NCBI GenBank assembly: GCA_964521295.1
Contig: CAZFRF010000001.1
Coordinates: 7,751 to 71,750, forward strand
Reading direction: 5' to 3'
Source of the DNA: an uncultured Gammaproteobacteria bacterium
GTDB taxonomy: Bacteria; Patescibacteriota; Microgenomatia; Levybacterales; UBA12049
DNA: 64,000 nt
Numbering within the stretch: position 1 is the first letter of the stretch; each line of letters begins with the position of its first letter. The position numbers and the translations under genes were made by a program. Positions 1-64,000 of the stretch are shown here, in pieces. The notes beneath the pieces were generated by a model. The model was not told the DNA's origin, did not search any database, and was given only the letters and a program-made list of their open reading frames with translations.

Positions 1-1022
1 TGGTCTCGTCTTTGTTGCAAAGCTAGGTCTGCAGTTTCACGGGTTGCATAAACCCCGCGAAGTTCAACAGGTAGAAGTTGAGCCATCGCTAGACCTAATC
101 TTGTGTCTAATTCTTCGAATTCTCTATGTTTAACTATGTATTGAATATCAGCATCATCAGTTCTAATTCCTTCTCCTACGGTTACACTGCAAACTCCTGT
201 TTTTCCGAGTAATCCCGCTTTCCAGCCTTCTAGGGTAGGTAGTTTATGATTTGATGGATCATTAATTTCATAGCCTCCTACAATTCCTACAGGAATAAAT
301 AATACGCCTTTTCTTCTAAATTTGCGAGAGATAGCATAGGCACTTGCTGTGGCATTTTCGGCAAGAAGTTGCATGCCAATTCTATTTCCATTGTCATCGC
401 GTCTTCCGCCTTGTACCGTTCCTTCAGGTAAAACCGAACGCATTTCAAAGCCTGCTTTAATCATTCCTGAAGCATGGGCTAAGAATTCTTCTTGGTTTCT
501 TTGTTCATCTCTTTTTTGCACGTCATTTGGTGTAGCTGTGTAGACAGGTATGACGCCATTTTCAACTAAGATAGGGAGAGTAGCGTCAAACATTATACTT
601 AATAATTTTCCTTGACCTTTCCTTTCAGGTGTAGTTGGATCTGTTGATCTACTTCCATTTTCTCCATTGACTCTCTTTAAGCTTTTGGCAAAAGGCATAA
701 AAGCGCCTCTTACTTCTTCTCCTAATGGCCTACCAATACTTGCAATTACTGCAGTTCTTTTGACAGCTGGAGCTAGTAGGAGTGCATCGGCCCAAGCAGT
801 ATGATTGCCATCTAAATCAATAGCGAAATTATCTTGTATAGCAGATGAGATCGTATATTCAAAATCTGGAGGAAAGGAATATGAGGTAACATCGAGAACT
901 CTTTGAGTTAACTTATTTACTACAAAACGGGGAAGTGCACCCCAATATCTTTCGGCTCCTTGTGGCTTTGGCTTGGTATCTTTAATCACTTGTCGTGATT
1001 GGGGCGTTTCAATTCTTTGCAT
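1..1022 (-). CDS. Acyltransferase of the PlsC/GPAT (lysophospholipid acyltransferase) family; partial, 3' end lies beyond the window start
   Basis: Hand translation of the minus strand from the ATG at 1022..1020 gives a continuous ORF running off the window edge. It carries the HxxxxD block (NHTAWAD) and a PEGT block (VLPEGTV) typical of glycerolipid acyltransferases. The ORF track does not list it because it lacks a stop inside the window. Confidence 0.55.
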   Translation of the reverse strand, partial: MQRIETPQSRQVIKDTKPKPQGAERYWGALPRFVVNKLTQRVLDVTSYSFPPDFEYTISSAIQDNFAIDLDGNHTAWADALLLAPAVKRTAVIASIGRPLGEEVRGAFMPFAKSLKRVNGENGSRSTDPTTPERKGQGKLLSIMFDATLPILVENGVIPVYTATPNDVQKRDEQRNQEEFLAHASGMIKAGFEMRSVLPEGTVQGGRRDDNGNRIGMQLLAENATASAYAISRKFRRKGVLFIPVGIVGGYEINDPSNHKLPTLEGWKAGLLGKTGVCSVTVGEGIRTDDADIQYIVKHREFEELDTRLGLAMAQLLPVELRGVYATRETADLALQQRRD

Positions 1023-1100
1023 AATCAGCAATTTTAGCAGATTTATGTATAAATTGCCTGTTGAAAAGACTTACTGCGATAGTATATATTTCTATGTGAA

Positions 1101-1799
1101 ATGGCAGGACTTACAAAGGGTAAATTTATTGTTATTGATGGAAATGATGGATCTGGTAAAACCACACAGTTAAATCTTCTTAAATCTTTTTTAGAAAAAC
1201 AAAATATTCCCACTGCAGTTTTCGATTTCCCACAATATAAAACATTTCATGGTGAAACAGTTGGTAGATTTTTAGCAGGCGAGTTTGGTAGCTTAGATAG
1301 CGTTTCACCATATCTCTTAGCGTATCCTTATGCAATGGATAGACTAGGTGCATCGCCGCATATTAAAGCAGCACTTGCTGAGGGGAAAATTGTTTTAGCT
1401 AATAGGTATGTTGCTTCTAATCTTGCTCATCAATCAGGAAGGTTACCTAAAGCGCAACGCAGGAATTTTGTTGATTGGGATATAGAATTTGAATATTATC
1501 TAAATGGATTGCCTAGGGAAGATTTTTTAATTTATCTGTATGTTCCACATAAACATACAAAAAAATTAATGAAAAATAAGGATAGGGGGAAAAGAGAATA
1601 TTTAAATGGAAAAATAAAAGATATTGCTGAAAGCGATACGGATTATATAACAGGAGCAGAAGAAGCATATATGGATTTAGTAGAAAGATTTGATCATTGG
1701 ATAAAAATTAATTGCGTTGATGAAAAACAAAGGCTCTTGTCAAAAGAGGAAGTGCATGAAAAAATAAAGCTTGAACTTTTAAGCAGAAACATAATATGA
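1101..1799 (+). CDS. tmk: Thymidylate kinase
   Basis: P-loop IDGNDGSGKTT, a DRY-like motif, ~230 aa; a near-consensus promoter sits just upstream. Confidence 0.9.
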   Translation: MAGLTKGKFIVIDGNDGSGKTTQLNLLKSFLEKQNIPTAVFDFPQYKTFHGETVGRFLAGEFGSLDSVSPYLLAYPYAMDRLGASPHIKAALAEGKIVLANRYVASNLAHQSGRLPKAQRRNFVDWDIEFEYYLNGLPREDFLIYLYVPHKHTKKLMKNKDRGKREYLNGKIKDIAESDTDYITGAEEAYMDLVERFDHWIKINCVDEKQRLLSKEEVHEKIKLELLSRNII

Positions 1800-2227
1800 A
1801 AGTAAATATAAAAAGAATTGATAAGAGCCTGCCAATACCAGAGTATAAAACTAAAGGTGCTGTTGGTTTTGATTTTTATACCAGAGAAGACGCAATTGTA
1901 AAACCTGGGGAGGCAGTGCTTATTCCACTTAATATAATTTTCAAAGTTCCTAAGGGATATGTTTTGTCAATTATTCCTAGGTCATCGACTCCCAAAAAAG
2001 GACTTTTAATTCCTAATAGTCCAGGAACTATTGATCAGGATTATTGCGGAGACAGTGACGAGTTAAAAGTTTGGGCATATAATTTTACAAAGAAAAAAGT
2101 CTTAGTAGAAAAAGGGGAGAGAATTTGTCAGGGAATATTATATAAGGTTGGAATTGCAAAATTTTCAGAAGTTAAAAAGATGAGTTCTAAATCAAGGGGG
2201 GGATTTGGAACAACAGGACATAAATAA
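1796..2227 (+). CDS. dut: dUTP diphosphatase
   Basis: C-terminal RGGFGTTG motif and IDQDY motif; overlaps the tmk stop in an ATGA junction. Confidence 0.88.
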   Translation: MKVNIKRIDKSLPIPEYKTKGAVGFDFYTREDAIVKPGEAVLIPLNIIFKVPKGYVLSIIPRSSTPKKGLLIPNSPGTIDQDYCGDSDELKVWAYNFTKKKVLVEKGERICQGILYKVGIAKFSEVKKMSSKSRGGFGTTGHK

Positions 2228-2228
2228 C

Positions 2229-3896
2229 ATGCTTAAAAAAGATTTAAAATTTGCTCCTAATTTCGAAAAATTATTTTTATCAGAAAAAGAAGAATATTTA
2301 TTAAAACCATTCTTTACCAATTTAGATAAAAATACATTTGCAGTTACCTTTTTACCTCCTGAAGTAATTGGCGCGCTTTGTTCAAGAACGTCAAGAGCAA
2401 AGGGAGATTTAAGGGTAGTTTTGCTTAAGGAATTTTTAGAGCCATTTGTAAAAGAAAAAAGTATTTATGGAAAATCTTTAAAAAGTTTAATTTCCTTTTT
2501 ACATAAAAATCCGATTGAACTTATTTTTTCAAATCCTAAAGGTAGAGAGTTTTATGTTAAATGGTTAGCTCAATATGGTGACGATTCAATTGCGCAAATG
2601 GCCGGAACTCATTTAGTTTTTAGCGCAATTTCTCAAATCGCTATTAAGCATTTTGAGGACATGAGGGTAGGTCTTGCTCCAATTGAGAAGTCTACTAGAT
2701 ATGTGGATTATTCTGCAAAAATAAATAATAAATATAGGTATTACACTGATCCAATTCTTAAAAAATTAGGTTTAGAAAAAGAATATAAAGAGGCAATGGA
2801 TAATTTATTTGATACTTATACAAAAATTATCACCCAATATTTCGCAATTTTAAAAATTAAATATCCTGATGAAAAAGACCAAGTCTTAAAGGCAAAAGCT
2901 TTTGATGTAACCAGAGGTTTATTGCCAATGGCAACACTTTCTCAAGTTGCATTTTTTGGTAATGGTCAAGCATATGAATATTTAATGGCAAGATCCTTAG
3001 ATCATAAATTAGGTGAAATTAAATTTTTAGCAGCTGAGGCTTTTGAAGAGTTGGATAAAATCATACCAGCATTTTTAAGAAGATCAGAAGGGGAAGCAGC
3101 AATGGAATATAGAGAATATTTAAATTTTAAAGATTTAGAACTAGAAAAAATAGTTAAAAAACTAAAAATTAAAAACGGAAAAATTAATAATACTTCAGAA
3201 ATTAAAATTGTAGATTTTGATAAAGATGGAGAAGACAGGGTAATTGCTGGACTTATATATCCTAAGCTGCATGTTTCTTATGAGGAGGCTTTTAAAATGG
3301 TTAAGAAAATGTCACAAAAACAAAAAAAGCAAATTTTAGATAGCGTTTTTTCGAAACGAAAAGCTAGGTGGTATAAAGTACCTAGAGCCTTTGAAAATGC
3401 TTTTGTAACTTTTGATATGACTTTAAATGCAGGCGCTTGGAGAGATTTGCATAGGCACAGAATGTTAACGCAGTTCAGGCAGAGATTTTCTATCTATAAT
3501 GGTTTCGATATTCCGGAAGATCTGAAGGGAACTGGACTTGATAAATTATTTATTTCTGCAGTTTCAAAGGCAGAAAAAGTATTTAAAAAAATTGAAAGAA
3601 AAGATCCTGATCTTGCTCAATATGCTGTAACCATGGCACATAGAGTTAGATTTTTACAAAAGCAAAATTTACGAAGCTTTTTCTGGCAATCAGAGTTAAG
3701 AACTACTTCTCAAGGTCATCCAGATTACAGAAAAGCAGAGCAGGAAAAAGCAAAGCTTGTTAAAAAGATTTATCCGCTTCTCGGAAATTATTTGATGGTT
3801 GATTTCAATGATTATGGTTTTGCTAGAAGAGGAACGATTGAAAAAATAGAGCAAAGAGAAAAAAAGCTTCTTAAAGAGCTTGCTAAGAAAAGTTGA
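2229..3896 (+). CDS. thyX: Flavin-dependent thymidylate synthase, long (~555 aa) form
   Basis: ThyX signature RHRmlTqfrQRFS (RHR...S..R-aromatic-S) and C-terminal NLRsFFwqSELRttsqghpDyRkaEQE resembling the ThyX NLRnwfhFlnLR...AqwEiR block. The listed ORF starts at 2205 inside dut; the ATG at 2229 just after the dut stop is the more likely start. Confidence 0.72.
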   Translation: MLKKDLKFAPNFEKLFLSEKEEYLLKPFFTNLDKNTFAVTFLPPEVIGALCSRTSRAKGDLRVVLLKEFLEPFVKEKSIYGKSLKSLISFLHKNPIELIFSNPKGREFYVKWLAQYGDDSIAQMAGTHLVFSAISQIAIKHFEDMRVGLAPIEKSTRYVDYSAKINNKYRYYTDPILKKLGLEKEYKEAMDNLFDTYTKIITQYFAILKIKYPDEKDQVLKAKAFDVTRGLLPMATLSQVAFFGNGQAYEYLMARSLDHKLGEIKFLAAEAFEELDKIIPAFLRRSEGEAAMEYREYLNFKDLELEKIVKKLKIKNGKINNTSEIKIVDFDKDGEDRVIAGLIYPKLHVSYEEAFKMVKKMSQKQKKQILDSVFSKRKARWYKVPRAFENAFVTFDMTLNAGAWRDLHRHRMLTQFRQRFSIYNGFDIPEDLKGTGLDKLFISAVSKAEKVFKKIERKDPDLAQYAVTMAHRVRFLQKQNLRSFFWQSELRTTSQGHPDYRKAEQEKAKLVKKIYPLLGNYLMVDFNDYGFARRGTIEKIEQREKKLLKELAKKS

Positions 3897-3920
3897 TAAA
3901 AAGCCTCATTTAGACTACAA

Positions 3921-5114
3921 TTGCAGACTATGGGATTATTAGTAGAAAATTCACTTGGTAGATTTGTCGCAGATTCTATAGCCACATCTGGTCCAATGCC
4001 TTTTGATAGGTATGTAGATTATTGGCATGCTGGTGTAACTTTGCCAAGCGGAGTTCATTTACCAGGGTTTTATGAAAGAAAAGATTTAAAAATTGGTAAT
4101 GATTACGGATCTTTATCTGACCAAAAAGTAGATTTTACAACCTATCCTGAACTTACTCCTATTTTTGGCTTTATGATGGCTCAGCATATTTTGGATTTAG
4201 CTTCTAGAATGACAACTACAAAGGATTTTCAAATTGTTGAAATGGGAGCCGGAAATGGAACATTAGCTTCTGATGTTATGCATGGACTTAAATATTACAA
4301 TCCAGATTTTCAATATAACTATACAATTGTTGAAAGAAGTTCAACTTTAGCCGCCGCTCAAAGATCAAGATTAGTGAACCTACCGGCTCAAGTTATTGAA
4401 GGTTCTGCAGTAACAGATTTACCACAAGGAGTAAGGGGTGTATTTTTATCCAATGAGTTAGTTGACGATTTGTCTTCAAAAGTTGTTTTAACTACTCCGC
4501 AAAGAGCTATTCAAGAATTGTTTGTTGGCTTAGGAGAAAATGATAGATTTAAACCTAGCTGGAGACAGCCAACAGAAGGAGTTGAAGAGTATGTGGCTAA
4601 ATATCGTAGAATGCCTATGGGAAGACAATATACGAGGGCCCCTGTGCACATGGCCGGCAAAGAATGGTTAACACGAGTTGCTAATTCATTAGAAGAAGGC
4701 TTTGTGATTACTGTCGATTATCCATTTGATGAATATCCACATAGTTTGGGTTTTGCGGGAGATGTTTTTATTCCACATGTTGCAAAATCAAGAGAAGTTG
4801 TAAGGGATAATACTGGACAAATGGATTGTTTCAGTTTAGAGAATGTGGGTAAGGGAAACATTACAGTTCCCGTAGATTTTACAGCCCTAGCATTAATTGG
4901 AGCAGAACATGGACTTTTAACAACCAGCGATATGTCTTTAACAGATTTTTTACCTAAATATAGGCCTGGTCAATTAATTGGTGAACTTCAAGCAATGCCG
5001 AGAGAGAGGCAGTTGGAGATTTTGGGTGGTCGTGAGCTTGCGGCAAAATATTTGGGTCATACAGAATTTACAGATAGCTTCAGAGTCTTAACTCAAAGAA
5101 AAGTAGCAAGGTAA
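3921..5114 (+). CDS. SAM-dependent methyltransferase, MidA/NDUFAF7-like (COG1565, DUF185)
   Basis: EMGAGNGTL glycine-rich SAM motif typical of MidA-family proteins; ~390 aa. Confidence 0.5.
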   Translation: MQTMGLLVENSLGRFVADSIATSGPMPFDRYVDYWHAGVTLPSGVHLPGFYERKDLKIGNDYGSLSDQKVDFTTYPELTPIFGFMMAQHILDLASRMTTTKDFQIVEMGAGNGTLASDVMHGLKYYNPDFQYNYTIVERSSTLAAAQRSRLVNLPAQVIEGSAVTDLPQGVRGVFLSNELVDDLSSKVVLTTPQRAIQELFVGLGENDRFKPSWRQPTEGVEEYVAKYRRMPMGRQYTRAPVHMAGKEWLTRVANSLEEGFVITVDYPFDEYPHSLGFAGDVFIPHVAKSREVVRDNTGQMDCFSLENVGKGNITVPVDFTALALIGAEHGLLTTSDMSLTDFLPKYRPGQLIGELQAMPRERQLEILGGRELAAKYLGHTEFTDSFRVLTQRKVAR

Positions 5115-5122
5115 AGTAATTG

Positions 5123-5151
5123 TTGAAATAGCCAAAACGTTAAGTTATACT
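5123..5151 (+). promoter_or_regulatory. sigma70-type promoter TTGAAA-17-TATACT, 7 nt upstream of the glyA ATG (leaderless-like)
   Basis: Hexamers and spacing read directly from the sequence. Confidence 0.45.
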
Positions 5152-5158
5152 CCAATAA

Positions 5159-6478
5159 ATGAACTCATTAAAAAAGACAGATCTGCAAATCTATAAGCTA
5201 GTTTTGGCAGAGGAAAAAAGACAAGCCGAAGTACTAGAAATGATTCCTTCTGAAAATTATACTTCTAAAGCTGTAATGGAAGCCTTGGGAACTGTCTTAA
5301 CCAATAAATATTCTGAGGGTTATCCTAAGAAAAGATACTATCAGGGAAATAGTGTAGTTGATGAGGTTGAGTCATTAGCGCAAGATAGGGCTCAAAAGCT
5401 CTTTAAGGTGCCCTACGTGAACGTACAACCCCTTTCTGGATCTGCAGCAAATGCAGCAGTATATTTTGCAACTTTAAACCCTGGAGATAAAATAATGGGT
5501 CTATCTTTGGCTTTTGGTGGACATTTAACTCACGGTGCACCTTTAACTTTTTCTTCCCGTTTTTTTAAGTCAGTTCAATATGAATTGGGCAAAGACACAT
5601 TGCTTGATTATAATGCAATTGAAAAGTTAGCGCTAAAAGAAAAACCTCAAATAATCGTTTGTGGATTTACAGCATATTCGCAAATTATTGATTTTAAACG
5701 TTTTGGTCAAATAGCAGATAAGGTGGGAGCATATTTACTTGCAGACATATCTCATATTACTGGACTTGTTGCCGCGGGTGTTCATCCATCGCCAGTTCCA
5801 TATGTACATATCGTTACTACAACAACACATAAAACTTTAAGAGGACCAAGGGGAGCAATGATTATGGTAACAAATAAAGGACTTAAAAAGGATTCAGACT
5901 TACCTAAAAAAATTGATAGCGCAATCATTCCTGGTCTTCAGGGTGGACCACACGATAATCAAACGGCAGCAATTGCTGTTTCTTTACTTGAAGCAAGTAA
6001 GCCAAGTTTTGTTAAATATGCAAATCAAATTGTTAAAAATTCTAAAACTTTAGCTAATGAATTAATAAGTAAAGGCTATAAATTAGTTGGTAACGGATCA
6101 GAAAATCATTTGATTTTAGTTGATTTAAGAAATAAGGGAATAAACGGTGCAGTTGCCGCTTTAGCACTTGAGACTGCTGGAATCGTAGTAAATAAAAATG
6201 GAGTTCCATTTGATACAAATCCGCCTTTTTATCCATCAGGAATAAGGTTGGGCACACCAGCTATTACCACTAGGGGAATGAAAGAAAAAGAAATGATTAA
6301 AGTAGCAAGTTTTATGGATAGAGCTTTAAATGAAGTCTCTGGAATTGATTTACCAAAAGACAAAGAAGAAAGAAAAGAAGAGTGGAAGAAAGTTAAAGCA
6401 AATATTGTAAAAAATAAGAAGCTTTTACAAATTGCAAAAGAAGTAAAAAACTTAACGGCAAAGTTCCCACTGCCCTAA
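5159..6478 (+). CDS. glyA: Serine hydroxymethyltransferase
   Basis: Strong SHMT similarity throughout (MIPSENYTS..., PLP-lysine region TTTTHKTLRGPRG). Confidence 0.95.
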   Translation: MNSLKKTDLQIYKLVLAEEKRQAEVLEMIPSENYTSKAVMEALGTVLTNKYSEGYPKKRYYQGNSVVDEVESLAQDRAQKLFKVPYVNVQPLSGSAANAAVYFATLNPGDKIMGLSLAFGGHLTHGAPLTFSSRFFKSVQYELGKDTLLDYNAIEKLALKEKPQIIVCGFTAYSQIIDFKRFGQIADKVGAYLLADISHITGLVAAGVHPSPVPYVHIVTTTTHKTLRGPRGAMIMVTNKGLKKDSDLPKKIDSAIIPGLQGGPHDNQTAAIAVSLLEASKPSFVKYANQIVKNSKTLANELISKGYKLVGNGSENHLILVDLRNKGINGAVAALALETAGIVVNKNGVPFDTNPPFYPSGIRLGTPAITTRGMKEKEMIKVASFMDRALNEVSGIDLPKDKEERKEEWKKVKANIVKNKKLLQIAKEVKNLTAKFPLP

Positions 6479-6487
6479 TTATTAAAA

Positions 6488-7381
6488 ATGGCTTTATCAA
6501 GACATGAAACGTTTTCATGGTTTCATAACAGAGGAAATAGAGGTGTGACGGTAGGCAATAGAGGGGGTTCACGCAGGTCTCGATATGATTTAGCTAGGGA
6601 GCACATACGTGATACATTTGATGATCAGGCATCAGGAATAGCTACGGGAAGATATGCCGCTTTTAGGGGTCTGAAGGGAGCTGCCTTTTTAGATGAATAT
6701 TTGCGAGATCCTCTTTTTTCTCAGTTTTTTACTGGAGCTGCAGACTTCGCTACTTCGGAACCAGATAATGATGAGTTTGAACGACATGTTAGAGGAGCAG
6801 CTTTTGAGTTGATGGCAGATTTATATTTAGCTTCACATGATCGTTCACCTCGAGTGCCGATTACAGGAACAATAGCAGCTGAAGTTCAGCATATATTAAA
6901 ACCAGATTTAAAAGTTATTGAAAGCAAAATAGGGCAGCAAGGTATACATCGTCAAACTCTTTATGATGGATTTATGGTACAAAGCAATCGTAAGGGTGCA
7001 CCCCGGGCTGAGGGAGCTATTGAGGCAACATTAAGCAGTGATTGGCGGGTTAAAAAAACAAGGCAGATTAGGGGGGTTAGTCGATTTTTTGAAGACTTAC
7101 GAGAATTGGGATGTAGAGATCCTTATTTAATAATAATTACACCTAAGTTTGCTCCTGATGGATCTCATGATTCCCAGTTTGAAATTGTAGAAGGGCAAGT
7201 TATTGAACGAGCTTATGTTCCTGTTTCTATTCAGTATTTGATGAAGGAATTTTTCCCTTATTTATTTAATGAACATCAGATTGTAGATAGTCTAACTTTG
7301 GCTGAACAAAGAACACAATGGTTGGCAAGTCCTGCAGTTAGTGATATGAAAATCGGGGAGCCTGCATTTTACAGAAAATAG
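6488..7381 (+). CDS. Hypothetical protein, atypical composition (Arg/Gly/Asp-rich), co-directional 10 nt downstream of glyA
   Basis: Long ORF with host-like codon usage; no recognisable motif. Confidence 0.5.
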   Translation: MALSRHETFSWFHNRGNRGVTVGNRGGSRRSRYDLAREHIRDTFDDQASGIATGRYAAFRGLKGAAFLDEYLRDPLFSQFFTGAADFATSEPDNDEFERHVRGAAFELMADLYLASHDRSPRVPITGTIAAEVQHILKPDLKVIESKIGQQGIHRQTLYDGFMVQSNRKGAPRAEGAIEATLSSDWRVKKTRQIRGVSRFFEDLRELGCRDPYLIIITPKFAPDGSHDSQFEIVEGQVIERAYVPVSIQYLMKEFFPYLFNEHQIVDSLTLAEQRTQWLASPAVSDMKIGEPAFYRK

Positions 7382-7388
7382 AAAAAGC

Positions 7389-10300
7389 TTATGGTGCAAC
7401 TTCTCTCCAGATTCTAGGAGCTACTTGTAAAAATGAGGGCGCATTAAGGGTAAAATCTGGTCTTTCTTGAATGTAAAACACAGGGCAATTGGCATCATCG
7501 GCACATCTGTCTCTATTATTTATAAAGCTTCCTCCGTTAAGTCCTGCATTTACAACAATAGCTCCTTGTAGATTTAGTCTATAATCTTTCGTTGGACAAT
7601 TATTTTCTCCGTCTAGGGTAAAGTTTCTGTCAGCACTATACCAGCCTTCAACTTGGAAACTATCGTAGACATTGGCTTGGTTGATGCCGACAGTTCTATT
7701 AATAATGATATTTCCTCCGTTACCATTGCTTCTGGGTCCAGCGCTAAAGATTACTGTTGAACCAATAGGAACATGAATTTCATTATCAATATATAAGTTT
7801 CCATGAACTAGGATTACATAATTTTTGCCTGCAGGGAATGTTGTATTTTCAGTGATACGTAAATCACCCTCAGCTCTGTAAATTCCATTTGGTAGAGCAG
7901 CAGCTGTATTTGGTAAATCGCAATCATTTAAGTTTCCACCGCAGTAGCTAGTTAAGTCTCTAATAGTTAAACCGTTTTTAGTTGCTGCCGCTAAGAGATA
8001 ATTATAAGAAGTTTTGATAATTCCGTTACTTGGTGTATAAGTTTCTGGATACTTGCCAACGCCAGGAATGTCTCCAACTTGCCAGTTGTAGGGATTAACT
8101 GATGCTTGACCTCCACCAAAATCTGGAGCGGCATTGCCAGAGTAAATTACTCCTGGAGTACTATCAGTTCTTAGTCTAATTGAACCATAAGCTCCGTGGG
8201 TTGTACCATCTGGTTCAGTGCAGACTGCTCCAAGTGGAATTTGATTAGTGTATCCATCATTAAACCAGATATCTGATCCACCTGATTGTATCCAAGGAAC
8301 GTTATTATTTATTCCAAAATTCATATTCGTAATGTTTCCAGAATTGCATTGTGTTTTCCAGCTGGAATTACTTGGAGTTCTTCCATCATTAGTGGTGCAT
8401 TGTCCCGTTCCGGTTCTAACTGTTAAATTAGGTGTCCCATCGACTTTTGGATAGGTCATTAAGTAGCTTGCAGGTTTACTAGAATAAGCTACGGTGTAGT
8501 TTCCAGCAGTTAGGCCTGTAAAGTTAAAAGCGCCTGTGTTGTTAGTTACCGTTTTTAACGGTGAAGTTGATTCGTCAGGCAAGGAAGAACCACTGTATAA
8601 ATAAATTCTTGTTTGACCAGCGCTATAATTTGCATCTGTATTATTTTTATATCCGTCTTTATTCTCATCTATAAAAACATTTCCTGAGATGGTGAAGTAG
8701 GGTACAATCTCAATTTGTGCTTCATAGCTTCTACATACATTGGATCCTGGATTACAGACGGAAACCGTTGGATGGGCAAAAGTGTTCAAGGTATTATATG
8801 AGCTTTCAATGCTCCAAGTGGTTGTTGGCTGATTAACATTTATAGTTGTGCCATGGTCAGGAGTAGGCCATTTGTAATCTGGAACTCTATTATCAACTGT
8901 TCTGCAGCCAACCGCTGTAAGTCTTGATGTGTCTTGATTTGTGACACCGGGGTGAACAAGAGTAGGGTTAGCCGTTAATCCACCTGTGCAAGTTGGGGGA
9001 GGGGGTTGAATTCCAAAATTTGCCACTTGATTAGCTGGTGGTACAACGTGTTTTGTTTGTGGGTTATTGGTAGTTAAGGTCCATCCAGATGGAATACCGG
9101 AAATGGTAATTGTGTAATCATTAGCTGGTAATCTTGTTAAAGCTACTGATCCAGCAGCTCCAGTGTCACCAGATTTATATGTTGGATCAGCATCTGTTGC
9201 AATGTCATAGGGAATGTTTTTTGCTGCTATATCAGTTGAATCTTGAGTTGCATTACCATCGTAATCAACAAAAGTATTAATTGTTAAATTACCAAGACAC
9301 GCAGTTTGTGCACCAGTAGTTCTATGTGCGGTTACACTTTTAACAGTTGGGTCATCATGAGTACCTGTTGTGTGGCCAATAACATACCAATCATATTGAG
9401 TATTAAATGCTAAACCTTCAACTGTACGAGTATTTGGTCCAGATGCTTTTGGTTCAATTTTACCTATTCTTGTAAAATTAGCAGAAGAGTGTCTTTTGTA
9501 ATATAAATCGTAACTATCCTCATAGGGTATATGGCTCCAGCTAAATGTAATTGCTGCTCTGTTGGAGCTATCGCAGGATGCCGAAGAGCTTAGATCTACA
9601 GGGCCGACAGGACAACCTGATCCACAAACTGCTGCATTCAAATTGCGTACATCATTGGTGTTTCTAACGCATTCTTTATGTCTTTGTATTCCGGTACCTT
9701 TAAATTCACAAGTCGTTCCATATCTTACACAGGAGTTATTTCCTGTTCCGCAAACTCTAACATTATCACAGTCATTATCGTTTTGGCATTCATCAACGGG
9801 ACCACATTTATTATTGCAATCACTGCTAGCATAATCTCCTCCGACTTTTTTTACGCATTGTCCGTTACTTTGACAACTATATCTATTTACGCAATCATTA
9901 CTAACACAGGTTTTATTGTTATTGCAGTCAGTGTTCTTAGTACAATCACAAGAGCCATTATTTACGCATGTTCTATTGTCCTTATCTGTGTTAGTTCGAC
10001 ACATGCTTGAACCACTGTAGTTATAATTACAGCTATATGTTGTTCTGGTGCAGTTTGAATTGCAGACGGATTGTCCGTTAGAGCAAAGATCGACAAGCCC
10101 GGCTTTAACACAATCATTGCTGGTATTGGCAGGACATTTAGTATTAAAATAAACAGCACCTAAATTATTGGGTTTTCCGCAACCTCTATACTTTATTGTA
10201 TTAGTAGATCCACTATGGCAAGATGCATCTGTGCCAATTAAGTAATATACATTGTATGGGTCAGATGGTCCACCAACATATGTTGCTTTTACATCAAATT

Positions 10301-10616
10301 CTGGATCAACGCATGATGTTCGCCATTCTATTCTGTCATTTAGTTTTGGTTTATAATTGCGTATTTTATAGTCCGTATTGCCTGATAAATTTGTATAACC
10401 AGTCCAAAGATTAATTGGACCTAGATCTTTAGCCCCTTTATACCAAAATCGCACCTGCCAATTTGTACCTACATTATTAAAATTATGAAAATAAATTTGA
10501 GTAATATCTTCTGCAGACGATTTGCCATGTGAGGCTTGGAAAAAAGAAATTGATAGTAAAACAATTATTATTAATTTAAAAAACTTATTCATTATTTGAT
10601 AATTGTGAATACTCAT
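7389..10616 (-). CDS. Large (1075 aa) secreted/anchored cell-surface protein: N-terminal signal-anchor, Cys-rich repeat region, FN3-like and two Cna-B/SdrD-B-like domains, C-terminal beta-helix-like region
   Basis: N-terminal hydrophobic segment; dense CxxxxC spacing around residues 150-330; an ISGNVFIDENKDGYKNNTDANYSAGQTRIYLY...GNYTV segment typical of SdrD-B/Cna-B folds. Confidence 0.7.
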   Translation of the reverse strand: MSIHNYQIMNKFFKLIIIVLLSISFFQASHGKSSAEDITQIYFHNFNNVGTNWQVRFWYKGAKDLGPINLWTGYTNLSGNTDYKIRNYKPKLNDRIEWRTSCVDPEFDVKATYVGGPSDPYNVYYLIGTDASCHSGSTNTIKYRGCGKPNNLGAVYFNTKCPANTSNDCVKAGLVDLCSNGQSVCNSNCTRTTYSCNYNYSGSSMCRTNTDKDNRTCVNNGSCDCTKNTDCNNNKTCVSNDCVNRYSCQSNGQCVKKVGGDYASSDCNNKCGPVDECQNDNDCDNVRVCGTGNNSCVRYGTTCEFKGTGIQRHKECVRNTNDVRNLNAAVCGSGCPVGPVDLSSSASCDSSNRAAITFSWSHIPYEDSYDLYYKRHSSANFTRIGKIEPKASGPNTRTVEGLAFNTQYDWYVIGHTTGTHDDPTVKSVTAHRTTGAQTACLGNLTINTFVDYDGNATQDSTDIAAKNIPYDIATDADPTYKSGDTGAAGSVALTRLPANDYTITISGIPSGWTLTTNNPQTKHVVPPANQVANFGIQPPPPTCTGGLTANPTLVHPGVTNQDTSRLTAVGCRTVDNRVPDYKWPTPDHGTTINVNQPTTTWSIESSYNTLNTFAHPTVSVCNPGSNVCRSYEAQIEIVPYFTISGNVFIDENKDGYKNNTDANYSAGQTRIYLYSGSSLPDESTSPLKTVTNNTGAFNFTGLTAGNYTVAYSSKPASYLMTYPKVDGTPNLTVRTGTGQCTTNDGRTPSNSSWKTQCNSGNITNMNFGINNNVPWIQSGGSDIWFNDGYTNQIPLGAVCTEPDGTTHGAYGSIRLRTDSTPGVIYSGNAAPDFGGGQASVNPYNWQVGDIPGVGKYPETYTPSNGIIKTSYNYLLAAATKNGLTIRDLTSYCGGNLNDCDLPNTAAALPNGIYRAEGDLRITENTTFPAGKNYVILVHGNLYIDNEIHVPIGSTVIFSAGPRSNGNGGNIIINRTVGINQANVYDSFQVEGWYSADRNFTLDGENNCPTKDYRLNLQGAIVVNAGLNGGSFINNRDRCADDANCPVFYIQERPDFTLNAPSFLQVAPRIWREVAP

Positions 10617-11295
10617 TCGGAAAATTATTTTTTATAAAATTTAATAATTTATCTCCAATGATGATATTTTGTTTAGTTTTAGAAGCGTCAATATTGTTTT
10701 TTAAATCTTGAGCGAGCAGAAAGTATTGATTTGCTTTTATATCATTTTGTGTTTTCGATCTATAACCAGTATTTATTAAATCCATTATTAAAGTAGTTTG
10801 TAGTTCTTTGGGTAGATCGCTTTTTTGAATTTCCTCTACAATATTTAATATCTCCTTTGGTTGAGGTGTGTCTGCGCAGGTTGAATCAATACATGGATAA
10901 TTATAAATTTCCTTATTTTCTGAGTAATATTTAGGAAAATTTTTAGAAGTATATGATTTTATTAATTCAAGTGTTTTAGTGTAATTGGGATCGTTTGTTT
11001 CTGAATAATTAAATACTACTTCAGTAAAAAGTGCTTCAATATATTTTATTTTTTCACTTTCTGACTTTTCAATTGTTATGTTTTTAAAATATTCATCTAT
11101 TTTGCCTCTTCCTGAATAAGGTGAGGGCTTCAGATTGCTAATTGATAAATTAAGTTCATTTAAATCTTTGTCGGAAAATTTAGAATTACTTAAAGGATTT
11201 GAATATTTATCAATTAAACTAATTGCAATTACTGCAACTATTATTAATACAATAATTAAAAATAAAATTGCTATATAAATTCTATTATTAGCCAT
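10585..11295 (-). CDS. Membrane-anchored hypothetical protein (N-terminal TM helix)
   Basis: N-terminal hydrophobic segment IAILFLIIVLIIVAVIAISLI. Confidence 0.45.
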   Translation of the reverse strand: MANNRIYIAILFLIIVLIIVAVIAISLIDKYSNPLSNSKFSDKDLNELNLSISNLKPSPYSGRGKIDEYFKNITIEKSESEKIKYIEALFTEVVFNYSETNDPNYTKTLELIKSYTSKNFPKYYSENKEIYNYPCIDSTCADTPQPKEILNIVEEIQKSDLPKELQTTLIMDLINTGYRSKTQNDIKANQYFLLAQDLKNNIDASKTKQNIIIGDKLLNFIKNNFPNEYSQLSNNE

Positions 11296-11350
11296 AAGAT
11301 GCCTAATTAAAGGGTAAGGTATTATAAATTTTTTGTCAACAGTGGGGGAA

Positions 11351-12139
11351 TTAAATAACTGATGTTAGGAAGCTGTCTACAAATTCTTTCATTCCTTTAG
11401 GAAAAATTGGTGAAGTTACCTCCCAATTATATAGTTGGCATGCTGCATCCCATGCTTTTTGTCTTGTTTCAGGTGATAGACTTTGATCTTTACTTAGATA
11501 GAATAAGCCAACTGTTGCGCTCATGCAGTATCCTTCTCTATCTCTTAATTCCATCTTGTTATTCTTACAGTTTTTTAAATCCTTATTTGGATCTACTCCA
11601 ACTGCATCTAAATAACTAGCAACAGCTTCTGGATCTTTATAGACTTGTTTTGCTAATTTAACGCCATTATTAAGAGAGCCTTTTCTAGGTTCCTTGTCTT
11701 GCATAAATTCTCTTATATCATGGCTAACTTGAGGTGTTGGTTCAGGTGTTGGTTGAGGATTTTCAGTAGGTTTATTAGGCAATGTACAGATAAGAGTTGA
11801 TCCATCAGACATAGTTTGTTTTGCAAGTACAATGCTTGGAGCAGGGTGCTCAACTCCTAAGGCAGTATTGCTTACGCCCGCTGTTTGAATAACATTTGGT
11901 GTTGGTTCTGCGCCTGGAGGTATAACACAGGCTGGAGGAATCATAAGAAAAATCGAAGCATATAAATTAAATGGAACCTCTCCAATTATTTGGGTTTGTT
12001 CAATTTGAGCCGTTTGTGTTTCGGGTTGGGGAGTTGGTGCTTGAGCTAGTGCTCCATGAGACCCTAAAATTTCTGCCCCTGCTACTGCAGTTGCGATTAT
12101 TTTAGCCCTGTGACCTTGTAAAAGCCTTTCTGGACTCAT
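11351..12139 (-). CDS. Hypothetical protein with Pro/Thr/Gln-rich linker
   Basis: ORF with PTPQPETQTAQ and PTENPQPTPEPTPQ linker segments; a TTGACA-17-TATTAT promoter lies upstream on the minus strand. Confidence 0.45.
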   Translation of the reverse strand: MSPERLLQGHRAKIIATAVAGAEILGSHGALAQAPTPQPETQTAQIEQTQIIGEVPFNLYASIFLMIPPACVIPPGAEPTPNVIQTAGVSNTALGVEHPAPSIVLAKQTMSDGSTLICTLPNKPTENPQPTPEPTPQVSHDIREFMQDKEPRKGSLNNGVKLAKQVYKDPEAVASYLDAVGVDPNKDLKNCKNNKMELRDREGYCMSATVGLFYLSKDQSLSPETRQKAWDAACQLYNWEVTSPIFPKGMKEFVDSFLTSVI

Positions 12140-12221
12140 ATCCTATATAATTCCTACCTTGAGTGAATAATACTATGAGGTTAAGTTTTTGTCAAGAGGG
12201 AGGCTAAATTAGATTGCTATT

Positions 12222-12797
12222 TCAATCTAATTGTGTACTCAATATAGTAAAATCGTTATCTTTTCCTATTTCATATTCGATGTTGAATTTTTTTTCATAA
12301 TTTTTTTGGATAAAAAGTAAATCACAGGCTATATCTTCGATCGCAGACGAGTTGTCGGCTGCAATGGTATCCCTATCAATTATTCCGCAGCTTGTGTTTT
12401 TATCAATTTTTAGATTAATAAGCGTGTCTTTATAGTAAAAATATAAATTATCGTCTTTTTTTCTAAAAAAACTTGCGTTAATAGACCAGCTATTGGTATT
12501 TTTTGAATAAATCCTATTGTCACTTAAAAGTTTTATTGCAGATAAACTTTGTTCTGATGAGTACTTATGAGGGAGATCGAAGAAATAATTTGGGTAGTTT
12601 TGGGATAAGGGTATGATATTTAAGTAATTTAAGCAGAGAATTAGAATGACTAAAATCGGAATAAGCAAAATTATTAAAAATATGCTCTTAATGAATCGAT
12701 TTGCGAAAAGTTCAAGTTTTAAAAATGGTTTTCTAAAAGAATATGCGTCTTTTGCATTAGGTTGATATTGTAGATCATTTACGTTTGATTCCTGCAT
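12222..12797 (-). CDS. Membrane-anchored hypothetical protein
   Basis: One TM helix (IFLIILLIPILVILILCL); no motif recognised. Confidence 0.4.
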   Translation of the reverse strand: MQESNVNDLQYQPNAKDAYSFRKPFLKLELFANRFIKSIFLIILLIPILVILILCLNYLNIIPLSQNYPNYFFDLPHKYSSEQSLSAIKLLSDNRIYSKNTNSWSINASFFRKKDDNLYFYYKDTLINLKIDKNTSCGIIDRDTIAADNSSAIEDIACDLLFIQKNYEKKFNIEYEIGKDNDFTILSTQLD

Positions 12798-12810
12798 AAA
12801 TTAACGCAAT

Positions 12811-13464
12811 TTACTGACTGACAACTGGCTGCGTGGTAGGGGATGTTGTAATAAGTGTAATTTGTCCGTCTTTTGTTTCTTTTAGAAGTGATTCATCTGT
12901 GCCATTGCCGTGGACGCTTGTTTTAGGCATAAAATTGAAAGATGTAGTTGGGACATCAGGGTTAGGAGTGAGTGTAAAAGTAATTTTAGCTAAGTTTCCT
13001 TTAGACATTACTCCGGATTCACCTAATGATGTGCCAATTGCGTAGGATATTCTACCGTTGGGTTGGTCAATTGTTTTTAAAGCTTCAGTAGCTGAGCTAA
13101 AATAATCTAATGGAGAAATGGTTACATTAGAAACAACTTTTGGATCATAGTAAAGTTCTAGCTGGACTCCAGTTACTGTATTTTTGCCAGAATCAAGATA
13201 AACAATAGAAGAATATGTTCCATCTGAATTCTTTTCTGCATTGAGAACAGAAAGAGTCGAGTCAGCATTATTTTCTTTTACCATTGGAGTTTGCTTTAGG
13301 ACTTCATTTAGCTTTCCTTTTGGAGAAATGGCTACGTATGTAAGTAAAGCTGCGATAATTGCAAGTAAAACAATTAAGAGAATTGTTTTTAATGGCACAC
13401 CAAATGAAGATTCTGTATGCGCTTCTGGTTTAGCCTCTGGTTGTTTAACTTGTTGTTCGTCCAT
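12811..13464 (-). CDS. Membrane-anchored cohesin-domain protein
   Basis: N-terminal TM helix, then VTGVQLELYYDPKVV...GNLAKITFTL resembling the cohesin fold signature (dfvysYDPnvL...vfAtivakV). Confidence 0.5.
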   Translation of the reverse strand: MDEQQVKQPEAKPEAHTESSFGVPLKTILLIVLLAIIAALLTYVAISPKGKLNEVLKQTPMVKENNADSTLSVLNAEKNSDGTYSSIVYLDSGKNTVTGVQLELYYDPKVVSNVTISPLDYFSSATEALKTIDQPNGRISYAIGTSLGESGVMSKGNLAKITFTLTPNPDVPTTSFNFMPKTSVHGNGTDESLLKETKDGQITLITTSPTTQPVVSQ

Positions 13465-13503
13465 AAAATAATTGTTAACTATTTAAAAATTCTTGTCAAT
13501 TAC

Positions 13504-15024
13504 TTAATCTCCATTTTGAATAGAAAATTCTTGGAGGAAGTAAATATAATCGATTTGGTCAATGGTTCCGTCGTCGTTGATATCTGCATTTAATTTATAA
13601 ATGTCATTTGAATTGCAGGCGGTTTTGTCGGAATCTGTCTTAGCAAAGATAGAGCAGGAGACAAATAGGTTATAATCTTCAATTCCAATACTATTATTCA
13701 TATTAATATCGCCATTAGTAAGATTAACAGCAGGGATAGCATTGTGTTCTTTTTTTGGATCAATGAAAACAGTGCCGGGAATTTGTTTAGTTAAAAAGCC
13801 TGGAATAGTAAGTTTTACAATATAATTTCCCGCTACTAAGTCGTATCCATTTCCATTTTCTATTTCCAATGAGCCAATAAATTTACCATAATTAGCTGTT
13901 GTTTCTTCTGCTTGATAATTAACTTTAGTGTGTGCCTCGCCAAATTTTTCATTTTTTAAATTATAGATTTCAAGCTTTACTTCTCTTTCTGTATGGACTG
14001 GATTTTTATTTGATGCTGTAAATGCAGGAACTCTATTTGTTCCAGTAGTTCCAATAGTGTCAAGTCCAAGCACCACATCTAAATTAAATGTGTCTTTAGG
14101 TGCTGGGTCAGTTTGGCAGGATGCGCCTTCTGTAGTGCATCCTCCTGTGTTTGCTCCACAAGCAGCAACTTTGACACATGCTTTATTTTGACATTCAAAA
14201 TGTGGATTTGAATTGGTTCCCGTACAAGTTGGACCTGACTCCTGAATTGTATATTTAAGAGCAAAGCTATCTTTTTTAGCAGGTTTTGCTTTGTTAGCAA
14301 CTTCAATATTAATTGTTTTGGTTCCAGTTGCTCCTGCTTTCGATTTAATTTTTACCTTAGCAGTATCCTCTTTGCCATTTTTTAAAGTTGAAATTGCATT
14401 TGGTACAAAATCTACAGTCCAGTTAGTAGGTAAATTTAACGCAGTAAGTTTAAAGTTCGCGGGATCACAGCGAATATTATTGTTTTTAACGTTAATGGTA
14501 TATGTAAGTATTGAGCCTGCAGCTCCGGTTTTCTCAGCTTCACTTGAGGTAATAGTTGGATTTAGCTCTTTACATTCTGCTGTTACTACGTAGCCAATGT
14601 TTTTAACAATATCTTTTGCGTTTGCATTATTAATATTAGTAGCAGCAACAGAGTTGATGTTGTGTGTTCCGACTGTGGCATCTCTTGGGGGAGTTACTGT
14701 TCCATTGAAGTTAACTGTAGCATTTTCTGCAACAGTTACTACGTTAGTATTGCTGACCTTGTCTCCTGCAAAGTCAATTTTCCAACCTGAGGTTGCACTT
14801 CCGGGCAGATTTGCGGTTAACTTGTATTTCTTAGCGCCATCTGCTGCAGCACAATTTTTAAGTTGGAAATGGTAGGTTACAGAGTTTGGGTGATTTGTAT
14901 GTCCTGTTAATTTAAGAATTGGATCAGGACAAGCAGCGTTTGCTGAAGTTGTGGTGAAGGAAAAAACGCTTAAAACGAAAAATGATATTAATAAAACCTT
15001 AATTGATTTAATTAGGAAATGCAT
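13504..15024 (-). CDS. Secreted surface protein with C-terminal dockerin-like domain
   Basis: Signal peptide; Ig-like repeats; C-terminal duplicated Ca-binding loops GDINMNNSIGIEDYNLF and DINDDGTIDQIDYIYF (type-I dockerin pattern). Confidence 0.6.
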   Translation of the reverse strand: MHFLIKSIKVLLISFFVLSVFSFTTTSANAACPDPILKLTGHTNHPNSVTYHFQLKNCAAADGAKKYKLTANLPGSATSGWKIDFAGDKVSNTNVVTVAENATVNFNGTVTPPRDATVGTHNINSVAATNINNANAKDIVKNIGYVVTAECKELNPTITSSEAEKTGAAGSILTYTINVKNNNIRCDPANFKLTALNLPTNWTVDFVPNAISTLKNGKEDTAKVKIKSKAGATGTKTINIEVANKAKPAKKDSFALKYTIQESGPTCTGTNSNPHFECQNKACVKVAACGANTGGCTTEGASCQTDPAPKDTFNLDVVLGLDTIGTTGTNRVPAFTASNKNPVHTEREVKLEIYNLKNEKFGEAHTKVNYQAEETTANYGKFIGSLEIENGNGYDLVAGNYIVKLTIPGFLTKQIPGTVFIDPKKEHNAIPAVNLTNGDINMNNSIGIEDYNLFVSCSIFAKTDSDKTACNSNDIYKLNADINDDGTIDQIDYIYFLQEFSIQNGD

Positions 15025-15086
15025 ATAAATCCTTAGAATTAGAATAGTATAGTCTTAAAGACTTTGTCAAGAAGAGTAATTAAAGC

Positions 15087-15193
15087 TTGAAAACTAGGCA
15101 AGATATTTGTATAATACTTCTTATCACTCACATTCAAACAAAGTTTCTGAGAGTAAAATCCTCGTTTGAATGGCGGAATAAGAAACTTAAAAT
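15087..15193 (+). promoter_or_regulatory. rpsB promoter (TTGAAA-17-TgTATAAT) plus structured ~75-nt leader
   Basis: Extended -10 at 15108..15115. Leader has a 9-bp stem CATTCAAAC(15131-15139)/GTTTGAATG(15165-15173); S2-mediated autoregulation of rpsB-tsf is known in other bacteria. Confidence 0.4.
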
Positions 15194-16036
15194 ATGAAAG
15201 ATATATCACTAGAACAACTTCTTGAAGCCGGATGTCATTTTGGCCATCAAGTAACCAGATCAAACCCTAAAGCTAGGGATTTTGTTTTCGAGGCAAGAGA
15301 CAATATTCAAATTATTGACTTAGGTAAAACCAAGGAAGGATTAGATGCAGCAGCAGCATTTGTTAAAACACTTGGGCAAGCAGGTAAAACATTTTTGGTT
15401 ATTGGTACTAAAAAACAAGCAAAGCAAATAATTGAAGAAGAAGTTAAAAGAGGAAGAGAAGAATTGGGCGAAGAGGGATCAGCTAAGCTCTATTACATTA
15501 CTCAAAGATGGGTTGGTGGAATTTTAACTAATTTCCCAGAGGTTTCTAAGAATTTCAAAAAACTTTCTGAATTAAAAGCTAATTTAGCAACAGCTGAAAT
15601 GAAAGCTAAATATACTAAAAAAGAAATCGGTCTTTTTGATAAAGAAAGACAAAGATTAGAAGGTTTCTATTCAGGGATTGTGGGAATGACTCAAAAACCA
15701 GACGCGCTCTTTATTATTGATTCTCATATGGAGAATCTAGCAGTTAGAGAGGCACTATCAACTCATGTTCCAACAGTCGCTATTGTTGATACAAATGCAG
15801 ATCCATATATTATTGATCATCCAATTCCAGCAAATGATGATGCTGTTGGTAGCATTAAATTAATTGTAGGACATATTATTGATGCTTTTGTTGAAGGAGT
15901 TAAGCATCCAGAGAAAAAAGCAGTTGAGAAACCAGCTAAAGAAGAATCAAAATCAAAAGAAGCTAAAGAAACTCCAAAAGAAGAAAAGAAGGAAGTTAAG
16001 AAAGCTACTAAAGTAAAAAAGACAACCAAAAAATAA
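15194..16036 (+). CDS. rpsB: 30S ribosomal protein S2 with Lys/Glu-rich C-terminal tail
   Basis: LLEAGCHFGHQ N-terminal motif; S2 fold throughout. Confidence 0.93.
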   Translation: MKDISLEQLLEAGCHFGHQVTRSNPKARDFVFEARDNIQIIDLGKTKEGLDAAAAFVKTLGQAGKTFLVIGTKKQAKQIIEEEVKRGREELGEEGSAKLYYITQRWVGGILTNFPEVSKNFKKLSELKANLATAEMKAKYTKKEIGLFDKERQRLEGFYSGIVGMTQKPDALFIIDSHMENLAVREALSTHVPTVAIVDTNADPYIIDHPIPANDDAVGSIKLIVGHIIDAFVEGVKHPEKKAVEKPAKEESKSKEAKETPKEEKKEVKKATKVKKTTKK

Positions 16037-16037
16037 T

Positions 16038-16490
16038 ATGGCATTAGACGTAACGCTTATTAAAAAATTAAGAGACGAAACTTCAGCCTCTATTGCAGAT
16101 TGCAGAAAAGCCCTTGAAGAAACAGATGGCAATTACGAAAAAGCTTTGGATTGGTTGAAAAAACATGGTATAGAAAAAGCTGAGAAAAAAGCAGACAGGG
16201 AAACAGGCCAAGGGTTAGTTGAATCATATATTCATCAAAATGGTAAAGTAGGATCTGTACTCGTTATTCTTTGTGAAACAGATTTTGTTGCTAGAACTGA
16301 GGATTTCAAGAAATTAGCCCATGAAATTGCAATGCAAGTTGCAGCTATGGATCCTAAAGACGTTGACACCTTATTAAAACAAGAATATATTAGAGACAAC
16401 TCTGTTACTATTAATGATTTAGTAAAGCAAACGATAGCAAAGCTCGGAGAAAACATTGTAGTAAGAGAATTTAAAAGATTTGAAATATAA
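16038..16490 (+). CDS. tsf: Elongation factor Ts (short form)
   Basis: N-terminal UBA-like LIKKLRDETSASIADCRKALEETDGNYEKALDWL; 150 aa. Confidence 0.85.
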   Translation: MALDVTLIKKLRDETSASIADCRKALEETDGNYEKALDWLKKHGIEKAEKKADRETGQGLVESYIHQNGKVGSVLVILCETDFVARTEDFKKLAHEIAMQVAAMDPKDVDTLLKQEYIRDNSVTINDLVKQTIAKLGENIVVREFKRFEI

Positions 16491-17050
16491 TGGATTCTAA
16501 TTTATCTCAGGCACAAGTTAATATGAAAAAAGTCCTGGAGGTCTTAAACACAGATCTTTCCACAGTCAGGGCTGGAAAAGCATCCCCATCTTTAGTTGAT
16601 AATATAATGGTTGGCGCATATGGCGGAACTCAAAAACTAAGAGTAATGGAGCTTGCTCAAATTCACGCATTAGATAATCAAACTTTAGCTATAACACCAT
16701 ACGACGCATCAATAATTGGTGAAATTAAAAATGCAATTTTAGAATCTAATACAGGGCTTACGCCAGTAATAGATGGACAAGTTATTAGAATTTCAATCCC
16801 TCCATTGTCAGAAGAGAGAAGACAGCAATTAGTTCACTTGGTAAATCAAAAATTAGAAGGTGGAAGAATTCAGGTTAGACAAGTTAGACATGAGGAAATG
16901 GAAGCTATTAAAAAAAGTTTTGCTGATAAATTAATTACAGAAGATGATAGGGATAGGCTTGAAAAAGAAGTGCAGAAAATAACTGATGAAACTATTGCTA
17001 CAATTGACTCTATGGGAAAGCAAAAAGAAACAGAGTTAATGCAAATTTAA
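16490..17050 (+). CDS. frr: Ribosome recycling factor
   Basis: RRF length and conserved R-rich C-terminal helix. Confidence 0.88.
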   Translation: MDSNLSQAQVNMKKVLEVLNTDLSTVRAGKASPSLVDNIMVGAYGGTQKLRVMELAQIHALDNQTLAITPYDASIIGEIKNAILESNTGLTPVIDGQVIRISIPPLSEERRQQLVHLVNQKLEGGRIQVRQVRHEEMEAIKKSFADKLITEDDRDRLEKEVQKITDETIATIDSMGKQKETELMQI

Positions 17051-17209
17051 CTTTAATGAATTATAAAAATAGTGAAATTGAAGTACGCTTCTTAAGCATT
17101 AATCCTCAAGTCATAATTACAAAACTCAAGCAAAATAAGGCAGCTGAAGAGGTTTTACTAAGGAGAATTTGTGTTTATTAGAAAAATAAATAATATATAA
17201 TCAATACTT

Positions 17210-17779
17210 ATGAAAATAATTCTTGGTTCTTCTTCTAAATTTAGAAATCAAATTATGCAAGATCTGGGTTATAATTATGATGTTATCTCTCCCGATATAG
17301 ATGAAAAGAATATTCGAGATTTAGACCCAAAAAAAATGGTTTTAAAAATTGCTTATGCCAAAGCATCAGCTATTGCTAGTAAAATTAAACAACCTGCCCT
17401 AATAATTACAGCAGATCAGGTAATATCTTTTAACGGAGTAGTAAGAGAAAAGCCGACCTCTGAGAAGGAGGCATATCAATTTCTTTCTAGTTACAATAGT
17501 AAGTCATTAGAGACGATAAATGGGGTAGTTGTTACAAATACAAAAACTGGCGTTCAAAATTCTGGTTTAGATATTGTTAAGGTGTATTTACGTCCAATTC
17601 CGAAGGAGATAATATATCAATTGATTGCAGAGGGAGAAATATTTAATTGTGCTGGAGCATTAAGATTAGAAGATCCTTTAATGAAGCCTTATATAAAAAA
17701 AATAGATGGATCTATAGATAGTTTAATGGGGTTACCTAAAATACTTACCAAAAGATTAATAACTAGCATAATGTCATAG
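17210..17779 (+). CDS. maf: Maf-like nucleoside triphosphate pyrophosphatase
   Basis: N-terminal ILGSSSKFR Maf signature. Confidence 0.82.
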   Translation: MKIILGSSSKFRNQIMQDLGYNYDVISPDIDEKNIRDLDPKKMVLKIAYAKASAIASKIKQPALIITADQVISFNGVVREKPTSEKEAYQFLSSYNSKSLETINGVVVTNTKTGVQNSGLDIVKVYLRPIPKEIIYQLIAEGEIFNCAGALRLEDPLMKPYIKKIDGSIDSLMGLPKILTKRLITSIMS

Positions 17780-17824
17780 ATTTTAAGTTAACTTGTATTA
17801 TAGGACTAATTATGATAGTATTGC

Positions 17825-18346
17825 TTGATTATGGTAAGTGAAGCAAAAGATAAATTGATTCCTCAGCCAAATTTAATGTCTGCATATACAAAACAAAGGT
17901 TAATCGAGGATTTGGCGAGAGCAGAGGCTGAATTAGCTGAGGCGAAGCGTCAAATTGGAGAGGCAGCAGGCGGAAGCCACGATTGGCATGATAATTTTGC
18001 ATATGAACAAGCTACGAGAGATGCTCAGCTTAATATGACTAGGGTTTTAAATTTACGCGCTGCATTAACAAATGTAGCTATAATTGCCCCACGGGAAAGA
18101 GTGGATACTATAGGAATAGGCAACAATGTTATGGTTTCATTTGAAAATCAAGATGGAGAAGAGTTTTCATTACTTGGTCCTCAAGATGTGAATTATCAGC
18201 CTCATGCTATTTCCTTTTATTCTCCATTGGGAGCGCAGTTATTGGGTAAAACCACTGGTGACTCTGTTAAGTTTAAGGTAAAAGAAAGAGAGCTAACGGT
18301 TAAAGTGATAGAGGTTAGGCCGGGTGCTTTTAGAAATGCGCAATGA
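17825..18346 (+). CDS. greA: Transcription elongation factor GreA
   Basis: Coiled-coil N-terminus and FKBP-like C-terminal domain pattern. Confidence 0.78.
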   Translation: MIMVSEAKDKLIPQPNLMSAYTKQRLIEDLARAEAELAEAKRQIGEAAGGSHDWHDNFAYEQATRDAQLNMTRVLNLRAALTNVAIIAPRERVDTIGIGNNVMVSFENQDGEEFSLLGPQDVNYQPHAISFYSPLGAQLLGKTTGDSVKFKVKERELTVKVIEVRPGAFRNAQ

Positions 18347-18896
18347 ACATTTTTTTGCAATAGAGGGCTTAGATGGTGTAGGAAAATCTACGACAGTTGA
18401 TCAGCTAGTAGGGATGGGTTATTCTAGGGTTACTACGCCTACGGCGTTATTTAAAAAAGCACGACCATTATTTGAGAATGCAGATACTAGAGTTCGTTTT
18501 GTTTATTATTTATTAGGCGTAATGCATGCAGGTATGCAGGCTCATGATATGCAAAGCCATCAACCTGTTATTTCAGATAGATATCTTTTAACTACGCTAG
18601 CCGCTCATGAAGCAATGGGTTTATCGGTCGGATGGATAAATATGTTTAAGCCCGTTTTGAAGACAATTGAAAGACCTAGTAATACATTTTTAGTAACATG
18701 TGACGAAGAGGAGAGATTAAGAAGGTTAAATGCTAGAGGCGCGAATGCAGTAGATGTGAAAAATTTAGAAATTAATCCATTAATATTGGAAGGATATTCT
18801 AGATGGGCAGATAATTTAGGTCATAGATTGACTATTGTGGATTCAACCCATTTAACACCTCGAGAAACAGCAGAGTTAATTCAAGGCACAAAATGA
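18324..18896 (+). CDS. Thymidylate-kinase-family (d)NMP kinase paralog
   Basis: P-loop EGLDGVGKST and a DRY motif; a second Tmk-like gene in the window; overlaps the greA 3' end. Confidence 0.58.
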   Translation: MLLEMRNEHFFAIEGLDGVGKSTTVDQLVGMGYSRVTTPTALFKKARPLFENADTRVRFVYYLLGVMHAGMQAHDMQSHQPVISDRYLLTTLAAHEAMGLSVGWINMFKPVLKTIERPSNTFLVTCDEEERLRRLNARGANAVDVKNLEINPLILEGYSRWADNLGHRLTIVDSTHLTPRETAELIQGTK

Positions 18897-20092
18897 GTAA
18901 ATCAATTTCAGATATTATTAATCTAAATGAGCAGTGGCATAAATCTATTGAAAATTTATTGGAAAAATATAAATATATTTATGGACTATCTATAATTAAA
19001 AAAACGAAGTTAATTACAAATTCATTTTATAATTATTGCTTAAAAGGTAAATATTTTGTTGTTATTGCACTGTATAACAGTAAAAAAGAATTTTTTGTTC
19101 AAAAAGATTTATTAGAAGATGATAATAAATTGGATTTGGTTGGAGGATGGGTTAAGGATGGAGAATCATTTGATCAAGCACTTGAAAGAATAGTTGATAA
19201 AGAAACAGGAAATAAGCTAGTAGAGTCTATGCCTGTGGCTTTGGTTAATAATTTTTATCATACAAAAGATAATAAAAAAATTTCTCATCAAGGAATTGCT
19301 TTTTTGGGGAGAGTGCTACATGATTCTGTTTCTACTCAAAATGGGATATTTACATCAAATCAGAACGCTTTTTTAAGCGATAGAGATCTTGAGATTCTCA
19401 GGCTATGCAAGAAAATATTAAATGAAAAAATAATAGATCCACCTTTAGATGAGGTAGATGAGAATTTTAATGGAAAGCATCTAATTAAATTTAACAATAA
19501 AATAATTAAACCTCTAATATACTTGTTTAGCTCAAGAATTCTTTCAAATTGTATACTTGAGCATATTACATATGAAAATACTAAGAAGATCGGATATGTT
19601 CTTGATGTATCCTGTGGAGATGATAAGTCCATTTTGAAAATAGCTCAAAAATCAAGATTATTAGTTGCAAATGATATTTCTAGGAGCAAAATGGAGCCTT
19701 TAATTTATGCGTATGAGAATAAAAATATTATTTTTACAAATCAAAATTTATTGGATTTGAGTTACAAAATTAAATTTGATATTGTTATTTGCAAGAATAC
19801 TATGCATCACATGAAGACACCAGAGGAAATAGAATTATTAATTGATGTATTAAAAAGATATTCTAAGAATAGGATAATTCTAATGGATATTGAAGATCCT
19901 CAAAAAAGCATACTCGCTAAGGCTTGGAATATGTATTACAGAAAGATAATGGATGATCATGGAGGATTATTTATAACATTTAATCAATTCAAAGAGATCA
20001 TAAGATTAAAATTTCCTAATGCATCAAATATTTTAAATAAAAGAGTAAGGACAATAAAAGGTCAATATATGGTTAGTATTATAGATTTATGA
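18893..20092 (+). CDS. Fusion protein: degenerate Nudix-like N-domain plus class-I SAM-methyltransferase-like C-domain
   Basis: Nudix box remnant GgwvkdGEsfdqalERIVDKETG with the catalytic Glu positions substituted; methyltransferase-like motif I VLDVSCGDD with an acidic LLVANDIS. Confidence 0.45.
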   Translation: MSKSISDIINLNEQWHKSIENLLEKYKYIYGLSIIKKTKLITNSFYNYCLKGKYFVVIALYNSKKEFFVQKDLLEDDNKLDLVGGWVKDGESFDQALERIVDKETGNKLVESMPVALVNNFYHTKDNKKISHQGIAFLGRVLHDSVSTQNGIFTSNQNAFLSDRDLEILRLCKKILNEKIIDPPLDEVDENFNGKHLIKFNNKIIKPLIYLFSSRILSNCILEHITYENTKKIGYVLDVSCGDDKSILKIAQKSRLLVANDISRSKMEPLIYAYENKNIIFTNQNLLDLSYKIKFDIVICKNTMHHMKTPEEIELLIDVLKRYSKNRIILMDIEDPQKSILAKAWNMYYRKIMDDHGGLFITFNQFKEIIRLKFPNASNILNKRVRTIKGQYMVSIIDL

Positions 20093-20652
20093 ATACCAAT
20101 AACAAAGAAATAGAAGCTCGTTTTTTAGAAATCGAGTATAAAGAAATAATAAAAAAATTGAAAAAACTTAAGGCAATAGATTTGGGTGAAGATTTGCTTA
20201 AGGAGCTAATATTTTATGATAAAAAAATGACTTGGAGAAAAAAACAAATTTTTGTAAGACTAAGACAGACAAATGGAAAAATATATTTAACATATAAACA
20301 TCATAAGGCAGTAAAAATTGATGGCGCCACTGAAATTGAGCTTGAAGTAAATAGTTTAAATGCCGCTAAAAGTTTTTTATTGCAATTAGGACTTGTTTGT
20401 TATAGACAGCAGGAAAAGAGAAGGCATAAATTTAAATTAGGAAATGTAATATTTGATTTTGATACGTGGCCTAATATACCAACATATTTAGAAGTTGAAG
20501 GGGATTCAGAGGAGGATATAAAAATTGCCGTAAAAAAAACTGATCTAGATTTTTCTCAAGCTGTTTTTATTGATGCCAAAGGAATTATTGAAGATATATA
20601 TAAAATTCCAGTTTCTACATATAAGCATTTTACTTTTACAAAGATTGGATAA
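20089..20652 (+). CDS. CYTH-domain (triphosphate tunnel metalloenzyme / CyaB-like) protein
   Basis: N-terminal EIEARF (ExExK-like), RLR, TYK and ExE motifs (EIELEV, LEVEG) in CYTH order. Confidence 0.55.
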   Translation: MNTNNKEIEARFLEIEYKEIIKKLKKLKAIDLGEDLLKELIFYDKKMTWRKKQIFVRLRQTNGKIYLTYKHHKAVKIDGATEIELEVNSLNAAKSFLLQLGLVCYRQQEKRRHKFKLGNVIFDFDTWPNIPTYLEVEGDSEEDIKIAVKKTDLDFSQAVFIDAKGIIEDIYKIPVSTYKHFTFTKIG

Positions 20653-20694
20653 GAGTCTTCTAAATTTTAGAATCATCTGATATACTCTTATGAC

Positions 20695-21816
20695 ATGTTA
20701 GTTACGATCTTAATCTTTCTTCTAATTCTTTCCATTTTAGTCTTAATTCATGAAGCTGGTCATTTTTTTACCGCTAAATTTTTTGGGATAAAAGTAGAAG
20801 AGTTTGGTTTTGGTTTGCCACCTCGAGTGTTCGGTATTAAAAGAGGTGAGACAATTTATTCTCTAAATCTTCTTCCAATTGGTGGATTTGTAAAATTATA
20901 TGGTGAAGATGATGCCGGGAGCGGATCGGTTAATTTAAAGCAAGCTTCAGAGTTACCTAAAAAAGATTTAGGTAGGGCTTTTTATGCTCGTCCTGTTTGG
21001 CAAAGAGCAGCGGTAGTGGTTGCCGGGGTATTTATGAATTTTGTTTTAGCGGTTGCGATAGTTACTATACTTTTTTCTGTAGTTGGTGTAACAAGCCCTG
21101 GTAAAGATGTGATTGTTGATAAGGTTTTGCAAAACTCGCCAGCTCAGGCTAGTGGCTTAAAAACAGGGGATATTATTAAAAAAATAAACGGGCAAATCAT
21201 CACCAGCCCTTCAGAATTAGTAGTAATTACAAAAAAACATTTAGGCGAAAAAATTACATTAGAAGTTAAAGATCAAAATTCTAAATCTAAAATTTTAACT
21301 GTTACGCCTCGTAAAAATTCGCCTAAAAATGAAGGGCCTATGGGAATTGCCATTTCTCAATCTGTAGTAACTAAAAAATATCCTTGGTACCAAGCCCCTT
21401 TTGTTGGAACTAAAGAAGTATTGAATCAATCATTTATGATAGCTCAGGGTCTTTTTACAGTTGTATTTCAATTAGTCACTAAAGCTAGTGTTCCTCAGGA
21501 TGTTGCTGGTCCAGTTGGAATAGCTCAGCTAACGGGAACAATGGTTAGTATTGGTCTTCCAGCTGTTTTATCTTTCATTGCGCTTTTGTCATTAAATTTA
21601 GCTATTGTGAATATCTTGCCAATACCAGCTTTAGACGGTGGAAGACTGCTATTTATCTTAGTAGAGGGAGTAACGGGTAAAAAAGTAAATGCAAAATATG
21701 AAAATGCAGCTCATACAATTGGAATGGCACTTTTACTTGGATTGATTGCGTTAATAACGATTCACGATTTAATTAGAGTGTTTTCCGGTCAACCTTTAAT
21801 TCCCCAAATAAAATAA
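20695..21816 (+). CDS. rseP: RIP site-2 zinc metalloprotease
   Basis: HEAGHFF zinc motif, a PDZ-like middle region and a C-terminal LDGG motif. Confidence 0.85.
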   Translation: MLVTILIFLLILSILVLIHEAGHFFTAKFFGIKVEEFGFGLPPRVFGIKRGETIYSLNLLPIGGFVKLYGEDDAGSGSVNLKQASELPKKDLGRAFYARPVWQRAAVVVAGVFMNFVLAVAIVTILFSVVGVTSPGKDVIVDKVLQNSPAQASGLKTGDIIKKINGQIITSPSELVVITKKHLGEKITLEVKDQNSKSKILTVTPRKNSPKNEGPMGIAISQSVVTKKYPWYQAPFVGTKEVLNQSFMIAQGLFTVVFQLVTKASVPQDVAGPVGIAQLTGTMVSIGLPAVLSFIALLSLNLAIVNILPIPALDGGRLLFILVEGVTGKKVNAKYENAAHTIGMALLLGLIALITIHDLIRVFSGQPLIPQIK

Positions 21817-22481
21817 TGCAAATTATTAAAGTTAAAAATCCTTTAAGTGGAGTAGATATTGCTAAGGAGATTTTATATAAAAATGTAAATACAAGAACAG
21901 TCTTATTTTTATCTGGAGGATCAACCCCTAAGCTTTTATATGAAACCTTAGCTCAAGAAAAGAAACTAAATTCGGGCGCAGTGGCCATGGTTGATGAGCG
22001 ATTTGGTGAAAGATTACACATAGATTCTAATGAATTAATGATTAAAAATACTAAGTTTTTAAATTATTTAGAATCTAAAAATATTAAATTTTTTCCAATC
22101 CTAAATAATGAATCATTAGAAAGTACGAGTCTAAATTATGATGAGACTTCAAGATTTTTGTTTAATCATTTTTCAAAAACCGTTGCGATTATGGGGATAG
22201 GTGAGGATGGACATACAGCTGGAATTCCGATTGGAACAGATAATAGTATTTCGGATTTGGTAACTTTTTATACAAATTTTCCTGGTAAATTAAATAAGAG
22301 AATTTCTTTAACCTATGCTGCATTAGAGCAAATAGACTTATTAATTGTTTTAGTTTTTGGAAAAGAAAAGCAGAAAATTTTAAATAAAATTTTTAAAGAG
22401 GGAAGCCTTGCTGAGATTCCAGCTAGAATATTTCAAAAACTTGATAATAAAACACTTTTAATTACAGATTTAAAGACCTAA
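21816..22481 (+). CDS. pgl: 6-phosphogluconolactonase
   Basis: NagB/RpiA/DevB-family pattern (VLFLSGGSTP...GIGEDGHTAG); zwf and gnd lie nearby. Confidence 0.7.
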   Translation: MQIIKVKNPLSGVDIAKEILYKNVNTRTVLFLSGGSTPKLLYETLAQEKKLNSGAVAMVDERFGERLHIDSNELMIKNTKFLNYLESKNIKFFPILNNESLESTSLNYDETSRFLFNHFSKTVAIMGIGEDGHTAGIPIGTDNSISDLVTFYTNFPGKLNKRISLTYAALEQIDLLIVLVFGKEKQKILNKIFKEGSLAEIPARIFQKLDNKTLLITDLKT

Positions 22482-23366
22482 TACAAAGGGAATAGTAGGT
22501 TTTTGAATTCTAACACCTAAGTTAACAATTGATTGCGCTGCAGCTAAGGCCTTATCTCTTGCTTCTTCACTCCAATAACTTTGTTTTCTACCCTTTGGTT
22601 TATCATCGGGTTTACTTTGATAAACTATATGCTCAGATCCTGTTTGGGGGGATAAAACACTAAATTCCTCTAAAACACCAAACCCAGATTGTTCTCTTCT
22701 ACCGATAAGATGATCTTTATTTGCAGTTATAAACCATGTTCCCAAATTTTCTGCTGGTAACGAGATGCTTAATCCGGTTAAGTTTGGAAAAGGTCTAAGA
22801 AAAGTTCCCCAGAATTGATCAATTATGGTTGGATATTGAAGACGATGGGCTGGGGTTGGAGTATGGGCTTCTTCTGGTTTTTGTTGCTCGGCTGGTGAAA
22901 GTAAATCTCCTAGATACAAATCAATCATTTCTAGAGAACTAGGGGAGTTTTTATAATCATGCGTTCTGTGTCTACTGCCTGCTTTATTCCACCAGCTTAG
23001 CTGAGGTTTATCTTGTACACCTATTGTAAAGCCACCTGTAGTCAGAGTTCTGTGGTGGGGGGTTTGCGATGCAGAAATATAAGTGTCTGGTCGAAAATGA
23101 ATTCGCCATCTAGAATTATTTGTATTTGCATTAATTGTCATTCCTGAAGGTAATTGTTCCGGGTCGACTCTTAGCCAAGCTGAGTTAATTCTTTCTTGGA
23201 CGGAAAGAAAATATTCCGTAATCTCCGCTGGGGTAAGACTTGTAGATCTCGGAGGAGTTACTGGGGTTTTGGGTTGGTCAATTTGTTGAGCTCTTGATTT
23301 TTCAGAATACGGAGCCAGTGGTTGTCCACCAGGAATACCTCTTTCTGGAAATATTGGTCTTGGCAT
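22470..23366 (-). CDS. Hypothetical protein, atypical composition (Pro/Arg/Gln/Ser-rich)
   Basis: Long ORF; a minus-strand TTGACA-17-TATATT promoter at 23374-23402 lies 7 nt from the ATG. Confidence 0.45.
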   Translation of the reverse strand: MPRPIFPERGIPGGQPLAPYSEKSRAQQIDQPKTPVTPPRSTSLTPAEITEYFLSVQERINSAWLRVDPEQLPSGMTINANTNNSRWRIHFRPDTYISASQTPHHRTLTTGGFTIGVQDKPQLSWWNKAGSRHRTHDYKNSPSSLEMIDLYLGDLLSPAEQQKPEEAHTPTPAHRLQYPTIIDQFWGTFLRPFPNLTGLSISLPAENLGTWFITANKDHLIGRREQSGFGVLEEFSVLSPQTGSEHIVYQSKPDDKPKGRKQSYWSEEARDKALAAAQSIVNLGVRIQKPTIPFVLGL

Positions 23367-23373
23367 TTTGCCA

Positions 23374-23402
23374 ATATACTATTGCAAAGATTTAATGTCA
23401 AT
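23374..23402 (-). promoter_or_regulatory. Consensus sigma70-type promoter (TTGACA-17-TATATT) driving a leaderless transcript of the 22470-23366 gene
   Basis: Hexamers read on the minus strand. Confidence 0.4.
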
Positions 23403-23600
23403 AATTATTTAGGAAGTCTTTTGCTTGCAGTATATGGACCTCTAACGATTTCAGGTCCAGTTGAGAGATAGTGTCTTTGGAGCGTGGTTTCAGTATTAGG
23501 TTTTCTTTCCCCAGGTGTAGCTGTAGTTACTCTGAGTCCATCTTGTTTTAAGGCAGCTACGAATAGGGATTCTGTTAATGATTAATCAATTCTTTTCATA

Positions 23601-24896
23601 TTAATCTAAAATTTTACTTAAGGCTACTAAATAGGAAGCTTCTTTTAAGTTAGTTTTTTTCTTTTTTGCTGTATTCCAAACATTATCAAAAGCTTTTTTC
23701 ATAATATTTTCTAGTCTTTGTAAGACTTTTTCTTTTTCATAAACTGTATATTTTAAATTTTGTTCCCATTCAATAAAGCTACCTGCAACCCCACCAGAAT
23801 TAGCTAAGACATCTGGAACAATGGTAGTTTTTTTGCGATCTAAAAAGTGAAATGCTTCTGGTGTGATTGGACCATTTGCCATTTCAATAATGACTTTGGC
23901 TTTAATGTTTTGCATATTTGATTCGTTAATTACGTTTTCTAGTGCTGCGGGTACTAAAATATCAACTGGAAGAGTGAGGAGTTCCTCATTTGTTATTAGT
24001 TGTCCACCTCGCGTATCACAAACTCCACCAGCACAGTAACAGCCATTTAAACTGCCTTTTTCGACCTTACATTCATAAACTAGGGGAATATCTAAAGGAA
24101 TAAAATTGCCTTGTTCATCTTTTTTGACAATGCCACCTTTGGAGTCTGAAACAGCGATAATTTTAAAGCCTGCATCTTGGGCAAGTTTTGCAAAGAAATA
24201 GCCAACATTGCCAAAACCCATAATTGCAATTGTGGTTTGTTGTGGTTTTAATTTTAATTTTTTAGTTAGTTCTTTAAGAATAGCAACGCCTCCAAAGCCG
24301 GTTGCCTCGGTTCTACCAGCAAGCCCATTTCTAGCTTTTCCAGTAAAAGTTGCGTATAAATCATTAGGATTTTTAACTAACTTTTTATTTATCTTTATAT
24401 ATTCATCTGTCATCCAATCAATAATTTTTGGGTTTGTATTTACATCAGGAGCGGGAATATCTTTACGTGGACCAATATTATCAGCTATGCTTTTTATAAA
24501 TTTTCTGGAAACTTCTTCTAATTGTTTTTGAGTTAGGGATTTTGGATCAACTGCAATTCCGCCTTTGCCACCACCGAAGGGAAGTCCTGCAATAGCGCAT
24601 TTTAGACTCATCCATAATGACAATGCCATCACTTCGTCTTTATTTACTTTTTGATGGAACCTAAGACCTCCTTTATAAGGTCCTAAGTTATTATTATGTT
24701 GACTTCTGTAGCCTTTAAAGGTGATTGTTTGCTTATCGATGGTTAAGGGGATTTTTACTTCTATAACTTTGTCTGGTTCGAGGAATTCTTGAAGCTTATC
24801 CTTAGGTAAATTGTACTTTTCACCTATGCTTAAAATTTCTTCTCTGGACTTTTCAAATGTACCTTGATTATCCATATACAGAATAAAAGTATACAC
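23601..24896 (-). CDS. gdhA: Glutamate dehydrogenase (Glu/Leu/Phe/Val dehydrogenase family)
   Basis: KGGLRFH...GLPFGGGKGG catalytic Lys box and a Rossmann GFGNVG motif. Confidence 0.9.
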   Translation of the reverse strand: MYTFILYMDNQGTFEKSREEILSIGEKYNLPKDKLQEFLEPDKVIEVKIPLTIDKQTITFKGYRSQHNNNLGPYKGGLRFHQKVNKDEVMALSLWMSLKCAIAGLPFGGGKGGIAVDPKSLTQKQLEEVSRKFIKSIADNIGPRKDIPAPDVNTNPKIIDWMTDEYIKINKKLVKNPNDLYATFTGKARNGLAGRTEATGFGGVAILKELTKKLKLKPQQTTIAIMGFGNVGYFFAKLAQDAGFKIIAVSDSKGGIVKKDEQGNFIPLDIPLVYECKVEKGSLNGCYCAGGVCDTRGGQLITNEELLTLPVDILVPAALENVINESNMQNIKAKVIIEMANGPITPEAFHFLDRKKTTIVPDVLANSGGVAGSFIEWEQNLKYTVYEKEKVLQRLENIMKKAFDNVWNTAKKKKTNLKEASYLVALSKILD

Positions 24897-24926
24897 CTAT
24901 TTTAGTGCTTTTCAAATGGTATTATT

Positions 24927-26387
24927 ATGTTTAGAATAGTAAAAATGCCAGGTCTTTTGTTAAATGAGGTAAAGTCTCCTTTCATAATGGTAATTTTTGG
25001 TGCAACAGGAGATTTGGCACAGCACAAGCTAATTCCATCCCTCTTTGCGCTTTTTACCCAGGATCTTTTGCCTAAAGATTTTTATATAATTGGTTTTTCG
25101 AGAAGAGAATTTACGAAAGATGAATTTCATAAATATTTTGAGCATTTACAACAAAAGACAGGCTGGAATGAGTTTAGCAAGCATCTTTTTTATCAATCTG
25201 GAAGTTTCGAAGAAGATAAAGGTTATTTAGATTTAAATAAAAAATTAGAAGAAATAGATGAAAAATTAGGCGCATGTGTTACTCGCTTTTTCTATCTTGC
25301 AACCCCACCTGATCACTACGAACAGATTCTAGAAAAATTAGTTTCAACAAAATTAAATGAAGGTTGTGGTCATGAAGGCAATAGTTGGACCAGAATAATT
25401 TTAGAAAAGCCTTTTGGTAAGGATTTAGAAACAGCTAGAAAATTGGATCAGAAATTATCAGACATTTTTGATGAAAAACAAATCTTTAGAGTTGATCATT
25501 ATCTTGGAAAAGAAACAGTGCAAAACATGCTTGCCTTTAGATTTGCTAATGGTATTTTTGAACCAGTTTGGAATAAAAATTTAATTGATCACGTTCAAAT
25601 TACATTTGCTGAAGAGGAGGGAGTAAAAAGACGAGGAAGATTTTTTGATGGAGTAGGTATACTTAGAGATATTGCTCAGAATCATTTAATGCAACTAATT
25701 GCTGCAGTTGCGATGGAGCAGCCCCGTAGTTTTACAAAAGAAGATTTAAGAGAGCAAAGGGCTAAAGTAATTTCGGCAATAACTTTAGATAAAGATAGTG
25801 AAGTTGTTAGAGCCCAGTACGAAGGTTACCTAGATGAAAAAGATGTTGACCCTAATTCTTTAACAGATACATTTGTCGCAATGAAAATGTTTGTGAATAC
25901 TCCTAGATTTGAAGGAGTACCTTTTTATGTAAGGGCAGGTAAGAAGATGCCTAAAGAAGTTGTGGAGATTTCTGTAGTATTTGTACAGACCTGTCACATT
26001 CTATTTAAAGAATATGGGTGTCCAGAAATAGGAAACGTTATTACATTTAGAATTCAACCAAATGAGGGAATCTCCTTAAGATTTATTGCTAAAACTCCAG
26101 GTGCGAAATTAGGACTTGAAAGTGTTGACATGAAATTTAATTACAAAGAAAGTTTTGGAACATCTGGAATCGAGGCATATGAGCGAATACTTTTGGATAT
26201 TTTTGCAGGAGATCAAATGCTTTTTAACAGAAGTGATGAACTTGATAGTTCATGGACTTTAATAACCCAAATACTGACTAAATGGAAAGCAGAAAAAGAA
26301 AAATTGGAAAGTTATCCTGTTTCAAGTTTTGGTCCTAAGAAAGCTTTTGATTTAATTGAAAAAGATGGGAGGAAGTGGTTGGTTTAG
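24927..26387 (+). CDS. zwf: Glucose-6-phosphate 1-dehydrogenase
   Basis: FGATGDLA NADP motif and RVDHYLGKE active-site motif. Confidence 0.9.
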   Translation: MFRIVKMPGLLLNEVKSPFIMVIFGATGDLAQHKLIPSLFALFTQDLLPKDFYIIGFSRREFTKDEFHKYFEHLQQKTGWNEFSKHLFYQSGSFEEDKGYLDLNKKLEEIDEKLGACVTRFFYLATPPDHYEQILEKLVSTKLNEGCGHEGNSWTRIILEKPFGKDLETARKLDQKLSDIFDEKQIFRVDHYLGKETVQNMLAFRFANGIFEPVWNKNLIDHVQITFAEEEGVKRRGRFFDGVGILRDIAQNHLMQLIAAVAMEQPRSFTKEDLREQRAKVISAITLDKDSEVVRAQYEGYLDEKDVDPNSLTDTFVAMKMFVNTPRFEGVPFYVRAGKKMPKEVVEISVVFVQTCHILFKEYGCPEIGNVITFRIQPNEGISLRFIAKTPGAKLGLESVDMKFNYKESFGTSGIEAYERILLDIFAGDQMLFNRSDELDSSWTLITQILTKWKAEKEKLESYPVSSFGPKKAFDLIEKDGRKWLV

Positions 26388-26388
26388 T

Positions 26389-27303
26389 ATGCAAATAGGT
26401 TTTATTGGTCTGGGAAAAATGGGCGGGAGAATGGTGCAGAAATTAATTGACGATAAACATGAGGTTTTTGCATGGAACAGAACTTTTGAAGTAAGTAAAG
26501 CTTTGCAGAAAGAAAATCCTAAATTAAATATCGTTGAAAATATAGAAGAATTAGCAGGCAAGCTAAAATCTCCGAAAGTAATTTGGTTAATGGTTCCAGC
26601 CGCAGCTGTTGATGAAATTTTAAAAGAAGTAACTAAATATATTGAAAAAGGAGATATCGTAATTGATGGTGGAAATTCAAATTATTTAGATACTGAAAAA
26701 AGATTTAATTTTTTCGAGAAAAAAGGAATTAAATTTTTAGGAGTTGGTACAAGTGGAGGAATTTTAGCAATTAATAATGGCTATCCTTTTATGGTTGGTG
26801 GAAATAAATCTGCTTATCTAAAAATCATTCCGCTTTTAGATACATTAGCAAAACCAAATGGTGGGCATGAATATTTTGGGACTGGTGGAGCAGGGCATTT
26901 TGTAAAAATGGTACACAATGGAATTGAATATGGAATCATGCAGTCTTTAGGTGAGGGATTTGAAGTTTTGGAAAAATCAAAATATAAATTTAATTTAGTA
27001 AATGTTGCTAAGCTCTGGCAAAAGGGGACACTTGTTTCGGGATTTTTATTAGATAGAGCAAAAGATGCATTGGTTAAAAATCCAACACTTGATGATATCA
27101 AAGGAGAAATTGATGCATCAGGTGAGGCCTTGTGGACAATTGAAGCAGCCAAAAAAGAAAAAGTAGCTGTAGAGATTATTGAAAGATCTTTAGATTATAG
27201 AGCAAGGTCTAAAACTGATAAAAAAATTCAGACAAGTTTTACAGCTAGGATGGTAGCAGCATTAAGAAGAGAATTTGGCGGACATAGTGTTAAAAAAGTT
27301 TGA
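26389..27303 (+). CDS. gnd: 6-phosphogluconate dehydrogenase, short (~300 aa) form
   Basis: IGLGKMGGRM Rossmann motif; the ATG at 26389 just after the zwf stop is preferred over the listed 26356 start. Confidence 0.82.
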   Translation: MQIGFIGLGKMGGRMVQKLIDDKHEVFAWNRTFEVSKALQKENPKLNIVENIEELAGKLKSPKVIWLMVPAAAVDEILKEVTKYIEKGDIVIDGGNSNYLDTEKRFNFFEKKGIKFLGVGTSGGILAINNGYPFMVGGNKSAYLKIIPLLDTLAKPNGGHEYFGTGGAGHFVKMVHNGIEYGIMQSLGEGFEVLEKSKYKFNLVNVAKLWQKGTLVSGFLLDRAKDALVKNPTLDDIKGEIDASGEALWTIEAAKKEKVAVEIIERSLDYRARSKTDKKIQTSFTARMVAALRREFGGHSVKKV

Positions 27304-27316
27304 TATAATCTTTTTT

Positions 27317-27643
27317 ATGGAAAATATTACAATTGATGATTTTAAAAAAGTAGAAATAAGAATTGGAAAAGTTGTTGAGTGCGTTAAGATGGAAAACGCA
27401 GATAAACTTCTAAAGCTCCAAGTTGATTTTGGGGAATTTAAAAGACAAATATTATCTGCAATTGCCGAGTATTTTACACCAGAAGATTTAATTGGTAAAA
27501 AACTTCCCTTTATTGTTAATTTAGAGCCAAGAGTTATGCGTGGAGAAGAGTCGCAAGGAATGCTTATGGCTGTTGATGGAGTAGACAGACCGGTTCTTTT
27601 AGAACCACAAGGTGAAGTTACTGAAGGCTCAATAGTTGTTTAA
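27317..27643 (+). CDS. tRNA-binding domain protein (CsaA/Trbp111/EMAP-like OB fold)
   Basis: VEIRIGKVVECVKMENADKLLKLQVDFGE is the typical tRNA-binding OB-fold signature; internal ATG at 27317 preferred. Confidence 0.65.
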   Translation: MENITIDDFKKVEIRIGKVVECVKMENADKLLKLQVDFGEFKRQILSAIAEYFTPEDLIGKKLPFIVNLEPRVMRGEESQGMLMAVDGVDRPVLLEPQGEVTEGSIVV

Positions 27644-28318
27644 AAACTCAATTACTTTTTGAATATTTCCCTCCAAACTTTCTAATAATAAATCTGGATT
27701 TTCTTTTTGTAAATCTTCATAGCTAAATTTTCCCGTAGCAATAGCGATAACTTTTATGCCAGCTTCTCGTGCGCAGAGAATATCTTTTGGAGTGTCGCCA
27801 ATAATTACAAAATCATCAGTTTGATATTCTTTATTAAATTTTTTACTCGCATTTTCTCTAGCTATTTCAACAAGTTCTGATCTCACATGCGCTTGACTAC
27901 CAAATGCTCCGAAAGAAATGTAATCTTTTAGGCCAACACTGTCTAATTTAATCCAAGCAAGTCCCTCAACGTTTCCGGTTAAAACCCCCATAGGGGTATT
28001 ATGATTTTTAATTTCTTTAAGTAGATCAAAAACGCCAGGTAAAACATCAAGTTTAATTTCTAATTTATTAGTTTCAGCATATTCAATAACCGCTTGAATT
28101 TCTTGGGGAAGTTTTTCTAATATTTGTTCTTCGGTTAACCCATGTAGTTTTAAAACTTCAACAACTATTTGATTATCAACCATTCCTTCTGGATCTATTT
28201 CAGAATGATATGCATCAATTCCATAGGCTTTTTTAACTCCGTAATGAAAAGCATCTCTATTAATACCGCTACCGGTTTTAACAAGAGTTCCATCAATATC
28301 AAATAAAGGAATTTTCAT
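27629..28318 (-). CDS. HAD-superfamily hydrolase
   Basis: Motif I FDIDGTL, then GDTPKD and IGD motifs. Confidence 0.75.
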   Translation of the reverse strand: MKIPLFDIDGTLVKTGSGINRDAFHYGVKKAYGIDAYHSEIDPEGMVDNQIVVEVLKLHGLTEEQILEKLPQEIQAVIEYAETNKLEIKLDVLPGVFDLLKEIKNHNTPMGVLTGNVEGLAWIKLDSVGLKDYISFGAFGSQAHVRSELVEIARENASKKFNKEYQTDDFVIIGDTPKDILCAREAGIKVIAIATGKFSYEDLQKENPDLLLESLEGNIQKVIEFLNNY

Positions 28319-29034
28319 TTTATAAAATATTCTCTAGGCTCGTAAAAATTTGGATCATTGAGCATTTCTGTAATTAAACTTAAGGCAGGTTTAAATGGAA
28401 TTGCGGAGTAATTATCACATATGGAGTTAAATGTTTGTTCAACATGCATACCCTCTGATTTTTGTTTCATGGAAGTAATAAAGGTTTTTGCATCCACTAA
28501 GCCAGTCTCTTTATAATATCCGTTAAAGCTATTGTGTAGTCTAATTCCTTTAGCGAGATATTCAATGGCTTCTTGAGAAAGTCTTGTGTCTTTTAAGACT
28601 TCAAAGGCAATGACTGATCCAGCATATTCATGTCCCAAAGCTTGAGTTGTACCATCTGGCTTTTGTTCAAGTATAGGTTTTATTTTTCCATTTTCATTAA
28701 AGCATGTCATTTTTCCAATGTCGTGGATAAGAGCTAATATTTGTAGTAAGATTTCTTTTCTTACGCCGCCTACTGTCTGCTTTAAAAATTCTAAATACTT
28801 TTCTTTAGCTTGGGGATTAGTTATTTTTTCACCTTTTATTTCTATCTTTGCCTTTTCAAACGCTTTTATTAAATGATCATAAACTGATTCATGGTCGTGG
28901 TAAGGATTGTTTTCGATGACATTTTTTAATTTTAAAAACAGGGGAGAAGTAATAATTTTTTGTGAAATTGTCTCAATATCCATCTTTGCAAAAGTATACA
29001 ATATTTTTTTAAAAACTGATATACTCATGAACAT
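28315..29034 (-). CDS. HD-domain phosphohydrolase
   Basis: HD...HDIGK metal-binding motifs. Confidence 0.55.
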   Translation of the reverse strand: MFMSISVFKKILYTFAKMDIETISQKIITSPLFLKLKNVIENNPYHDHESVYDHLIKAFEKAKIEIKGEKITNPQAKEKYLEFLKQTVGGVRKEILLQILALIHDIGKMTCFNENGKIKPILEQKPDGTTQALGHEYAGSVIAFEVLKDTRLSQEAIEYLAKGIRLHNSFNGYYKETGLVDAKTFITSMKQKSEGMHVEQTFNSICDNYSAIPFKPALSLITEMLNDPNFYEPREYFIK

Positions 29035-30280
29035 GAGATATACATTAGTTTTTCCAAAGACCCAAAAGAATCCACCAAGCGGAGCAGAAGCAGAGAATCA
29101 TAAATTATTAGTAAGAGCTGGTTTTATAGATCAATTAATGGCAGGATCTTTTACTTTGCTTCCTTTGGGTTTTAGAGTCATAACCAAAATAAACAACATA
29201 ATTAGAGATGAGTTGAATAAAACAGGAGCACAAGAGTTATTGATGCCTCTTTTGCATCCAAAAGAAATTTGGGATCAAACTGGTAGATGGTCAGATCCTG
29301 ATGTAAAGCAAATTATGTATCAGTTTAAAGATATTCATGATAAAGAATTTGGTCTTTCTTTTACCCATGAGGAAATAGTCATGAATCTTTTATCTAAATA
29401 TATTCAATCATATAAAGATTTACCAGTTAAGATTTATCATTTTTCAACTAAATTTAGAAATGAACCAAGGGCAAAAAGTGGAATATTAAGAGGAAGAGAA
29501 TTTATGATGAAAGATTTATATAGTGCTCATGTTTCTGAGGAGGATATGTATGCATATTACAATTTAGTTAAAGATGTCTATCCAAAAATCTTTAATAGAA
29601 TTGGACTTGAAGTAAAAGTTGTTGAGGCATCGGGTGGAGTTTTTACAGATAAAAACAGTCATGAATTTCAAACTCTTTCCGAAGTTGGCGAAGATACAAT
29701 TTATTATTGCGATTGTGTCACAGGTTGTGATTGTAATTTTGCTGCCAACAAAGAAATATTTAAAGGAGAAGAGGGGGATAAATGTCCAAATTGTGATGAT
29801 TGTAAGGTTAAATCTGCAAAATCAATTGAAGTTGGAAACATTTTCCCATTAGGCACAAAATATTCCCAAAATATGAATGTTCTGTACACAGATAAAGACG
29901 GAAATAAAAAGCCAATTTGGTTTGCAAGTTATGGGATTGGGCCAACTAGAGTAATGGGAACTTTAGTTGAAGTATTTCATGACGATAAGGGAATTGTTTG
30001 GCCAAAATCAGTTGCTCCATTTGCGGTCCATTTGATTAGTCTAGGTAAAGATGAAGAAGCTGTAAAAATTGAAGAAGAACTTGAAAAATTAGGCATCGAA
30101 GTTTTACTTGATGACAGGGATGTAAATGCAGGTCAGAAATTTTCCGATGCTGATTTAATTGGAATTCCAGTTAGATTAGTTGTGTCTCAAAAAACAGAAG
30201 GAAAGATTGAATATAAAGAAAGAGCAAGTTCTGAATCTGAGCTTTTAACTCTAGAAGAAGTAATAGCTAAATTAAAATAA
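29027..30280 (+). CDS. proS: Prolyl-tRNA synthetase, compact form with Cys-rich zinc-ribbon insertion and no editing domain
   Basis: Class-II motif 2 FRNEPRAKSGILRGREFMMKDLYSAH (ProRS-like); CDCVTGCDC...CPNCDDC insertion; C-terminal anticodon-binding domain. The listed start 28907 overlaps the upstream minus gene; ATG at 29027 preferred. Confidence 0.78.
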   Translation: MNMRYTLVFPKTQKNPPSGAEAENHKLLVRAGFIDQLMAGSFTLLPLGFRVITKINNIIRDELNKTGAQELLMPLLHPKEIWDQTGRWSDPDVKQIMYQFKDIHDKEFGLSFTHEEIVMNLLSKYIQSYKDLPVKIYHFSTKFRNEPRAKSGILRGREFMMKDLYSAHVSEEDMYAYYNLVKDVYPKIFNRIGLEVKVVEASGGVFTDKNSHEFQTLSEVGEDTIYYCDCVTGCDCNFAANKEIFKGEEGDKCPNCDDCKVKSAKSIEVGNIFPLGTKYSQNMNVLYTDKDGNKKPIWFASYGIGPTRVMGTLVEVFHDDKGIVWPKSVAPFAVHLISLGKDEEAVKIEEELEKLGIEVLLDDRDVNAGQKFSDADLIGIPVRLVVSQKTEGKIEYKERASSESELLTLEEVIAKLK

Positions 30281-30697
30281 GCCGAAATATTTAGCCACGA
30301 CGATCGTATAACCTATAAAAAAGATTGTTCCACCGATAATAAGCAAAACTCCCGTTATATTTAAACCCTTCTTTTTTACTTGAGGACTACTAGAAGGAGA
30401 GCTAGTAAATACACTTGAGCTAAGGGTTGGGGCAGGTTCGGTATTTGTGGGGGTAGCTATTGGCTCAGGTTTGGTAACTTCAGGCGTGTAGACTTGAGTT
30501 TGCATTATTGGCGTGTTCTGTTGTTGCGGTGCCTGTGGTAATGGTTCAGTGGGAGTAGTTGGCGTTGTTGCTGCTTGAGTTGGAGGTGGTGGAGGAGGAG
30601 TTTGAGTAGTTTGGCCTGGGGTAAAATTAGAACCCATAATTCTATCATAGGCTGCTTTTAATTTTGGATCTAAATCATTTATGTTTTTAGGATTCAT
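30272..30697 (-). CDS. Pro/Thr-rich tail-anchored membrane protein
   Basis: PPPPPPTQAATTPTTPTEP low-complexity stretch followed by a C-terminal TM helix. Confidence 0.4.
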   Translation of the reverse strand: MNPKNINDLDPKLKAAYDRIMGSNFTPGQTTQTPPPPPPTQAATTPTTPTEPLPQAPQQQNTPIMQTQVYTPEVTKPEPIATPTNTEPAPTLSSSVFTSSPSSSPQVKKKGLNITGVLLIIGGTIFFIGYTIVVAKYFGLF

Positions 30698-30781
30698 GGG
30701 TTTAGTTTATTATAGCTTTTTTAACTTAAGTTGTGTCAAGTGCTCCTTTAAATCTGAGGCTAAAAAAGGTATAATCTAATT

Positions 30782-31684
30782 ATGAAAATTATTGTTGCAC
30801 ATGCATCTCCAGATATGGATGCTATTACGTCTGTTTGGCTGTTAAAAAGCTTTTTTCCTGGTTGGGAAAAAGCTGAAGTTAAATTTGTTCCAGCTGGTCA
30901 GAGAATGGGTAATTTGACAGAGGATCAGGTTTTGAAATTAACAGATCCAATTGAAAATATTTCTGGCAATGAAGTAATTCATGTTGATACAGGTATGGGA
31001 CCTTTGGATCATCATCAAACTTCTGATACAAAAGTTTGCGCAACTTCTAAAACTTATGACTTCGTAAAACCATATATTATGGGTAAAAGCTCAACAACTC
31101 CAGAAAAAATTGAAGGATTAGAAAGAATTGTTAGATATGTAGTAGATATTGATCATTTTCAGGAAGTATTCAGAGCTGAGCCTTTAGCAAATTATAATAA
31201 TTTTTCAATTGTAGATATTTTAGATGGATTAAAATTACAAAAACCAAATGACGATTTATATTATGTTACCTTTATTAGTCTTTGTTTGGATGCTCTTTTG
31301 CACGATTTAGAGAATAGTGTTTGGGCAGAGTCTGAAATTAAAAATAAGGGAATTGAATTTGAAACAAAATATGGTAAGGGCTTAGGACTTGAATCGATTA
31401 ATGATAACGTAGTTAAGCTGGCACAACTCATGGGATATATTTTGGTTGTGAGAAAAGATCCACGTAAAGGATATGTTCGAATAAAAACTAAACCTGATGC
31501 GGAGGGTCAAAAAGGAATTGATTTAACTTTGGCTTCTGAAAAGCTAAAGAAAATGGATCCAAATGCAACATGGTTTTTACATGTTTCCAAGAAAATGCTT
31601 TTGAACGGAACACCAAAGAATCCTAAAATGAGGCCTACGAAATTAACATTAGCTGAAATTATTGATGTATTAAAAGGAGTGTAA
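30782..31684 (+). CDS. DHH-family phosphoesterase (NrnA-like)
   Basis: N-terminal HASPDMDAITS and a DHH motif (GPLDHHQTS). Confidence 0.6.
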   Translation: MKIIVAHASPDMDAITSVWLLKSFFPGWEKAEVKFVPAGQRMGNLTEDQVLKLTDPIENISGNEVIHVDTGMGPLDHHQTSDTKVCATSKTYDFVKPYIMGKSSTTPEKIEGLERIVRYVVDIDHFQEVFRAEPLANYNNFSIVDILDGLKLQKPNDDLYYVTFISLCLDALLHDLENSVWAESEIKNKGIEFETKYGKGLGLESINDNVVKLAQLMGYILVVRKDPRKGYVRIKTKPDAEGQKGIDLTLASEKLKKMDPNATWFLHVSKKMLLNGTPKNPKMRPTKLTLAEIIDVLKGV

Positions 31685-31686
31685 TT

Positions 31687-32091
31687 ATGGATAATTGTAT
31701 TTTTTGTAAATTAGTTAACCGAGAAATACCCTCTCTTAAAGTGTATGAAGATAGCGAGACTGTTTCATTTATGGAGCTAAATCCATCTGCGTCAGGACAT
31801 GTAATGGTAATTTTAAAAAAACATGGCAAAAGTATTTTAGATTATACTCAAGATGAACTTGGCAAATTAATGAGTTCAGTTTCAATACTTTCTCAAAAAA
31901 TTCAAACAGCTTTAAATTCTGATTCAATAACAATTGGCATAAATCATCTGGAAAAAAAAGGCGTACCACATTTACATGTTCATTTAATTCCAAGATGGGA
32001 AAATGATAAGGGTGGAGTAATTCAAAGTATAGTAGATAATAAAAGTGATAAAACTAGAGAAGAGATTGCTGAAATGTTAAAAAAAGCGTAA
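31687..32091 (+). CDS. HIT-family hydrolase
   Basis: Histidine triad HLHVHLIPR. Confidence 0.82.
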   Translation: MDNCIFCKLVNREIPSLKVYEDSETVSFMELNPSASGHVMVILKKHGKSILDYTQDELGKLMSSVSILSQKIQTALNSDSITIGINHLEKKGVPHLHVHLIPRWENDKGGVIQSIVDNKSDKTREEIAEMLKKA

Positions 32092-32128
32092 AATGTTTTA
32101 GATATTTTAAAGGAGGTGTTTATTTATT

Positions 32129-32314
32129 ATGGTAGTAGTTAAAAAACAACCAGGAGATAGCGACGAAACTTTAATTAGAAAATTTTCTAGAAAAGTTATG
32201 TCTGAGGGAATCTTACAAGAAGCAAAAAGAAGAGAATTTTATCTTAAACCCTCTCAAGCTCGTAAGCAAAAAGAGCAAGATGAGAGAAGAGCTAAGAGAA
32301 TACCCACAGTCTAA
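32129..32314 (+). CDS. rpsU: 30S ribosomal protein S21
   Basis: 61 aa, basic, with FSRKV...RREFYLKPSQARKQK pattern. Confidence 0.78.
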   Translation: MVVVKKQPGDSDETLIRKFSRKVMSEGILQEAKRREFYLKPSQARKQKEQDERRAKRIPTV

Positions 32315-32319
32315 TTTTT

Positions 32320-32709
32320 ATGGATAAAAAAGTTTCCGTTTTAATCTTTGTTGAAAGTAGATACAAAGTTAATAGAAAAAGAATTAAACAAACTGTTGAA
32401 AAAGTAATTTCTAGAAATGAAGTTACGGGACCAGTTGAGGTTTCTGTTGCAATTGTTGGCGATCGTAAAATGCGTGAGCTCTCCAAAAAATATAAAGGAG
32501 AAGACAAGACTAGAAACATATTATCTTTTTCTCAATCTGAGGGGGATGTGATTGAAGCACCAAAAGATAAATTAAGACTTGGAGATATTGTACTTTCATA
32601 TCCAGTTGTAATACTTGATGCAGTCAGAGATGAAATGCTAGTTGATGATAAAGTAGATCAATTAGTTGAACATGGTTTGGAGCATTTACTAGGATTACAT
32701 CACGAGTAG
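32320..32709 (+). CDS. ybeY: rRNA maturation endoribonuclease YbeY
   Basis: C-terminal HGLEHLLGLHHE zinc-binding motif. Confidence 0.82.
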   Translation: MDKKVSVLIFVESRYKVNRKRIKQTVEKVISRNEVTGPVEVSVAIVGDRKMRELSKKYKGEDKTRNILSFSQSEGDVIEAPKDKLRLGDIVLSYPVVILDAVRDEMLVDDKVDQLVEHGLEHLLGLHHE

Positions 32710-32716
32710 TAAAGTT

Positions 32717-34144
32717 ATGGTTTTTTACCGAAAATACAGGCCTCAAAAGATTTCAGATTTAGACAGTAAAGCTGTAAGAGACAGTTTGTATTCTATTTTT
32801 TCTAAAAGAGATTTTCCTCATGCGTTTTTGTTTTCTGGTCCTAAGGGGTTAGGTAAGACATCAACTGCTAGGATTGTTGCTAAGGTTATTAATTGTGAAA
32901 AACATAAAGATCTAAAAGGAAAGCTTGAGGAAAAAGATATTGAGCCATGTAATAAGTGTAGCGAATGTGAAACCATTACTAATGGTAATAATTTTGATGT
33001 ATTTGAGATCGATGGTGCGTCAAACAGGGGAATTGATGAGATTAGAGATTTAAAAGAAAAAATTAATTTACTTCCTAGTAAAGCATTCAAGAAAATATAC
33101 ATTATTGATGAGGTTCACATGTTAACAACTGAGGCATTTAATGCATTATTAAAAACCTTAGAAGAGCCTCCGGCTCATGCAGTCTTTATTCTTTGTACGA
33201 CAGAGTTTCATAAATTACCAGAAACCATTATTTCTCGATGTTTCAGGATCGATTTTAAGAAAGCAACTCATGAAGAAATAGCTAGAAGTTTACAGAGAAT
33301 AGTAAAGGGCGAGGAAATAAAAATTGATGAGGATGTGCTTTTAGAAATTGCGAAAATGGCAGATGGAAGTTTTAGAGACAGCTCGAAAATTTTAGAAGAA
33401 TTAGCGATTTGGGCTGGAGAAAAGAAAGTTACCCTTGCTTTACTTGAAGAAAAATACAACATGTTGGGGATTGATAAGACTCTAAGCGATTTCGTAAATC
33501 TCCTAAAATTAAAAGACGCTAAAAAAACTCTTGAATTAATTGGAAAAATTGCAGATTCAGGAATGGATTTTAAATTTTTTGTTGAGAATCTAATAAATAA
33601 ACTACATGTCTTACTTTTAGCTAAACATGGAGTAGGAGAAAAGCAGGAAACAGAATTAGAGGTTTTGGAAATTAAGAAAATTTTAGAAAATCTTTCAAAA
33701 GTATATTTAGAAATAAAATCTGCAGTTTTACCTCAGCTTCCACTAGAAATTTTTATTGTTGAATGGATGAGTACAGATTTGTCGGCAGCAACAAAAGTAG
33801 AGGTTGAAGAAACTGTGGAAAAAGCTAAGACCGAAATGAAAACGGAAATTATAAGACAAACAGACTCGAAAGCAGAAGTTAAAAAAGAAAACTCAACAGT
33901 ATCTAAGTCAGGTAGTTTTGCTAGTGATTTTATTAATGAAGTTAAAAATCATAATCATTTACTTGCTGGCGTTTTGAGAAGTTGTGAGGTTGAGAGTGGC
34001 AAGGACAACTTAGTGCAAATTTCTGCAATTTCTAAATTTCACAAAGAGAAGCTTGAAGAAGAGAAATCTATTATAATATTACAGGAAGTAGCTGAAAAGC
34101 TAACGGGAGTAAGACAACAAATATCTATTGTTTTAAGGGGGTGA
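32717..34144 (+). CDS. dnaX: DNA polymerase III subunit gamma/tau
   Basis: YRPQKISDL...GPKGLGKTS AAA+ Walker A, a Cys4 zinc module and an SRC motif. Confidence 0.85.
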   Translation: MVFYRKYRPQKISDLDSKAVRDSLYSIFSKRDFPHAFLFSGPKGLGKTSTARIVAKVINCEKHKDLKGKLEEKDIEPCNKCSECETITNGNNFDVFEIDGASNRGIDEIRDLKEKINLLPSKAFKKIYIIDEVHMLTTEAFNALLKTLEEPPAHAVFILCTTEFHKLPETIISRCFRIDFKKATHEEIARSLQRIVKGEEIKIDEDVLLEIAKMADGSFRDSSKILEELAIWAGEKKVTLALLEEKYNMLGIDKTLSDFVNLLKLKDAKKTLELIGKIADSGMDFKFFVENLINKLHVLLLAKHGVGEKQETELEVLEIKKILENLSKVYLEIKSAVLPQLPLEIFIVEWMSTDLSAATKVEVEETVEKAKTEMKTEIIRQTDSKAEVKKENSTVSKSGSFASDFINEVKNHNHLLAGVLRSCEVESGKDNLVQISAISKFHKEKLEEEKSIIILQEVAEKLTGVRQQISIVLRG

Positions 34145-34150
34145 ATTTTA

Positions 34151-34432
34151 ATGAATAATCCATTTTCACAATTAGGAGAGCTTAAGAAAATGCGTGATCA
34201 GGCTATGCAAATTCAAAAGCAATTACAAGCTGAAGAAGTAACTGTTGAAAAAAACGGTGTTAACATCGTTATCACTGGGGATCAGAAAATTAAAGAAATT
34301 CAAACCAATGGTAAATCAGACAACGACATCAAGGAAGCAGTGAACGAAGCGATCAAAAAATCTCAAGAAGTTGCTGCTAGGAAACTTGCTACGATGCAGG
34401 GAGGTTTAGGGGGGCTTTTGGGAGGACAATAA
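34151..34432 (+). CDS. ybaB: Nucleoid-associated protein YbaB/EbfC
   Basis: 93 aa; conserved dnaX-ybaB-recR gene order; C-terminal Gly-rich tail. Confidence 0.78.
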   Translation: MNNPFSQLGELKKMRDQAMQIQKQLQAEEVTVEKNGVNIVITGDQKIKEIQTNGKSDNDIKEAVNEAIKKSQEVAARKLATMQGGLGGLLGGQ

Positions 34433-35040
34433 TGCAAATTCCCAAAACGATCCAAAAGCTGATTGAATCATTTGAAAAGTTACCAGGCGTTGGTCCAAAG
34501 ACCGCGCAAAGATTAACTTTTTATTTGTTGCATGTTCCTCAAGAGCAATTAGAAGAATTTGCTTATGCTCTTTCTAATTTAAAAAGAAATACAATTCTTT
34601 GCAGTAATTGCTATATGATTGATGAATCAGATCCATGTAGTATTTGTTCAAATGCTGATCGAGATCAAAGTTTAATTTGCGTAGTCGAGCAGCCCTTAGA
34701 CGTCTTAGCTCTAGAAAAAAATGGTAGATATAAAGGGATTTACCATGTTTTACATGGTAAAATTGATCCTTTAAATAATATTGGACCAGAAGAGATATTT
34801 ATTGGCCAACTAATGGCAAGATTAAAAAGAAAAGGTGAAGTAGTTAAGGAAATAATTTTAGCTACAAATCCAACTATGGAGGGTGAGGCAACCGCGATGT
34901 ATATAGCCAAACAAATAAGAAGTCTAAATCCAGATTTAAGAGTTACTAGAATTGGTAGAGGGCTTCCAGTTGGAGCAGATTTAGAGTATGCTGATGATAT
35001 AACTTTGCAAAGAGCAATGGAAGGAAGAAGCGAAATATAA
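34432..35040 (+). CDS. recR: Recombination protein RecR
   Basis: HhH LPGVGPKTAQR, a C4 zinc finger and a Toprim domain. Confidence 0.9.
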   Translation: MQIPKTIQKLIESFEKLPGVGPKTAQRLTFYLLHVPQEQLEEFAYALSNLKRNTILCSNCYMIDESDPCSICSNADRDQSLICVVEQPLDVLALEKNGRYKGIYHVLHGKIDPLNNIGPEEIFIGQLMARLKRKGEVVKEIILATNPTMEGEATAMYIAKQIRSLNPDLRVTRIGRGLPVGADLEYADDITLQRAMEGRSEI

Positions 35041-35552
35041 TGATAGATCCAAATAGTCAATTAGGGGAGCTTTTAGAACAAGGGCAGCAAGTTGCCCAAA
35101 CTCAAACTCAAGATGTAGTTCAAAGATTGAGGGGACAAGTTATTGGTTCAACTCTAAAGCAAGCCTCTTCACAAGTACAAACCCCAAGTAATTTTGAACC
35201 GGCAGGTAAAGGAGATGATCATGAATCAGCGCAAAGAACACAGGAGATGGTAAGAGATTTTTATGCACCATCTGAAGATCAGCTAGATCCCGCGCCGCAT
35301 GATGCTAATAAAGATGCTGAGCATTTATCCAATATCAGAAAGCAATTAGGGGAGATGCACAGGGCAACATATTATGATCCACTTTTTGCTCATGAAACAA
35401 GAAAAGAGTCAACAATAAAAGAAGAGCAAGAAGCAGAAGAAAAGCAGCAAAAAATGCAGGATTTAGAATTTCAAAAAGCTAAAGATGATCAAGCTTTTGC
35501 AGTTCAATTAGCAGCCCAGAAAACAGAGAGATTCCCAGGTATAAGTGGTTAA
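35040..35552 (+). CDS. Gln/Glu-rich hypothetical protein
   Basis: ORF translationally coupled to recR (TAATG junction) and cysS; low-complexity sequence. Confidence 0.4.
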   Translation: MIDPNSQLGELLEQGQQVAQTQTQDVVQRLRGQVIGSTLKQASSQVQTPSNFEPAGKGDDHESAQRTQEMVRDFYAPSEDQLDPAPHDANKDAEHLSNIRKQLGEMHRATYYDPLFAHETRKESTIKEEQEAEEKQQKMQDLEFQKAKDDQAFAVQLAAQKTERFPGISG

Positions 35553-36882
35553 TATGTTAAAAATATATAATACATTATCGCATTTAGTAGAAGAATTTAA
35601 GCCTATAAACGCTTCACAAGTTGGTATGTATTCCTGTGGTCCCACGGTATACGATTTTGCGCACATAGGTCATATGCGTACCTATGTAGGAACAGATATA
35701 TTAATTAGTGTATTAAAAGCAAATGGTTTCGTAGTAAAACCAGTAATGAATATTACTGATGTAGGACATTTAACTTCTGATGCTGATACAGGGGAAGATA
35801 AAATGGAAAAAGGCGCTAAAAAATTTGGCATGAGCGTTTGGGATATAGCTAAAAAATTTGAGGCACAATTTAAGGATTCATGTAAGCTTTTAAATATAAC
35901 TTTACCCAAAGATTTAATGCATGCAACAGATTATATTCCGGAGCAAATTGAATTAGTTAAGAAGTTAGAGGAAAAAGGTTTTACATATCAAACAGCCGAT
36001 GGAATATATTTTGATACTTCAAAATTTGCAGATTATTTTAAGCTTTCTAGACAAAATCCTGATGAATTAAAAGGTGGAATAAGAGTCGATTTGGGAGATA
36101 AAAAGAATATTACTGATTTTGCATTATGGAAATTTTCTCCACAAGGAGAAAAACGTCAGATGGAATGGGATAGTCCTTGGGGAGTAGGTTTTCCTGGATG
36201 GCACATTGAATGTTCTGCTATGAGTATGAAGGCATTAGGAGAGTCTTTTGATATCCATACGGGTGGAGTAGATCATATTAATATTCACCACACAAATGAA
36301 ATTGCTCAGTCAGAGGCAGTAACTGGAAAAAGGTTTGTAAATTATTGGGTGCATTATAATCATTTATTAGTCGAAGGCGAAAAGATGAGTAAGAGCTTAG
36401 GTAATATTTATACTGCAGAGGATATAGTTACTAAAGGATTTGATCCTTTAAGCTTAAGATATTTATTTTTACAGACTCATTATAGGCAAGAAATGAATTT
36501 TACTTGGGATGCTTTAAAAGCAGCGCAAACTGCTTTAAACAAATTAAGAATTGAATATTACAAATTAACTTCTGGAAAAATTAATAATGAATTTAAAGAT
36601 AATTTTTTAGCTGCTGTTAATGATGATCTAAATTTAGCAAAAGCATTAGCTTTAATTTGGGAAGAAATAAAAAAAGGAACTACTAGAGAAACAATAGGTT
36701 TTGCAGATGATGTGTTGGGCCTAAGGTTAGCAGAATATAAACCACTGGTTTTAGAATATCCCAAAGAAATCCAAATGCTGTTAGAAAAAAGAGAAGAATT
36801 AAGAAAACAAAAAAACTATGAAGAATCAGATAAGATTAGAGATGAGATAATAAAGCTTGGATACGAAGTAAAAGATAATTAA
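35545..36882 (+). CDS. cysS: Cysteinyl-tRNA synthetase
   Basis: HIGH (AHIGHMRT) and KMSKS motifs. Confidence 0.9.
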
Positions 36883-36883
36883 T

Positions 36884-37108
36884 TTATCTCTTTTTAGCTG
36901 GAATTGGGGAATTGCTTCCGTCTGGATAGGGAACATGGCCACGTCTTGGTTTAAAACCTCTTCTTATAAAATCGTCAACCTGACTTAAAATGCCACTAGG
37001 ATGTCTTCCTGCTCTTGCTTCAACTATTTCCTCTGCGCTATTTTCTGCTTGTGTGCCTGGTTTTATTGGGGATACTCTTTGGTCTGGTCCTAGATGATTT
37101 TCTGCCAT
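36884..37108 (-). CDS. Small Arg/Gly/Pro-rich hypothetical protein
   Basis: 74-aa ORF starting 1 nt after the stop of the upstream minus-strand ORF. Confidence 0.3.
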   Translation of the reverse strand: MAENHLGPDQRVSPIKPGTQAENSAEEIVEARAGRHPSGILSQVDDFIRRGFKPRRGHVPYPDGSNSPIPAKKR

Positions 37109-37109
37109 A

Positions 37110-37316
37110 TTAATTTAAGATTTTTCGTGCAATGATTGCGTGTTTTCTTAGAATTTCTCTTTCGTGGTTTGGGTCATTTGGATTTGTTACTCTTGCTGTA
37201 ATTATTCTTGGGGATTCTGAGGTAGAGGAAAAGGAGGGCTTGGAAATCTTGCCCTTATTAATTTTTCCAAAAATAATACCTTTGACAACGTCAACCATAT
37301 CCTTAGGGTAGTACAT
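37110..37316 (-). CDS. Small basic hypothetical protein
   Basis: 68-aa ORF in tandem with the 36884-37108 ORF. Confidence 0.3.
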   Translation of the reverse strand: MYYPKDMVDVVKGIIFGKINKGKISKPSFSSTSESPRIITARVTNPNDPNHEREILRKHAIIARKILN

Positions 37317-37411
37317 GATCTAATTTATGTCAACCCACTAAAATATTCATTGACAAAAGATATAAGTATGTGAGCATAATAAATTAGATAGAAAAAGGGA
37401 GGTGAATTATA

Positions 37412-37567
37412 ATGGCAAAAGCAAAAAAAGCAAAAAAACCAGTTAAAAAAGCTACAAGAGCAGTTTCTAAAAAGAAGCCTTTAGTTGAATATAATTCACT
37501 TACATTTTTATTATTCTTAGCATTTATTTTAGCAATGTCCCTTCTTTTGGTTGCGAAAATAATATAA
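37412..37567 (+). CDS. Small (51 aa) Lys-rich tail-anchored membrane protein, not in the ORF track
   Basis: Strong SD AAGGGAGGTG 7 nt upstream of the ATG; MAKAKKAKKPVKK... followed by a single TM helix. Confidence 0.45.
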   Translation: MAKAKKAKKPVKKATRAVSKKKPLVEYNSLTFLLFLAFILAMSLLLVAKII

Positions 37568-37576
37568 AATTAATGT

Positions 37577-38482
37577 ATGTCAGATTTAGGTTACACCAAG
37601 CCTTTATATATCCTGCCGTTTGATCATAGAGCCACAGTTGTCCAAAAGTTATTTGGATTAAAATCCGCAGAAAATTTAACAGATGAGCAAATCCACTTCA
37701 TGCGCGATTTTAAAATGCTTGTCTATAAAGGATTTAAGAAAGCATTAGAAAAAGGAATCCCTACAGAATATGGAGCAATACTTTGTGATGAAGATTTTGG
37801 AAGCGAGGTATTATTTGACGCTAAACATAATGGTTTCGTAACGCTCTTAACTATTGAAAAAAGTGGAACTGAACTTTTAGAGTTTCAGTATGAGGATTAT
37901 GAAAACCACATTTTAAATTTTAAACCAACGTTCACAAAACTTTTAGTTAAATATAACCCGGAAGATTCACAAGAAAAAAAATTAAAACAGAAAGAAAAAA
38001 TGAAAATTATTAGTGATTTTTCACATAAAAATAATTTTAAATTTCTTTTAGAAGTACTAGTTGTTCCTACTGAAAAACAACTTGAAGAAGCGGGGAGTAG
38101 AGAAGATTATGATTTGAGATTAAGACCAAAGCTAAGCATAGAGGTTATTAAAGATATGCAAAATTTTGGAATTGAGCCAGATGTTTGGAAATTAGAAGGT
38201 TTTGATAGCGAACTGGAATACCAGGAAATTGTAAATACAATTAGACATGGTGGTAGAGACAATGTAAGTCTGGTTATTTTAGGTAGAGGTGCTGACAATG
38301 CAAGAGTTGCCAATTGGTTAAGAGCTGGCGTGAAGGTAGATGGCGTAACTGGTTTTGCAGTTGGTAGAACTATTTTTTGGGATGTAGTAGAAAAGTTCTA
38401 TAAAGGACAAGTGGGAAAAGCAGAAGTTATTGATACGGTTGCGGAAAATTTCTATAAATTTTATAAAGTATTTACCAGTTAG
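37577..38482 (+). CDS. Aldolase-like TIM-barrel family protein (possible DUF2090/IolC-C-terminal-like)
   Basis: N-terminal LYILPFDHR motif resembling that family, recalled from memory only; sugar-metabolism neighbourhood. Confidence 0.3.
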   Translation: MSDLGYTKPLYILPFDHRATVVQKLFGLKSAENLTDEQIHFMRDFKMLVYKGFKKALEKGIPTEYGAILCDEDFGSEVLFDAKHNGFVTLLTIEKSGTELLEFQYEDYENHILNFKPTFTKLLVKYNPEDSQEKKLKQKEKMKIISDFSHKNNFKFLLEVLVVPTEKQLEEAGSREDYDLRLRPKLSIEVIKDMQNFGIEPDVWKLEGFDSELEYQEIVNTIRHGGRDNVSLVILGRGADNARVANWLRAGVKVDGVTGFAVGRTIFWDVVEKFYKGQVGKAEVIDTVAENFYKFYKVFTS

Positions 38483-40133
38483 TCCTAATATGTTCGTCTG
38501 CAAACTCGGGGTCTACGTTAACTTTTTTACCTGGATTAAAAATATTTAAAGGATCAAATATTTCTTTTGTTTTTTCAAATAATTTATAAATTTCTTCGCC
38601 ATACATTTGTTTTAAATATCTACTTCTAATAAGACCATCGTTGTGTTCGCCACTCATCGAGCCTTTATACTTAAACACTAGGTTAAATACTTCCTGAGAG
38701 ATTTTAGGTAGTAATCTTCTTTGATTCTCATCGGCTAAATTGACAAGGGGAATGATATGAAAATTTCCATCTCCCATGTGTCCTGCTAATGTAGAAATGA
38801 TACTTGGATATTTAGCGATAATCTCATTTATTTTTGGCAAGAATTCGGGTAAATATTTAGGGTTAATAATTATGTCATCAATAAATGGACTACTATATTT
38901 ATCTTTTATTTTTTTACGAAGTAGATTAAAACTTTCTCTGCGAATTAACCAATATTTTCTAGATGATTTTTCGTTGCCAGCTGCTTTGACCTTGAGATTA
39001 AATGGTTTTAGAACTTCTTTTAATAAATTTACTTTATCTTTCAAATCGTCTAAATTATTTCCCGTAAATTCAATTTGAAGAGTTATTTTAGGAAATTTAT
39101 TTTTTTTCTTCATTAAAATTTCAGGTAAAAATGTTAAAAGAGTAGATAAAGGATTATGTATATTTAACTTTGGTCCGAATTCTTTGAAATATTTAACTGC
39201 AAGTTCAAGTGTTTTATCGTCGTAAGTTTCAAAACTTTCCGGAGACAAAGGAATTACTGCGTTAATTATTTCTCCTAATTTTACTTCGTCTTTTTCAGAT
39301 AAATATACAACAAGCATTTCTGAGTGCTTGTTAACAGGCATAAGCTTAATACTTGCTTCGGTTATTATTCCTAATGTTCCCTGAGAGCCGGTGAAAAGTT
39401 GTGTTAAATCAAATGTTTTATTTTCTTTATTATATACATTCCACAGACTATAGCCTGTCGAGTTTTTGCTAACATCGGGTTTTGCGCTTTTGATAAGATC
39501 ATAATTTTTAATAATAAGAGTGTGAATTTTTCTATATACTTCACCTTCGAAAGATCTTAATTGTAATTTTTGTGCAAGTTCTCGCTCATTTAAAGCTTTA
39601 AATTCGTATTCATTTCCATCTGCTAAAATCATTTTAAGAGCTGTAACATATTTTTCAGTTTTACCATATTCAAAAGATTTTTCACCGCCTGCGTTATTTG
39701 CGATAATTCCACCGATAGCGCAAATTTCTCGTGAAGAAGGATAAGAAGGAAATATTAAATTATGTTTTAATGTTTCTTTTTCAAAGTCTCGATAGAAAAT
39801 GCCTGGTTCTGATTTGGCAATTTTATCTTCAATTCCTACGAATTTATTCATGTATTTTGTAAAAACGAGGATAATGGAATCATTTAAATCTCCGCCACTC
39901 ATATCTGTTCCGGCAGCGCGTGCAGTAATAGATAATTTTGGATTTTGTTTTTTATTTGTATTAACAAATTCAATAACTTTTTGAATATCCTTGGAGTTTT
40001 TGGGAAAGATTACAACTCTTGGTCTAACTTGAAAAATGCTTGAATCATGACTGTATTCTAAAAGAGTAGAGTCATCGTCGAGAGTTTCGCCTAAGATTTG
40101 AGATCTTAATTTGTTTAATAAATTCGCATCCAT
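38472..40133 (-). CDS. FAD-linked oxidase (GlcD/D-lactate dehydrogenase-like, PCMH-type FAD-binding)
   Basis: FAD-binding IIANNAGGEKS; C-terminal HMGDGNFHII...GEHNDG. Confidence 0.72.
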   Translation of the reverse strand: MDANLLNKLRSQILGETLDDDSTLLEYSHDSSIFQVRPRVVIFPKNSKDIQKVIEFVNTNKKQNPKLSITARAAGTDMSGGDLNDSIILVFTKYMNKFVGIEDKIAKSEPGIFYRDFEKETLKHNLIFPSYPSSREICAIGGIIANNAGGEKSFEYGKTEKYVTALKMILADGNEYEFKALNERELAQKLQLRSFEGEVYRKIHTLIIKNYDLIKSAKPDVSKNSTGYSLWNVYNKENKTFDLTQLFTGSQGTLGIITEASIKLMPVNKHSEMLVVYLSEKDEVKLGEIINAVIPLSPESFETYDDKTLELAVKYFKEFGPKLNIHNPLSTLLTFLPEILMKKKNKFPKITLQIEFTGNNLDDLKDKVNLLKEVLKPFNLKVKAAGNEKSSRKYWLIRRESFNLLRKKIKDKYSSPFIDDIIINPKYLPEFLPKINEIIAKYPSIISTLAGHMGDGNFHIIPLVNLADENQRRLLPKISQEVFNLVFKYKGSMSGEHNDGLIRSRYLKQMYGEEIYKLFEKTKEIFDPLNIFNPGKKVNVDPEFADEHIRTNW

Positions 40134-41119
40134 TATCTGGCAATAATTTTTTCAACAGCTGTAATTATAGCTGTGTCATCCATGTTGTATTTTTTAATAA
40201 TATCTAATGGTTTGCCGCTTTCTGCAAAAGTATCGTTAAGTCCTACAAATTCCATTGGAGTAGGAGAGTGTTTAGCTAAAACTTCAGCAATAACTCCACC
40301 CAGTCCTCCCATTATTTGATGGTCTTCGACTGTAATAACATGTTTTGTTTCTTTAGCAAGATTAATAATTGTTTCAGTATCGATAGGTTTTATGCTGCAA
40401 ACATTAGCAACTAATATATTTACTCCTTTTTCTTCTAATTTTTTAGCTGCTAGTAATGCAAAATACAAAAGCCAACCTGTTGCAAAAATTACTGCTTGTG
40501 GATTTTGAGTAACCCAGTATGTTTGCATCTTATTAATATCAAATGGGGTTTGAGAAGTTGTTATTGTTGCACTTTTGTCTCTTGTAAAGCGAAGATAAAC
40601 AGGTTTATTAATCCTCGCTGATTCTAAAGTTATTTTTTTTGCTTCTTCATAATCACAAGGGACAAAAACATTCATATTTGGCCAAGTGCGGGTTATGGCA
40701 ATATCTTCAGTTGCCTGATGCGTCGCTCCATCTGGTCCGGTCATAACTCCACTATGATGTCCTGCTATTTTTACATTAGCATCGTTATATGCAACTGTAG
40801 TTCTAATTGTTTCTAAATTTTTTCCTGGCGAAAAAGTTGCATAAGAGGCGATATAGGGGATTTTACCAGATACTGCAAGCCCAGCTGCTATTGCTGCCAT
40901 ATTTTGTTCAGCAACTCCTATTTCAAAAAATCTGTCTGGATGGTTTTTCCCAAACCCGTCGGTTCGGGTTGATTCAGCTAGGTCAGCTGTTAGGACAACA
41001 ACATTTGGATTAGATTTACCTAGTTCAATTAAAGCATCTCCAAAGCCATCGCGGGTTGCTTTTTGTTCAAAAGGTTCATCAAATATTTTTTCGTTTAATT
41101 TTAAATCTTTATTTAACAT
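40133..41119 (-). CDS. Transketolase, C-terminal (pyrimidine-binding) subunit
   Basis: Split transketolase; conserved Pyr/C-terminal domains. Confidence 0.85.
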   Translation of the reverse strand: MLNKDLKLNEKIFDEPFEQKATRDGFGDALIELGKSNPNVVVLTADLAESTRTDGFGKNHPDRFFEIGVAEQNMAAIAAGLAVSGKIPYIASYATFSPGKNLETIRTTVAYNDANVKIAGHHSGVMTGPDGATHQATEDIAITRTWPNMNVFVPCDYEEAKKITLESARINKPVYLRFTRDKSATITTSQTPFDINKMQTYWVTQNPQAVIFATGWLLYFALLAAKKLEEKGVNILVANVCSIKPIDTETIINLAKETKHVITVEDHQIMGGLGGVIAEVLAKHSPTPMEFVGLNDTFAESGKPLDIIKKYNMDDTAIITAVEKIIAR

Positions 41120-41120
41120 A

Positions 41121-41981
41121 TTATTCGTGTTCAGACATAATTCTGCCTTGTAATGTTCTAAGTTCTGCTAAGGCTTTAACTGCCTCTTCTTTATTTGGTG
41201 GCTTACCATGCCATGTAAAATCTTTTTCCATAAAAGAGACGCCTTTGCCGGGAATTGTATGAGCAATTATGGCTGTTGGTTTTTCAAAAATACTTTTTGC
41301 TTTGTTAACTGCTGATACAAATTCAGCAATATTATTTCCGTCTACATCAATTACCTCCCAATTAAACGAGCGATATTTATCAGCTAAAGGTTCAAGGGGC
41401 ATAACGTCTTCAGTAAAACCATCTATTTGGATGTTATTTCTATCTAAAATAATGGTTAAATTATTCATTTTATGTTTTCCAGCAAACATAATGGCCTCCC
41501 ACGTATTTCCTTCTTGATGTTCTCCATCTGAAGCTATGACATATGTCTGATAATTTTTATTATCAAGTTTTGCTGCTAGGGCAATTCCAATCGCTTGTGA
41601 AATGCCTTCACCTAAGGGACCCGAGGTTGTTTCAAGTCCTGGTAATGAGGTTCTATGTGGATGACCTTGTAGTCTTGAATTAATTTTTCTTAAGGTTTTA
41701 AGTTCTTCAGTAGGAAAATATCCTGCCATTGCCATTGATACATAGCGAATAGGGCAGATGTGTCCGTTAGATAAAATAAGTCTGTCTCTGTCTGGTAATT
41801 CAGGGTTTTTTGGATCATGATTTAGAATATGAAAATAAAAAGCCGTAAAAATATCTGCCATTCCTAATGGCCCAGCGCTATGTCCGGATCCAGCCTCAAG
41901 TAACATTTCAATCAAAAGTTGTCTTGCGGTATTAGCTTTTAATTCTAATTCTTTTAATTTTTCTTCGAACAAATTATTCAT
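41121..41981 (-). CDS. Transketolase, N-terminal (TPP-binding) subunit
   Basis: GHSAGPLGMADI and a GDG TPP-binding motif. Confidence 0.85.
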   Translation of the reverse strand: MNNLFEEKLKELELKANTARQLLIEMLLEAGSGHSAGPLGMADIFTAFYFHILNHDPKNPELPDRDRLILSNGHICPIRYVSMAMAGYFPTEELKTLRKINSRLQGHPHRTSLPGLETTSGPLGEGISQAIGIALAAKLDNKNYQTYVIASDGEHQEGNTWEAIMFAGKHKMNNLTIILDRNNIQIDGFTEDVMPLEPLADKYRSFNWEVIDVDGNNIAEFVSAVNKAKSIFEKPTAIIAHTIPGKGVSFMEKDFTWHGKPPNKEEAVKALAELRTLQGRIMSEHE

Positions 41982-43251
41982 ATCTATAGACTAGGAAAAG
42001 ATCAGAGACATTGGAAGGTAATTTATCTGTAATAATAGCATCTCCTATATTTTCGAAAAAGACAAGACTGTTGTTTTGCATAAGTAAATCATGTGGATTA
42101 ATACCTAGGCTTTTAGCTTTTTCTAATGATAAGTTATCTCCAATTGCGCCACAGACTTCTGAGTTATCCCATCCATCGGAATCAAATGAGGCGATAATTG
42201 TTTTCTCTGGTAGTTTAAAAAGTCCAGCTAAAACTGTAGCTTGATTTCTTCCGCCTTTGCCATTGGGATTAGTGACATGTAGCGTAGTTTCTCCTCCGGC
42301 AATAAGTAAGGAATTGGGTTTTGTTTCGTTTATTAGTTTTTCAGCAGCATTATTTGCGTCATCGGAAAATTTATCTGAAAATATATTTACTTTTATATTT
42401 AATTCCTCAGCTTTTTTTTGAATAGCATTTAATGCTGTTAAATTAGAAAGCATAAGTATATTTGTTGTGTTGTTAAAAATCTTTTCGTCTTTTGGAGTTT
42501 CAGCAAGATCTTGATTATTAAGATTTAGATCTAGGTTATATTTTTCATAAATTGCTAAGGCATCGCTTGTTGTTGTTTTGTCTAATACTGTGGGACCGGA
42601 TGCAATAAAAGAAAGATCATTTCCTAAAACATCTGAGAAAATGAGGCTAATAATCTTAGCAGGATTTAAAATTTCAACTAGGCCTCCTCCTTTAACTTTT
42701 GACAAATGTTTTCTTAGAGTATTCATCTCTAAAATATTTGCTCCAGATTCTAAAAGTTTTTGATTAATCTCAATTAGCTTATTTAAATCAATGGAGATGG
42801 GCGATTCGAACATTACTGAGCCACCGCCACAAATAATTACTAAAACTAAATCTTTAGAAGTTAAATTAGAAAATTCTTCAATAACTTGTTTTGTAAAATC
42901 TAAATTTACCTGAGAGGGAAGAGGATGAGTCCCTAATGTGAATTTTATTTTTTTAAACTCTGTTTCTACTGTATCAATAACGTAGCCTTTAGTTAGTTTA
43001 TCTTCTAACTTGTTTTCAATTAATTGAGATATTTTCCCAGAGCCCTTACCGAAACCGAGTAGGTAAACGTTTTCAAATTTATTTAAATCAAAGCTTTGGC
43101 CATTTAAATATAAAATATTATTTTCTAAATTTACTTCTTTATTTATTATATTTTGGGGTTGAATTGCGTTTAATCCTTCTTCTATAAAGTCTAAAACTAT
43201 TTTTCGTTGAGCAGATGTGTTTAAGCTGGAGTAATTTTTAATAATTCCCAT
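41974..43251 (-). CDS. Glycerate 2-kinase (MOFRL family)
   Basis: IAGGETTLHVTNPNGKGGRNQ motif and MOFRL C-terminal block SDGWDN...LPSNVSDL. Confidence 0.75.
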   Translation of the reverse strand: MGIIKNYSSLNTSAQRKIVLDFIEEGLNAIQPQNIINKEVNLENNILYLNGQSFDLNKFENVYLLGFGKGSGKISQLIENKLEDKLTKGYVIDTVETEFKKIKFTLGTHPLPSQVNLDFTKQVIEEFSNLTSKDLVLVIICGGGSVMFESPISIDLNKLIEINQKLLESGANILEMNTLRKHLSKVKGGGLVEILNPAKIISLIFSDVLGNDLSFIASGPTVLDKTTTSDALAIYEKYNLDLNLNNQDLAETPKDEKIFNNTTNILMLSNLTALNAIQKKAEELNIKVNIFSDKFSDDANNAAEKLINETKPNSLLIAGGETTLHVTNPNGKGGRNQATVLAGLFKLPEKTIIASFDSDGWDNSEVCGAIGDNLSLEKAKSLGINPHDLLMQNNSLVFFENIGDAIITDKLPSNVSDLFLVYRYE

Positions 43252-43277
43252 AACTTATCTTAGCATATCTAAAAATC

Positions 43278-43306
43278 TTGACCTCAGCTAAAAATAGTCC
43301 TATAAT
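43278..43306 (+). promoter_or_regulatory. sigma70-type promoter TTGACC-17-TATAAT abutting the start codon (leaderless)
   Basis: Read directly from the sequence. Confidence 0.45.
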
Positions 43307-43315
43307 ATGCAGATT

Positions 43316-43678
43316 ATGCCTTTAGAAATTTTTAGATATATCGAAGGACAAGATTCATGCGTAGGTTATGATATTGTTAAACCTGGGGATTATAGAACAA
43401 TTGTCGATAGGCCGGCAGATTTAATTACAGGAGAAAGCTTAGATGAAAGGTTAATTTTAGCAAGATGTAGAAAAGATGATCGTTTGTCTTTGTATTACAC
43501 AATTCATCCATTAGCTTTAGTTACTCTTTTTGGTCATGACGAAGCAATGTTTACGAAAGATGGAGTAGAAAACAGGGCGGTAGTAGTTTTACCAGGCGCA
43601 GAGCATATAATTAGGACTAGGGAAAGATTTCAGGGAGATATTTATGCAAATTATCGCTATAGACTAGCTCACAGATAA
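43316..43678 (+). CDS. Hypothetical protein, atypical composition
   Basis: Listed ORF starts at 43307, but the -10 hexamer ends at 43306, so the second ATG at 43316 is the likely leaderless start. Confidence 0.4.
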   Translation: MPLEIFRYIEGQDSCVGYDIVKPGDYRTIVDRPADLITGESLDERLILARCRKDDRLSLYYTIHPLALVTLFGHDEAMFTKDGVENRAVVVLPGAEHIIRTRERFQGDIYANYRYRLAHR

Positions 43679-44083
43679 TTAACTCTTTTTCGTAGCTTGT
43701 GAGGGTTGTTGAGCTGGAAATCTGCTATCTATCATTGAGATGTATCCTGTAACTCTTTGGTATGCTTGTCTCATTCTCACTTGATCAATAGTTGGCGGCT
43801 CATCTAATTCTGCTGTATATGTTTTTTTAAATGCATCCATTCTTTCTTCTCCCAAGCCTCTTGTTGCTGTAGTTTTTGCATCAAAATATTCTTTTAAAAC
43901 ATGTCTATATGGTTGTGTTGGATCGAGAATTTCTTCTGGCGCAGAAAAGCCAATAACTCTAATGACTTTTTCCCAAGCAGGTAAAGTAGTCGCAGGTTGC
44001 CCAGGTCTTCTTTCAAGAGGTCTTAATCTTCCTGGTAAATGTGAATGTCTTGTTCTTGGTGATCTTGAGTGTTCGGCTGACAT
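43679..44083 (-). CDS. Hypothetical Arg/Pro-rich protein, convergent with and abutting 43316-43678
   Basis: ORF; the two stop codons form TAATTAA. Confidence 0.4.
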   Translation of the reverse strand: MSAEHSRSPRTRHSHLPGRLRPLERRPGQPATTLPAWEKVIRVIGFSAPEEILDPTQPYRHVLKEYFDAKTTATRGLGEERMDAFKKTYTAELDEPPTIDQVRMRQAYQRVTGYISMIDSRFPAQQPSQATKKS

Positions 44084-44160
44084 AGTAAATTGAGCAGCAA
44101 GTTATATTAGCACTATCTTTTTTAAAATACAACTATTGTAATTTCTGATAAAATAGATTC

Positions 44161-44823
44161 ATGTCCAAAGATGGAAGAATCTGGTTATCGCATACAAGTT
44201 TAGAGCTTTTAGAAAGATGTCCTCGCTGTTTTTGGTTACAGGTTAAAAAAGGAATAAGGCAGCCTGAAGGAATAGTTTCAAGGCTTGCTAATAGATTTGA
44301 CGGTGTAATTAAAAACTATTTTGATAAATATCGCCTAAAAGGTGAATTGCCGCCAATGGTTCAAGACAAATTAGATGGCAAGCTGCAGAATCCTTTTGTT
44401 GAAACATATTTTGCACGTATTAATCAAGAATTTGGTTTTTTTGGAAAATTGGATGAATGTTTAGTTGATGAGGAGGGAAGACTTACGCCAATAGATTTTA
44501 AAACTTCGAGCACTGATCCAAGAGACAAAGAGATACTTAGCGCCTATCAGTCACAAATAGATGATTATTTATTCTTACAAGAGCAAAATAATAAAAAAAC
44601 TACTGGAACTGGATATTTGATCTTTTTTTATCCTGATTTTGGTGAAGAATTGCATGATGGTTTTCCAATGATTATTCATCTGCAGAAACTAACGGGAGAT
44701 CCAAAAAAAACTAAATTAAGATTAGAAAAGGCAATGGATATGTTATCCAAAGATATGCCTAATCCAAATTCAGATTGTACATTCTGTAGTTATATTGGAA
44801 AAAGAGAATTAGCTGAATCATAA
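44161..44823 (+). CDS. PD-(D/E)XK nuclease, Cas4/RecB-nuclease-like with four Cys
   Basis: N-terminal CPRCFWL, internal D...IDFK (D-x-K), C-terminal CTFCSY. Confidence 0.55.
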   Translation: MSKDGRIWLSHTSLELLERCPRCFWLQVKKGIRQPEGIVSRLANRFDGVIKNYFDKYRLKGELPPMVQDKLDGKLQNPFVETYFARINQEFGFFGKLDECLVDEEGRLTPIDFKTSSTDPRDKEILSAYQSQIDDYLFLQEQNNKKTTGTGYLIFFYPDFGEELHDGFPMIIHLQKLTGDPKKTKLRLEKAMDMLSKDMPNPNSDCTFCSYIGKRELAES

Positions 44824-44849
44824 ATAAAAACCTTGCTATTAGCCTCGAT

Positions 44850-45572
44850 TTGGAGTATAATTTATACTCACAGATGCTTTTAAACCTCCAAAAAGATTTA
44901 AAAAAGCTGTCCAACAAAAAAAAGGCAGAGTTCTTATCTTCCTATTTTAAAACAGGAGAAGGAGAATATGGTTTTGGAGATATCTTCTTAGGTGTTACTG
45001 TACCTCAATCAAGAGCTTTGGCAATAAAGTATCAAGATTTAGAATTAACAGAGATTACTGAATTGTTAAAATCAAAAATTCACGAAGAAAGATTAATAGC
45101 TCTTTTAATTTTAGTTCATAAATTTGAAAAGCTACCAATGGAGCAAAGAAGAATCTATGAATTCTATTTAAAAAATACAAAATTTATTAATAACTGGGAT
45201 TTAGTTGATTTGTCTGCACATAAGATTGTTGGAGGATACTTGGAGGATAAACCCAAGGACATTTTGTATAAGTTAGCTAGCTCAAAAAATATGTGGGAGA
45301 GAAGAATAGCATTACTTTCTACTTTTAATTTTATTAAATCAGGTCACTTTAAAGATTCTTTAAAGCTTGCAGAAATTTTACTTACTGATAAAGAAGATTT
45401 AATTCAAAAAGCTTTGGGATGGATGCTTAGGGAAATTGGTAAAAAAGATAGAGAAGTAGAAGAAAAATTTTTAAATAAATATTATAAGAAAATGGCAAGA
45501 ACTGCTTTGAGATACTCAATTGAAAGATTTCCTGAAGTTTTAAAGAAAAAATATCTTCTCGGAAAAATTTAA
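44850..45572 (+). CDS. DNA alkylation repair protein (AlkD/AlkC HEAT-like repeat glycosylase family)
   Basis: Typical family length and NNWDLVD motif. Confidence 0.5.
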   Translation: MEYNLYSQMLLNLQKDLKKLSNKKKAEFLSSYFKTGEGEYGFGDIFLGVTVPQSRALAIKYQDLELTEITELLKSKIHEERLIALLILVHKFEKLPMEQRRIYEFYLKNTKFINNWDLVDLSAHKIVGGYLEDKPKDILYKLASSKNMWERRIALLSTFNFIKSGHFKDSLKLAEILLTDKEDLIQKALGWMLREIGKKDREVEEKFLNKYYKKMARTALRYSIERFPEVLKKKYLLGKI

Positions 45573-45611
45573 ATTATTGTTTTTTTATTTCCTCTAGACT
45601 AGAATGCACGT

Positions 45612-46232
45612 ATGCGAAAGGTAAAAACTAAAAATTCTAACGCAGTTGTAAATTTTTTATTTGAAGTAGGAATTTTATCTAAAACTCCTAGATCGGGATT
45701 CCATTTTTTAGGAAGTGGGCAACAAAGTGTTTCTGAACATATGACCAGAACAATTTATGTTGGCTATGTTTTATCAACTCTTGAAAAAGGGGTTAGTTCA
45801 GAAAAGATATTAAAAATGTGTATGCTGCATGATTTAGCAGAAGCCAGAACTTCAGATTTAAATTATGTCCATCAAAAATATACTATTGTTGATGAGCATA
45901 AAGCCATTGGTGATTTAATTTCTACTCTTCCATTTGGAAATGATCTAGCGGATATTTTAAACGAATATAAAGAAAGAAAATCAAAAGAATCTTTGCTTGC
46001 TAAAGATGCAGATAATTTGGAATGGTTACTTTCCCTTAAAGAACAGGTAGATATTGGTAATACTAGAGCTAAAACCTGGATTCCTTCAGCTATTAAGAGA
46101 TTAAAGACAAAGGTAGCAAGGGATTTGGCTAAAAAAATTATTAAAACCAAATCTGATGATTGGTGGTTTTCCGAAAAAAATGATGATTGGTGGGTAAAAA
46201 GAAATAAGGATATACTCAAAAAACGATTTTAA
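45612..46232 (+). CDS. HD-domain 5'-deoxynucleotidase-like (YfbR-like)
   Basis: SEH...LHDLAEARTSD HD motifs. Confidence 0.62.
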   Translation: MRKVKTKNSNAVVNFLFEVGILSKTPRSGFHFLGSGQQSVSEHMTRTIYVGYVLSTLEKGVSSEKILKMCMLHDLAEARTSDLNYVHQKYTIVDEHKAIGDLISTLPFGNDLADILNEYKERKSKESLLAKDADNLEWLLSLKEQVDIGNTRAKTWIPSAIKRLKTKVARDLAKKIIKTKSDDWWFSEKNDDWWVKRNKDILKKRF

Positions 46233-46276
46233 GAAAATAGTTGACAAATGGGTAAATAATGTGTCTAAAATAGGGT

Positions 46277-46804
46277 ATGGAGAAAAAGTTAATTAGCGTA
46301 CATGCAGTTACTATCCATATCTACACAGTTGCAATCATTCTTCTTTTAGCTTTATTAGGTCTTTTAGGTCTTAAATATTTGCATTTAAAAATGGCAGTTA
46401 AGAATTATACTCAGTCTGCAATATATATTAATAATCAAGCAAAACCAAATGGTTATGTTTCGGAATATGCAGTTATCGTTGCTAGGGGAGTAAATCAGAT
46501 TCCCGCTGCATCTTTACAAACATATATAGAGGATTTATCGAAAACGATTAATCGAGATATTGTAGTTTTAGATAAGAGTCAAAAAATACTTGCTCAGACA
46601 ATTGCAGCAAATAAAGGTAAAGCATATGGATATGGGATGGATGAGATTAGATCTACTCTCGGAGATGGGCAAACACGTAGGTTTGAAGAAAGAGGAGCAG
46701 ATTATCCTAACGGCCTATGGAGATTAGTTGTTCCCGTAAGAAATACCACGGGAGAGGTTACAGGCGCAGTAATCATTTCAGACTCCGAAGTTTTTAGTAA
46801 GTAA
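46277..46804 (+). CDS. Membrane-anchored protein with extracytoplasmic domain
   Basis: N-terminal TM helix plus a ~140-aa domain; TTGACA-containing promoter upstream. Confidence 0.4.
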   Translation: MEKKLISVHAVTIHIYTVAIILLLALLGLLGLKYLHLKMAVKNYTQSAIYINNQAKPNGYVSEYAVIVARGVNQIPAASLQTYIEDLSKTINRDIVVLDKSQKILAQTIAANKGKAYGYGMDEIRSTLGDGQTRRFEERGADYPNGLWRLVVPVRNTTGEVTGAVIISDSEVFSK

Positions 46805-46823
46805 TTAATTAAGCCTCAAATAT

Positions 46824-46852
46824 TTGTACTCTAGGATATATTATTGTATAAT
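46824..46852 (+). promoter_or_regulatory. Promoter TTGTAC-17-TgTATAAT, 6 nt from the ATG at 46859 (leaderless)
   Basis: Extended -10 read directly from the sequence. Confidence 0.45.
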
Positions 46853-46858
46853 AAATTG

Positions 46859-47128
46859 ATGGGAAAAGAATGTGGTTCATATCTAAAAAGTGAGGGTATA
46901 GGAGTAGCAAGTTTGGTTTGTGGTACCGAAGCATGTCCATTGAAGAGTGGAAGGCTTTTGTACGTTGATGATAAGTCAGGATTGCTTACTCCTGCTGATC
47001 TAAGAAGAAGCATACAAAAACGTGCTAGTGTAATTACTGGTATGGTGTGTGTTGCGGGTGATACAGCTAGGGTACCAGACTATAGTCCGAATTATTCCGA
47101 AATGCAAACTGCTCCAAAAGTGAGATAA
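46859..47128 (+). CDS. Small Gly/Ala/Cys-containing hypothetical protein (89 aa)
   Basis: The listed ORF uses TTG at 46844 inside the -10 box; the ATG at 46859 is preferred. Confidence 0.35.
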   Translation: MGKECGSYLKSEGIGVASLVCGTEACPLKSGRLLYVDDKSGLLTPADLRRSIQKRASVITGMVCVAGDTARVPDYSPNYSEMQTAPKVR

Positions 47129-47133
47129 GGAAA

Positions 47134-47946
47134 ATGAAAAATCATTTTGAAGCAGAAAGAATCACCATGCCAACAGCCGCTGAGGTTAATAGATTAACAG
47201 GTATTTTTGGTGGAGATTTGAGTCCTCTTGGGGCAATTCATACATTAGCACCGGGTTATGTAACTTCAGATTGGGAAATTGATACTCCAGTTAATCCAGA
47301 TAAACATTTATTAGAACGCAGTTTGAGAATCGGTCCTGCAGAGATAACTATGGATTTTGGCCAAAATATGTTTTTTTTGAAATGGTTTGCGGCACTACCT
47401 CCTTTTATGTTTCCTAAACCAAATGTTCAAAATTATTTAGATTTCAGAGACTTTGCTTTTGAAGAATTTCCACAAATGCTTTGGTCGCATGCAGTGGGTG
47501 ATGATATTCCAAATTTAAATTATCTAGCTCATTCTACAGTAAGGGTTCAGTATAGGGGAAAAGCAGCATCAAGTAGATATGATTTAGGAAAAGAAAAAGA
47601 CAGAATAAGTTTCGAACTAGATTTTATTGACAGATCTGAAAAAATAAAAGCAATTAGTATCGAGGGAAGAACTGACGCAGATCACGATAAGCCTGGATAT
47701 TTTCATTTAAGGTTGGATTACAGAGGCGCAAATGATCCCCAAACTAAGGTTTCATTAGGTTTTATGTTGGATGATTTTGGTCTGGGTGCCTTTAATCCTG
47801 AGGTAGTTGGTTGGGCAATAGAAACAAATGAACATGTAGATAGGATTGAAGACCCAATTGTAGCAGCTTGCAATTTAATTGAAGCTATGGATCCTACTTT
47901 GCAGGCGCAAATTGAAATAGCAAAGGCAAAAAAAGGTCTGCTATAA
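47134..47946 (+). CDS. Hypothetical protein, atypical composition
   Basis: ORF with SD AAGGAAA; 5 nt after the 46859-47128 ORF. Confidence 0.45.
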   Translation: MKNHFEAERITMPTAAEVNRLTGIFGGDLSPLGAIHTLAPGYVTSDWEIDTPVNPDKHLLERSLRIGPAEITMDFGQNMFFLKWFAALPPFMFPKPNVQNYLDFRDFAFEEFPQMLWSHAVGDDIPNLNYLAHSTVRVQYRGKAASSRYDLGKEKDRISFELDFIDRSEKIKAISIEGRTDADHDKPGYFHLRLDYRGANDPQTKVSLGFMLDDFGLGAFNPEVVGWAIETNEHVDRIEDPIVAACNLIEAMDPTLQAQIEIAKAKKGLL

Positions 47947-47979
47947 TAAGGTTATTGCAAGTTTAAGTCCTACAGTATC

Positions 47980-49029
47980 ATGCAGATAAAAATTCCTAAA
48001 ATCATACAGGTTGGGTTAGTGGTAATTGTCATTAGTATAAGTGTAGGTGTATTCTATTTTTTAAATTCCCAAAAGATAAATAAGATATCCACACAGGTTA
48101 CTAATCAGGTAGCTACAAATTTAAATTTTCCTTTTTTTGAACTGACTATTCCTGGGCTAAGGCAAAAAAAGTATGAGAGTAAGCTGGGTAATCTTGAAAA
48201 ATATTCAACTGGTGTAAATTACACTGCTTATCTTACTTCCTATATTTCAGAAGGAAATAAAATTAATGGACTTCTTACTATTCCCAATGGTGAAAAACCA
48301 GTTGGTGGTTGGAAAGCGATTGTTTTTGTCCATGGATACATTCCACCCTCGCAATATTCAACAACCCAAAAATATGAGGCATATGTTGATTATTTAGCTA
48401 GAAATAACTTTGTAGTTTTTAAAATAGATCTAAGAGGGCATGGGGAGAGTGAGGGGCAAGCTAGAGGAGGTTATTATTCTCCTGATTATGTAATAGATAC
48501 TTTAAATGCCAGAGCTGCTTTGCAAAATACAGATTTTGTTAATCCCGAGCAAGTTGGTTTATGGGGACATTCTATGGCAGGAAACGTAGTTAGTAGGGCA
48601 ATAGCTGTTAAGACTGATATTCCTGCAGTTGTTATTTGGGGTGGTGCTGTTTATTCATATTCTGATATGCAAAAATATGGTATTTCCGATAATAGCTACA
48701 GGCCTCCGCAAGATGCAAATCGAAACACATCTTTTAGAGCAATGATTAATAATAAGTATGGTCAATTTGATCCAAGTAGCGAGTTTTGGAGCAAGGTTCC
48801 GATGACAAATTATCTAAATGATATTCAGGCTGCAATCTCATTAAATCATGCAATAGACGATGACGTTGTAGATATTGGTTATAGTCGGGATCTAAATGCA
48901 TTACTCGATAAAACCAATATTGTTCATGAGTTAAATGAATATCCAAGCGGAGGACATAATATTAGTGGAATATATTTCTCACAGGCAATGCAAAACACTG
49001 TTAATTTTTTTAATAAATATTTAAACTAA
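47980..49029 (+). CDS. Membrane-anchored alpha/beta hydrolase (dienelactone hydrolase/S9-like)
   Basis: N-terminal TM helix; GHSMAG nucleophile elbow; catalytic Asp/His candidates downstream. Confidence 0.7.
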   Translation: MQIKIPKIIQVGLVVIVISISVGVFYFLNSQKINKISTQVTNQVATNLNFPFFELTIPGLRQKKYESKLGNLEKYSTGVNYTAYLTSYISEGNKINGLLTIPNGEKPVGGWKAIVFVHGYIPPSQYSTTQKYEAYVDYLARNNFVVFKIDLRGHGESEGQARGGYYSPDYVIDTLNARAALQNTDFVNPEQVGLWGHSMAGNVVSRAIAVKTDIPAVVIWGGAVYSYSDMQKYGISDNSYRPPQDANRNTSFRAMINNKYGQFDPSSEFWSKVPMTNYLNDIQAAISLNHAIDDDVVDIGYSRDLNALLDKTNIVHELNEYPSGGHNISGIYFSQAMQNTVNFFNKYLN

Positions 49030-49035
49030 GTTTAT

Positions 49036-49063
49036 TTGACATTAATTTCTTAAAAGCTATAAT
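49036..49063 (+). promoter_or_regulatory. Consensus promoter TTGACA-16-TATAAT, 6 nt from the ATG (leaderless)
   Basis: Read directly from the sequence. Confidence 0.5.
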
Positions 49064-49069
49064 ATCTGC

Positions 49070-49495
49070 ATGAAATCCCCAGAAAGATATATGGATCCCA
49101 GATTCAATGATTTTACCGAAATGGCAGAGAGGGCGAATGTTTTATATAAGCAATCTCGGGCAGAAACGGGTAAAAATGATTTTAGAAGTCGATTTTTAGC
49201 AGAATCATCAGCTTGGTATGGAGAGCGAGCATTCGTACTAGCCAATCGATTTGGTATTGCAGATTTTATAAGTAATATTATTGCTAGAGACGCTCTCATT
49301 GCCTATTTCAATGCAGGTTTACCAGCTGAGGTTTTAAGATTTGGAAATTTTGCAAAAGAAGCAGTTGGAGATACTTTATTTACAAAAAGCATTGAACCAT
49401 ACTTAAATGCATCTATTGGCAATTTGCCTCCAGGGATTTCTCGAGTTGTTGCTTCTACGGGAGTAAAGCATCCACTATCTCCAACTTTACTTTAA
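49070..49495 (+). CDS. Hypothetical protein, atypical composition
   Basis: ORF plus promoter. Confidence 0.4.
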   Translation: MKSPERYMDPRFNDFTEMAERANVLYKQSRAETGKNDFRSRFLAESSAWYGERAFVLANRFGIADFISNIIARDALIAYFNAGLPAEVLRFGNFAKEAVGDTLFTKSIEPYLNASIGNLPPGISRVVASTGVKHPLSPTLL

Positions 49496-49501
49496 GATTA
49501 G

Positions 49502-49529
49502 TTGACAATATTTTGGATGAGTATATAAT
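49502..49529 (+). promoter_or_regulatory. Consensus promoter TTGACA-16-TATAAT
   Basis: Read directly from the sequence; the ATG follows 11 nt downstream with no SD. Confidence 0.5.
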
Positions 49530-49540
49530 TCAAATTTAAT

Positions 49541-49834
49541 ATGGCGGAAATTATTAGACGAGGAAAAGGAATATTGCCAAGGCGAGAAATTGGATCTGGA
49601 GGCGATTTGTCTCGACCACAGATAAAATTTACTAGGCTTTTAGGTTTTACGCAGGATGATCTCAGGTTAATAGGTGGTGGAGATTTAGCCGTTGGAGTAG
49701 CGAGGTATTTTGAGGAAATGAATCGATTGCTGCAAGCTGGCGAATTAACTTCGGGTGGAAGAATATTTGGTGCAGAATTAGATGCATTAAGGTCTAATCT
49801 TATACCTCCAGTCATTAAAGACGTAGAAAATTAA
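49541..49834 (+). CDS. Hypothetical Gly/Arg-rich protein (97 aa)
   Basis: ORF plus promoter. Confidence 0.4.
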   Translation: MAEIIRRGKGILPRREIGSGGDLSRPQIKFTRLLGFTQDDLRLIGGGDLAVGVARYFEEMNRLLQAGELTSGGRIFGAELDALRSNLIPPVIKDVEN

Positions 49835-49933
49835 TCTTTATAGTTTTTCTTCTTATCTCTTTCTTACAATTGTTTAATTTCAGTTTTACTCATGCAGTAT
49901 AGAGTGTATTTATGATGAAAGGAGGTGGGATAA

Positions 49934-50134
49934 ATGTTAGATAATTCTAATCTACAACAAAATGATTCTGATTTGGATACCAGAGCGGACAAAAGAGGTT
50001 TTGCTTCAATGGATCCGGATAGGCAAAGAGAGATCGCCTCAAAAGGAGGAAAAGCATCCCATAGAAGCGGTAATGCGCATGAATGGGATAGCGCTGAAGC
50101 CAAAGAAGCGGGCCGAAAAGGCGGAAGCCGCTAG
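49934..50134 (+). CDS. KGG-repeat general stress protein (YciG/GsiB-like)
   Basis: RGFASMDPDRQREIASKGGKASH...EAGRKGGS repeats; SD AAAGGAGGTGGG upstream. Confidence 0.7.
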   Translation: MLDNSNLQQNDSDLDTRADKRGFASMDPDRQREIASKGGKASHRSGNAHEWDSAEAKEAGRKGGSR

Positions 50135-50157
50135 TTTTAGCTAATTTATGCTGGGGC

Positions 50158-50679
50158 CTATGGAGTCATTTGTTCCATAGGCGAATTCATTAATAACTTA
50201 TTTACAAACTTCTGATTAACATTTTTATTTGATAAGAAAGCTGAGAAAATAGCACACGTTTTAAGTAAGGAGTTATTTATGAGATTTAAGTCACTATTAT
50301 CAATTTCTACAAAGATATTAAATACACCGTAAGGATCTTTTTTCCAGTTCCATGAAGTATTTCCGGAAAAAGTTGCTTCGTTTTGACCGTGTAAAATTTT
50401 TTCCTCACAGAGTTTTTCTAGTAAAATATGCTCAAATAGATGACCAAGTTCAGTGTTAGCGATTTCAATATTAAAAGGTAAATTTTCCGCATTATAGCAA
50501 TCGGATTGGAGGATAGTGGGTAGATTATTTTTAAAGTAAGAATATGTATGAAGTAATTTTTGAGTATTCACATATGGAGTAAGCATTATGAGTTTAATTG
50601 CGATACTATTGCCTTTTATTTTTAATTCCAGTTTATAATTATCAAATAAAATCATGTTAACTTCTAACATTATAAACAT
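50158..50679 (-). CDS. Hypothetical protein
   Basis: 173-aa ORF convergent with the KGG gene. Confidence 0.4.
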   Translation of the reverse strand: MFIMLEVNMILFDNYKLELKIKGNSIAIKLIMLTPYVNTQKLLHTYSYFKNNLPTILQSDCYNAENLPFNIEIANTELGHLFEHILLEKLCEEKILHGQNEATFSGNTSWNWKKDPYGVFNIFVEIDNSDLNLINNSLLKTCAIFSAFLSNKNVNQKFVNKLLMNSPMEQMTP

Positions 50680-50754
50680 ATAAAATTTACAAATGCAAGC
50701 TCAGCAGTAGATATTATAGGTTATTGTCGAGTTGTATATTTTTATGAAATAAAT

Positions 50755-50971
50755 TTGACTTTAAGCCTATAAGTGCTAAAATACTGAAGGCTAAGATGAC
50801 ATGACAAGTCGGAGCTCTAGGAAGAAAAGCAAATCTGCTAATTAGAACCTAGCGGGAAGTTCCCGAAATAGAACATAAGCGCAAAAAACGCTAGATTATA
50901 AAGTAAGGTGGTACAGCGTAAATCGCCCTTACAAGATACTAAAATTTGGTATTTTGTGAGGGTTTTTTATT
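50755..50971 (+). promoter_or_regulatory. PEPC leader: promoter TTGACT-16-TAAAAT followed by a ~180-nt RNA with a terminator/antiterminator expression platform
   Basis: Promoter at 50755-50782. Terminator stem CCCUUACAA(50926-50934)/UUGUGAGGG(50954-62) is 9 bp including one GU, followed by U6 (50963-68) directly before the ATG at 50972. The competing stem GUAAGG(50903-08)/CCUUAC(50927-32) overlaps the terminator 5' arm. The only SD-like GAGGG lies in the terminator 3' arm. Confidence 0.45.
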
Positions 50972-52480
50972 ATGAAAAAAAGAAAGATTCCAGCGACAAT
51001 GGTAACGCAGCATCCTGATCATGCTTCTAAACCGTATTGGCATTATAGGGCATATATAACGACCGAATACGAATCAAAAGAGGCTTATTTGTCGTTTGCT
51101 GAGTTAAATGCAACTGAATACAAGTGGGATTGGGAAGGTAAATTAGTTGATGAATCTGTTGTTGAAAGGTTTTTTGGAGAGCATTTTGAGTACTTCTCAA
51201 AAAATCCATTAGGAGAAGAAAAATTCTTAACCTTTAGGCTTCCAAATCCAAGAGTCGAAACAGAATTTAGGCTTTTAAGAGCGTTTATTAATATGGCCAG
51301 TGCTGGTTCAGTTGCTAAGCATTTTGGATTTACTAAGCCACCAATTTTTGAAGTAATTTTGCCCTTAACAGAAACTGCTGAGGAGATGTTGTCTTTGCAA
51401 GAAGCATTTGCCCAGATTCATAGTTTAAAACATCCCTTATTTAGATTAGAAGGTTTTTTAACCAATTTAAGAGTTATACCGCTTTTTGAAGATGTAACTA
51501 CTATTATTAATTCAGATAAAATCTTAGAAAAATATTTAAAGATATATAAAAAAAGGTTTAAAAAACTCCCTCCATATATGAGGCCATATGTAGCAAGATC
51601 TGATCCGGCTTTAAACAGTGGGTTAATTCCAACAGTTTTAGCGATTAAGATTGCCTTATCTCGTTTTAAAAAGCTGGAGAAAAAATTAAAAATTCCACTT
51701 TATCCTGTTATAGGTGCTGGGAGTTTGCCTTTTAGAGGTGGGATAAATCCAGAAAGTGTTGTTGATTTTGCAAATGAATATAAAGGTATAAGAACTGTAA
51801 CTATTCAGAGTGCTTTTAGATATGATTACCCTTTGCCAAAAGTTAAGGCCGCAATTGAATATTTAGAAACTAATTTAGTAAAACAAAAAGCAATAAATAT
51901 TTCTGAAAAAGAAGAAAAAGAGTTGCTTGGTTTAATAAGTGAGGGAAGTAAGCTTTATAAAAATTTAATTTCTGAAATAGCTCCAATAGTTAATTTAGTT
52001 TCCCAATATATTCCTCAGCGAAGAGAGAGATTTCAACATATTGGTTTGTTTGGATATTCTAGAGGAGAAAAAGGTGTGAAGTTGCCTAGAGCAATCTCAT
52101 TTACTGGTTCAATGTATTCATTAGGCATACCTCCGGAACTATTAGCCAGCGGTAAGTTAATCGAATATGCAATCAAAACTAAGAAAATCAAAGTTTTGGA
52201 AAAATATTATGTAAATATGCAAAAAGATTTAATAAAGTCTGGAAAGTATTTGAATAAAGAAAATTTAGTAATTCTTTCTCATAAATCATTAGTATTTAGC
52301 GAGATTTTAGAAAGTGTAGACTTAATTGAAAAATATTTAGGTAAAAAATTAGGTCCAACTACAATTTCAGAAAAAAAACATTCTTTATTATCTAAGAAGC
52401 TGTTGGAAAATGTTAAAAATAAGGAGTTAGCTAAGAAATATCTAAAGCAAGCAGCTCGATTAAGAAGGAGTATGGGTTAA
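50972..52480 (+). CDS. Archaeal-type phosphoenolpyruvate carboxylase (PEPcase type 2)
   Basis: N-terminal KIPATMVTQHPDH motif characteristic of archaeal-type PEPC; ~500 aa. Confidence 0.78.
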   Translation: MKKRKIPATMVTQHPDHASKPYWHYRAYITTEYESKEAYLSFAELNATEYKWDWEGKLVDESVVERFFGEHFEYFSKNPLGEEKFLTFRLPNPRVETEFRLLRAFINMASAGSVAKHFGFTKPPIFEVILPLTETAEEMLSLQEAFAQIHSLKHPLFRLEGFLTNLRVIPLFEDVTTIINSDKILEKYLKIYKKRFKKLPPYMRPYVARSDPALNSGLIPTVLAIKIALSRFKKLEKKLKIPLYPVIGAGSLPFRGGINPESVVDFANEYKGIRTVTIQSAFRYDYPLPKVKAAIEYLETNLVKQKAINISEKEEKELLGLISEGSKLYKNLISEIAPIVNLVSQYIPQRRERFQHIGLFGYSRGEKGVKLPRAISFTGSMYSLGIPPELLASGKLIEYAIKTKKIKVLEKYYVNMQKDLIKSGKYLNKENLVILSHKSLVFSEILESVDLIEKYLGKKLGPTTISEKKHSLLSKKLLENVKNKELAKKYLKQAARLRRSMG

Positions 52481-52481
52481 T

Positions 52482-53225
52482 ATGAATACTGAATGGGAAA
52501 GACATAAAAGAGCAGGAAGAATAATCGGAGGATTAGGCCGAAATGCAGATGTTCCGCCTCCACATAGTAGTCAGGGATGGGAGATTGGTGGTTCAAGCAT
52601 TAAAGTTGATGGTACTCATTTTCCATTGAGAAGGGGTATGCTTGAGATGGAGCTAGTAACAAAACCGGAAATATCGAAAATTAATTGGCTGGGAATAATG
52701 CCAAATATGCTTATGCCTGGCCATGGTGGAGAATACACGGTATATGGATTAGGCTTTCTTTTGGGAGAGCTACCTGCAAAGTTTACCTGCGGAACTCCTG
52801 ATATAAAAAAAATAATTGCTGAATATAGAGAAGGATCAAGTATAGAAATGGGTTTTAGAGATGGGGAAGAGAGGCAATACGATTTAAAGCATCAAAGAGA
52901 CCAGATGTTTTTTGCCATGGATTTTGCAACACCTGGTCAGGAAGATCATGTCTCTAGATTAACAATGAGAGGAAGAAATATTGGCGGTAATCCAAGCGCA
53001 TATACTTTAGACGTTCGATATCCAGATGAGGCTCTCGAAGGTGTAAGCGTATCGCTTTCCATTATTAATAGTCCTTTGAGTTATTTAAATTGGAATCCTA
53101 ATTTATTGCAATGGATTATTGAGCATCATTATTACAGTGGTCATGTAGAAAATCCTGCACTTTCTGCATTAGGTCTAGCTCCGTTAGTGCAGCAGGAAGT
53201 AAGAGCTGCGGTTAAAAACAAATAA
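52482..53225 (+). CDS. Hypothetical protein, atypical composition, translationally coupled to PEPC
   Basis: Start is 2 nt after the PEPC stop, with SD AGGAGT. Confidence 0.45.
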   Translation: MNTEWERHKRAGRIIGGLGRNADVPPPHSSQGWEIGGSSIKVDGTHFPLRRGMLEMELVTKPEISKINWLGIMPNMLMPGHGGEYTVYGLGFLLGELPAKFTCGTPDIKKIIAEYREGSSIEMGFRDGEERQYDLKHQRDQMFFAMDFATPGQEDHVSRLTMRGRNIGGNPSAYTLDVRYPDEALEGVSVSLSIINSPLSYLNWNPNLLQWIIEHHYYSGHVENPALSALGLAPLVQQEVRAAVKNK

Positions 53226-53226
53226 T

Positions 53227-53538
53227 TTATCTTAAGAAAAAAAGAAGTCCCAGAGAAAAGAGGGTAAAGATAAACATGAATAAAAAAGTATAGACTAGTA
53301 GATAAATTGCTTCTTTTTTCTTTCCATCAATATACATCAATACAGGTTTCCCCAATACTAAAAAAGAAGTAAGACCTGCTGAGAAGACAAAAAGCATCAA
53401 TAGGGCAATGGGTGCAAGAAAAACATTTGCTTTTCCTAATTTAATACTTCCTGCATAGAATATAAAAAGACCAATTGCATATACATATAAAGTGGTAAGA
53501 AGTGAGTTGAGAAGAGCCCATTTCCAGATTCTATTCAT
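53227..53538 (-). CDS. Small integral membrane protein (3 TM helices)
   Basis: Hydrophobic ORF. Confidence 0.4.
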   Translation of the reverse strand: MNRIWKWALLNSLLTTLYVYAIGLFIFYAGSIKLGKANVFLAPIALLMLFVFSAGLTSFLVLGKPVLMYIDGKKKEAIYLLVYTFLFMFIFTLFSLGLLFFLR

Positions 53539-53621
53539 GGATTAAGTATACCATTTAATTGCAAGTTTTAATTGACACTGAATTTCAAAAGGAGTAATCT
53601 CAGGTGAGAGGAGGTGAGATT

Positions 53622-53792
53622 ATGAAGCAGCAAGCAAGTAGTGGAGCCATTTATGGAACTGGAGTAATTGGTGCATTAATATATTTTTTAACTCATGCCC
53701 AAGGTTTTCAGGGAATGATTTTTGGTATTATCCAAGCATTTTTTTGGCCAGGAGTATTAGTATATAAAGCTTTAGAACTTTTAAAAATATAA
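53622..53792 (+). CDS. Small (56 aa) two-TM membrane protein
   Basis: SD GGAGG 7 nt upstream of the ATG at 53622; the listed start 53604 is a GTG inside the SD. Confidence 0.4.
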   Translation: MKQQASSGAIYGTGVIGALIYFLTHAQGFQGMIFGIIQAFFWPGVLVYKALELLKI

Positions 53793-53831
53793 AAGTTGAC
53801 AGAGTAAGCTATATATGTCTTACTAAATTAA

Positions 53832-56800
53832 ATGGAAGAGAATCCATCAAAATTGAATTTATTTTTTTCGCAGGTAAAGTCTTTTTTTACTTCGAATAGT
53901 CTTTTATTTAAATTCCTCCCGGTTCTAGTTTTAGGTTTAGCCATTCCTGCGACAGTATATTTATCTCAACAACAACAAAGTATTCGAAACTTTGCAGCTG
54001 AGACAGTTAAGCCAGAAGTTAAAAAAGAACCAGAATTTTTCGGATACATTGTTGAATTTAAGTCTCAGCCATCAGTTAAATCTACTGCAGGTAAATTAAC
54101 ATCTAAATTAGTCGATAACGATTCAATTGCGTCTTTAAGGAACGCAAACACCTCTTTATTAAGGGAGCATCAGGAAATTAAAAAAGATCTTTTAGCAAGA
54201 ATAGGAAAAAATTCTTTTGACTTAGATAAGATAAAAAAAGGAGATAAGAAAGTTAAATTACTTGGGGAATATACAACTTCTTTTAATGGTATAGCAATTG
54301 ATGCTGATGAGGATCAAATTGCAAAAATTAAAAGTTCTCCACAAGTTAAAGCAGTCCATAAAAATTATGCAGTAAAGGCAAATTTAATGGATTCGGTGCC
54401 ACTTATTGGAGTAGATAGAGTTTGGCAGTCTGTCAAAGATAAAATCGATGGCAGTCCTGTAACGGGTAAGGGAATAAACATAGCTGTTTTAGATTCAGGA
54501 GTGGATTATGCTCATCCTGATTTGGGCGGAACGAATCTACAGGAGAGAAATTTTATAAAAATTAATAATACTCCTGTTAAAACAATTGCAAGTGTCATGG
54601 AGGAACAATTATTTTCTTATGACGGAGACAAGGTTGCTTATTCTTCGGGAAACAATAAGGTTTCTATTTATTCATTCTCTACAGGTAAAACCCAAACAGT
54701 AGACGTAGAAACAAATCTTTCTGGATCTGGAATTACAACTCTTCTTTTAAGAGGTGATAATTTATTTATAAACTTTTTATATTCTGGTCCCGGGAGCGCA
54801 ATTTATTATAAAAATTTAACCACAGGTGAATTTAAAAAAGTAACTAATATTACTTCTGCAGATGGTTATTTGCCGATAAGTTCCAGAATGAATTATTATA
54901 ATGGAAAACTTTATTATGAAAATAATCCTGGTACGCTTTCAGAAGAAGGAACTTCCTTGCAAAGCATCTATTCTTATGATGTTGCAACTTCAACTAATTC
55001 ACTTCTTATTGATGTTCAATCACATGGTTTCGTAATGCTTGATATATCAGGCGATAAATTAATCTATAGAAAAGGTTTAGGTGGATACGATAATCCAAAT
55101 AGAGTTATAGTTTACAATCTTTCTTCTGGAGTAAGTCAAGAGTTACCAATGCAAAATGTAAGGCGAGTACAGGATATAAAAGGAGATTATATTTTATACA
55201 ATGAGTACGCTTACGGAGATAGATATCATTATTATAATATTGTAACTAGAGAAGATAAAGTTATTGAATATCCAAATCTAACTCAATATCAAAACTCCCA
55301 AGTTTCAGATAATAATACTCAAAATGTAGGTTTTAAGTTTGATAGTGGTAATTTAGGATCAATCGGTGACGGAATAATCTTTTTTGAAAAAACAAGGAAT
55401 GAAGAATTAATAGCTGCATATGATTTGTCTCTAAATCGTTATGTAATCTTAAATTTAAAATTACCCATTAAAACAATTCAAGTACAAGGAAAAAAGATGT
55501 GTTTTTCTACAGAGACACAATTTGATGCATTTAGCACTTCTAATATTTATTGTCATGATTATGATGCTTCTTTTGCCTATCCTATGCCTGCGAATGTTTT
55601 CAACACCAAGGTTGTAGGTGGTTATAATTTTATTGAAAATAACAATAATCCTCTAGATGATAATATGCATGGTACTCATGTTTCAGAAATAATTGCTGGA
55701 AATGGGGCTCTTAAGGGAATTGCGCCAGACGCAAAAATTGTTGCATATAAAGTATTAAATAAAGGAGGAGTTGGAAGTTTTAGCGATATAATTTCAGCTT
55801 TAGATAGGGCTATTGCAACAAGAACAGATTCTGATTCGAATAATGATATTGATGTTATTAATTTAAGTTTGGGTGGATATTGTTCAATTCCGTATACAGC
55901 AGATTGTGGTCCAGAAGATCCAGCTTCAACTGCGGTGAATAATGCTGTTGATGCGGGGATAGTAGTCGTCGTTGCTGCCGGTAATGATGGTCCACTTGCA
56001 AGTACAATTGGAACTCCTGGATTAGCTGAAAAAGCTATTACAGTTGGAGCAGTTGATAAGAAAAAAGAAGTTACTAGTTTTAGCTCTCGAGGTCCGGTAA
56101 TTTTAAACGGTCATAATTTTCACAAGCCAGATATTCTAGCTCCAGGTAAAGAAATTTGTTCTGCAACTCTATACGGGTTTGGTTTTTATCCGTCTAAAAC
56201 TTGTGCACCTGGAAGTTATATTTCAATGAGCGGCACAAGTATGGCAGCTCCCCATATTGCTGGTATTGCAGCTTTGATTTTACAGTTGCATCCAGATTGG
56301 ACGCCGCAACAAGTAAAAGATGCTATAAAAAATAGCGCAGATGACCTACATCTTGGGGAAGATATGCAGGGAGCAGGTTTGGTCAATACTCTTAAAATAT
56401 TTAACGCTCAAACTTCATCACCAACACCTACGCCTGAGCTTAAAATAACAAGAATAGTTGCAAATCAAGATGCTTATGTAAATAAAAATACTCCAAGTAA
56501 GAATTTTGGAAAAACTAATACGCTTTTACTAGACAATAATCCACGAAGTATAGGATATTTAAAATTTGATTTAACTAAACTCGCTGGAAAGCAGATTAAA
56601 AGTATAAAACTTGTTTTAACAGTTTCAAAAAATTCAGCTTCATATAAAAATGGTGGGGCAGATATTTATGTAACAAGTAATAATTGGCAAGAGGCTAAGA
56701 TTAATTTTAATAATAAACCTGCACTCGGAACATATGTATATCGTTACATTAATTTAGTAAAAAGTAATACTTCTTTTACGCTTAATTTGACAAATGAATT

Positions 56801-56927
56801 GAAGCAATATGCAGGACAAGTATTATCACTATCTTTAAGTCCTGTTTATAATTTTAATCCTGGTTTGTATGTAAATTCTTCTGAAGCAGTAACTGGAAAG
56901 CCTACTTTAATTATTGAATATCGATAA
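53832..56927 (+). CDS. Subtilisin-like S8 serine protease, 1031 aa, with a large insertion between catalytic Asp and His
   Basis: Asp motif AVLDSGVDYAHPDL, His motif HGTHVSEIIAG, Ser motif GTSMAAPHIAGIAAL. About 350 aa of propeller-like repeats separate D and H; C-terminal beta-rich extension; N-terminal signal anchor. Confidence 0.85.
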   Translation: MEENPSKLNLFFSQVKSFFTSNSLLFKFLPVLVLGLAIPATVYLSQQQQSIRNFAAETVKPEVKKEPEFFGYIVEFKSQPSVKSTAGKLTSKLVDNDSIASLRNANTSLLREHQEIKKDLLARIGKNSFDLDKIKKGDKKVKLLGEYTTSFNGIAIDADEDQIAKIKSSPQVKAVHKNYAVKANLMDSVPLIGVDRVWQSVKDKIDGSPVTGKGINIAVLDSGVDYAHPDLGGTNLQERNFIKINNTPVKTIASVMEEQLFSYDGDKVAYSSGNNKVSIYSFSTGKTQTVDVETNLSGSGITTLLLRGDNLFINFLYSGPGSAIYYKNLTTGEFKKVTNITSADGYLPISSRMNYYNGKLYYENNPGTLSEEGTSLQSIYSYDVATSTNSLLIDVQSHGFVMLDISGDKLIYRKGLGGYDNPNRVIVYNLSSGVSQELPMQNVRRVQDIKGDYILYNEYAYGDRYHYYNIVTREDKVIEYPNLTQYQNSQVSDNNTQNVGFKFDSGNLGSIGDGIIFFEKTRNEELIAAYDLSLNRYVILNLKLPIKTIQVQGKKMCFSTETQFDAFSTSNIYCHDYDASFAYPMPANVFNTKVVGGYNFIENNNNPLDDNMHGTHVSEIIAGNGALKGIAPDAKIVAYKVLNKGGVGSFSDIISALDRAIATRTDSDSNNDIDVINLSLGGYCSIPYTADCGPEDPASTAVNNAVDAGIVVVVAAGNDGPLASTIGTPGLAEKAITVGAVDKKKEVTSFSSRGPVILNGHNFHKPDILAPGKEICSATLYGFGFYPSKTCAPGSYISMSGTSMAAPHIAGIAALILQLHPDWTPQQVKDAIKNSADDLHLGEDMQGAGLVNTLKIFNAQTSSPTPTPELKITRIVANQDAYVNKNTPSKNFGKTNTLLLDNNPRSIGYLKFDLTKLAGKQIKSIKLVLTVSKNSASYKNGGADIYVTSNNWQEAKINFNNKPALGTYVYRYINLVKSNTSFTLNLTNELKQYAGQVLSLSLSPVYNFNPGLYVNSSEAVTGKPTLIIEYR

Positions 56928-57025
56928 TTTTCTTAATTTGATTTTACTTTAATATTATTTTATTCCTATTTTTGCCTATTAAGATTAATTAATGATTAAA
57001 AAGTTTTTACTAAATCCAAGAATAA

Positions 57026-58165
57026 ATGAATAGGTATCTTAAAACTATATTAATAATTTTGACGTTTGCAATCCTGTTGTTAGTCTGTATTTTTTCTCTT
57101 TGGCAAGTAAGTAAAAATTCCCAGCAAAATATTAATGATACCGAAGGTAATAATTCAATAAATTCGCATAAAGAATCTGTAACAGTTTATACGCAAAATT
57201 TATCAGTACCATGGTCAATGGTTTTTTTGCCTGATAATAGGATGTTAGTAACTGAGCGAGGAGGGAAGGTAAGAATCGTTGATCAAAACGGAAAACTCCA
57301 AGAATCTTCCGCAGTGGTTTTAAATGTGCGGCAAGATTTAACCGGGGAAAATGGTTTACTTGGAATTACTCTTCATCCAAAATATATCCAAAACCATTAT
57401 GTATATTTATATTACACATATCAAACTAATGGACAATCATTTAATAAAGTTGCCAGGATGACTTTTACAGCTGATAAGTTGATTAATGAAAAAGTGATTG
57501 TAGATAAAATTCCGGCAGCTATCTTTCATGATGGAGGCAGAATTAAGTTTGGACCTGATGGTTTCTTATACATCACAACAGGAGATGCTAGGAGTTCTCA
57601 ATTTGCTCAAGATAAAAATTCTCTAGCAGGAAAAATTTTAAGAGTAACAGATGAAGGTAAAGCTGCTCCTGGTAATCCTTTTAATAATTTAGTCTATTCA
57701 TATGGACATAGAAATCCTCAAGGTCTTGCTTGGGATCAGGGGGGAAATTTATGGGAAACCGAGCATGGTAGATCTAATCCAACTGGATATGATGAAGTCA
57801 ATTTTATTGAAAGAGGAAAAAATTACGGGTGGGAAATAATTCAGGGTGATGAAGAAAAACAGGGTATGGAAACTCCCAAGAAAAATTCAGGTTCGACTAC
57901 GACCTGGGCTCCATCTGGAGCAGTATTCGTAGGCAATTCTTTCTTTTTCGTTGGACTTAAAGGAGAAACATTGTATGAAGCGGTTATTGAGGACAATAAT
58001 ATTGTAGATTTTAAAGAACATTTTAAAGGAGAATTTGGGCGACTTAGGGATGTGGTTTTAGGAAACGATGGGATGCTTTATTTAACTACAAGCAATAGAG
58101 ATGGAAGGGGAAATTCAAGAGTAGGAGATGACAAGATAATTAGGGTTAATCCAAATTCTTTGTAA
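57026..58165 (+). CDS. PQQ-dependent soluble aldose/sorbosone dehydrogenase family beta-propeller (YliI-like)
   Basis: FLPDNRMLVTERGGKVRIV N-terminal motif typical of the family; signal anchor. Confidence 0.72.
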   Translation: MNRYLKTILIILTFAILLLVCIFSLWQVSKNSQQNINDTEGNNSINSHKESVTVYTQNLSVPWSMVFLPDNRMLVTERGGKVRIVDQNGKLQESSAVVLNVRQDLTGENGLLGITLHPKYIQNHYVYLYYTYQTNGQSFNKVARMTFTADKLINEKVIVDKIPAAIFHDGGRIKFGPDGFLYITTGDARSSQFAQDKNSLAGKILRVTDEGKAAPGNPFNNLVYSYGHRNPQGLAWDQGGNLWETEHGRSNPTGYDEVNFIERGKNYGWEIIQGDEEKQGMETPKKNSGSTTTWAPSGAVFVGNSFFFVGLKGETLYEAVIEDNNIVDFKEHFKGEFGRLRDVVLGNDGMLYLTTSNRDGRGNSRVGDDKIIRVNPNSL

Positions 58166-58182
58166 TCTAATAAATGTCGTTA

Positions 58183-58211
58183 TTGACATCAAAATCAAAG
58201 AGGAGTATATT
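58183..58211 (+). promoter_or_regulatory. Consensus promoter TTGACA-17-TATATT
   Basis: Read directly from the sequence; the ATG follows 11 nt downstream with no SD. Confidence 0.45.
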
Positions 58212-58222
58212 TTTCAATTATT

Positions 58223-59179
58223 ATGCCATCGGCACATGAAAGAAGATTAAGAAGATCTACTCCAGTTGAATTAAGACCAGCTATGCCAAATCCAGTTCCC
58301 CTTGCAGAAGGTCGTTTTGATCCGGATTCGATTAAATCTACTTTAGTAGGTACTCCGCGAAGAAGTTTATGGGTAGTAACTTTAGATAAAGAGGCAACAG
58401 GGGATACCTATGATACTTGGATTATGCGAGTTCCTCAGGGTTATGAAGCAAGAGGAGAGGGAGATCAAAGAGAGTTTCATAGGGTTTCAGATGGGGCTTT
58501 TTTACATGAAGATAGTTTATTAGAGCCAACAAATCATCCATTACTAAAACCCTTGAATGCTCAATCTTCGCACTCAGAATATTTAGCAGATGTGCATCAT
58601 AATTTTGCAGTAGCTAGTTCAGTTTTTGCTTTAGGGAGACATTTTACCTCAGAGCCTGAACTAGCTTATTTTAAAGAAGATCCTTTAGTAGCAGAATTAC
58701 CATTAGAAAAAAGATTAGTCTCTGATCAGCATGCTTTTCCAGGAAAGGGGGCGGGTAGAGAGCTTTTTGTTAGCCTTACTGATGATGTAGAAGGCGATGG
58801 AGATTATGTTGATACTTTAAGTTTCACTCAAGAAGTATTAGTAGATAATGGATTTTCAGATCCATTAGCAAATGCTGCGATGAGAGCAATTGATTTAATA
58901 AATGATGGAACTGATGTTAGATTTTTTGAGGCTTCTCATTATAGAACTAGAGCTGAGATTGAAAAAGCAGCAGGAGAACACGCTGCTCAAGCACTAATAG
59001 ATCAAGGTTTTCTTGAAGCTCATCCCAAATGGATAAGAGCATTAACTGTTCAGCCTTTAGATGATGGAGTAATAAGTTTTATAAGTACAGATCCTAAAGA
59101 TCACAGAAGTCATCCTCAAGCTCCATATAGAATTGATGTCAGAAGATTACATGAAGTTTTTTACCCAGAGAGATACTAA
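58223..59179 (+). CDS. Hypothetical protein, atypical composition (Asp/Glu/Arg/His-rich)
   Basis: ORF plus promoter. Confidence 0.45.
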   Translation: MPSAHERRLRRSTPVELRPAMPNPVPLAEGRFDPDSIKSTLVGTPRRSLWVVTLDKEATGDTYDTWIMRVPQGYEARGEGDQREFHRVSDGAFLHEDSLLEPTNHPLLKPLNAQSSHSEYLADVHHNFAVASSVFALGRHFTSEPELAYFKEDPLVAELPLEKRLVSDQHAFPGKGAGRELFVSLTDDVEGDGDYVDTLSFTQEVLVDNGFSDPLANAAMRAIDLINDGTDVRFFEASHYRTRAEIEKAAGEHAAQALIDQGFLEAHPKWIRALTVQPLDDGVISFISTDPKDHRSHPQAPYRIDVRRLHEVFYPERY

Positions 59180-59191
59180 CATTAACTCATC

Positions 59192-59220
59192 TTGACATTC
59201 TTTATATAAAAACGTAAAAT
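59192..59220 (+). promoter_or_regulatory. Consensus promoter TTGACA-17-TAAAAT
   Basis: Read directly from the sequence. Confidence 0.45.
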
Positions 59221-59233
59221 CCTCAACCATATA

Positions 59234-59902
59234 ATGAAAAATCATCTTGAATTAGGACAAAGAATTGCTAGACAAGCAGATCAGCTTGTAGCAAAAAGAT
59301 TCCATGAAATATTAGGAATTCCAGCAGATGAATATAGGGCTGGTTTGCAGGTGCCTGCTGATGCTGCAATTCCAACTGAAACACAAATGCATCCTCATCC
59401 ATTATTAGTTGATCCACGAGTTAGTTTGAAAGATTTAACTACACATTTTATTGGAGTTGGTGCTTTTAGACCAAGAATTGTAACAATCGGTTTACTTGAA
59501 AATGGAATTAATGGTCTGACTGATTTAAATGGAAATCCAATTGTTGAACAAGCAAATCCGTACATTGCCTTCGTTGATTTTGGCAGAGATTATGGAACTA
59601 ATGATTTCAATGTAGCAGTTGAAAGATTTACACAGAATAGCGTTGGTATAACACCATTAGAAGGGGTTGCATTGCAGTTACAATACGGTTCAAAGCTTCA
59701 AAAAGAAGACTACAATATTGTGCTTGGAGGAGCCCGTGGTAGATGTTGTGATTTAGATAGGGGTATAGATGGAATAGGTTTAGTATCTGCTGGAGAAGCA
59801 ATTAAAATGGGAACACATAGCATGGGATACTTACTAGATCGTAGGCCTGGTGGAGTGGTAACAAGAGCAAAAGATATTGTTGTTCTTGGGTCTGTAAAAT
59901 AA
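59234..59902 (+). CDS. Hypothetical protein, atypical composition
   Basis: ORF plus promoter; begins MKNHLE, like the 47134 ORF (MKNHFE). Confidence 0.45.
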   Translation: MKNHLELGQRIARQADQLVAKRFHEILGIPADEYRAGLQVPADAAIPTETQMHPHPLLVDPRVSLKDLTTHFIGVGAFRPRIVTIGLLENGINGLTDLNGNPIVEQANPYIAFVDFGRDYGTNDFNVAVERFTQNSVGITPLEGVALQLQYGSKLQKEDYNIVLGGARGRCCDLDRGIDGIGLVSAGEAIKMGTHSMGYLLDRRPGGVVTRAKDIVVLGSVK

Positions 59903-59933
59903 CTTCTTAACTTTTTGATATAATTAGCCTCAT

Positions 59934-61034
59934 ATGAATCTTTCAATTGGTATCGTAGGTCTTCCAAATGTAGGAAAAAGTACACTTTTTAATGCTCTTT
60001 TGAAAAAGCAGCAAGCTTTAGTTGCAAATTATCCGTTTGCAACAATTGAGCCAAATGTTGGTGTAGTTGCTGTTCCTGATGATAGGTTACTTAGTCTAGC
60101 AGAGATTACAAAGTCAGAAGAAAAAATGACAGATTTGCCTCCAATAAAACCAGCAACTGTAAATTTTGTAGACATTGCTGGACTAGTTAAAGGCGCTTCA
60201 GAAGGAGCAGGACTTGGTAATAAATTCTTAAGTCATATTAGAGAAGTGAGTGTAGTAGCTCATGTTGTTCGTGCATTTGAAGATGAAAATATTTTAAAAG
60301 AAGGCGCTGTAGATCCGAAGTCAGATTATGACACTATAAGAACAGAACTTCAAATTGCGGACTTACAAACTGTACAAAATGTATCTGAAAAAGCATTAAG
60401 GACAGATCCTGTGAAAAAAGCTGCAGTTGAAAAAATAAGACAAGTTTTAGATAGTGGCAATAATGCATCTACGACATCTTTAACAGAAGAAGAAGCTTTG
60501 TCTGTTAAAGAGTTTAATTTATTAACTTCCAAGCCTGAAATTGTCGTTTTAAATATTTCTGAAGCAGATTATAATCCGGAAAGTATTCAAAAAATTATTG
60601 GTACATATGCTGGTCTTTTAGAAGTAGAGGAGCACAGAGTAATTGTAATTTGTGCCAAAATTGAGGCAGAATTAGCAAGTTTATCCGAAGAGGAGCAAGT
60701 GGAATATCTTAAAGATTTAGGAATGAGCAAATCAGGCCTTGAGAGACTTATTCAAAAAGCTTATGAAGAGTTAGGTCTTATTTCATTTTTAACAAGTGGC
60801 GCTAAAGAAGTTAAAGCCTGGACAATTAAAAAAGGAATTACAGCCCAAATGGCTGCTGGAGAAATTCATACAGATTTTATTAAAAAGTTCATTAAAGCTG
60901 AAGTTGTGCATTTTGCAGATTTCGTTGGCGCCAATGGTTGGAAAGGCGCAAGGGAAGCGGGAAAGGCACTTTTAGAGGGAAGAGATTATATTATGCAAAA
61001 TGGAGATGTTGTTGAATTTAAAATAGGCACATAA
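59934..61034 (+). CDS. ychF: Ribosome-binding ATPase YchF (Obg family)
   Basis: [18 protein letters not shown]1 motif and a C-terminal TGS domain. Confidence 0.9.
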
Positions 61035-61527
61035 TTATTCTGTTATCTGTATCGGGATTTGATACCACTTTGAATCCAAATCTTTCATAAGCTCTTATTG
61101 CTGCTAAGTTATTTTTTGTTGTTTCAAGCCAGATTCCTTTATTAGGATTTTGAGTATATTCAAGTAAATTTTTATATTTATCAAAGGCTTTATCCATAAA
61201 GTGTTTTGATAAGCCTTTTCCTCTTGCTGGTTTATATATTCTAACTGCAAAAGTAACACCATATGAATCTTTATTAATTGGAAGTAAATATTTTTTATTT
61301 GGTAAATTTTTTCTTCCATACCAAAGAATACCTAAAAGGTTGTCTTTTACATCTGTTAAAACAAAAACTGTTCTATCTTTTTTTTGCCAAGAAGTAAAAT
61401 GTTCTATGCTTCTAAATCTCTCTAAGTCTTTGGTGGTTTCTTGAATAATTTCGTCTGTGTTGGTGTAGTTTATGAGTTGTTGAATTTGTTTTTTAGTGAT
61501 TCCTTCTTTAATGTAGACAGTTTCCAT
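61018..61527 (-). CDS. GNAT-family N-acetyltransferase
   Basis: Acetyl-CoA binding region RGKGLSKHFM and an AIRAYERFGF tail. Confidence 0.68.
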   Translation of the reverse strand: METVYIKEGITKKQIQQLINYTNTDEIIQETTKDLERFRSIEHFTSWQKKDRTVFVLTDVKDNLLGILWYGRKNLPNKKYLLPINKDSYGVTFAVRIYKPARGKGLSKHFMDKAFDKYKNLLEYTQNPNKGIWLETTKNNLAAIRAYERFGFKVVSNPDTDNRIIMCLF

Positions 61528-61549
61528 TGATAAATTATAACAATATTAA

Positions 61550-61578
61550 TTGACAAAGATAATATAGAAATGTAGAAT
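61550..61578 (+). promoter_or_regulatory. Promoter TTGACA-17-TgTAGAAT, 9 nt from the ATG
   Basis: Read directly from the sequence. Confidence 0.45.
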
Positions 61579-61587
61579 TGCGAGATT

Positions 61588-62865
61588 ATGTCAGAGCTTA
61601 TAGGAAAATATCGACCAGAACAACCAGTAATTACAGGTTTTGCACAAGTTTCTGGTTTTGGTGGAACAGAGGCAACAACTAATGGTTTATTAGATGGTAA
61701 AACTGCAATTGGAAAACACGATAACTTACAAATTCCTGGTGTTTCTGTTGCCGCACCAGCTCAATTTGATGCGTCAACTTTTCCATTTATAGCTGATTTA
61801 GATCCAAAATTTTTAAGAAGAACAAGTAGGTTTGGATTAATGACAATGGGTCTTATTGTTGAAGCAGGGTTGCATGCAAAAGTATTAGATGGGGATTATA
61901 AATTAATTCCACATTTTGATCCACAAGAGGCAAGTGTTGCTTTCGGAAGTGGTGTTGGTTCTTCTATCTATTTAGTTAGAAATGCAGATGTTTTAAGAGA
62001 TCCAGAAAATAAGGATAGAAAAATTGGTCCATTTGAAGCATTACATAGCTTGCCAGAGGGTCCACATTCAAATGCAGCCTTAAGAATAAATGCTATTGGC
62101 CCTTGTGATTATGAATCTGCAGCATGTGCAACTTCACTATATTCAATGGAACATGGTTTTAATAGATTAATGAGTGGTCAAGCGCAAATTGTTTTTGCGG
62201 GTGGGGCAGAATTAGTATTAGAAGAGCCAGTCTTAGCTCTTGGTGAATTTAAATCTTTCAAAGCTTTAACGCATAGCGAAGATCCAAATAATGCAAGTAT
62301 TCCTTTTTCAAAGCAAAGATCAGGATTTGTTATGGGTGAGGGTGGTGGAGTAGTGGTTATGGAAACTCTGGCATCAGCTCTAAAAAGAGAAGCTACAATT
62401 TATGCAGTGGTTGATTCAATAAGAAAAGGTTTAGGTGCAGGCGGAAGTTCAACTGATATGGCAACTGATAGAATTGCTAGTTTAATTAGTAAGGTTGCAA
62501 GGGGAAGAGAAATAGATGCTATATTTGCCCATGCTACAAGTACTCAGGTTGGGGACATTGCTGAAGCAACTGCTATTAGACAAGCATTGGGTAAAGACCA
62601 CCCGATAGCAGATGTTACTTCAGTTAAGTCAGGAGTTGGTCATGCTTTAGGTGGAGCTGGAATTCTTAGCGTTATTGCAGGTGTTAGAGCCATACATGAG
62701 GGAGTAATTCCTCCAACTAGAGTTGGTGAGGGCATTGATCCACAAATTGTTGATCAAGGAGTCAATGTTGTTACAGAGGCTAAGGTAAAACAAATAAATA
62801 CCGCTATTGTAGAAGCGTTTGGATTCCACGGACATAATGTTGTAGGCGCCTTAACTTCTTTATAA
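61588..62865 (+). CDS. Beta-ketoacyl-ACP synthase I/II-like condensing enzyme (thiolase fold)
   Basis: Active-site Cys box GPCDYESAACATS, PFSKQRSGFVMGEGGGVVVME, His motifs AHATSTQVGD and SVKSGVGHALGGAG, and a GFHGHN tail. Confidence 0.72.
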   Translation: MSELIGKYRPEQPVITGFAQVSGFGGTEATTNGLLDGKTAIGKHDNLQIPGVSVAAPAQFDASTFPFIADLDPKFLRRTSRFGLMTMGLIVEAGLHAKVLDGDYKLIPHFDPQEASVAFGSGVGSSIYLVRNADVLRDPENKDRKIGPFEALHSLPEGPHSNAALRINAIGPCDYESAACATSLYSMEHGFNRLMSGQAQIVFAGGAELVLEEPVLALGEFKSFKALTHSEDPNNASIPFSKQRSGFVMGEGGGVVVMETLASALKREATIYAVVDSIRKGLGAGGSSTDMATDRIASLISKVARGREIDAIFAHATSTQVGDIAEATAIRQALGKDHPIADVTSVKSGVGHALGGAGILSVIAGVRAIHEGVIPPTRVGEGIDPQIVDQGVNVVTEAKVKQINTAIVEAFGFHGHNVVGALTSL

Positions 62866-62884
62866 CTTTTGTTATACTTAGTTC

Positions 62885-63838
62885 ATGCCACAAGAATTGC
62901 CTCAAAGTTTAGATTTAAAGTTAGCGGCTGATCAAATTAGAATTCATCGAGAAATTGGAGAAGTAAAAAGATTTACAAATATGGTTTTTGTTCCTGGAAG
63001 AGATGAGCAGGTTGCATATAGTCCAGCAATGGAAATCTTAGTTAATAATCCAGTTCTTCTTAGATATTCATATGGTTTTAGAGCTCCCAGTATGTCTACA
63101 GCTTATCTTACTCCGACTCACACAAGAGAAACTGGACTTAGTAATGTTAGAGATTTTTTACATGATAATGGTTTTGTCGGAGAAAGAGCAATTCAAACAA
63201 GAGGAATTGTTGATTTAAATAATCCAGCAGAGGCACAAATCTTAGAAGTTGATAGAGATTCAAGTCAAACCGTAGTAGATGCAAATGTTTTATTTACTCG
63301 TGATCCTAGAACAATCCTTATTATTAAATCTTCAGATTGTCCAACTGGTAGTATTCACTTTAAAGATAATGTGGGAAGAGATGGAGTAGCTCTTGTTCAT
63401 GGGGGAGCACAATCAATTAATTTTGGTTTAGTCAGGCAAGGCATGCAAGCTTTGCAAAGTGAACTCGGTGTGGATTTGGATAGCGTTACGGTTTCTATTT
63501 TTCCTGGTATGAAAGATTACACTCTTTCTAAAATGTGGAAAGATAAAGATGGGATAATAAGGCCAAGATACGAAGGCTTGTATCCAATAAACGTTAATGG
63601 GTTTTTGGAACCAGCTAAAACAGATGATCCTTTAGAGAAAAGAAAAATAGATTTAGAAAGTGCCTTTATAATGCAGCTCTTACAAGCTGGTGTTAACATT
63701 AAAAATATCGAAACGTTTGCCGTTGATACTTATGAAGATGCAAAGAAGGGTAGAGCATTTTCACACAGACTTATGGTTGATGAAAATGGTAGACCTGGCG
63801 CAAATCTGATAGCAATTCAACTAAGGCAAGCTACTTAA
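62885..63838 (+). CDS. YfiH/PgeF-like (DUF152, Cu-oxidase_4) family protein
   Basis: SSDCPTG (approximating ADCxPV), ALVHGGAQS (approximating AHAGWRG), and C-terminal FSHRLMVDENGRPGANLIAIQL (approximating FSYRRD...GR..S.IWL). Confidence 0.45.
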   Translation: MPQELPQSLDLKLAADQIRIHREIGEVKRFTNMVFVPGRDEQVAYSPAMEILVNNPVLLRYSYGFRAPSMSTAYLTPTHTRETGLSNVRDFLHDNGFVGERAIQTRGIVDLNNPAEAQILEVDRDSSQTVVDANVLFTRDPRTILIIKSSDCPTGSIHFKDNVGRDGVALVHGGAQSINFGLVRQGMQALQSELGVDLDSVTVSIFPGMKDYTLSKMWKDKDGIIRPRYEGLYPINVNGFLEPAKTDDPLEKRKIDLESAFIMQLLQAGVNIKNIETFAVDTYEDAKKGRAFSHRLMVDENGRPGANLIAIQLRQAT

Positions 63839-63882
63839 GTTCTGCTTGCTTAAAACCTTTGTGTATAGTAAAATTAAAGCCA

Positions 63883-64000
63883 TGAGAAATTACAATTTAA
63901 CTTTAGTTGTTAGTGGTTCATTAAAAGATGCTGACAGAAAAAAAGTTGTAGATTTAGTTAAAGAATATTTAAAGGGCGCAAAGTTTTCTAAATCAGATGA
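63883..64000 (+). CDS. rpsF: Possible 30S ribosomal protein S6, partial (runs off window end)
   Basis: Partial ORF MRNYNLTLVVSGSLKD..., resembling the S6 N-terminus (MRhYEivfmv); only 39 aa visible. Confidence 0.35.

Follow-up and report, generated by a model that had tools for sequence, protein, structure and literature searches.

A divergent stand-alone beta-ketoacyl synthase inherited in place in a Levybacteria-like (Patescibacteria) genome

Members of the CPR/Patescibacteria are thought to depend on their hosts for membrane lipids. The CPR genomes surveyed so far are without complete fatty-acid synthesis (PMC7242380; PMC7143001), and a partial FAS-II has been described in some of them, i.e., Nealsonbacteria, with ACP synthase and FabD reported missing (Probst et al. 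2020, PMC7242380). The condensing enzyme of reference is FabF (KAS II), in which Lys65 and Lys69 matter for ACP docking and the D265A and D265N mutants lose reactivity with the C8 probe (PMC7138838). Our literature search found no paper joining CPR/Patescibacteria with FabF, FASII or ketoacyl.

The window, i.e., the whole stretch of 64 kb analysed here, belongs to a source contig of 935,984 bp (genome of about 936 kb). The best named matches of its CysRS, about 70% identical, are from Candidatus Levybacteria / Patescibacteria. They support a CPR host (Microgenomates/Levybacteria-like), CPR being the lineage presumed in the preliminary description. No tRNA or Rfam match was found in the 64-kb window. 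Near its end, the window encodes a beta-ketoacyl synthase (KS). We favour, with moderate confidence, the reading that this protein is an inherited member of a distinct KS clade, named here clade X, and would catalyse condensation in a FAS-II-like pathway that is reduced and specific to the lineage.

Gene order and control regions of the locus

The genes and control regions are the following (coordinates in the window):

59934..61034, + strand: ychF (YchF GTPase), the synteny anchor; Pfam MMR_HSR1 and YchF-GTPase_C
61018..61527, - strand: GNAT-family acetyltransferase, 169 aa, divergent from the KS; Pfam Acetyltransf_1, E 1.6e-8
61528..61587, no strand: conserved divergent intergenic region with the putative KS promoter; sequence and comparison with L003
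61550-61555, toward the KS: -35 element TTGACA; consensus match
61573-61578, toward the KS: -10 element TAGAAT, 9 nt before the KS ATG; consensus match
61588..62865, + strand: divergent elongating beta-ketoacyl synthase (Cys-His-His class), 425 aa; Pfam, alignment, AF2/Foldseek and tree
62851..62884, + strand: 3' end of the KS gene plus 19-nt spacer, with the conserved TTTGTTATACTT (extended -10-like TGnTATACT); sequence and L003
62885..63838, + strand: very divergent protein of the DUF152 / YfiH-PgeF-YlmD fold, 317 aa (PgeF-like); Pfam, AF2 and Foldseek
63883..64000, + strand: start of rpsF (ribosomal protein S6), truncated at the window end; N-terminal sequence and L003 gene table

The sole close relative of the locus is L003; the other relatives are L011, L091, L092, L094 and L095. 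L011 came from a contig scan with an 8-sequence KS alignment, which returned mostly ordinary actinomycete/Firmicute FabF. A protein identical to the window KS was recovered on 2-kb Logan contigs only. The window ychF is 93% identical to that of L003 and 73-74% to those of L011 and L091. The genomes with only one of the KS and PgeF-like genes (L011, L095, L091 and L092) are all related (YchF 69-77% identical). The 3' end of the GNAT gene (dN/dS = 0.07) overlaps ychF by 17 nt, and its ortholog in L091, 44% identical, is placed after the PgeF-like gene.

In L011 and L095, the gene immediately after ychF is a clade-X KS. Since this position recurs in two other lineages, the KS is inherited in place (ychF -> KS ... 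rpsF-ssb-rpsR) and was not recently acquired; the order rpsF-ssb-rpsR is seen in relatives. A lineage-specific insertion of the KS had been considered from L091 and L092, which have no KS and have the PgeF-like gene after ychF, and was overturned by L011, L095 and L094. The window shares the order KS then PgeF-like gene with L003 and with the deep relative L094, whose PgeF-like homolog is 38% identical. The pairing, first described as unusual, is thus recurrent, but each gene also occurs without the other: L011 and L095 have only the KS, L091 and L092 only the PgeF-like gene. This fits an inherited gene order, not a proven coupling, and both the PgeF-like and the GNAT genes are inherited neighbours of the KS, not demonstrated partners.

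The motif TTGACA-17-TAGAAT (61550..61578) matches 11 of 12 consensus positions. It must be stressed that promoter-like matches are not enriched at the scan threshold (18 found vs. 16.9 expected from shuffles). The real support comes from the 60-nt spacer, 57/60 nt of which (95%) are identical in L003, vs. 53-66% at the third codon positions of the flanking genes. The KS thus appears to have a promoter of its own, as had been proposed, and this predicted sigma70-like promoter is constrained.

The PgeF-like gene does start 19 nt past the KS, with no terminator between the two (62851..62884). The TTTGTTATACTT element sits 6 nt before its ATG; this 12-mer is identical in L003, the spacer around it being only 68% identical. 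Co-transcription, previously held to be probable, is compatible with the lack of a terminator but is not required, since the spacer contains this conserved extended -10-like motif.

The PgeF-like protein matches Cu-oxidase_4 (DUF152, PF02578) over residues 126-304 (E 3.6e-12, 46.6 bits vs. a cut-off of 22.9 bits); its N-terminal 125 aa are unmatched and poorly modelled. Its score against the NCBIfam PgeF equivalog TIGR00726 is 30.5 bits, far from the cut-off of 141.15 bits, and it has only 4 relatives among 5.8e9 proteins, the homologs known being only five. PDB sequence searches (single and profile) returned no match, and matches were given by the fold search alone: the best 12 PDB matches by Foldseek are all DUF152 proteins (E 5.6e-9 to 3.8e-5), with an AF2 model of pLDDT 63 and pTM 0.71. 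The His-Cys-His metal/catalytic triad of YfiH is H71/C107/H124. Two residues of the PgeF-like protein, Cys152 («DCP») and His172 («HGG»), show no variation among 4 homologs, and the region of the first triad His is outside the Pfam profile match and poorly modelled.

The ketosynthase and its clade

The KS matches ketoacyl-synt (PF00109; E 9e-20, 71.7 bits) and Ketoacyl-synt_C (PF02801; E 1e-19, 71.2 bits), both with a cut-off of 20.8 bits, and its best PDB sequence matches are FabF (E 1e-42). The AF2 model is a full-length KAS fold (pLDDT 92.7). Its best Foldseek matches are FabF/KASII (TM 0.88-0.92, E 1e-37), and FabF, KasA, FabB and mtKAS are among the leading ones (TM 0.84-0.92). The 425-aa frame is intact and the full Cys-His-His triad first reported is confirmed, Cys180, His315 and His352 being aligned to those of solved FabF. 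The main residues, all on the + strand, are:

62125-62127: catalytic Cys180 (E. coli C163); FabF alignment
62434-62436: atypical Gly283, where FabF has Asp265; alignment
62530-62532: catalytic His315 (E. coli H303); FabF alignment
62626-62628: Lys347 (E. coli K335); FabF alignment
62641-62643: catalytic His352 (E. coli H340); FabF alignment
62824-62826: Phe413 (E. coli F400); FabF alignment
62827-62829: atypical His414, where FabF has Gly401 (GFGG -> GFHG); alignment

Thr317 and Thr319 align to Thr305 and Thr307 of FabF. Clade X and FabF have 41 conserved columns in common, 39 of which are kept in the window KS, including (E. coli numbering) C163, F202, H303, T305, T307, D311, E314, K335, H340, G399, F400 and G402. 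The basic positions K65, R68, K69, R127, K128 and R206 are also kept. The gating elements defined for FabF (GFGG in loop 1 and Asp265 in loop 2; Mindrebo 2020) are both changed. The window KS and P0002 alike have GFHG in loop 1 and Gly at the position of Asp265, an Asp that is present in 53/54 comparison sequences. Moreover, Glu349 is replaced by Ser, and the acyl pocket is substituted at F133 (Glu), V134 (Ala) and M269 (Ser). The missing Asp265 and the GFHG loop point to an altered substrate gating, with a possible preference for shorter acyl substrates.

The gene is kept by purifying selection: dN/dS is 0.10 vs. the 79%-identical ortholog, with similar values for the neighbouring genes, and two genomes have the gene with an unbroken frame.

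The KS scores 226.4 bits against the NCBIfam fabF equivalog TIGR03150, whose curated cut-off is 493.75 bits, and PKS and KAS III models score far below the fabF model. A type II PKS KS-alpha/CLF pair, expected to have a second KS/CLF gene alongside, and a KAS III (FabH), expected to have the ACP_syn_III domain and a Cys-His-Asn triad, were considered and rejected, with a single KS match in the window and a triad of the His-His type. The closest relative is 79% identical and the remainder at most 39%, i.e., 33-39% for clade X and 27-35% for FabF, and the protein is on a long branch. The split between the window KS plus clade X and canonical FabF is found in 100/100 bootstraps (NJ only, and with this long branch). 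Of 19 diagnostic columns, 8 are those of clade X, 4 those of FabF and 7 neither; the protein also has the indel of clade X and its motifs, «DAIFAHAT» and «PE». On these sequence characters, the window KS is assigned to clade X, a distinct and mostly uncharacterised clade of stand-alone KS.

The members of clade X (P0003-P0008, P0254, P0263, P0334 and others) are stand-alone KS without a name, 441-518 aa long, encoded on groundwater/CPR-like contigs, and the clade is associated with Patescibacteria-like groundwater genomes. Its genes adjoin those of FabD, ACP, ACPS/PPTase, FabH, a KR-DH fusion and ACC (L004, L005, L007, L010, L012, L093), with FabD in L004, L005 and L007 and ACP plus PPTase in L005. 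Since these members, on related groundwater contigs, adjoin FAS genes, a lineage-specific FAS-like system is the default context of the clade. The earlier view of a non-canonical KS in a lineage lacking fatty-acid synthesis is thus retained in part: the enzyme does depart from ordinary FabF (score far under the cut-off, altered gating residues), but it is not an isolated oddity, being the positional ortholog of a clade found beside FabD, ACP, PPTase, FabH, KR-DH and ACC.

Partner genes and possible roles

No ACP, FabD, FabG, FabZ, FabI, ACC or PPTase was found in the 64 kb by Pfam (about 64 ORFs). Searches by phmmer with CPR-type FabD, ACP, ACPS, FabH and KR-DH fusion and with E. coli AcpP returned nothing in the six-frame ORFs of at least 40 aa of the window. 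A weak ACP-like match (ORF 32320..32709, E 0.017) was rejected, this ORF being YbeY. Partner genes are also missing within about 3 kb downstream, for which L003 was used. The initial statement that no FAS or PKS partner occurs within 64 kb is thus correct. FabD, ACP and the KR-DH fusion do not adjoin the KS in the window or in L003, nor the clade-X KS of L011. The other lipid gene first proposed, a partial PlsC-like acyltransferase at the window edge, has to be withdrawn:

3..1070, - strand: edge ORF earlier called PlsC-like, not part of the system; no family support

For this ORF, Pfam (PF01553 included), NCBIfam and PDB all returned nothing at E<=10, and it does not resemble the PlsC fusion found in L005. 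Its sole PlsC-like trait is the HX4D-like string NHTAWAD.

The most likely role of the KS would be the condensation step of a reduced FAS-II-like pathway. The KS activity, the ACP dependence and the role in acyl-chain elongation that we infer would proceed as follows: (i) an acyl group would be loaded on Cys180; (ii) a malonyl thioester carried by an acidic carrier protein would dock at the retained Lys/Arg patch; (iii) His315 and His352, with Thr317, Thr319, Lys347 and Phe413, would decarboxylate the malonyl thioester; (iv) the outcome would be a two-carbon extension of the chain. The other parts of the pathway (ACP, FabD, PPTase, KR-DH), if present at all, would be more than 60 kb away.

Several observations speak against the favoured reading: the partners missing in 64 kb upstream and in about 3 kb downstream (L003), the surveyed CPR without complete fatty-acid synthesis, the long branch and the replacement of Asp265, Gly401 and Glu349.

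Another explanation, which we consider rather unlikely, is that the rest of the FAS-like set was lost and that the orphan enzyme was repurposed. Possible jobs are the one-cycle extension of scavenged host acyl chains, the formation of a short beta-keto product, or mainly the decarboxylation of malonyl thioesters. The window without any partner gene, the long branch and the general CPR picture of lipid scavenging are in favour of it, and so are the lineage-specific changes in both gating elements (Asp265 -> Gly, GFGG -> GFHG) and in the pocket (F133 -> Glu, M269 -> Ser). In FabF, D265A/N selectively abolish the reaction with longer probes (PMC7138838). However, the Cys-His-His reaction still requires a malonyl thioester donor, the retained basic patch points to the need for a carrier protein, and the enzyme is no pure CLF/KSQ-type decarboxylase, as its nucleophilic Cys is kept. 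Moreover, GFHG also occurs in P0003-P0005, which are located in FAS-like clusters, and the evolutionary rate vs. L003 is ordinary. A functional module of the KS with the PgeF-like enzyme and perhaps the GNAT, e.g., for envelope or small-molecule modification, is improbable. The order KS then PgeF-like gene (window, L003, L094), the lack of a terminator between them, the 95%-conserved divergent control region common to GNAT and KS, and the peptidoglycan-related neighbours of other clade-X KS (Amidase_2 in L011, Polysacc_deac_1 in L004 and L007) would agree with it. Nevertheless, the KS is found without the PgeF-like gene (L011, L095) and ychF then the PgeF-like gene without the KS (L091, L092, with a GNAT in L091), ancestry alone can explain the order in genomes so related (YchF 69-77% identical), and the 19-nt spacer has a conserved -10-like element of its own. 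To our knowledge, no chemistry joins KS to DUF152 enzymes.

An ordinary fabF recently received by horizontal transfer, or a decaying remnant, is very improbable and largely refuted. A transfer might be thought of in a CPR host, and the identity to some canonical FabF (35%) is near that to clade X (33-39%). On the contrary, GC3 (0.155) is inside the host range, the same chromosomal position is filled in L011 and L095, and the grouping with clade X is found in 100/100 bootstraps. The dN/dS of 0.10, the frame intact in two genomes and the conserved promoter argue against decay, and the equivalog score, under half of the cut-off, against an ordinary fabF.

Taken alone, the window gives a modest result: its KS is divergent but comes from one of the very familiar enzyme families, and its partners are out of view. 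Nevertheless, one Microgenomates-like lineage keeps an intact condensing enzyme under selection, and the locus makes it possible to ask directly if acyl chains are elongated or synthesised by some CPR on their own. For KS enzymology, the protein is also a «gating-loop mutant» provided by nature (GFHG, without Asp265). As a more tentative idea, which we regard as unlikely, the KS may have outlived its own pathway and been re-tuned (Asp265 -> Gly, GFHG, polar pocket floor) for scavenged or short acyl substrates. If true, a single enzyme would tailor lipids in an otherwise lipid-stealing organism. The companion idea is that the sister clade would stand for an ACP-dependent FAS-II that is complete in some CPR and was not recognised before, contradicting the view that CPR never make fatty acids themselves.

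Comparison with known systems

The predicted fold of the PgeF-like protein is that of YfiH/PgeF/YlmD (1T8H, 6DZD, 6T1B, 7FBG, 1RW0), with the «DCP» and «HGG» motifs in common. It differs by the extra N-terminal region of 125 aa, the low PgeF equivalog score and the lack of PDB matches by sequence; the first Zn-binding His was not located.

The window KS resembles FabF/KAS II (B. subtilis 4LS8, T. thermophilus 1J3N, E. coli FabF) in having the two-domain thiolase fold over its full length, a stand-alone chain of about 425 aa, the Cys-His-His-Lys set, Thr305/Thr307, the gate residue Phe400 and the basic ACP-docking positions. Unlike FabF, it is without the Asp residues of «PWDxxRDGF» and is located outside any fab operon, with no acpP, fabD or fabG nearby.

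The partial FAS-II of Nealsonbacteria is comparable in that FAS-II homologs occur there, too, in a CPR lineage, although CPR are generally without lipid synthesis. In the window the KS is alone, in contrast to that partial set, and clade-X loci, unlike Nealsonbacteria, do contain FabD (L004, L005, L007) and ACP plus PPTase (L005).

The members of clade X are 41-73% identical among themselves and the window KS only 33-39% to them. The latter is without the N-terminal extension of 20-35 aa, has no insertion following residue 122 (E. coli numbering) and has lost Asp265, which is kept by 29/30 members. On the other hand, the window KS and clade X have in common the 2-aa deletion near E. coli G278, the loss of Glu349 and, with P0003-P0005, the GFHG motif.

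Locus layout and control regions

The ketosynthase (KS) gene of the window lies among the following genes:

59934..61034, +, ychF (Pfam YchF), the upstream gene
61018..61527, −, GNAT (169 aa; Pfam GNAT), divergent from KS
61588..62865, +, KS (425 aa; Pfam ketoacyl-synt and Ketoacyl-synt_C)
62885..63838, +, DUF152/PgeF-like (317 aa; Pfam Cu-oxidase_4, residues 126-304 only)

The convergent ychF and GNAT genes overlap by 17 nt (61018..61034). The window CysRS finds its best named matches, at about 70% identity, in Candidatus Levybacteria/Levyibacteriota and "Patescibacteria group", and an identical KS protein is carried by a 935,984-bp NCBI contig. CPR-typical genes of the window are split transketolase, ThyX, SHMT and archaeal-type PEPC; biosynthetic genes are few.

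The preliminary description had presented the KS as lacking fatty acid synthesis (FAS) partners in the window, and this is confirmed: no ACP, FabD, FabG, FabZ, FabI, FabH, ACC or PPTase was found in Pfam scans of about 64 window ORFs, nor by phmmer in all six-frame window ORFs (queries: CPR-type FabD, ACP, ACPS, FabH and KR-DH proteins, plus E. coli AcpP). Everything else observed there was borne out as well, with one exception: the edge ORF (3..1070, −), then called PlsC-like, matched nothing in Pfam, NCBIfam or PDB at a threshold as loose as E≤10.

The oxidative pentose-phosphate branch is complete (6-phosphogluconolactonase, G6PD and 6PGD, i.e., NADPH sources; 21816..27303 and 50972..52480), which is notable for so small a genome and could feed reducing power into acyl-chain synthesis; the same regions also hold glutamate dehydrogenase and archaeal-type PEP carboxylase (PEPcase_2). 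Across the window (1..64000; 2-kb bins), GC skew ranges from −0.02 to +0.29 and exceeds zero in 31 of 32 bins, independently of gene strand. One-directional skew has been reported for some Microgenomates genomes (PMC7143001) and may here simply reflect a single replichore.

The candidate KS promoter, TTGACA-17-TAGAAT (61550..61578), is present as first described and matches the consensus at 11 of 12 positions. Its support comes from spacer conservation and not from match frequency, consensus-like matches being no more frequent than expected in this AT-rich DNA (18 found vs. 16.9). The 60-nt spacer upstream of KS is 95% identical to that of L003 (the contig carrying the only close ortholog), against 53-66% at the third codon positions of the flanking genes; this is good evidence that the spacer is a control region under constraint, serving the divergent GNAT gene as well. 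Co-transcription of KS and the PgeF-like gene had been considered probable. The two genes are indeed 19 nt apart on the same strand, there is no terminator in the spacer or the KS 3' end, and co-transcription is possible, though not required. The spacer holds TTTGTTATACTT (TGnTATACT, extended −10-like); this 12-mer is identical in L003, the remainder of the spacer being only 68% identical. The −10-like hexamer is separated from the ATG by 9 nt at KS (61573..61590) and by 6 nt at PgeF-like (62870..62887), and neither start has a clear Shine-Dalgarno sequence nearby. If these promoters are real, both mRNAs would have little or no leader.

An intact but diverged ketosynthase

The closest solved structures are FabF enzymes (1J3N, E 1e-42), to which the catalytic Cys and both His, noted previously, align together with the Lys. 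The AlphaFold2 model (42 sequences; pLDDT 92.7, pTM 0.94) superposes on FabF, KasA, FabB and mitochondrial KAS with TM 0.84-0.92.

A search of 5.8 billion proteins returned the identical sequence, one 79% ortholog (P0002, on L003) and nothing else above 39%. Among 1.84 billion representative sequences, a profile search added at least 22 stand-alone KS (441-518 aa, 380-586 bits) which, with P0003-P0008, form the CPR-associated group called here clade X. Trees were built by neighbor joining only, so that long-branch effects are possible: the split between window KS, P0002 and clade X on one side and the canonical FabF set on the other was found in 100/100 bootstraps, and clade X without the window pair in 86/100. 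At 19 diagnostic columns, the window KS agrees with clade X in 8, with FabF in 4 and with neither in 7; it also has the deletion typical of clade X, along with its DAIFAHAT and PE motifs. Identity to clade X is 33-39%, vs. 41-73% within it, thus the window lineage sits on a long branch.

Residues were compared with 30 clade-X and 24 canonical KS, numbered on an E. coli FabF sequence in which C163, H303, K335, H340 and F400 fall at their expected places. The window KS retains 39 of the 41 columns conserved at ≥85% in both groups (including C163, F202, H303, T305, T307, D311, E314, K335, H340, G399, F400 and G402) and keeps basic residues at K65, R68, K69, R127, K128 and R206; K65 and K69 have been tied to ACP docking by experiment (PMC7138838). 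Its fabF equivalog score is only 226 bits (cut-off 494). Asp265, kept in 53 of 54 comparison sequences, is Gly283; the GFGG loop reads GFHG; Glu349 is Ser; and the pocket has F133 to Glu, V134 to Ala and M269 to Ser. In FabF, Asp265 holds the GFGG loop and gating loop 2 together, and D265A/D265N keep reactivity to a C3 probe (63-73%) and lose that to a C8 probe (1-2%) (PMC7138838). By analogy, Gly283 points to altered gating. The window KS is intact, yet atypical.

The PgeF-like protein has only four relatives among 5.8 billion proteins, plus the L094 homolog, and no match in a PDB sequence search. Its AlphaFold2 model is modest (pLDDT 63, pTM 0.71); the best 12 structure matches are all DUF152 (YfiH, YlmD, PgeF, CC_0490). 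The motifs DCP and HGG are invariant among homologs; no position was found for the first metal-binding His.

Gene order and inheritance

Gene orders in relatives (L numbers, loci)
L003: ychF, GNAT(−), KS, PgeF-like, rpsF-ssb-rpsR, as in the window
L011: ychF, clade-X KS, amidase(−), ssb-rpsR, CtpB, HtrA
L095: ychF, KS, second clade-X KS
L094: clade-X KS, 129-aa ORF, DUF152 protein (38% identity with that of the window, E 1e-60)
L091, L092: ychF directly followed by PgeF-like, KS absent; in L091 GNAT (44% identical) is next, tail-to-tail

The L091 GNAT gene overlaps the PgeF-like 3' end by 4 nt, whereas that of the window overlaps ychF; these different partners indicate a local displacement of GNAT. 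The simplest reading of the gene orders is an ancestral ychF-KS-PgeF-like-GNAT ... rpsF-ssb-rpsR arrangement, followed by differential loss and local rearrangement, and KS is therefore inherited in place. The host-like GC3 of KS (0.155, z = −1.8) agrees with this. Between window and L003, dN/dS (Nei-Gojobori; dS near saturation, 1.0-1.4) is 0.10 for KS; the comparison values are YchF 0.06, GNAT 0.07, S8 protease 0.11, GSDH 0.13 and PgeF-like 0.22. The KS gene is clearly not decaying.

L011 (CAZUZF010000007.1) is titled "uncultured Gammaproteobacteria bacterium"; this label is probably wrong, since its YchF is 74% identical to that of the window and its ychF ... ssb-rpsR-CtpB-HtrA synteny is shared with L091. 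Three other clade-X carriers (L012, L016, L021) have the same kind of label. The tandem KS of L095 (3-2961), just downstream of ychF, may be a duplication or a heterodimer pair; the second copy ends at the contig edge and retains the active-site Cys.

Two other regions were compared with L003. The two ORFs at 58223..59902 (318 and 222 aa) match neither Pfam nor NCBIfam and show no alignment to L003, where a 550-aa LysM protein takes their place; this stretch varies between genomes that otherwise share their gene order. The intergenic 53539..53831 (293 nt), which precedes the S8 subtilase gene, shares 89% identity with L003 (flanking third codon positions, 58-60%) and has no Rfam match at the gathering threshold; it could represent conserved non-coding DNA, perhaps a leader or ncRNA.

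FAS-type gene sets and the probable role of the ketosynthase

FAS-type genes adjoin clade-X KS on several groundwater contigs:

L004: fused ACC (1071 aa), FabH, 550-aa KR-DH fusion, FabD just upstream of KS
L005: Sfp-like PPTase, ApbA_C-PlsC fusion, 104-aa ACP, FabD, KS, KR-DH fusion
L007/L008: FabD then KS
L010, L093: KS beside SDR
L012: FabH beside KS

In L004:1-11380, L005:5009-13034 and L007:6650-9044, FabD lies directly upstream of the clade-X KS. Together these contigs hold the 104-aa ACP, Sfp-like PPTase, ApbA_C-PlsC fusion (611 aa), KR(adh_short)-dehydratase fusion (547-550 aa), FabH and the 1071-aa biotin carboxylase/carboxyltransferase fusion; no enoyl reductase was seen in them. Their taxonomic link rests on the archaeal-type PEPC of the L004 organism, 55% identical to that of the window. 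According to published surveys, no CPR genome encodes a complete fatty acid pathway, and the near-complete Nealsonbacteria sets are without ACP synthase and FabD (PMC7242380). The near-complete, ACP-dependent FAS-II-like set conflicts with this reported lack of FabD and ACPS, and the clade-X loci are thus of interest in themselves.

The interpretation first proposed, a non-canonical role, is partly supported. We lean towards an active, carrier-protein-dependent elongating KS, a diverged and vertically inherited member of the CPR-associated KS clade, predicted to catalyse condensation in a reduced FAS-like pathway, the rest of which would be encoded at other sites of the genome. The chief alternative, to which we give a distinctly smaller chance, is that the FAS partners are gone and the KS was repurposed; the gating-loop changes would fit this. 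A functional KS/PgeF-like/GNAT module seems improbable. Recent horizontal transfer or decay is essentially excluded, given the position of KS in the shared gene order and its dN/dS.

The window KS is of interest mainly for the bearing that it and its sister loci have on CPR lipid autonomy. The gene itself encodes a variant of a well-known kind of enzyme.
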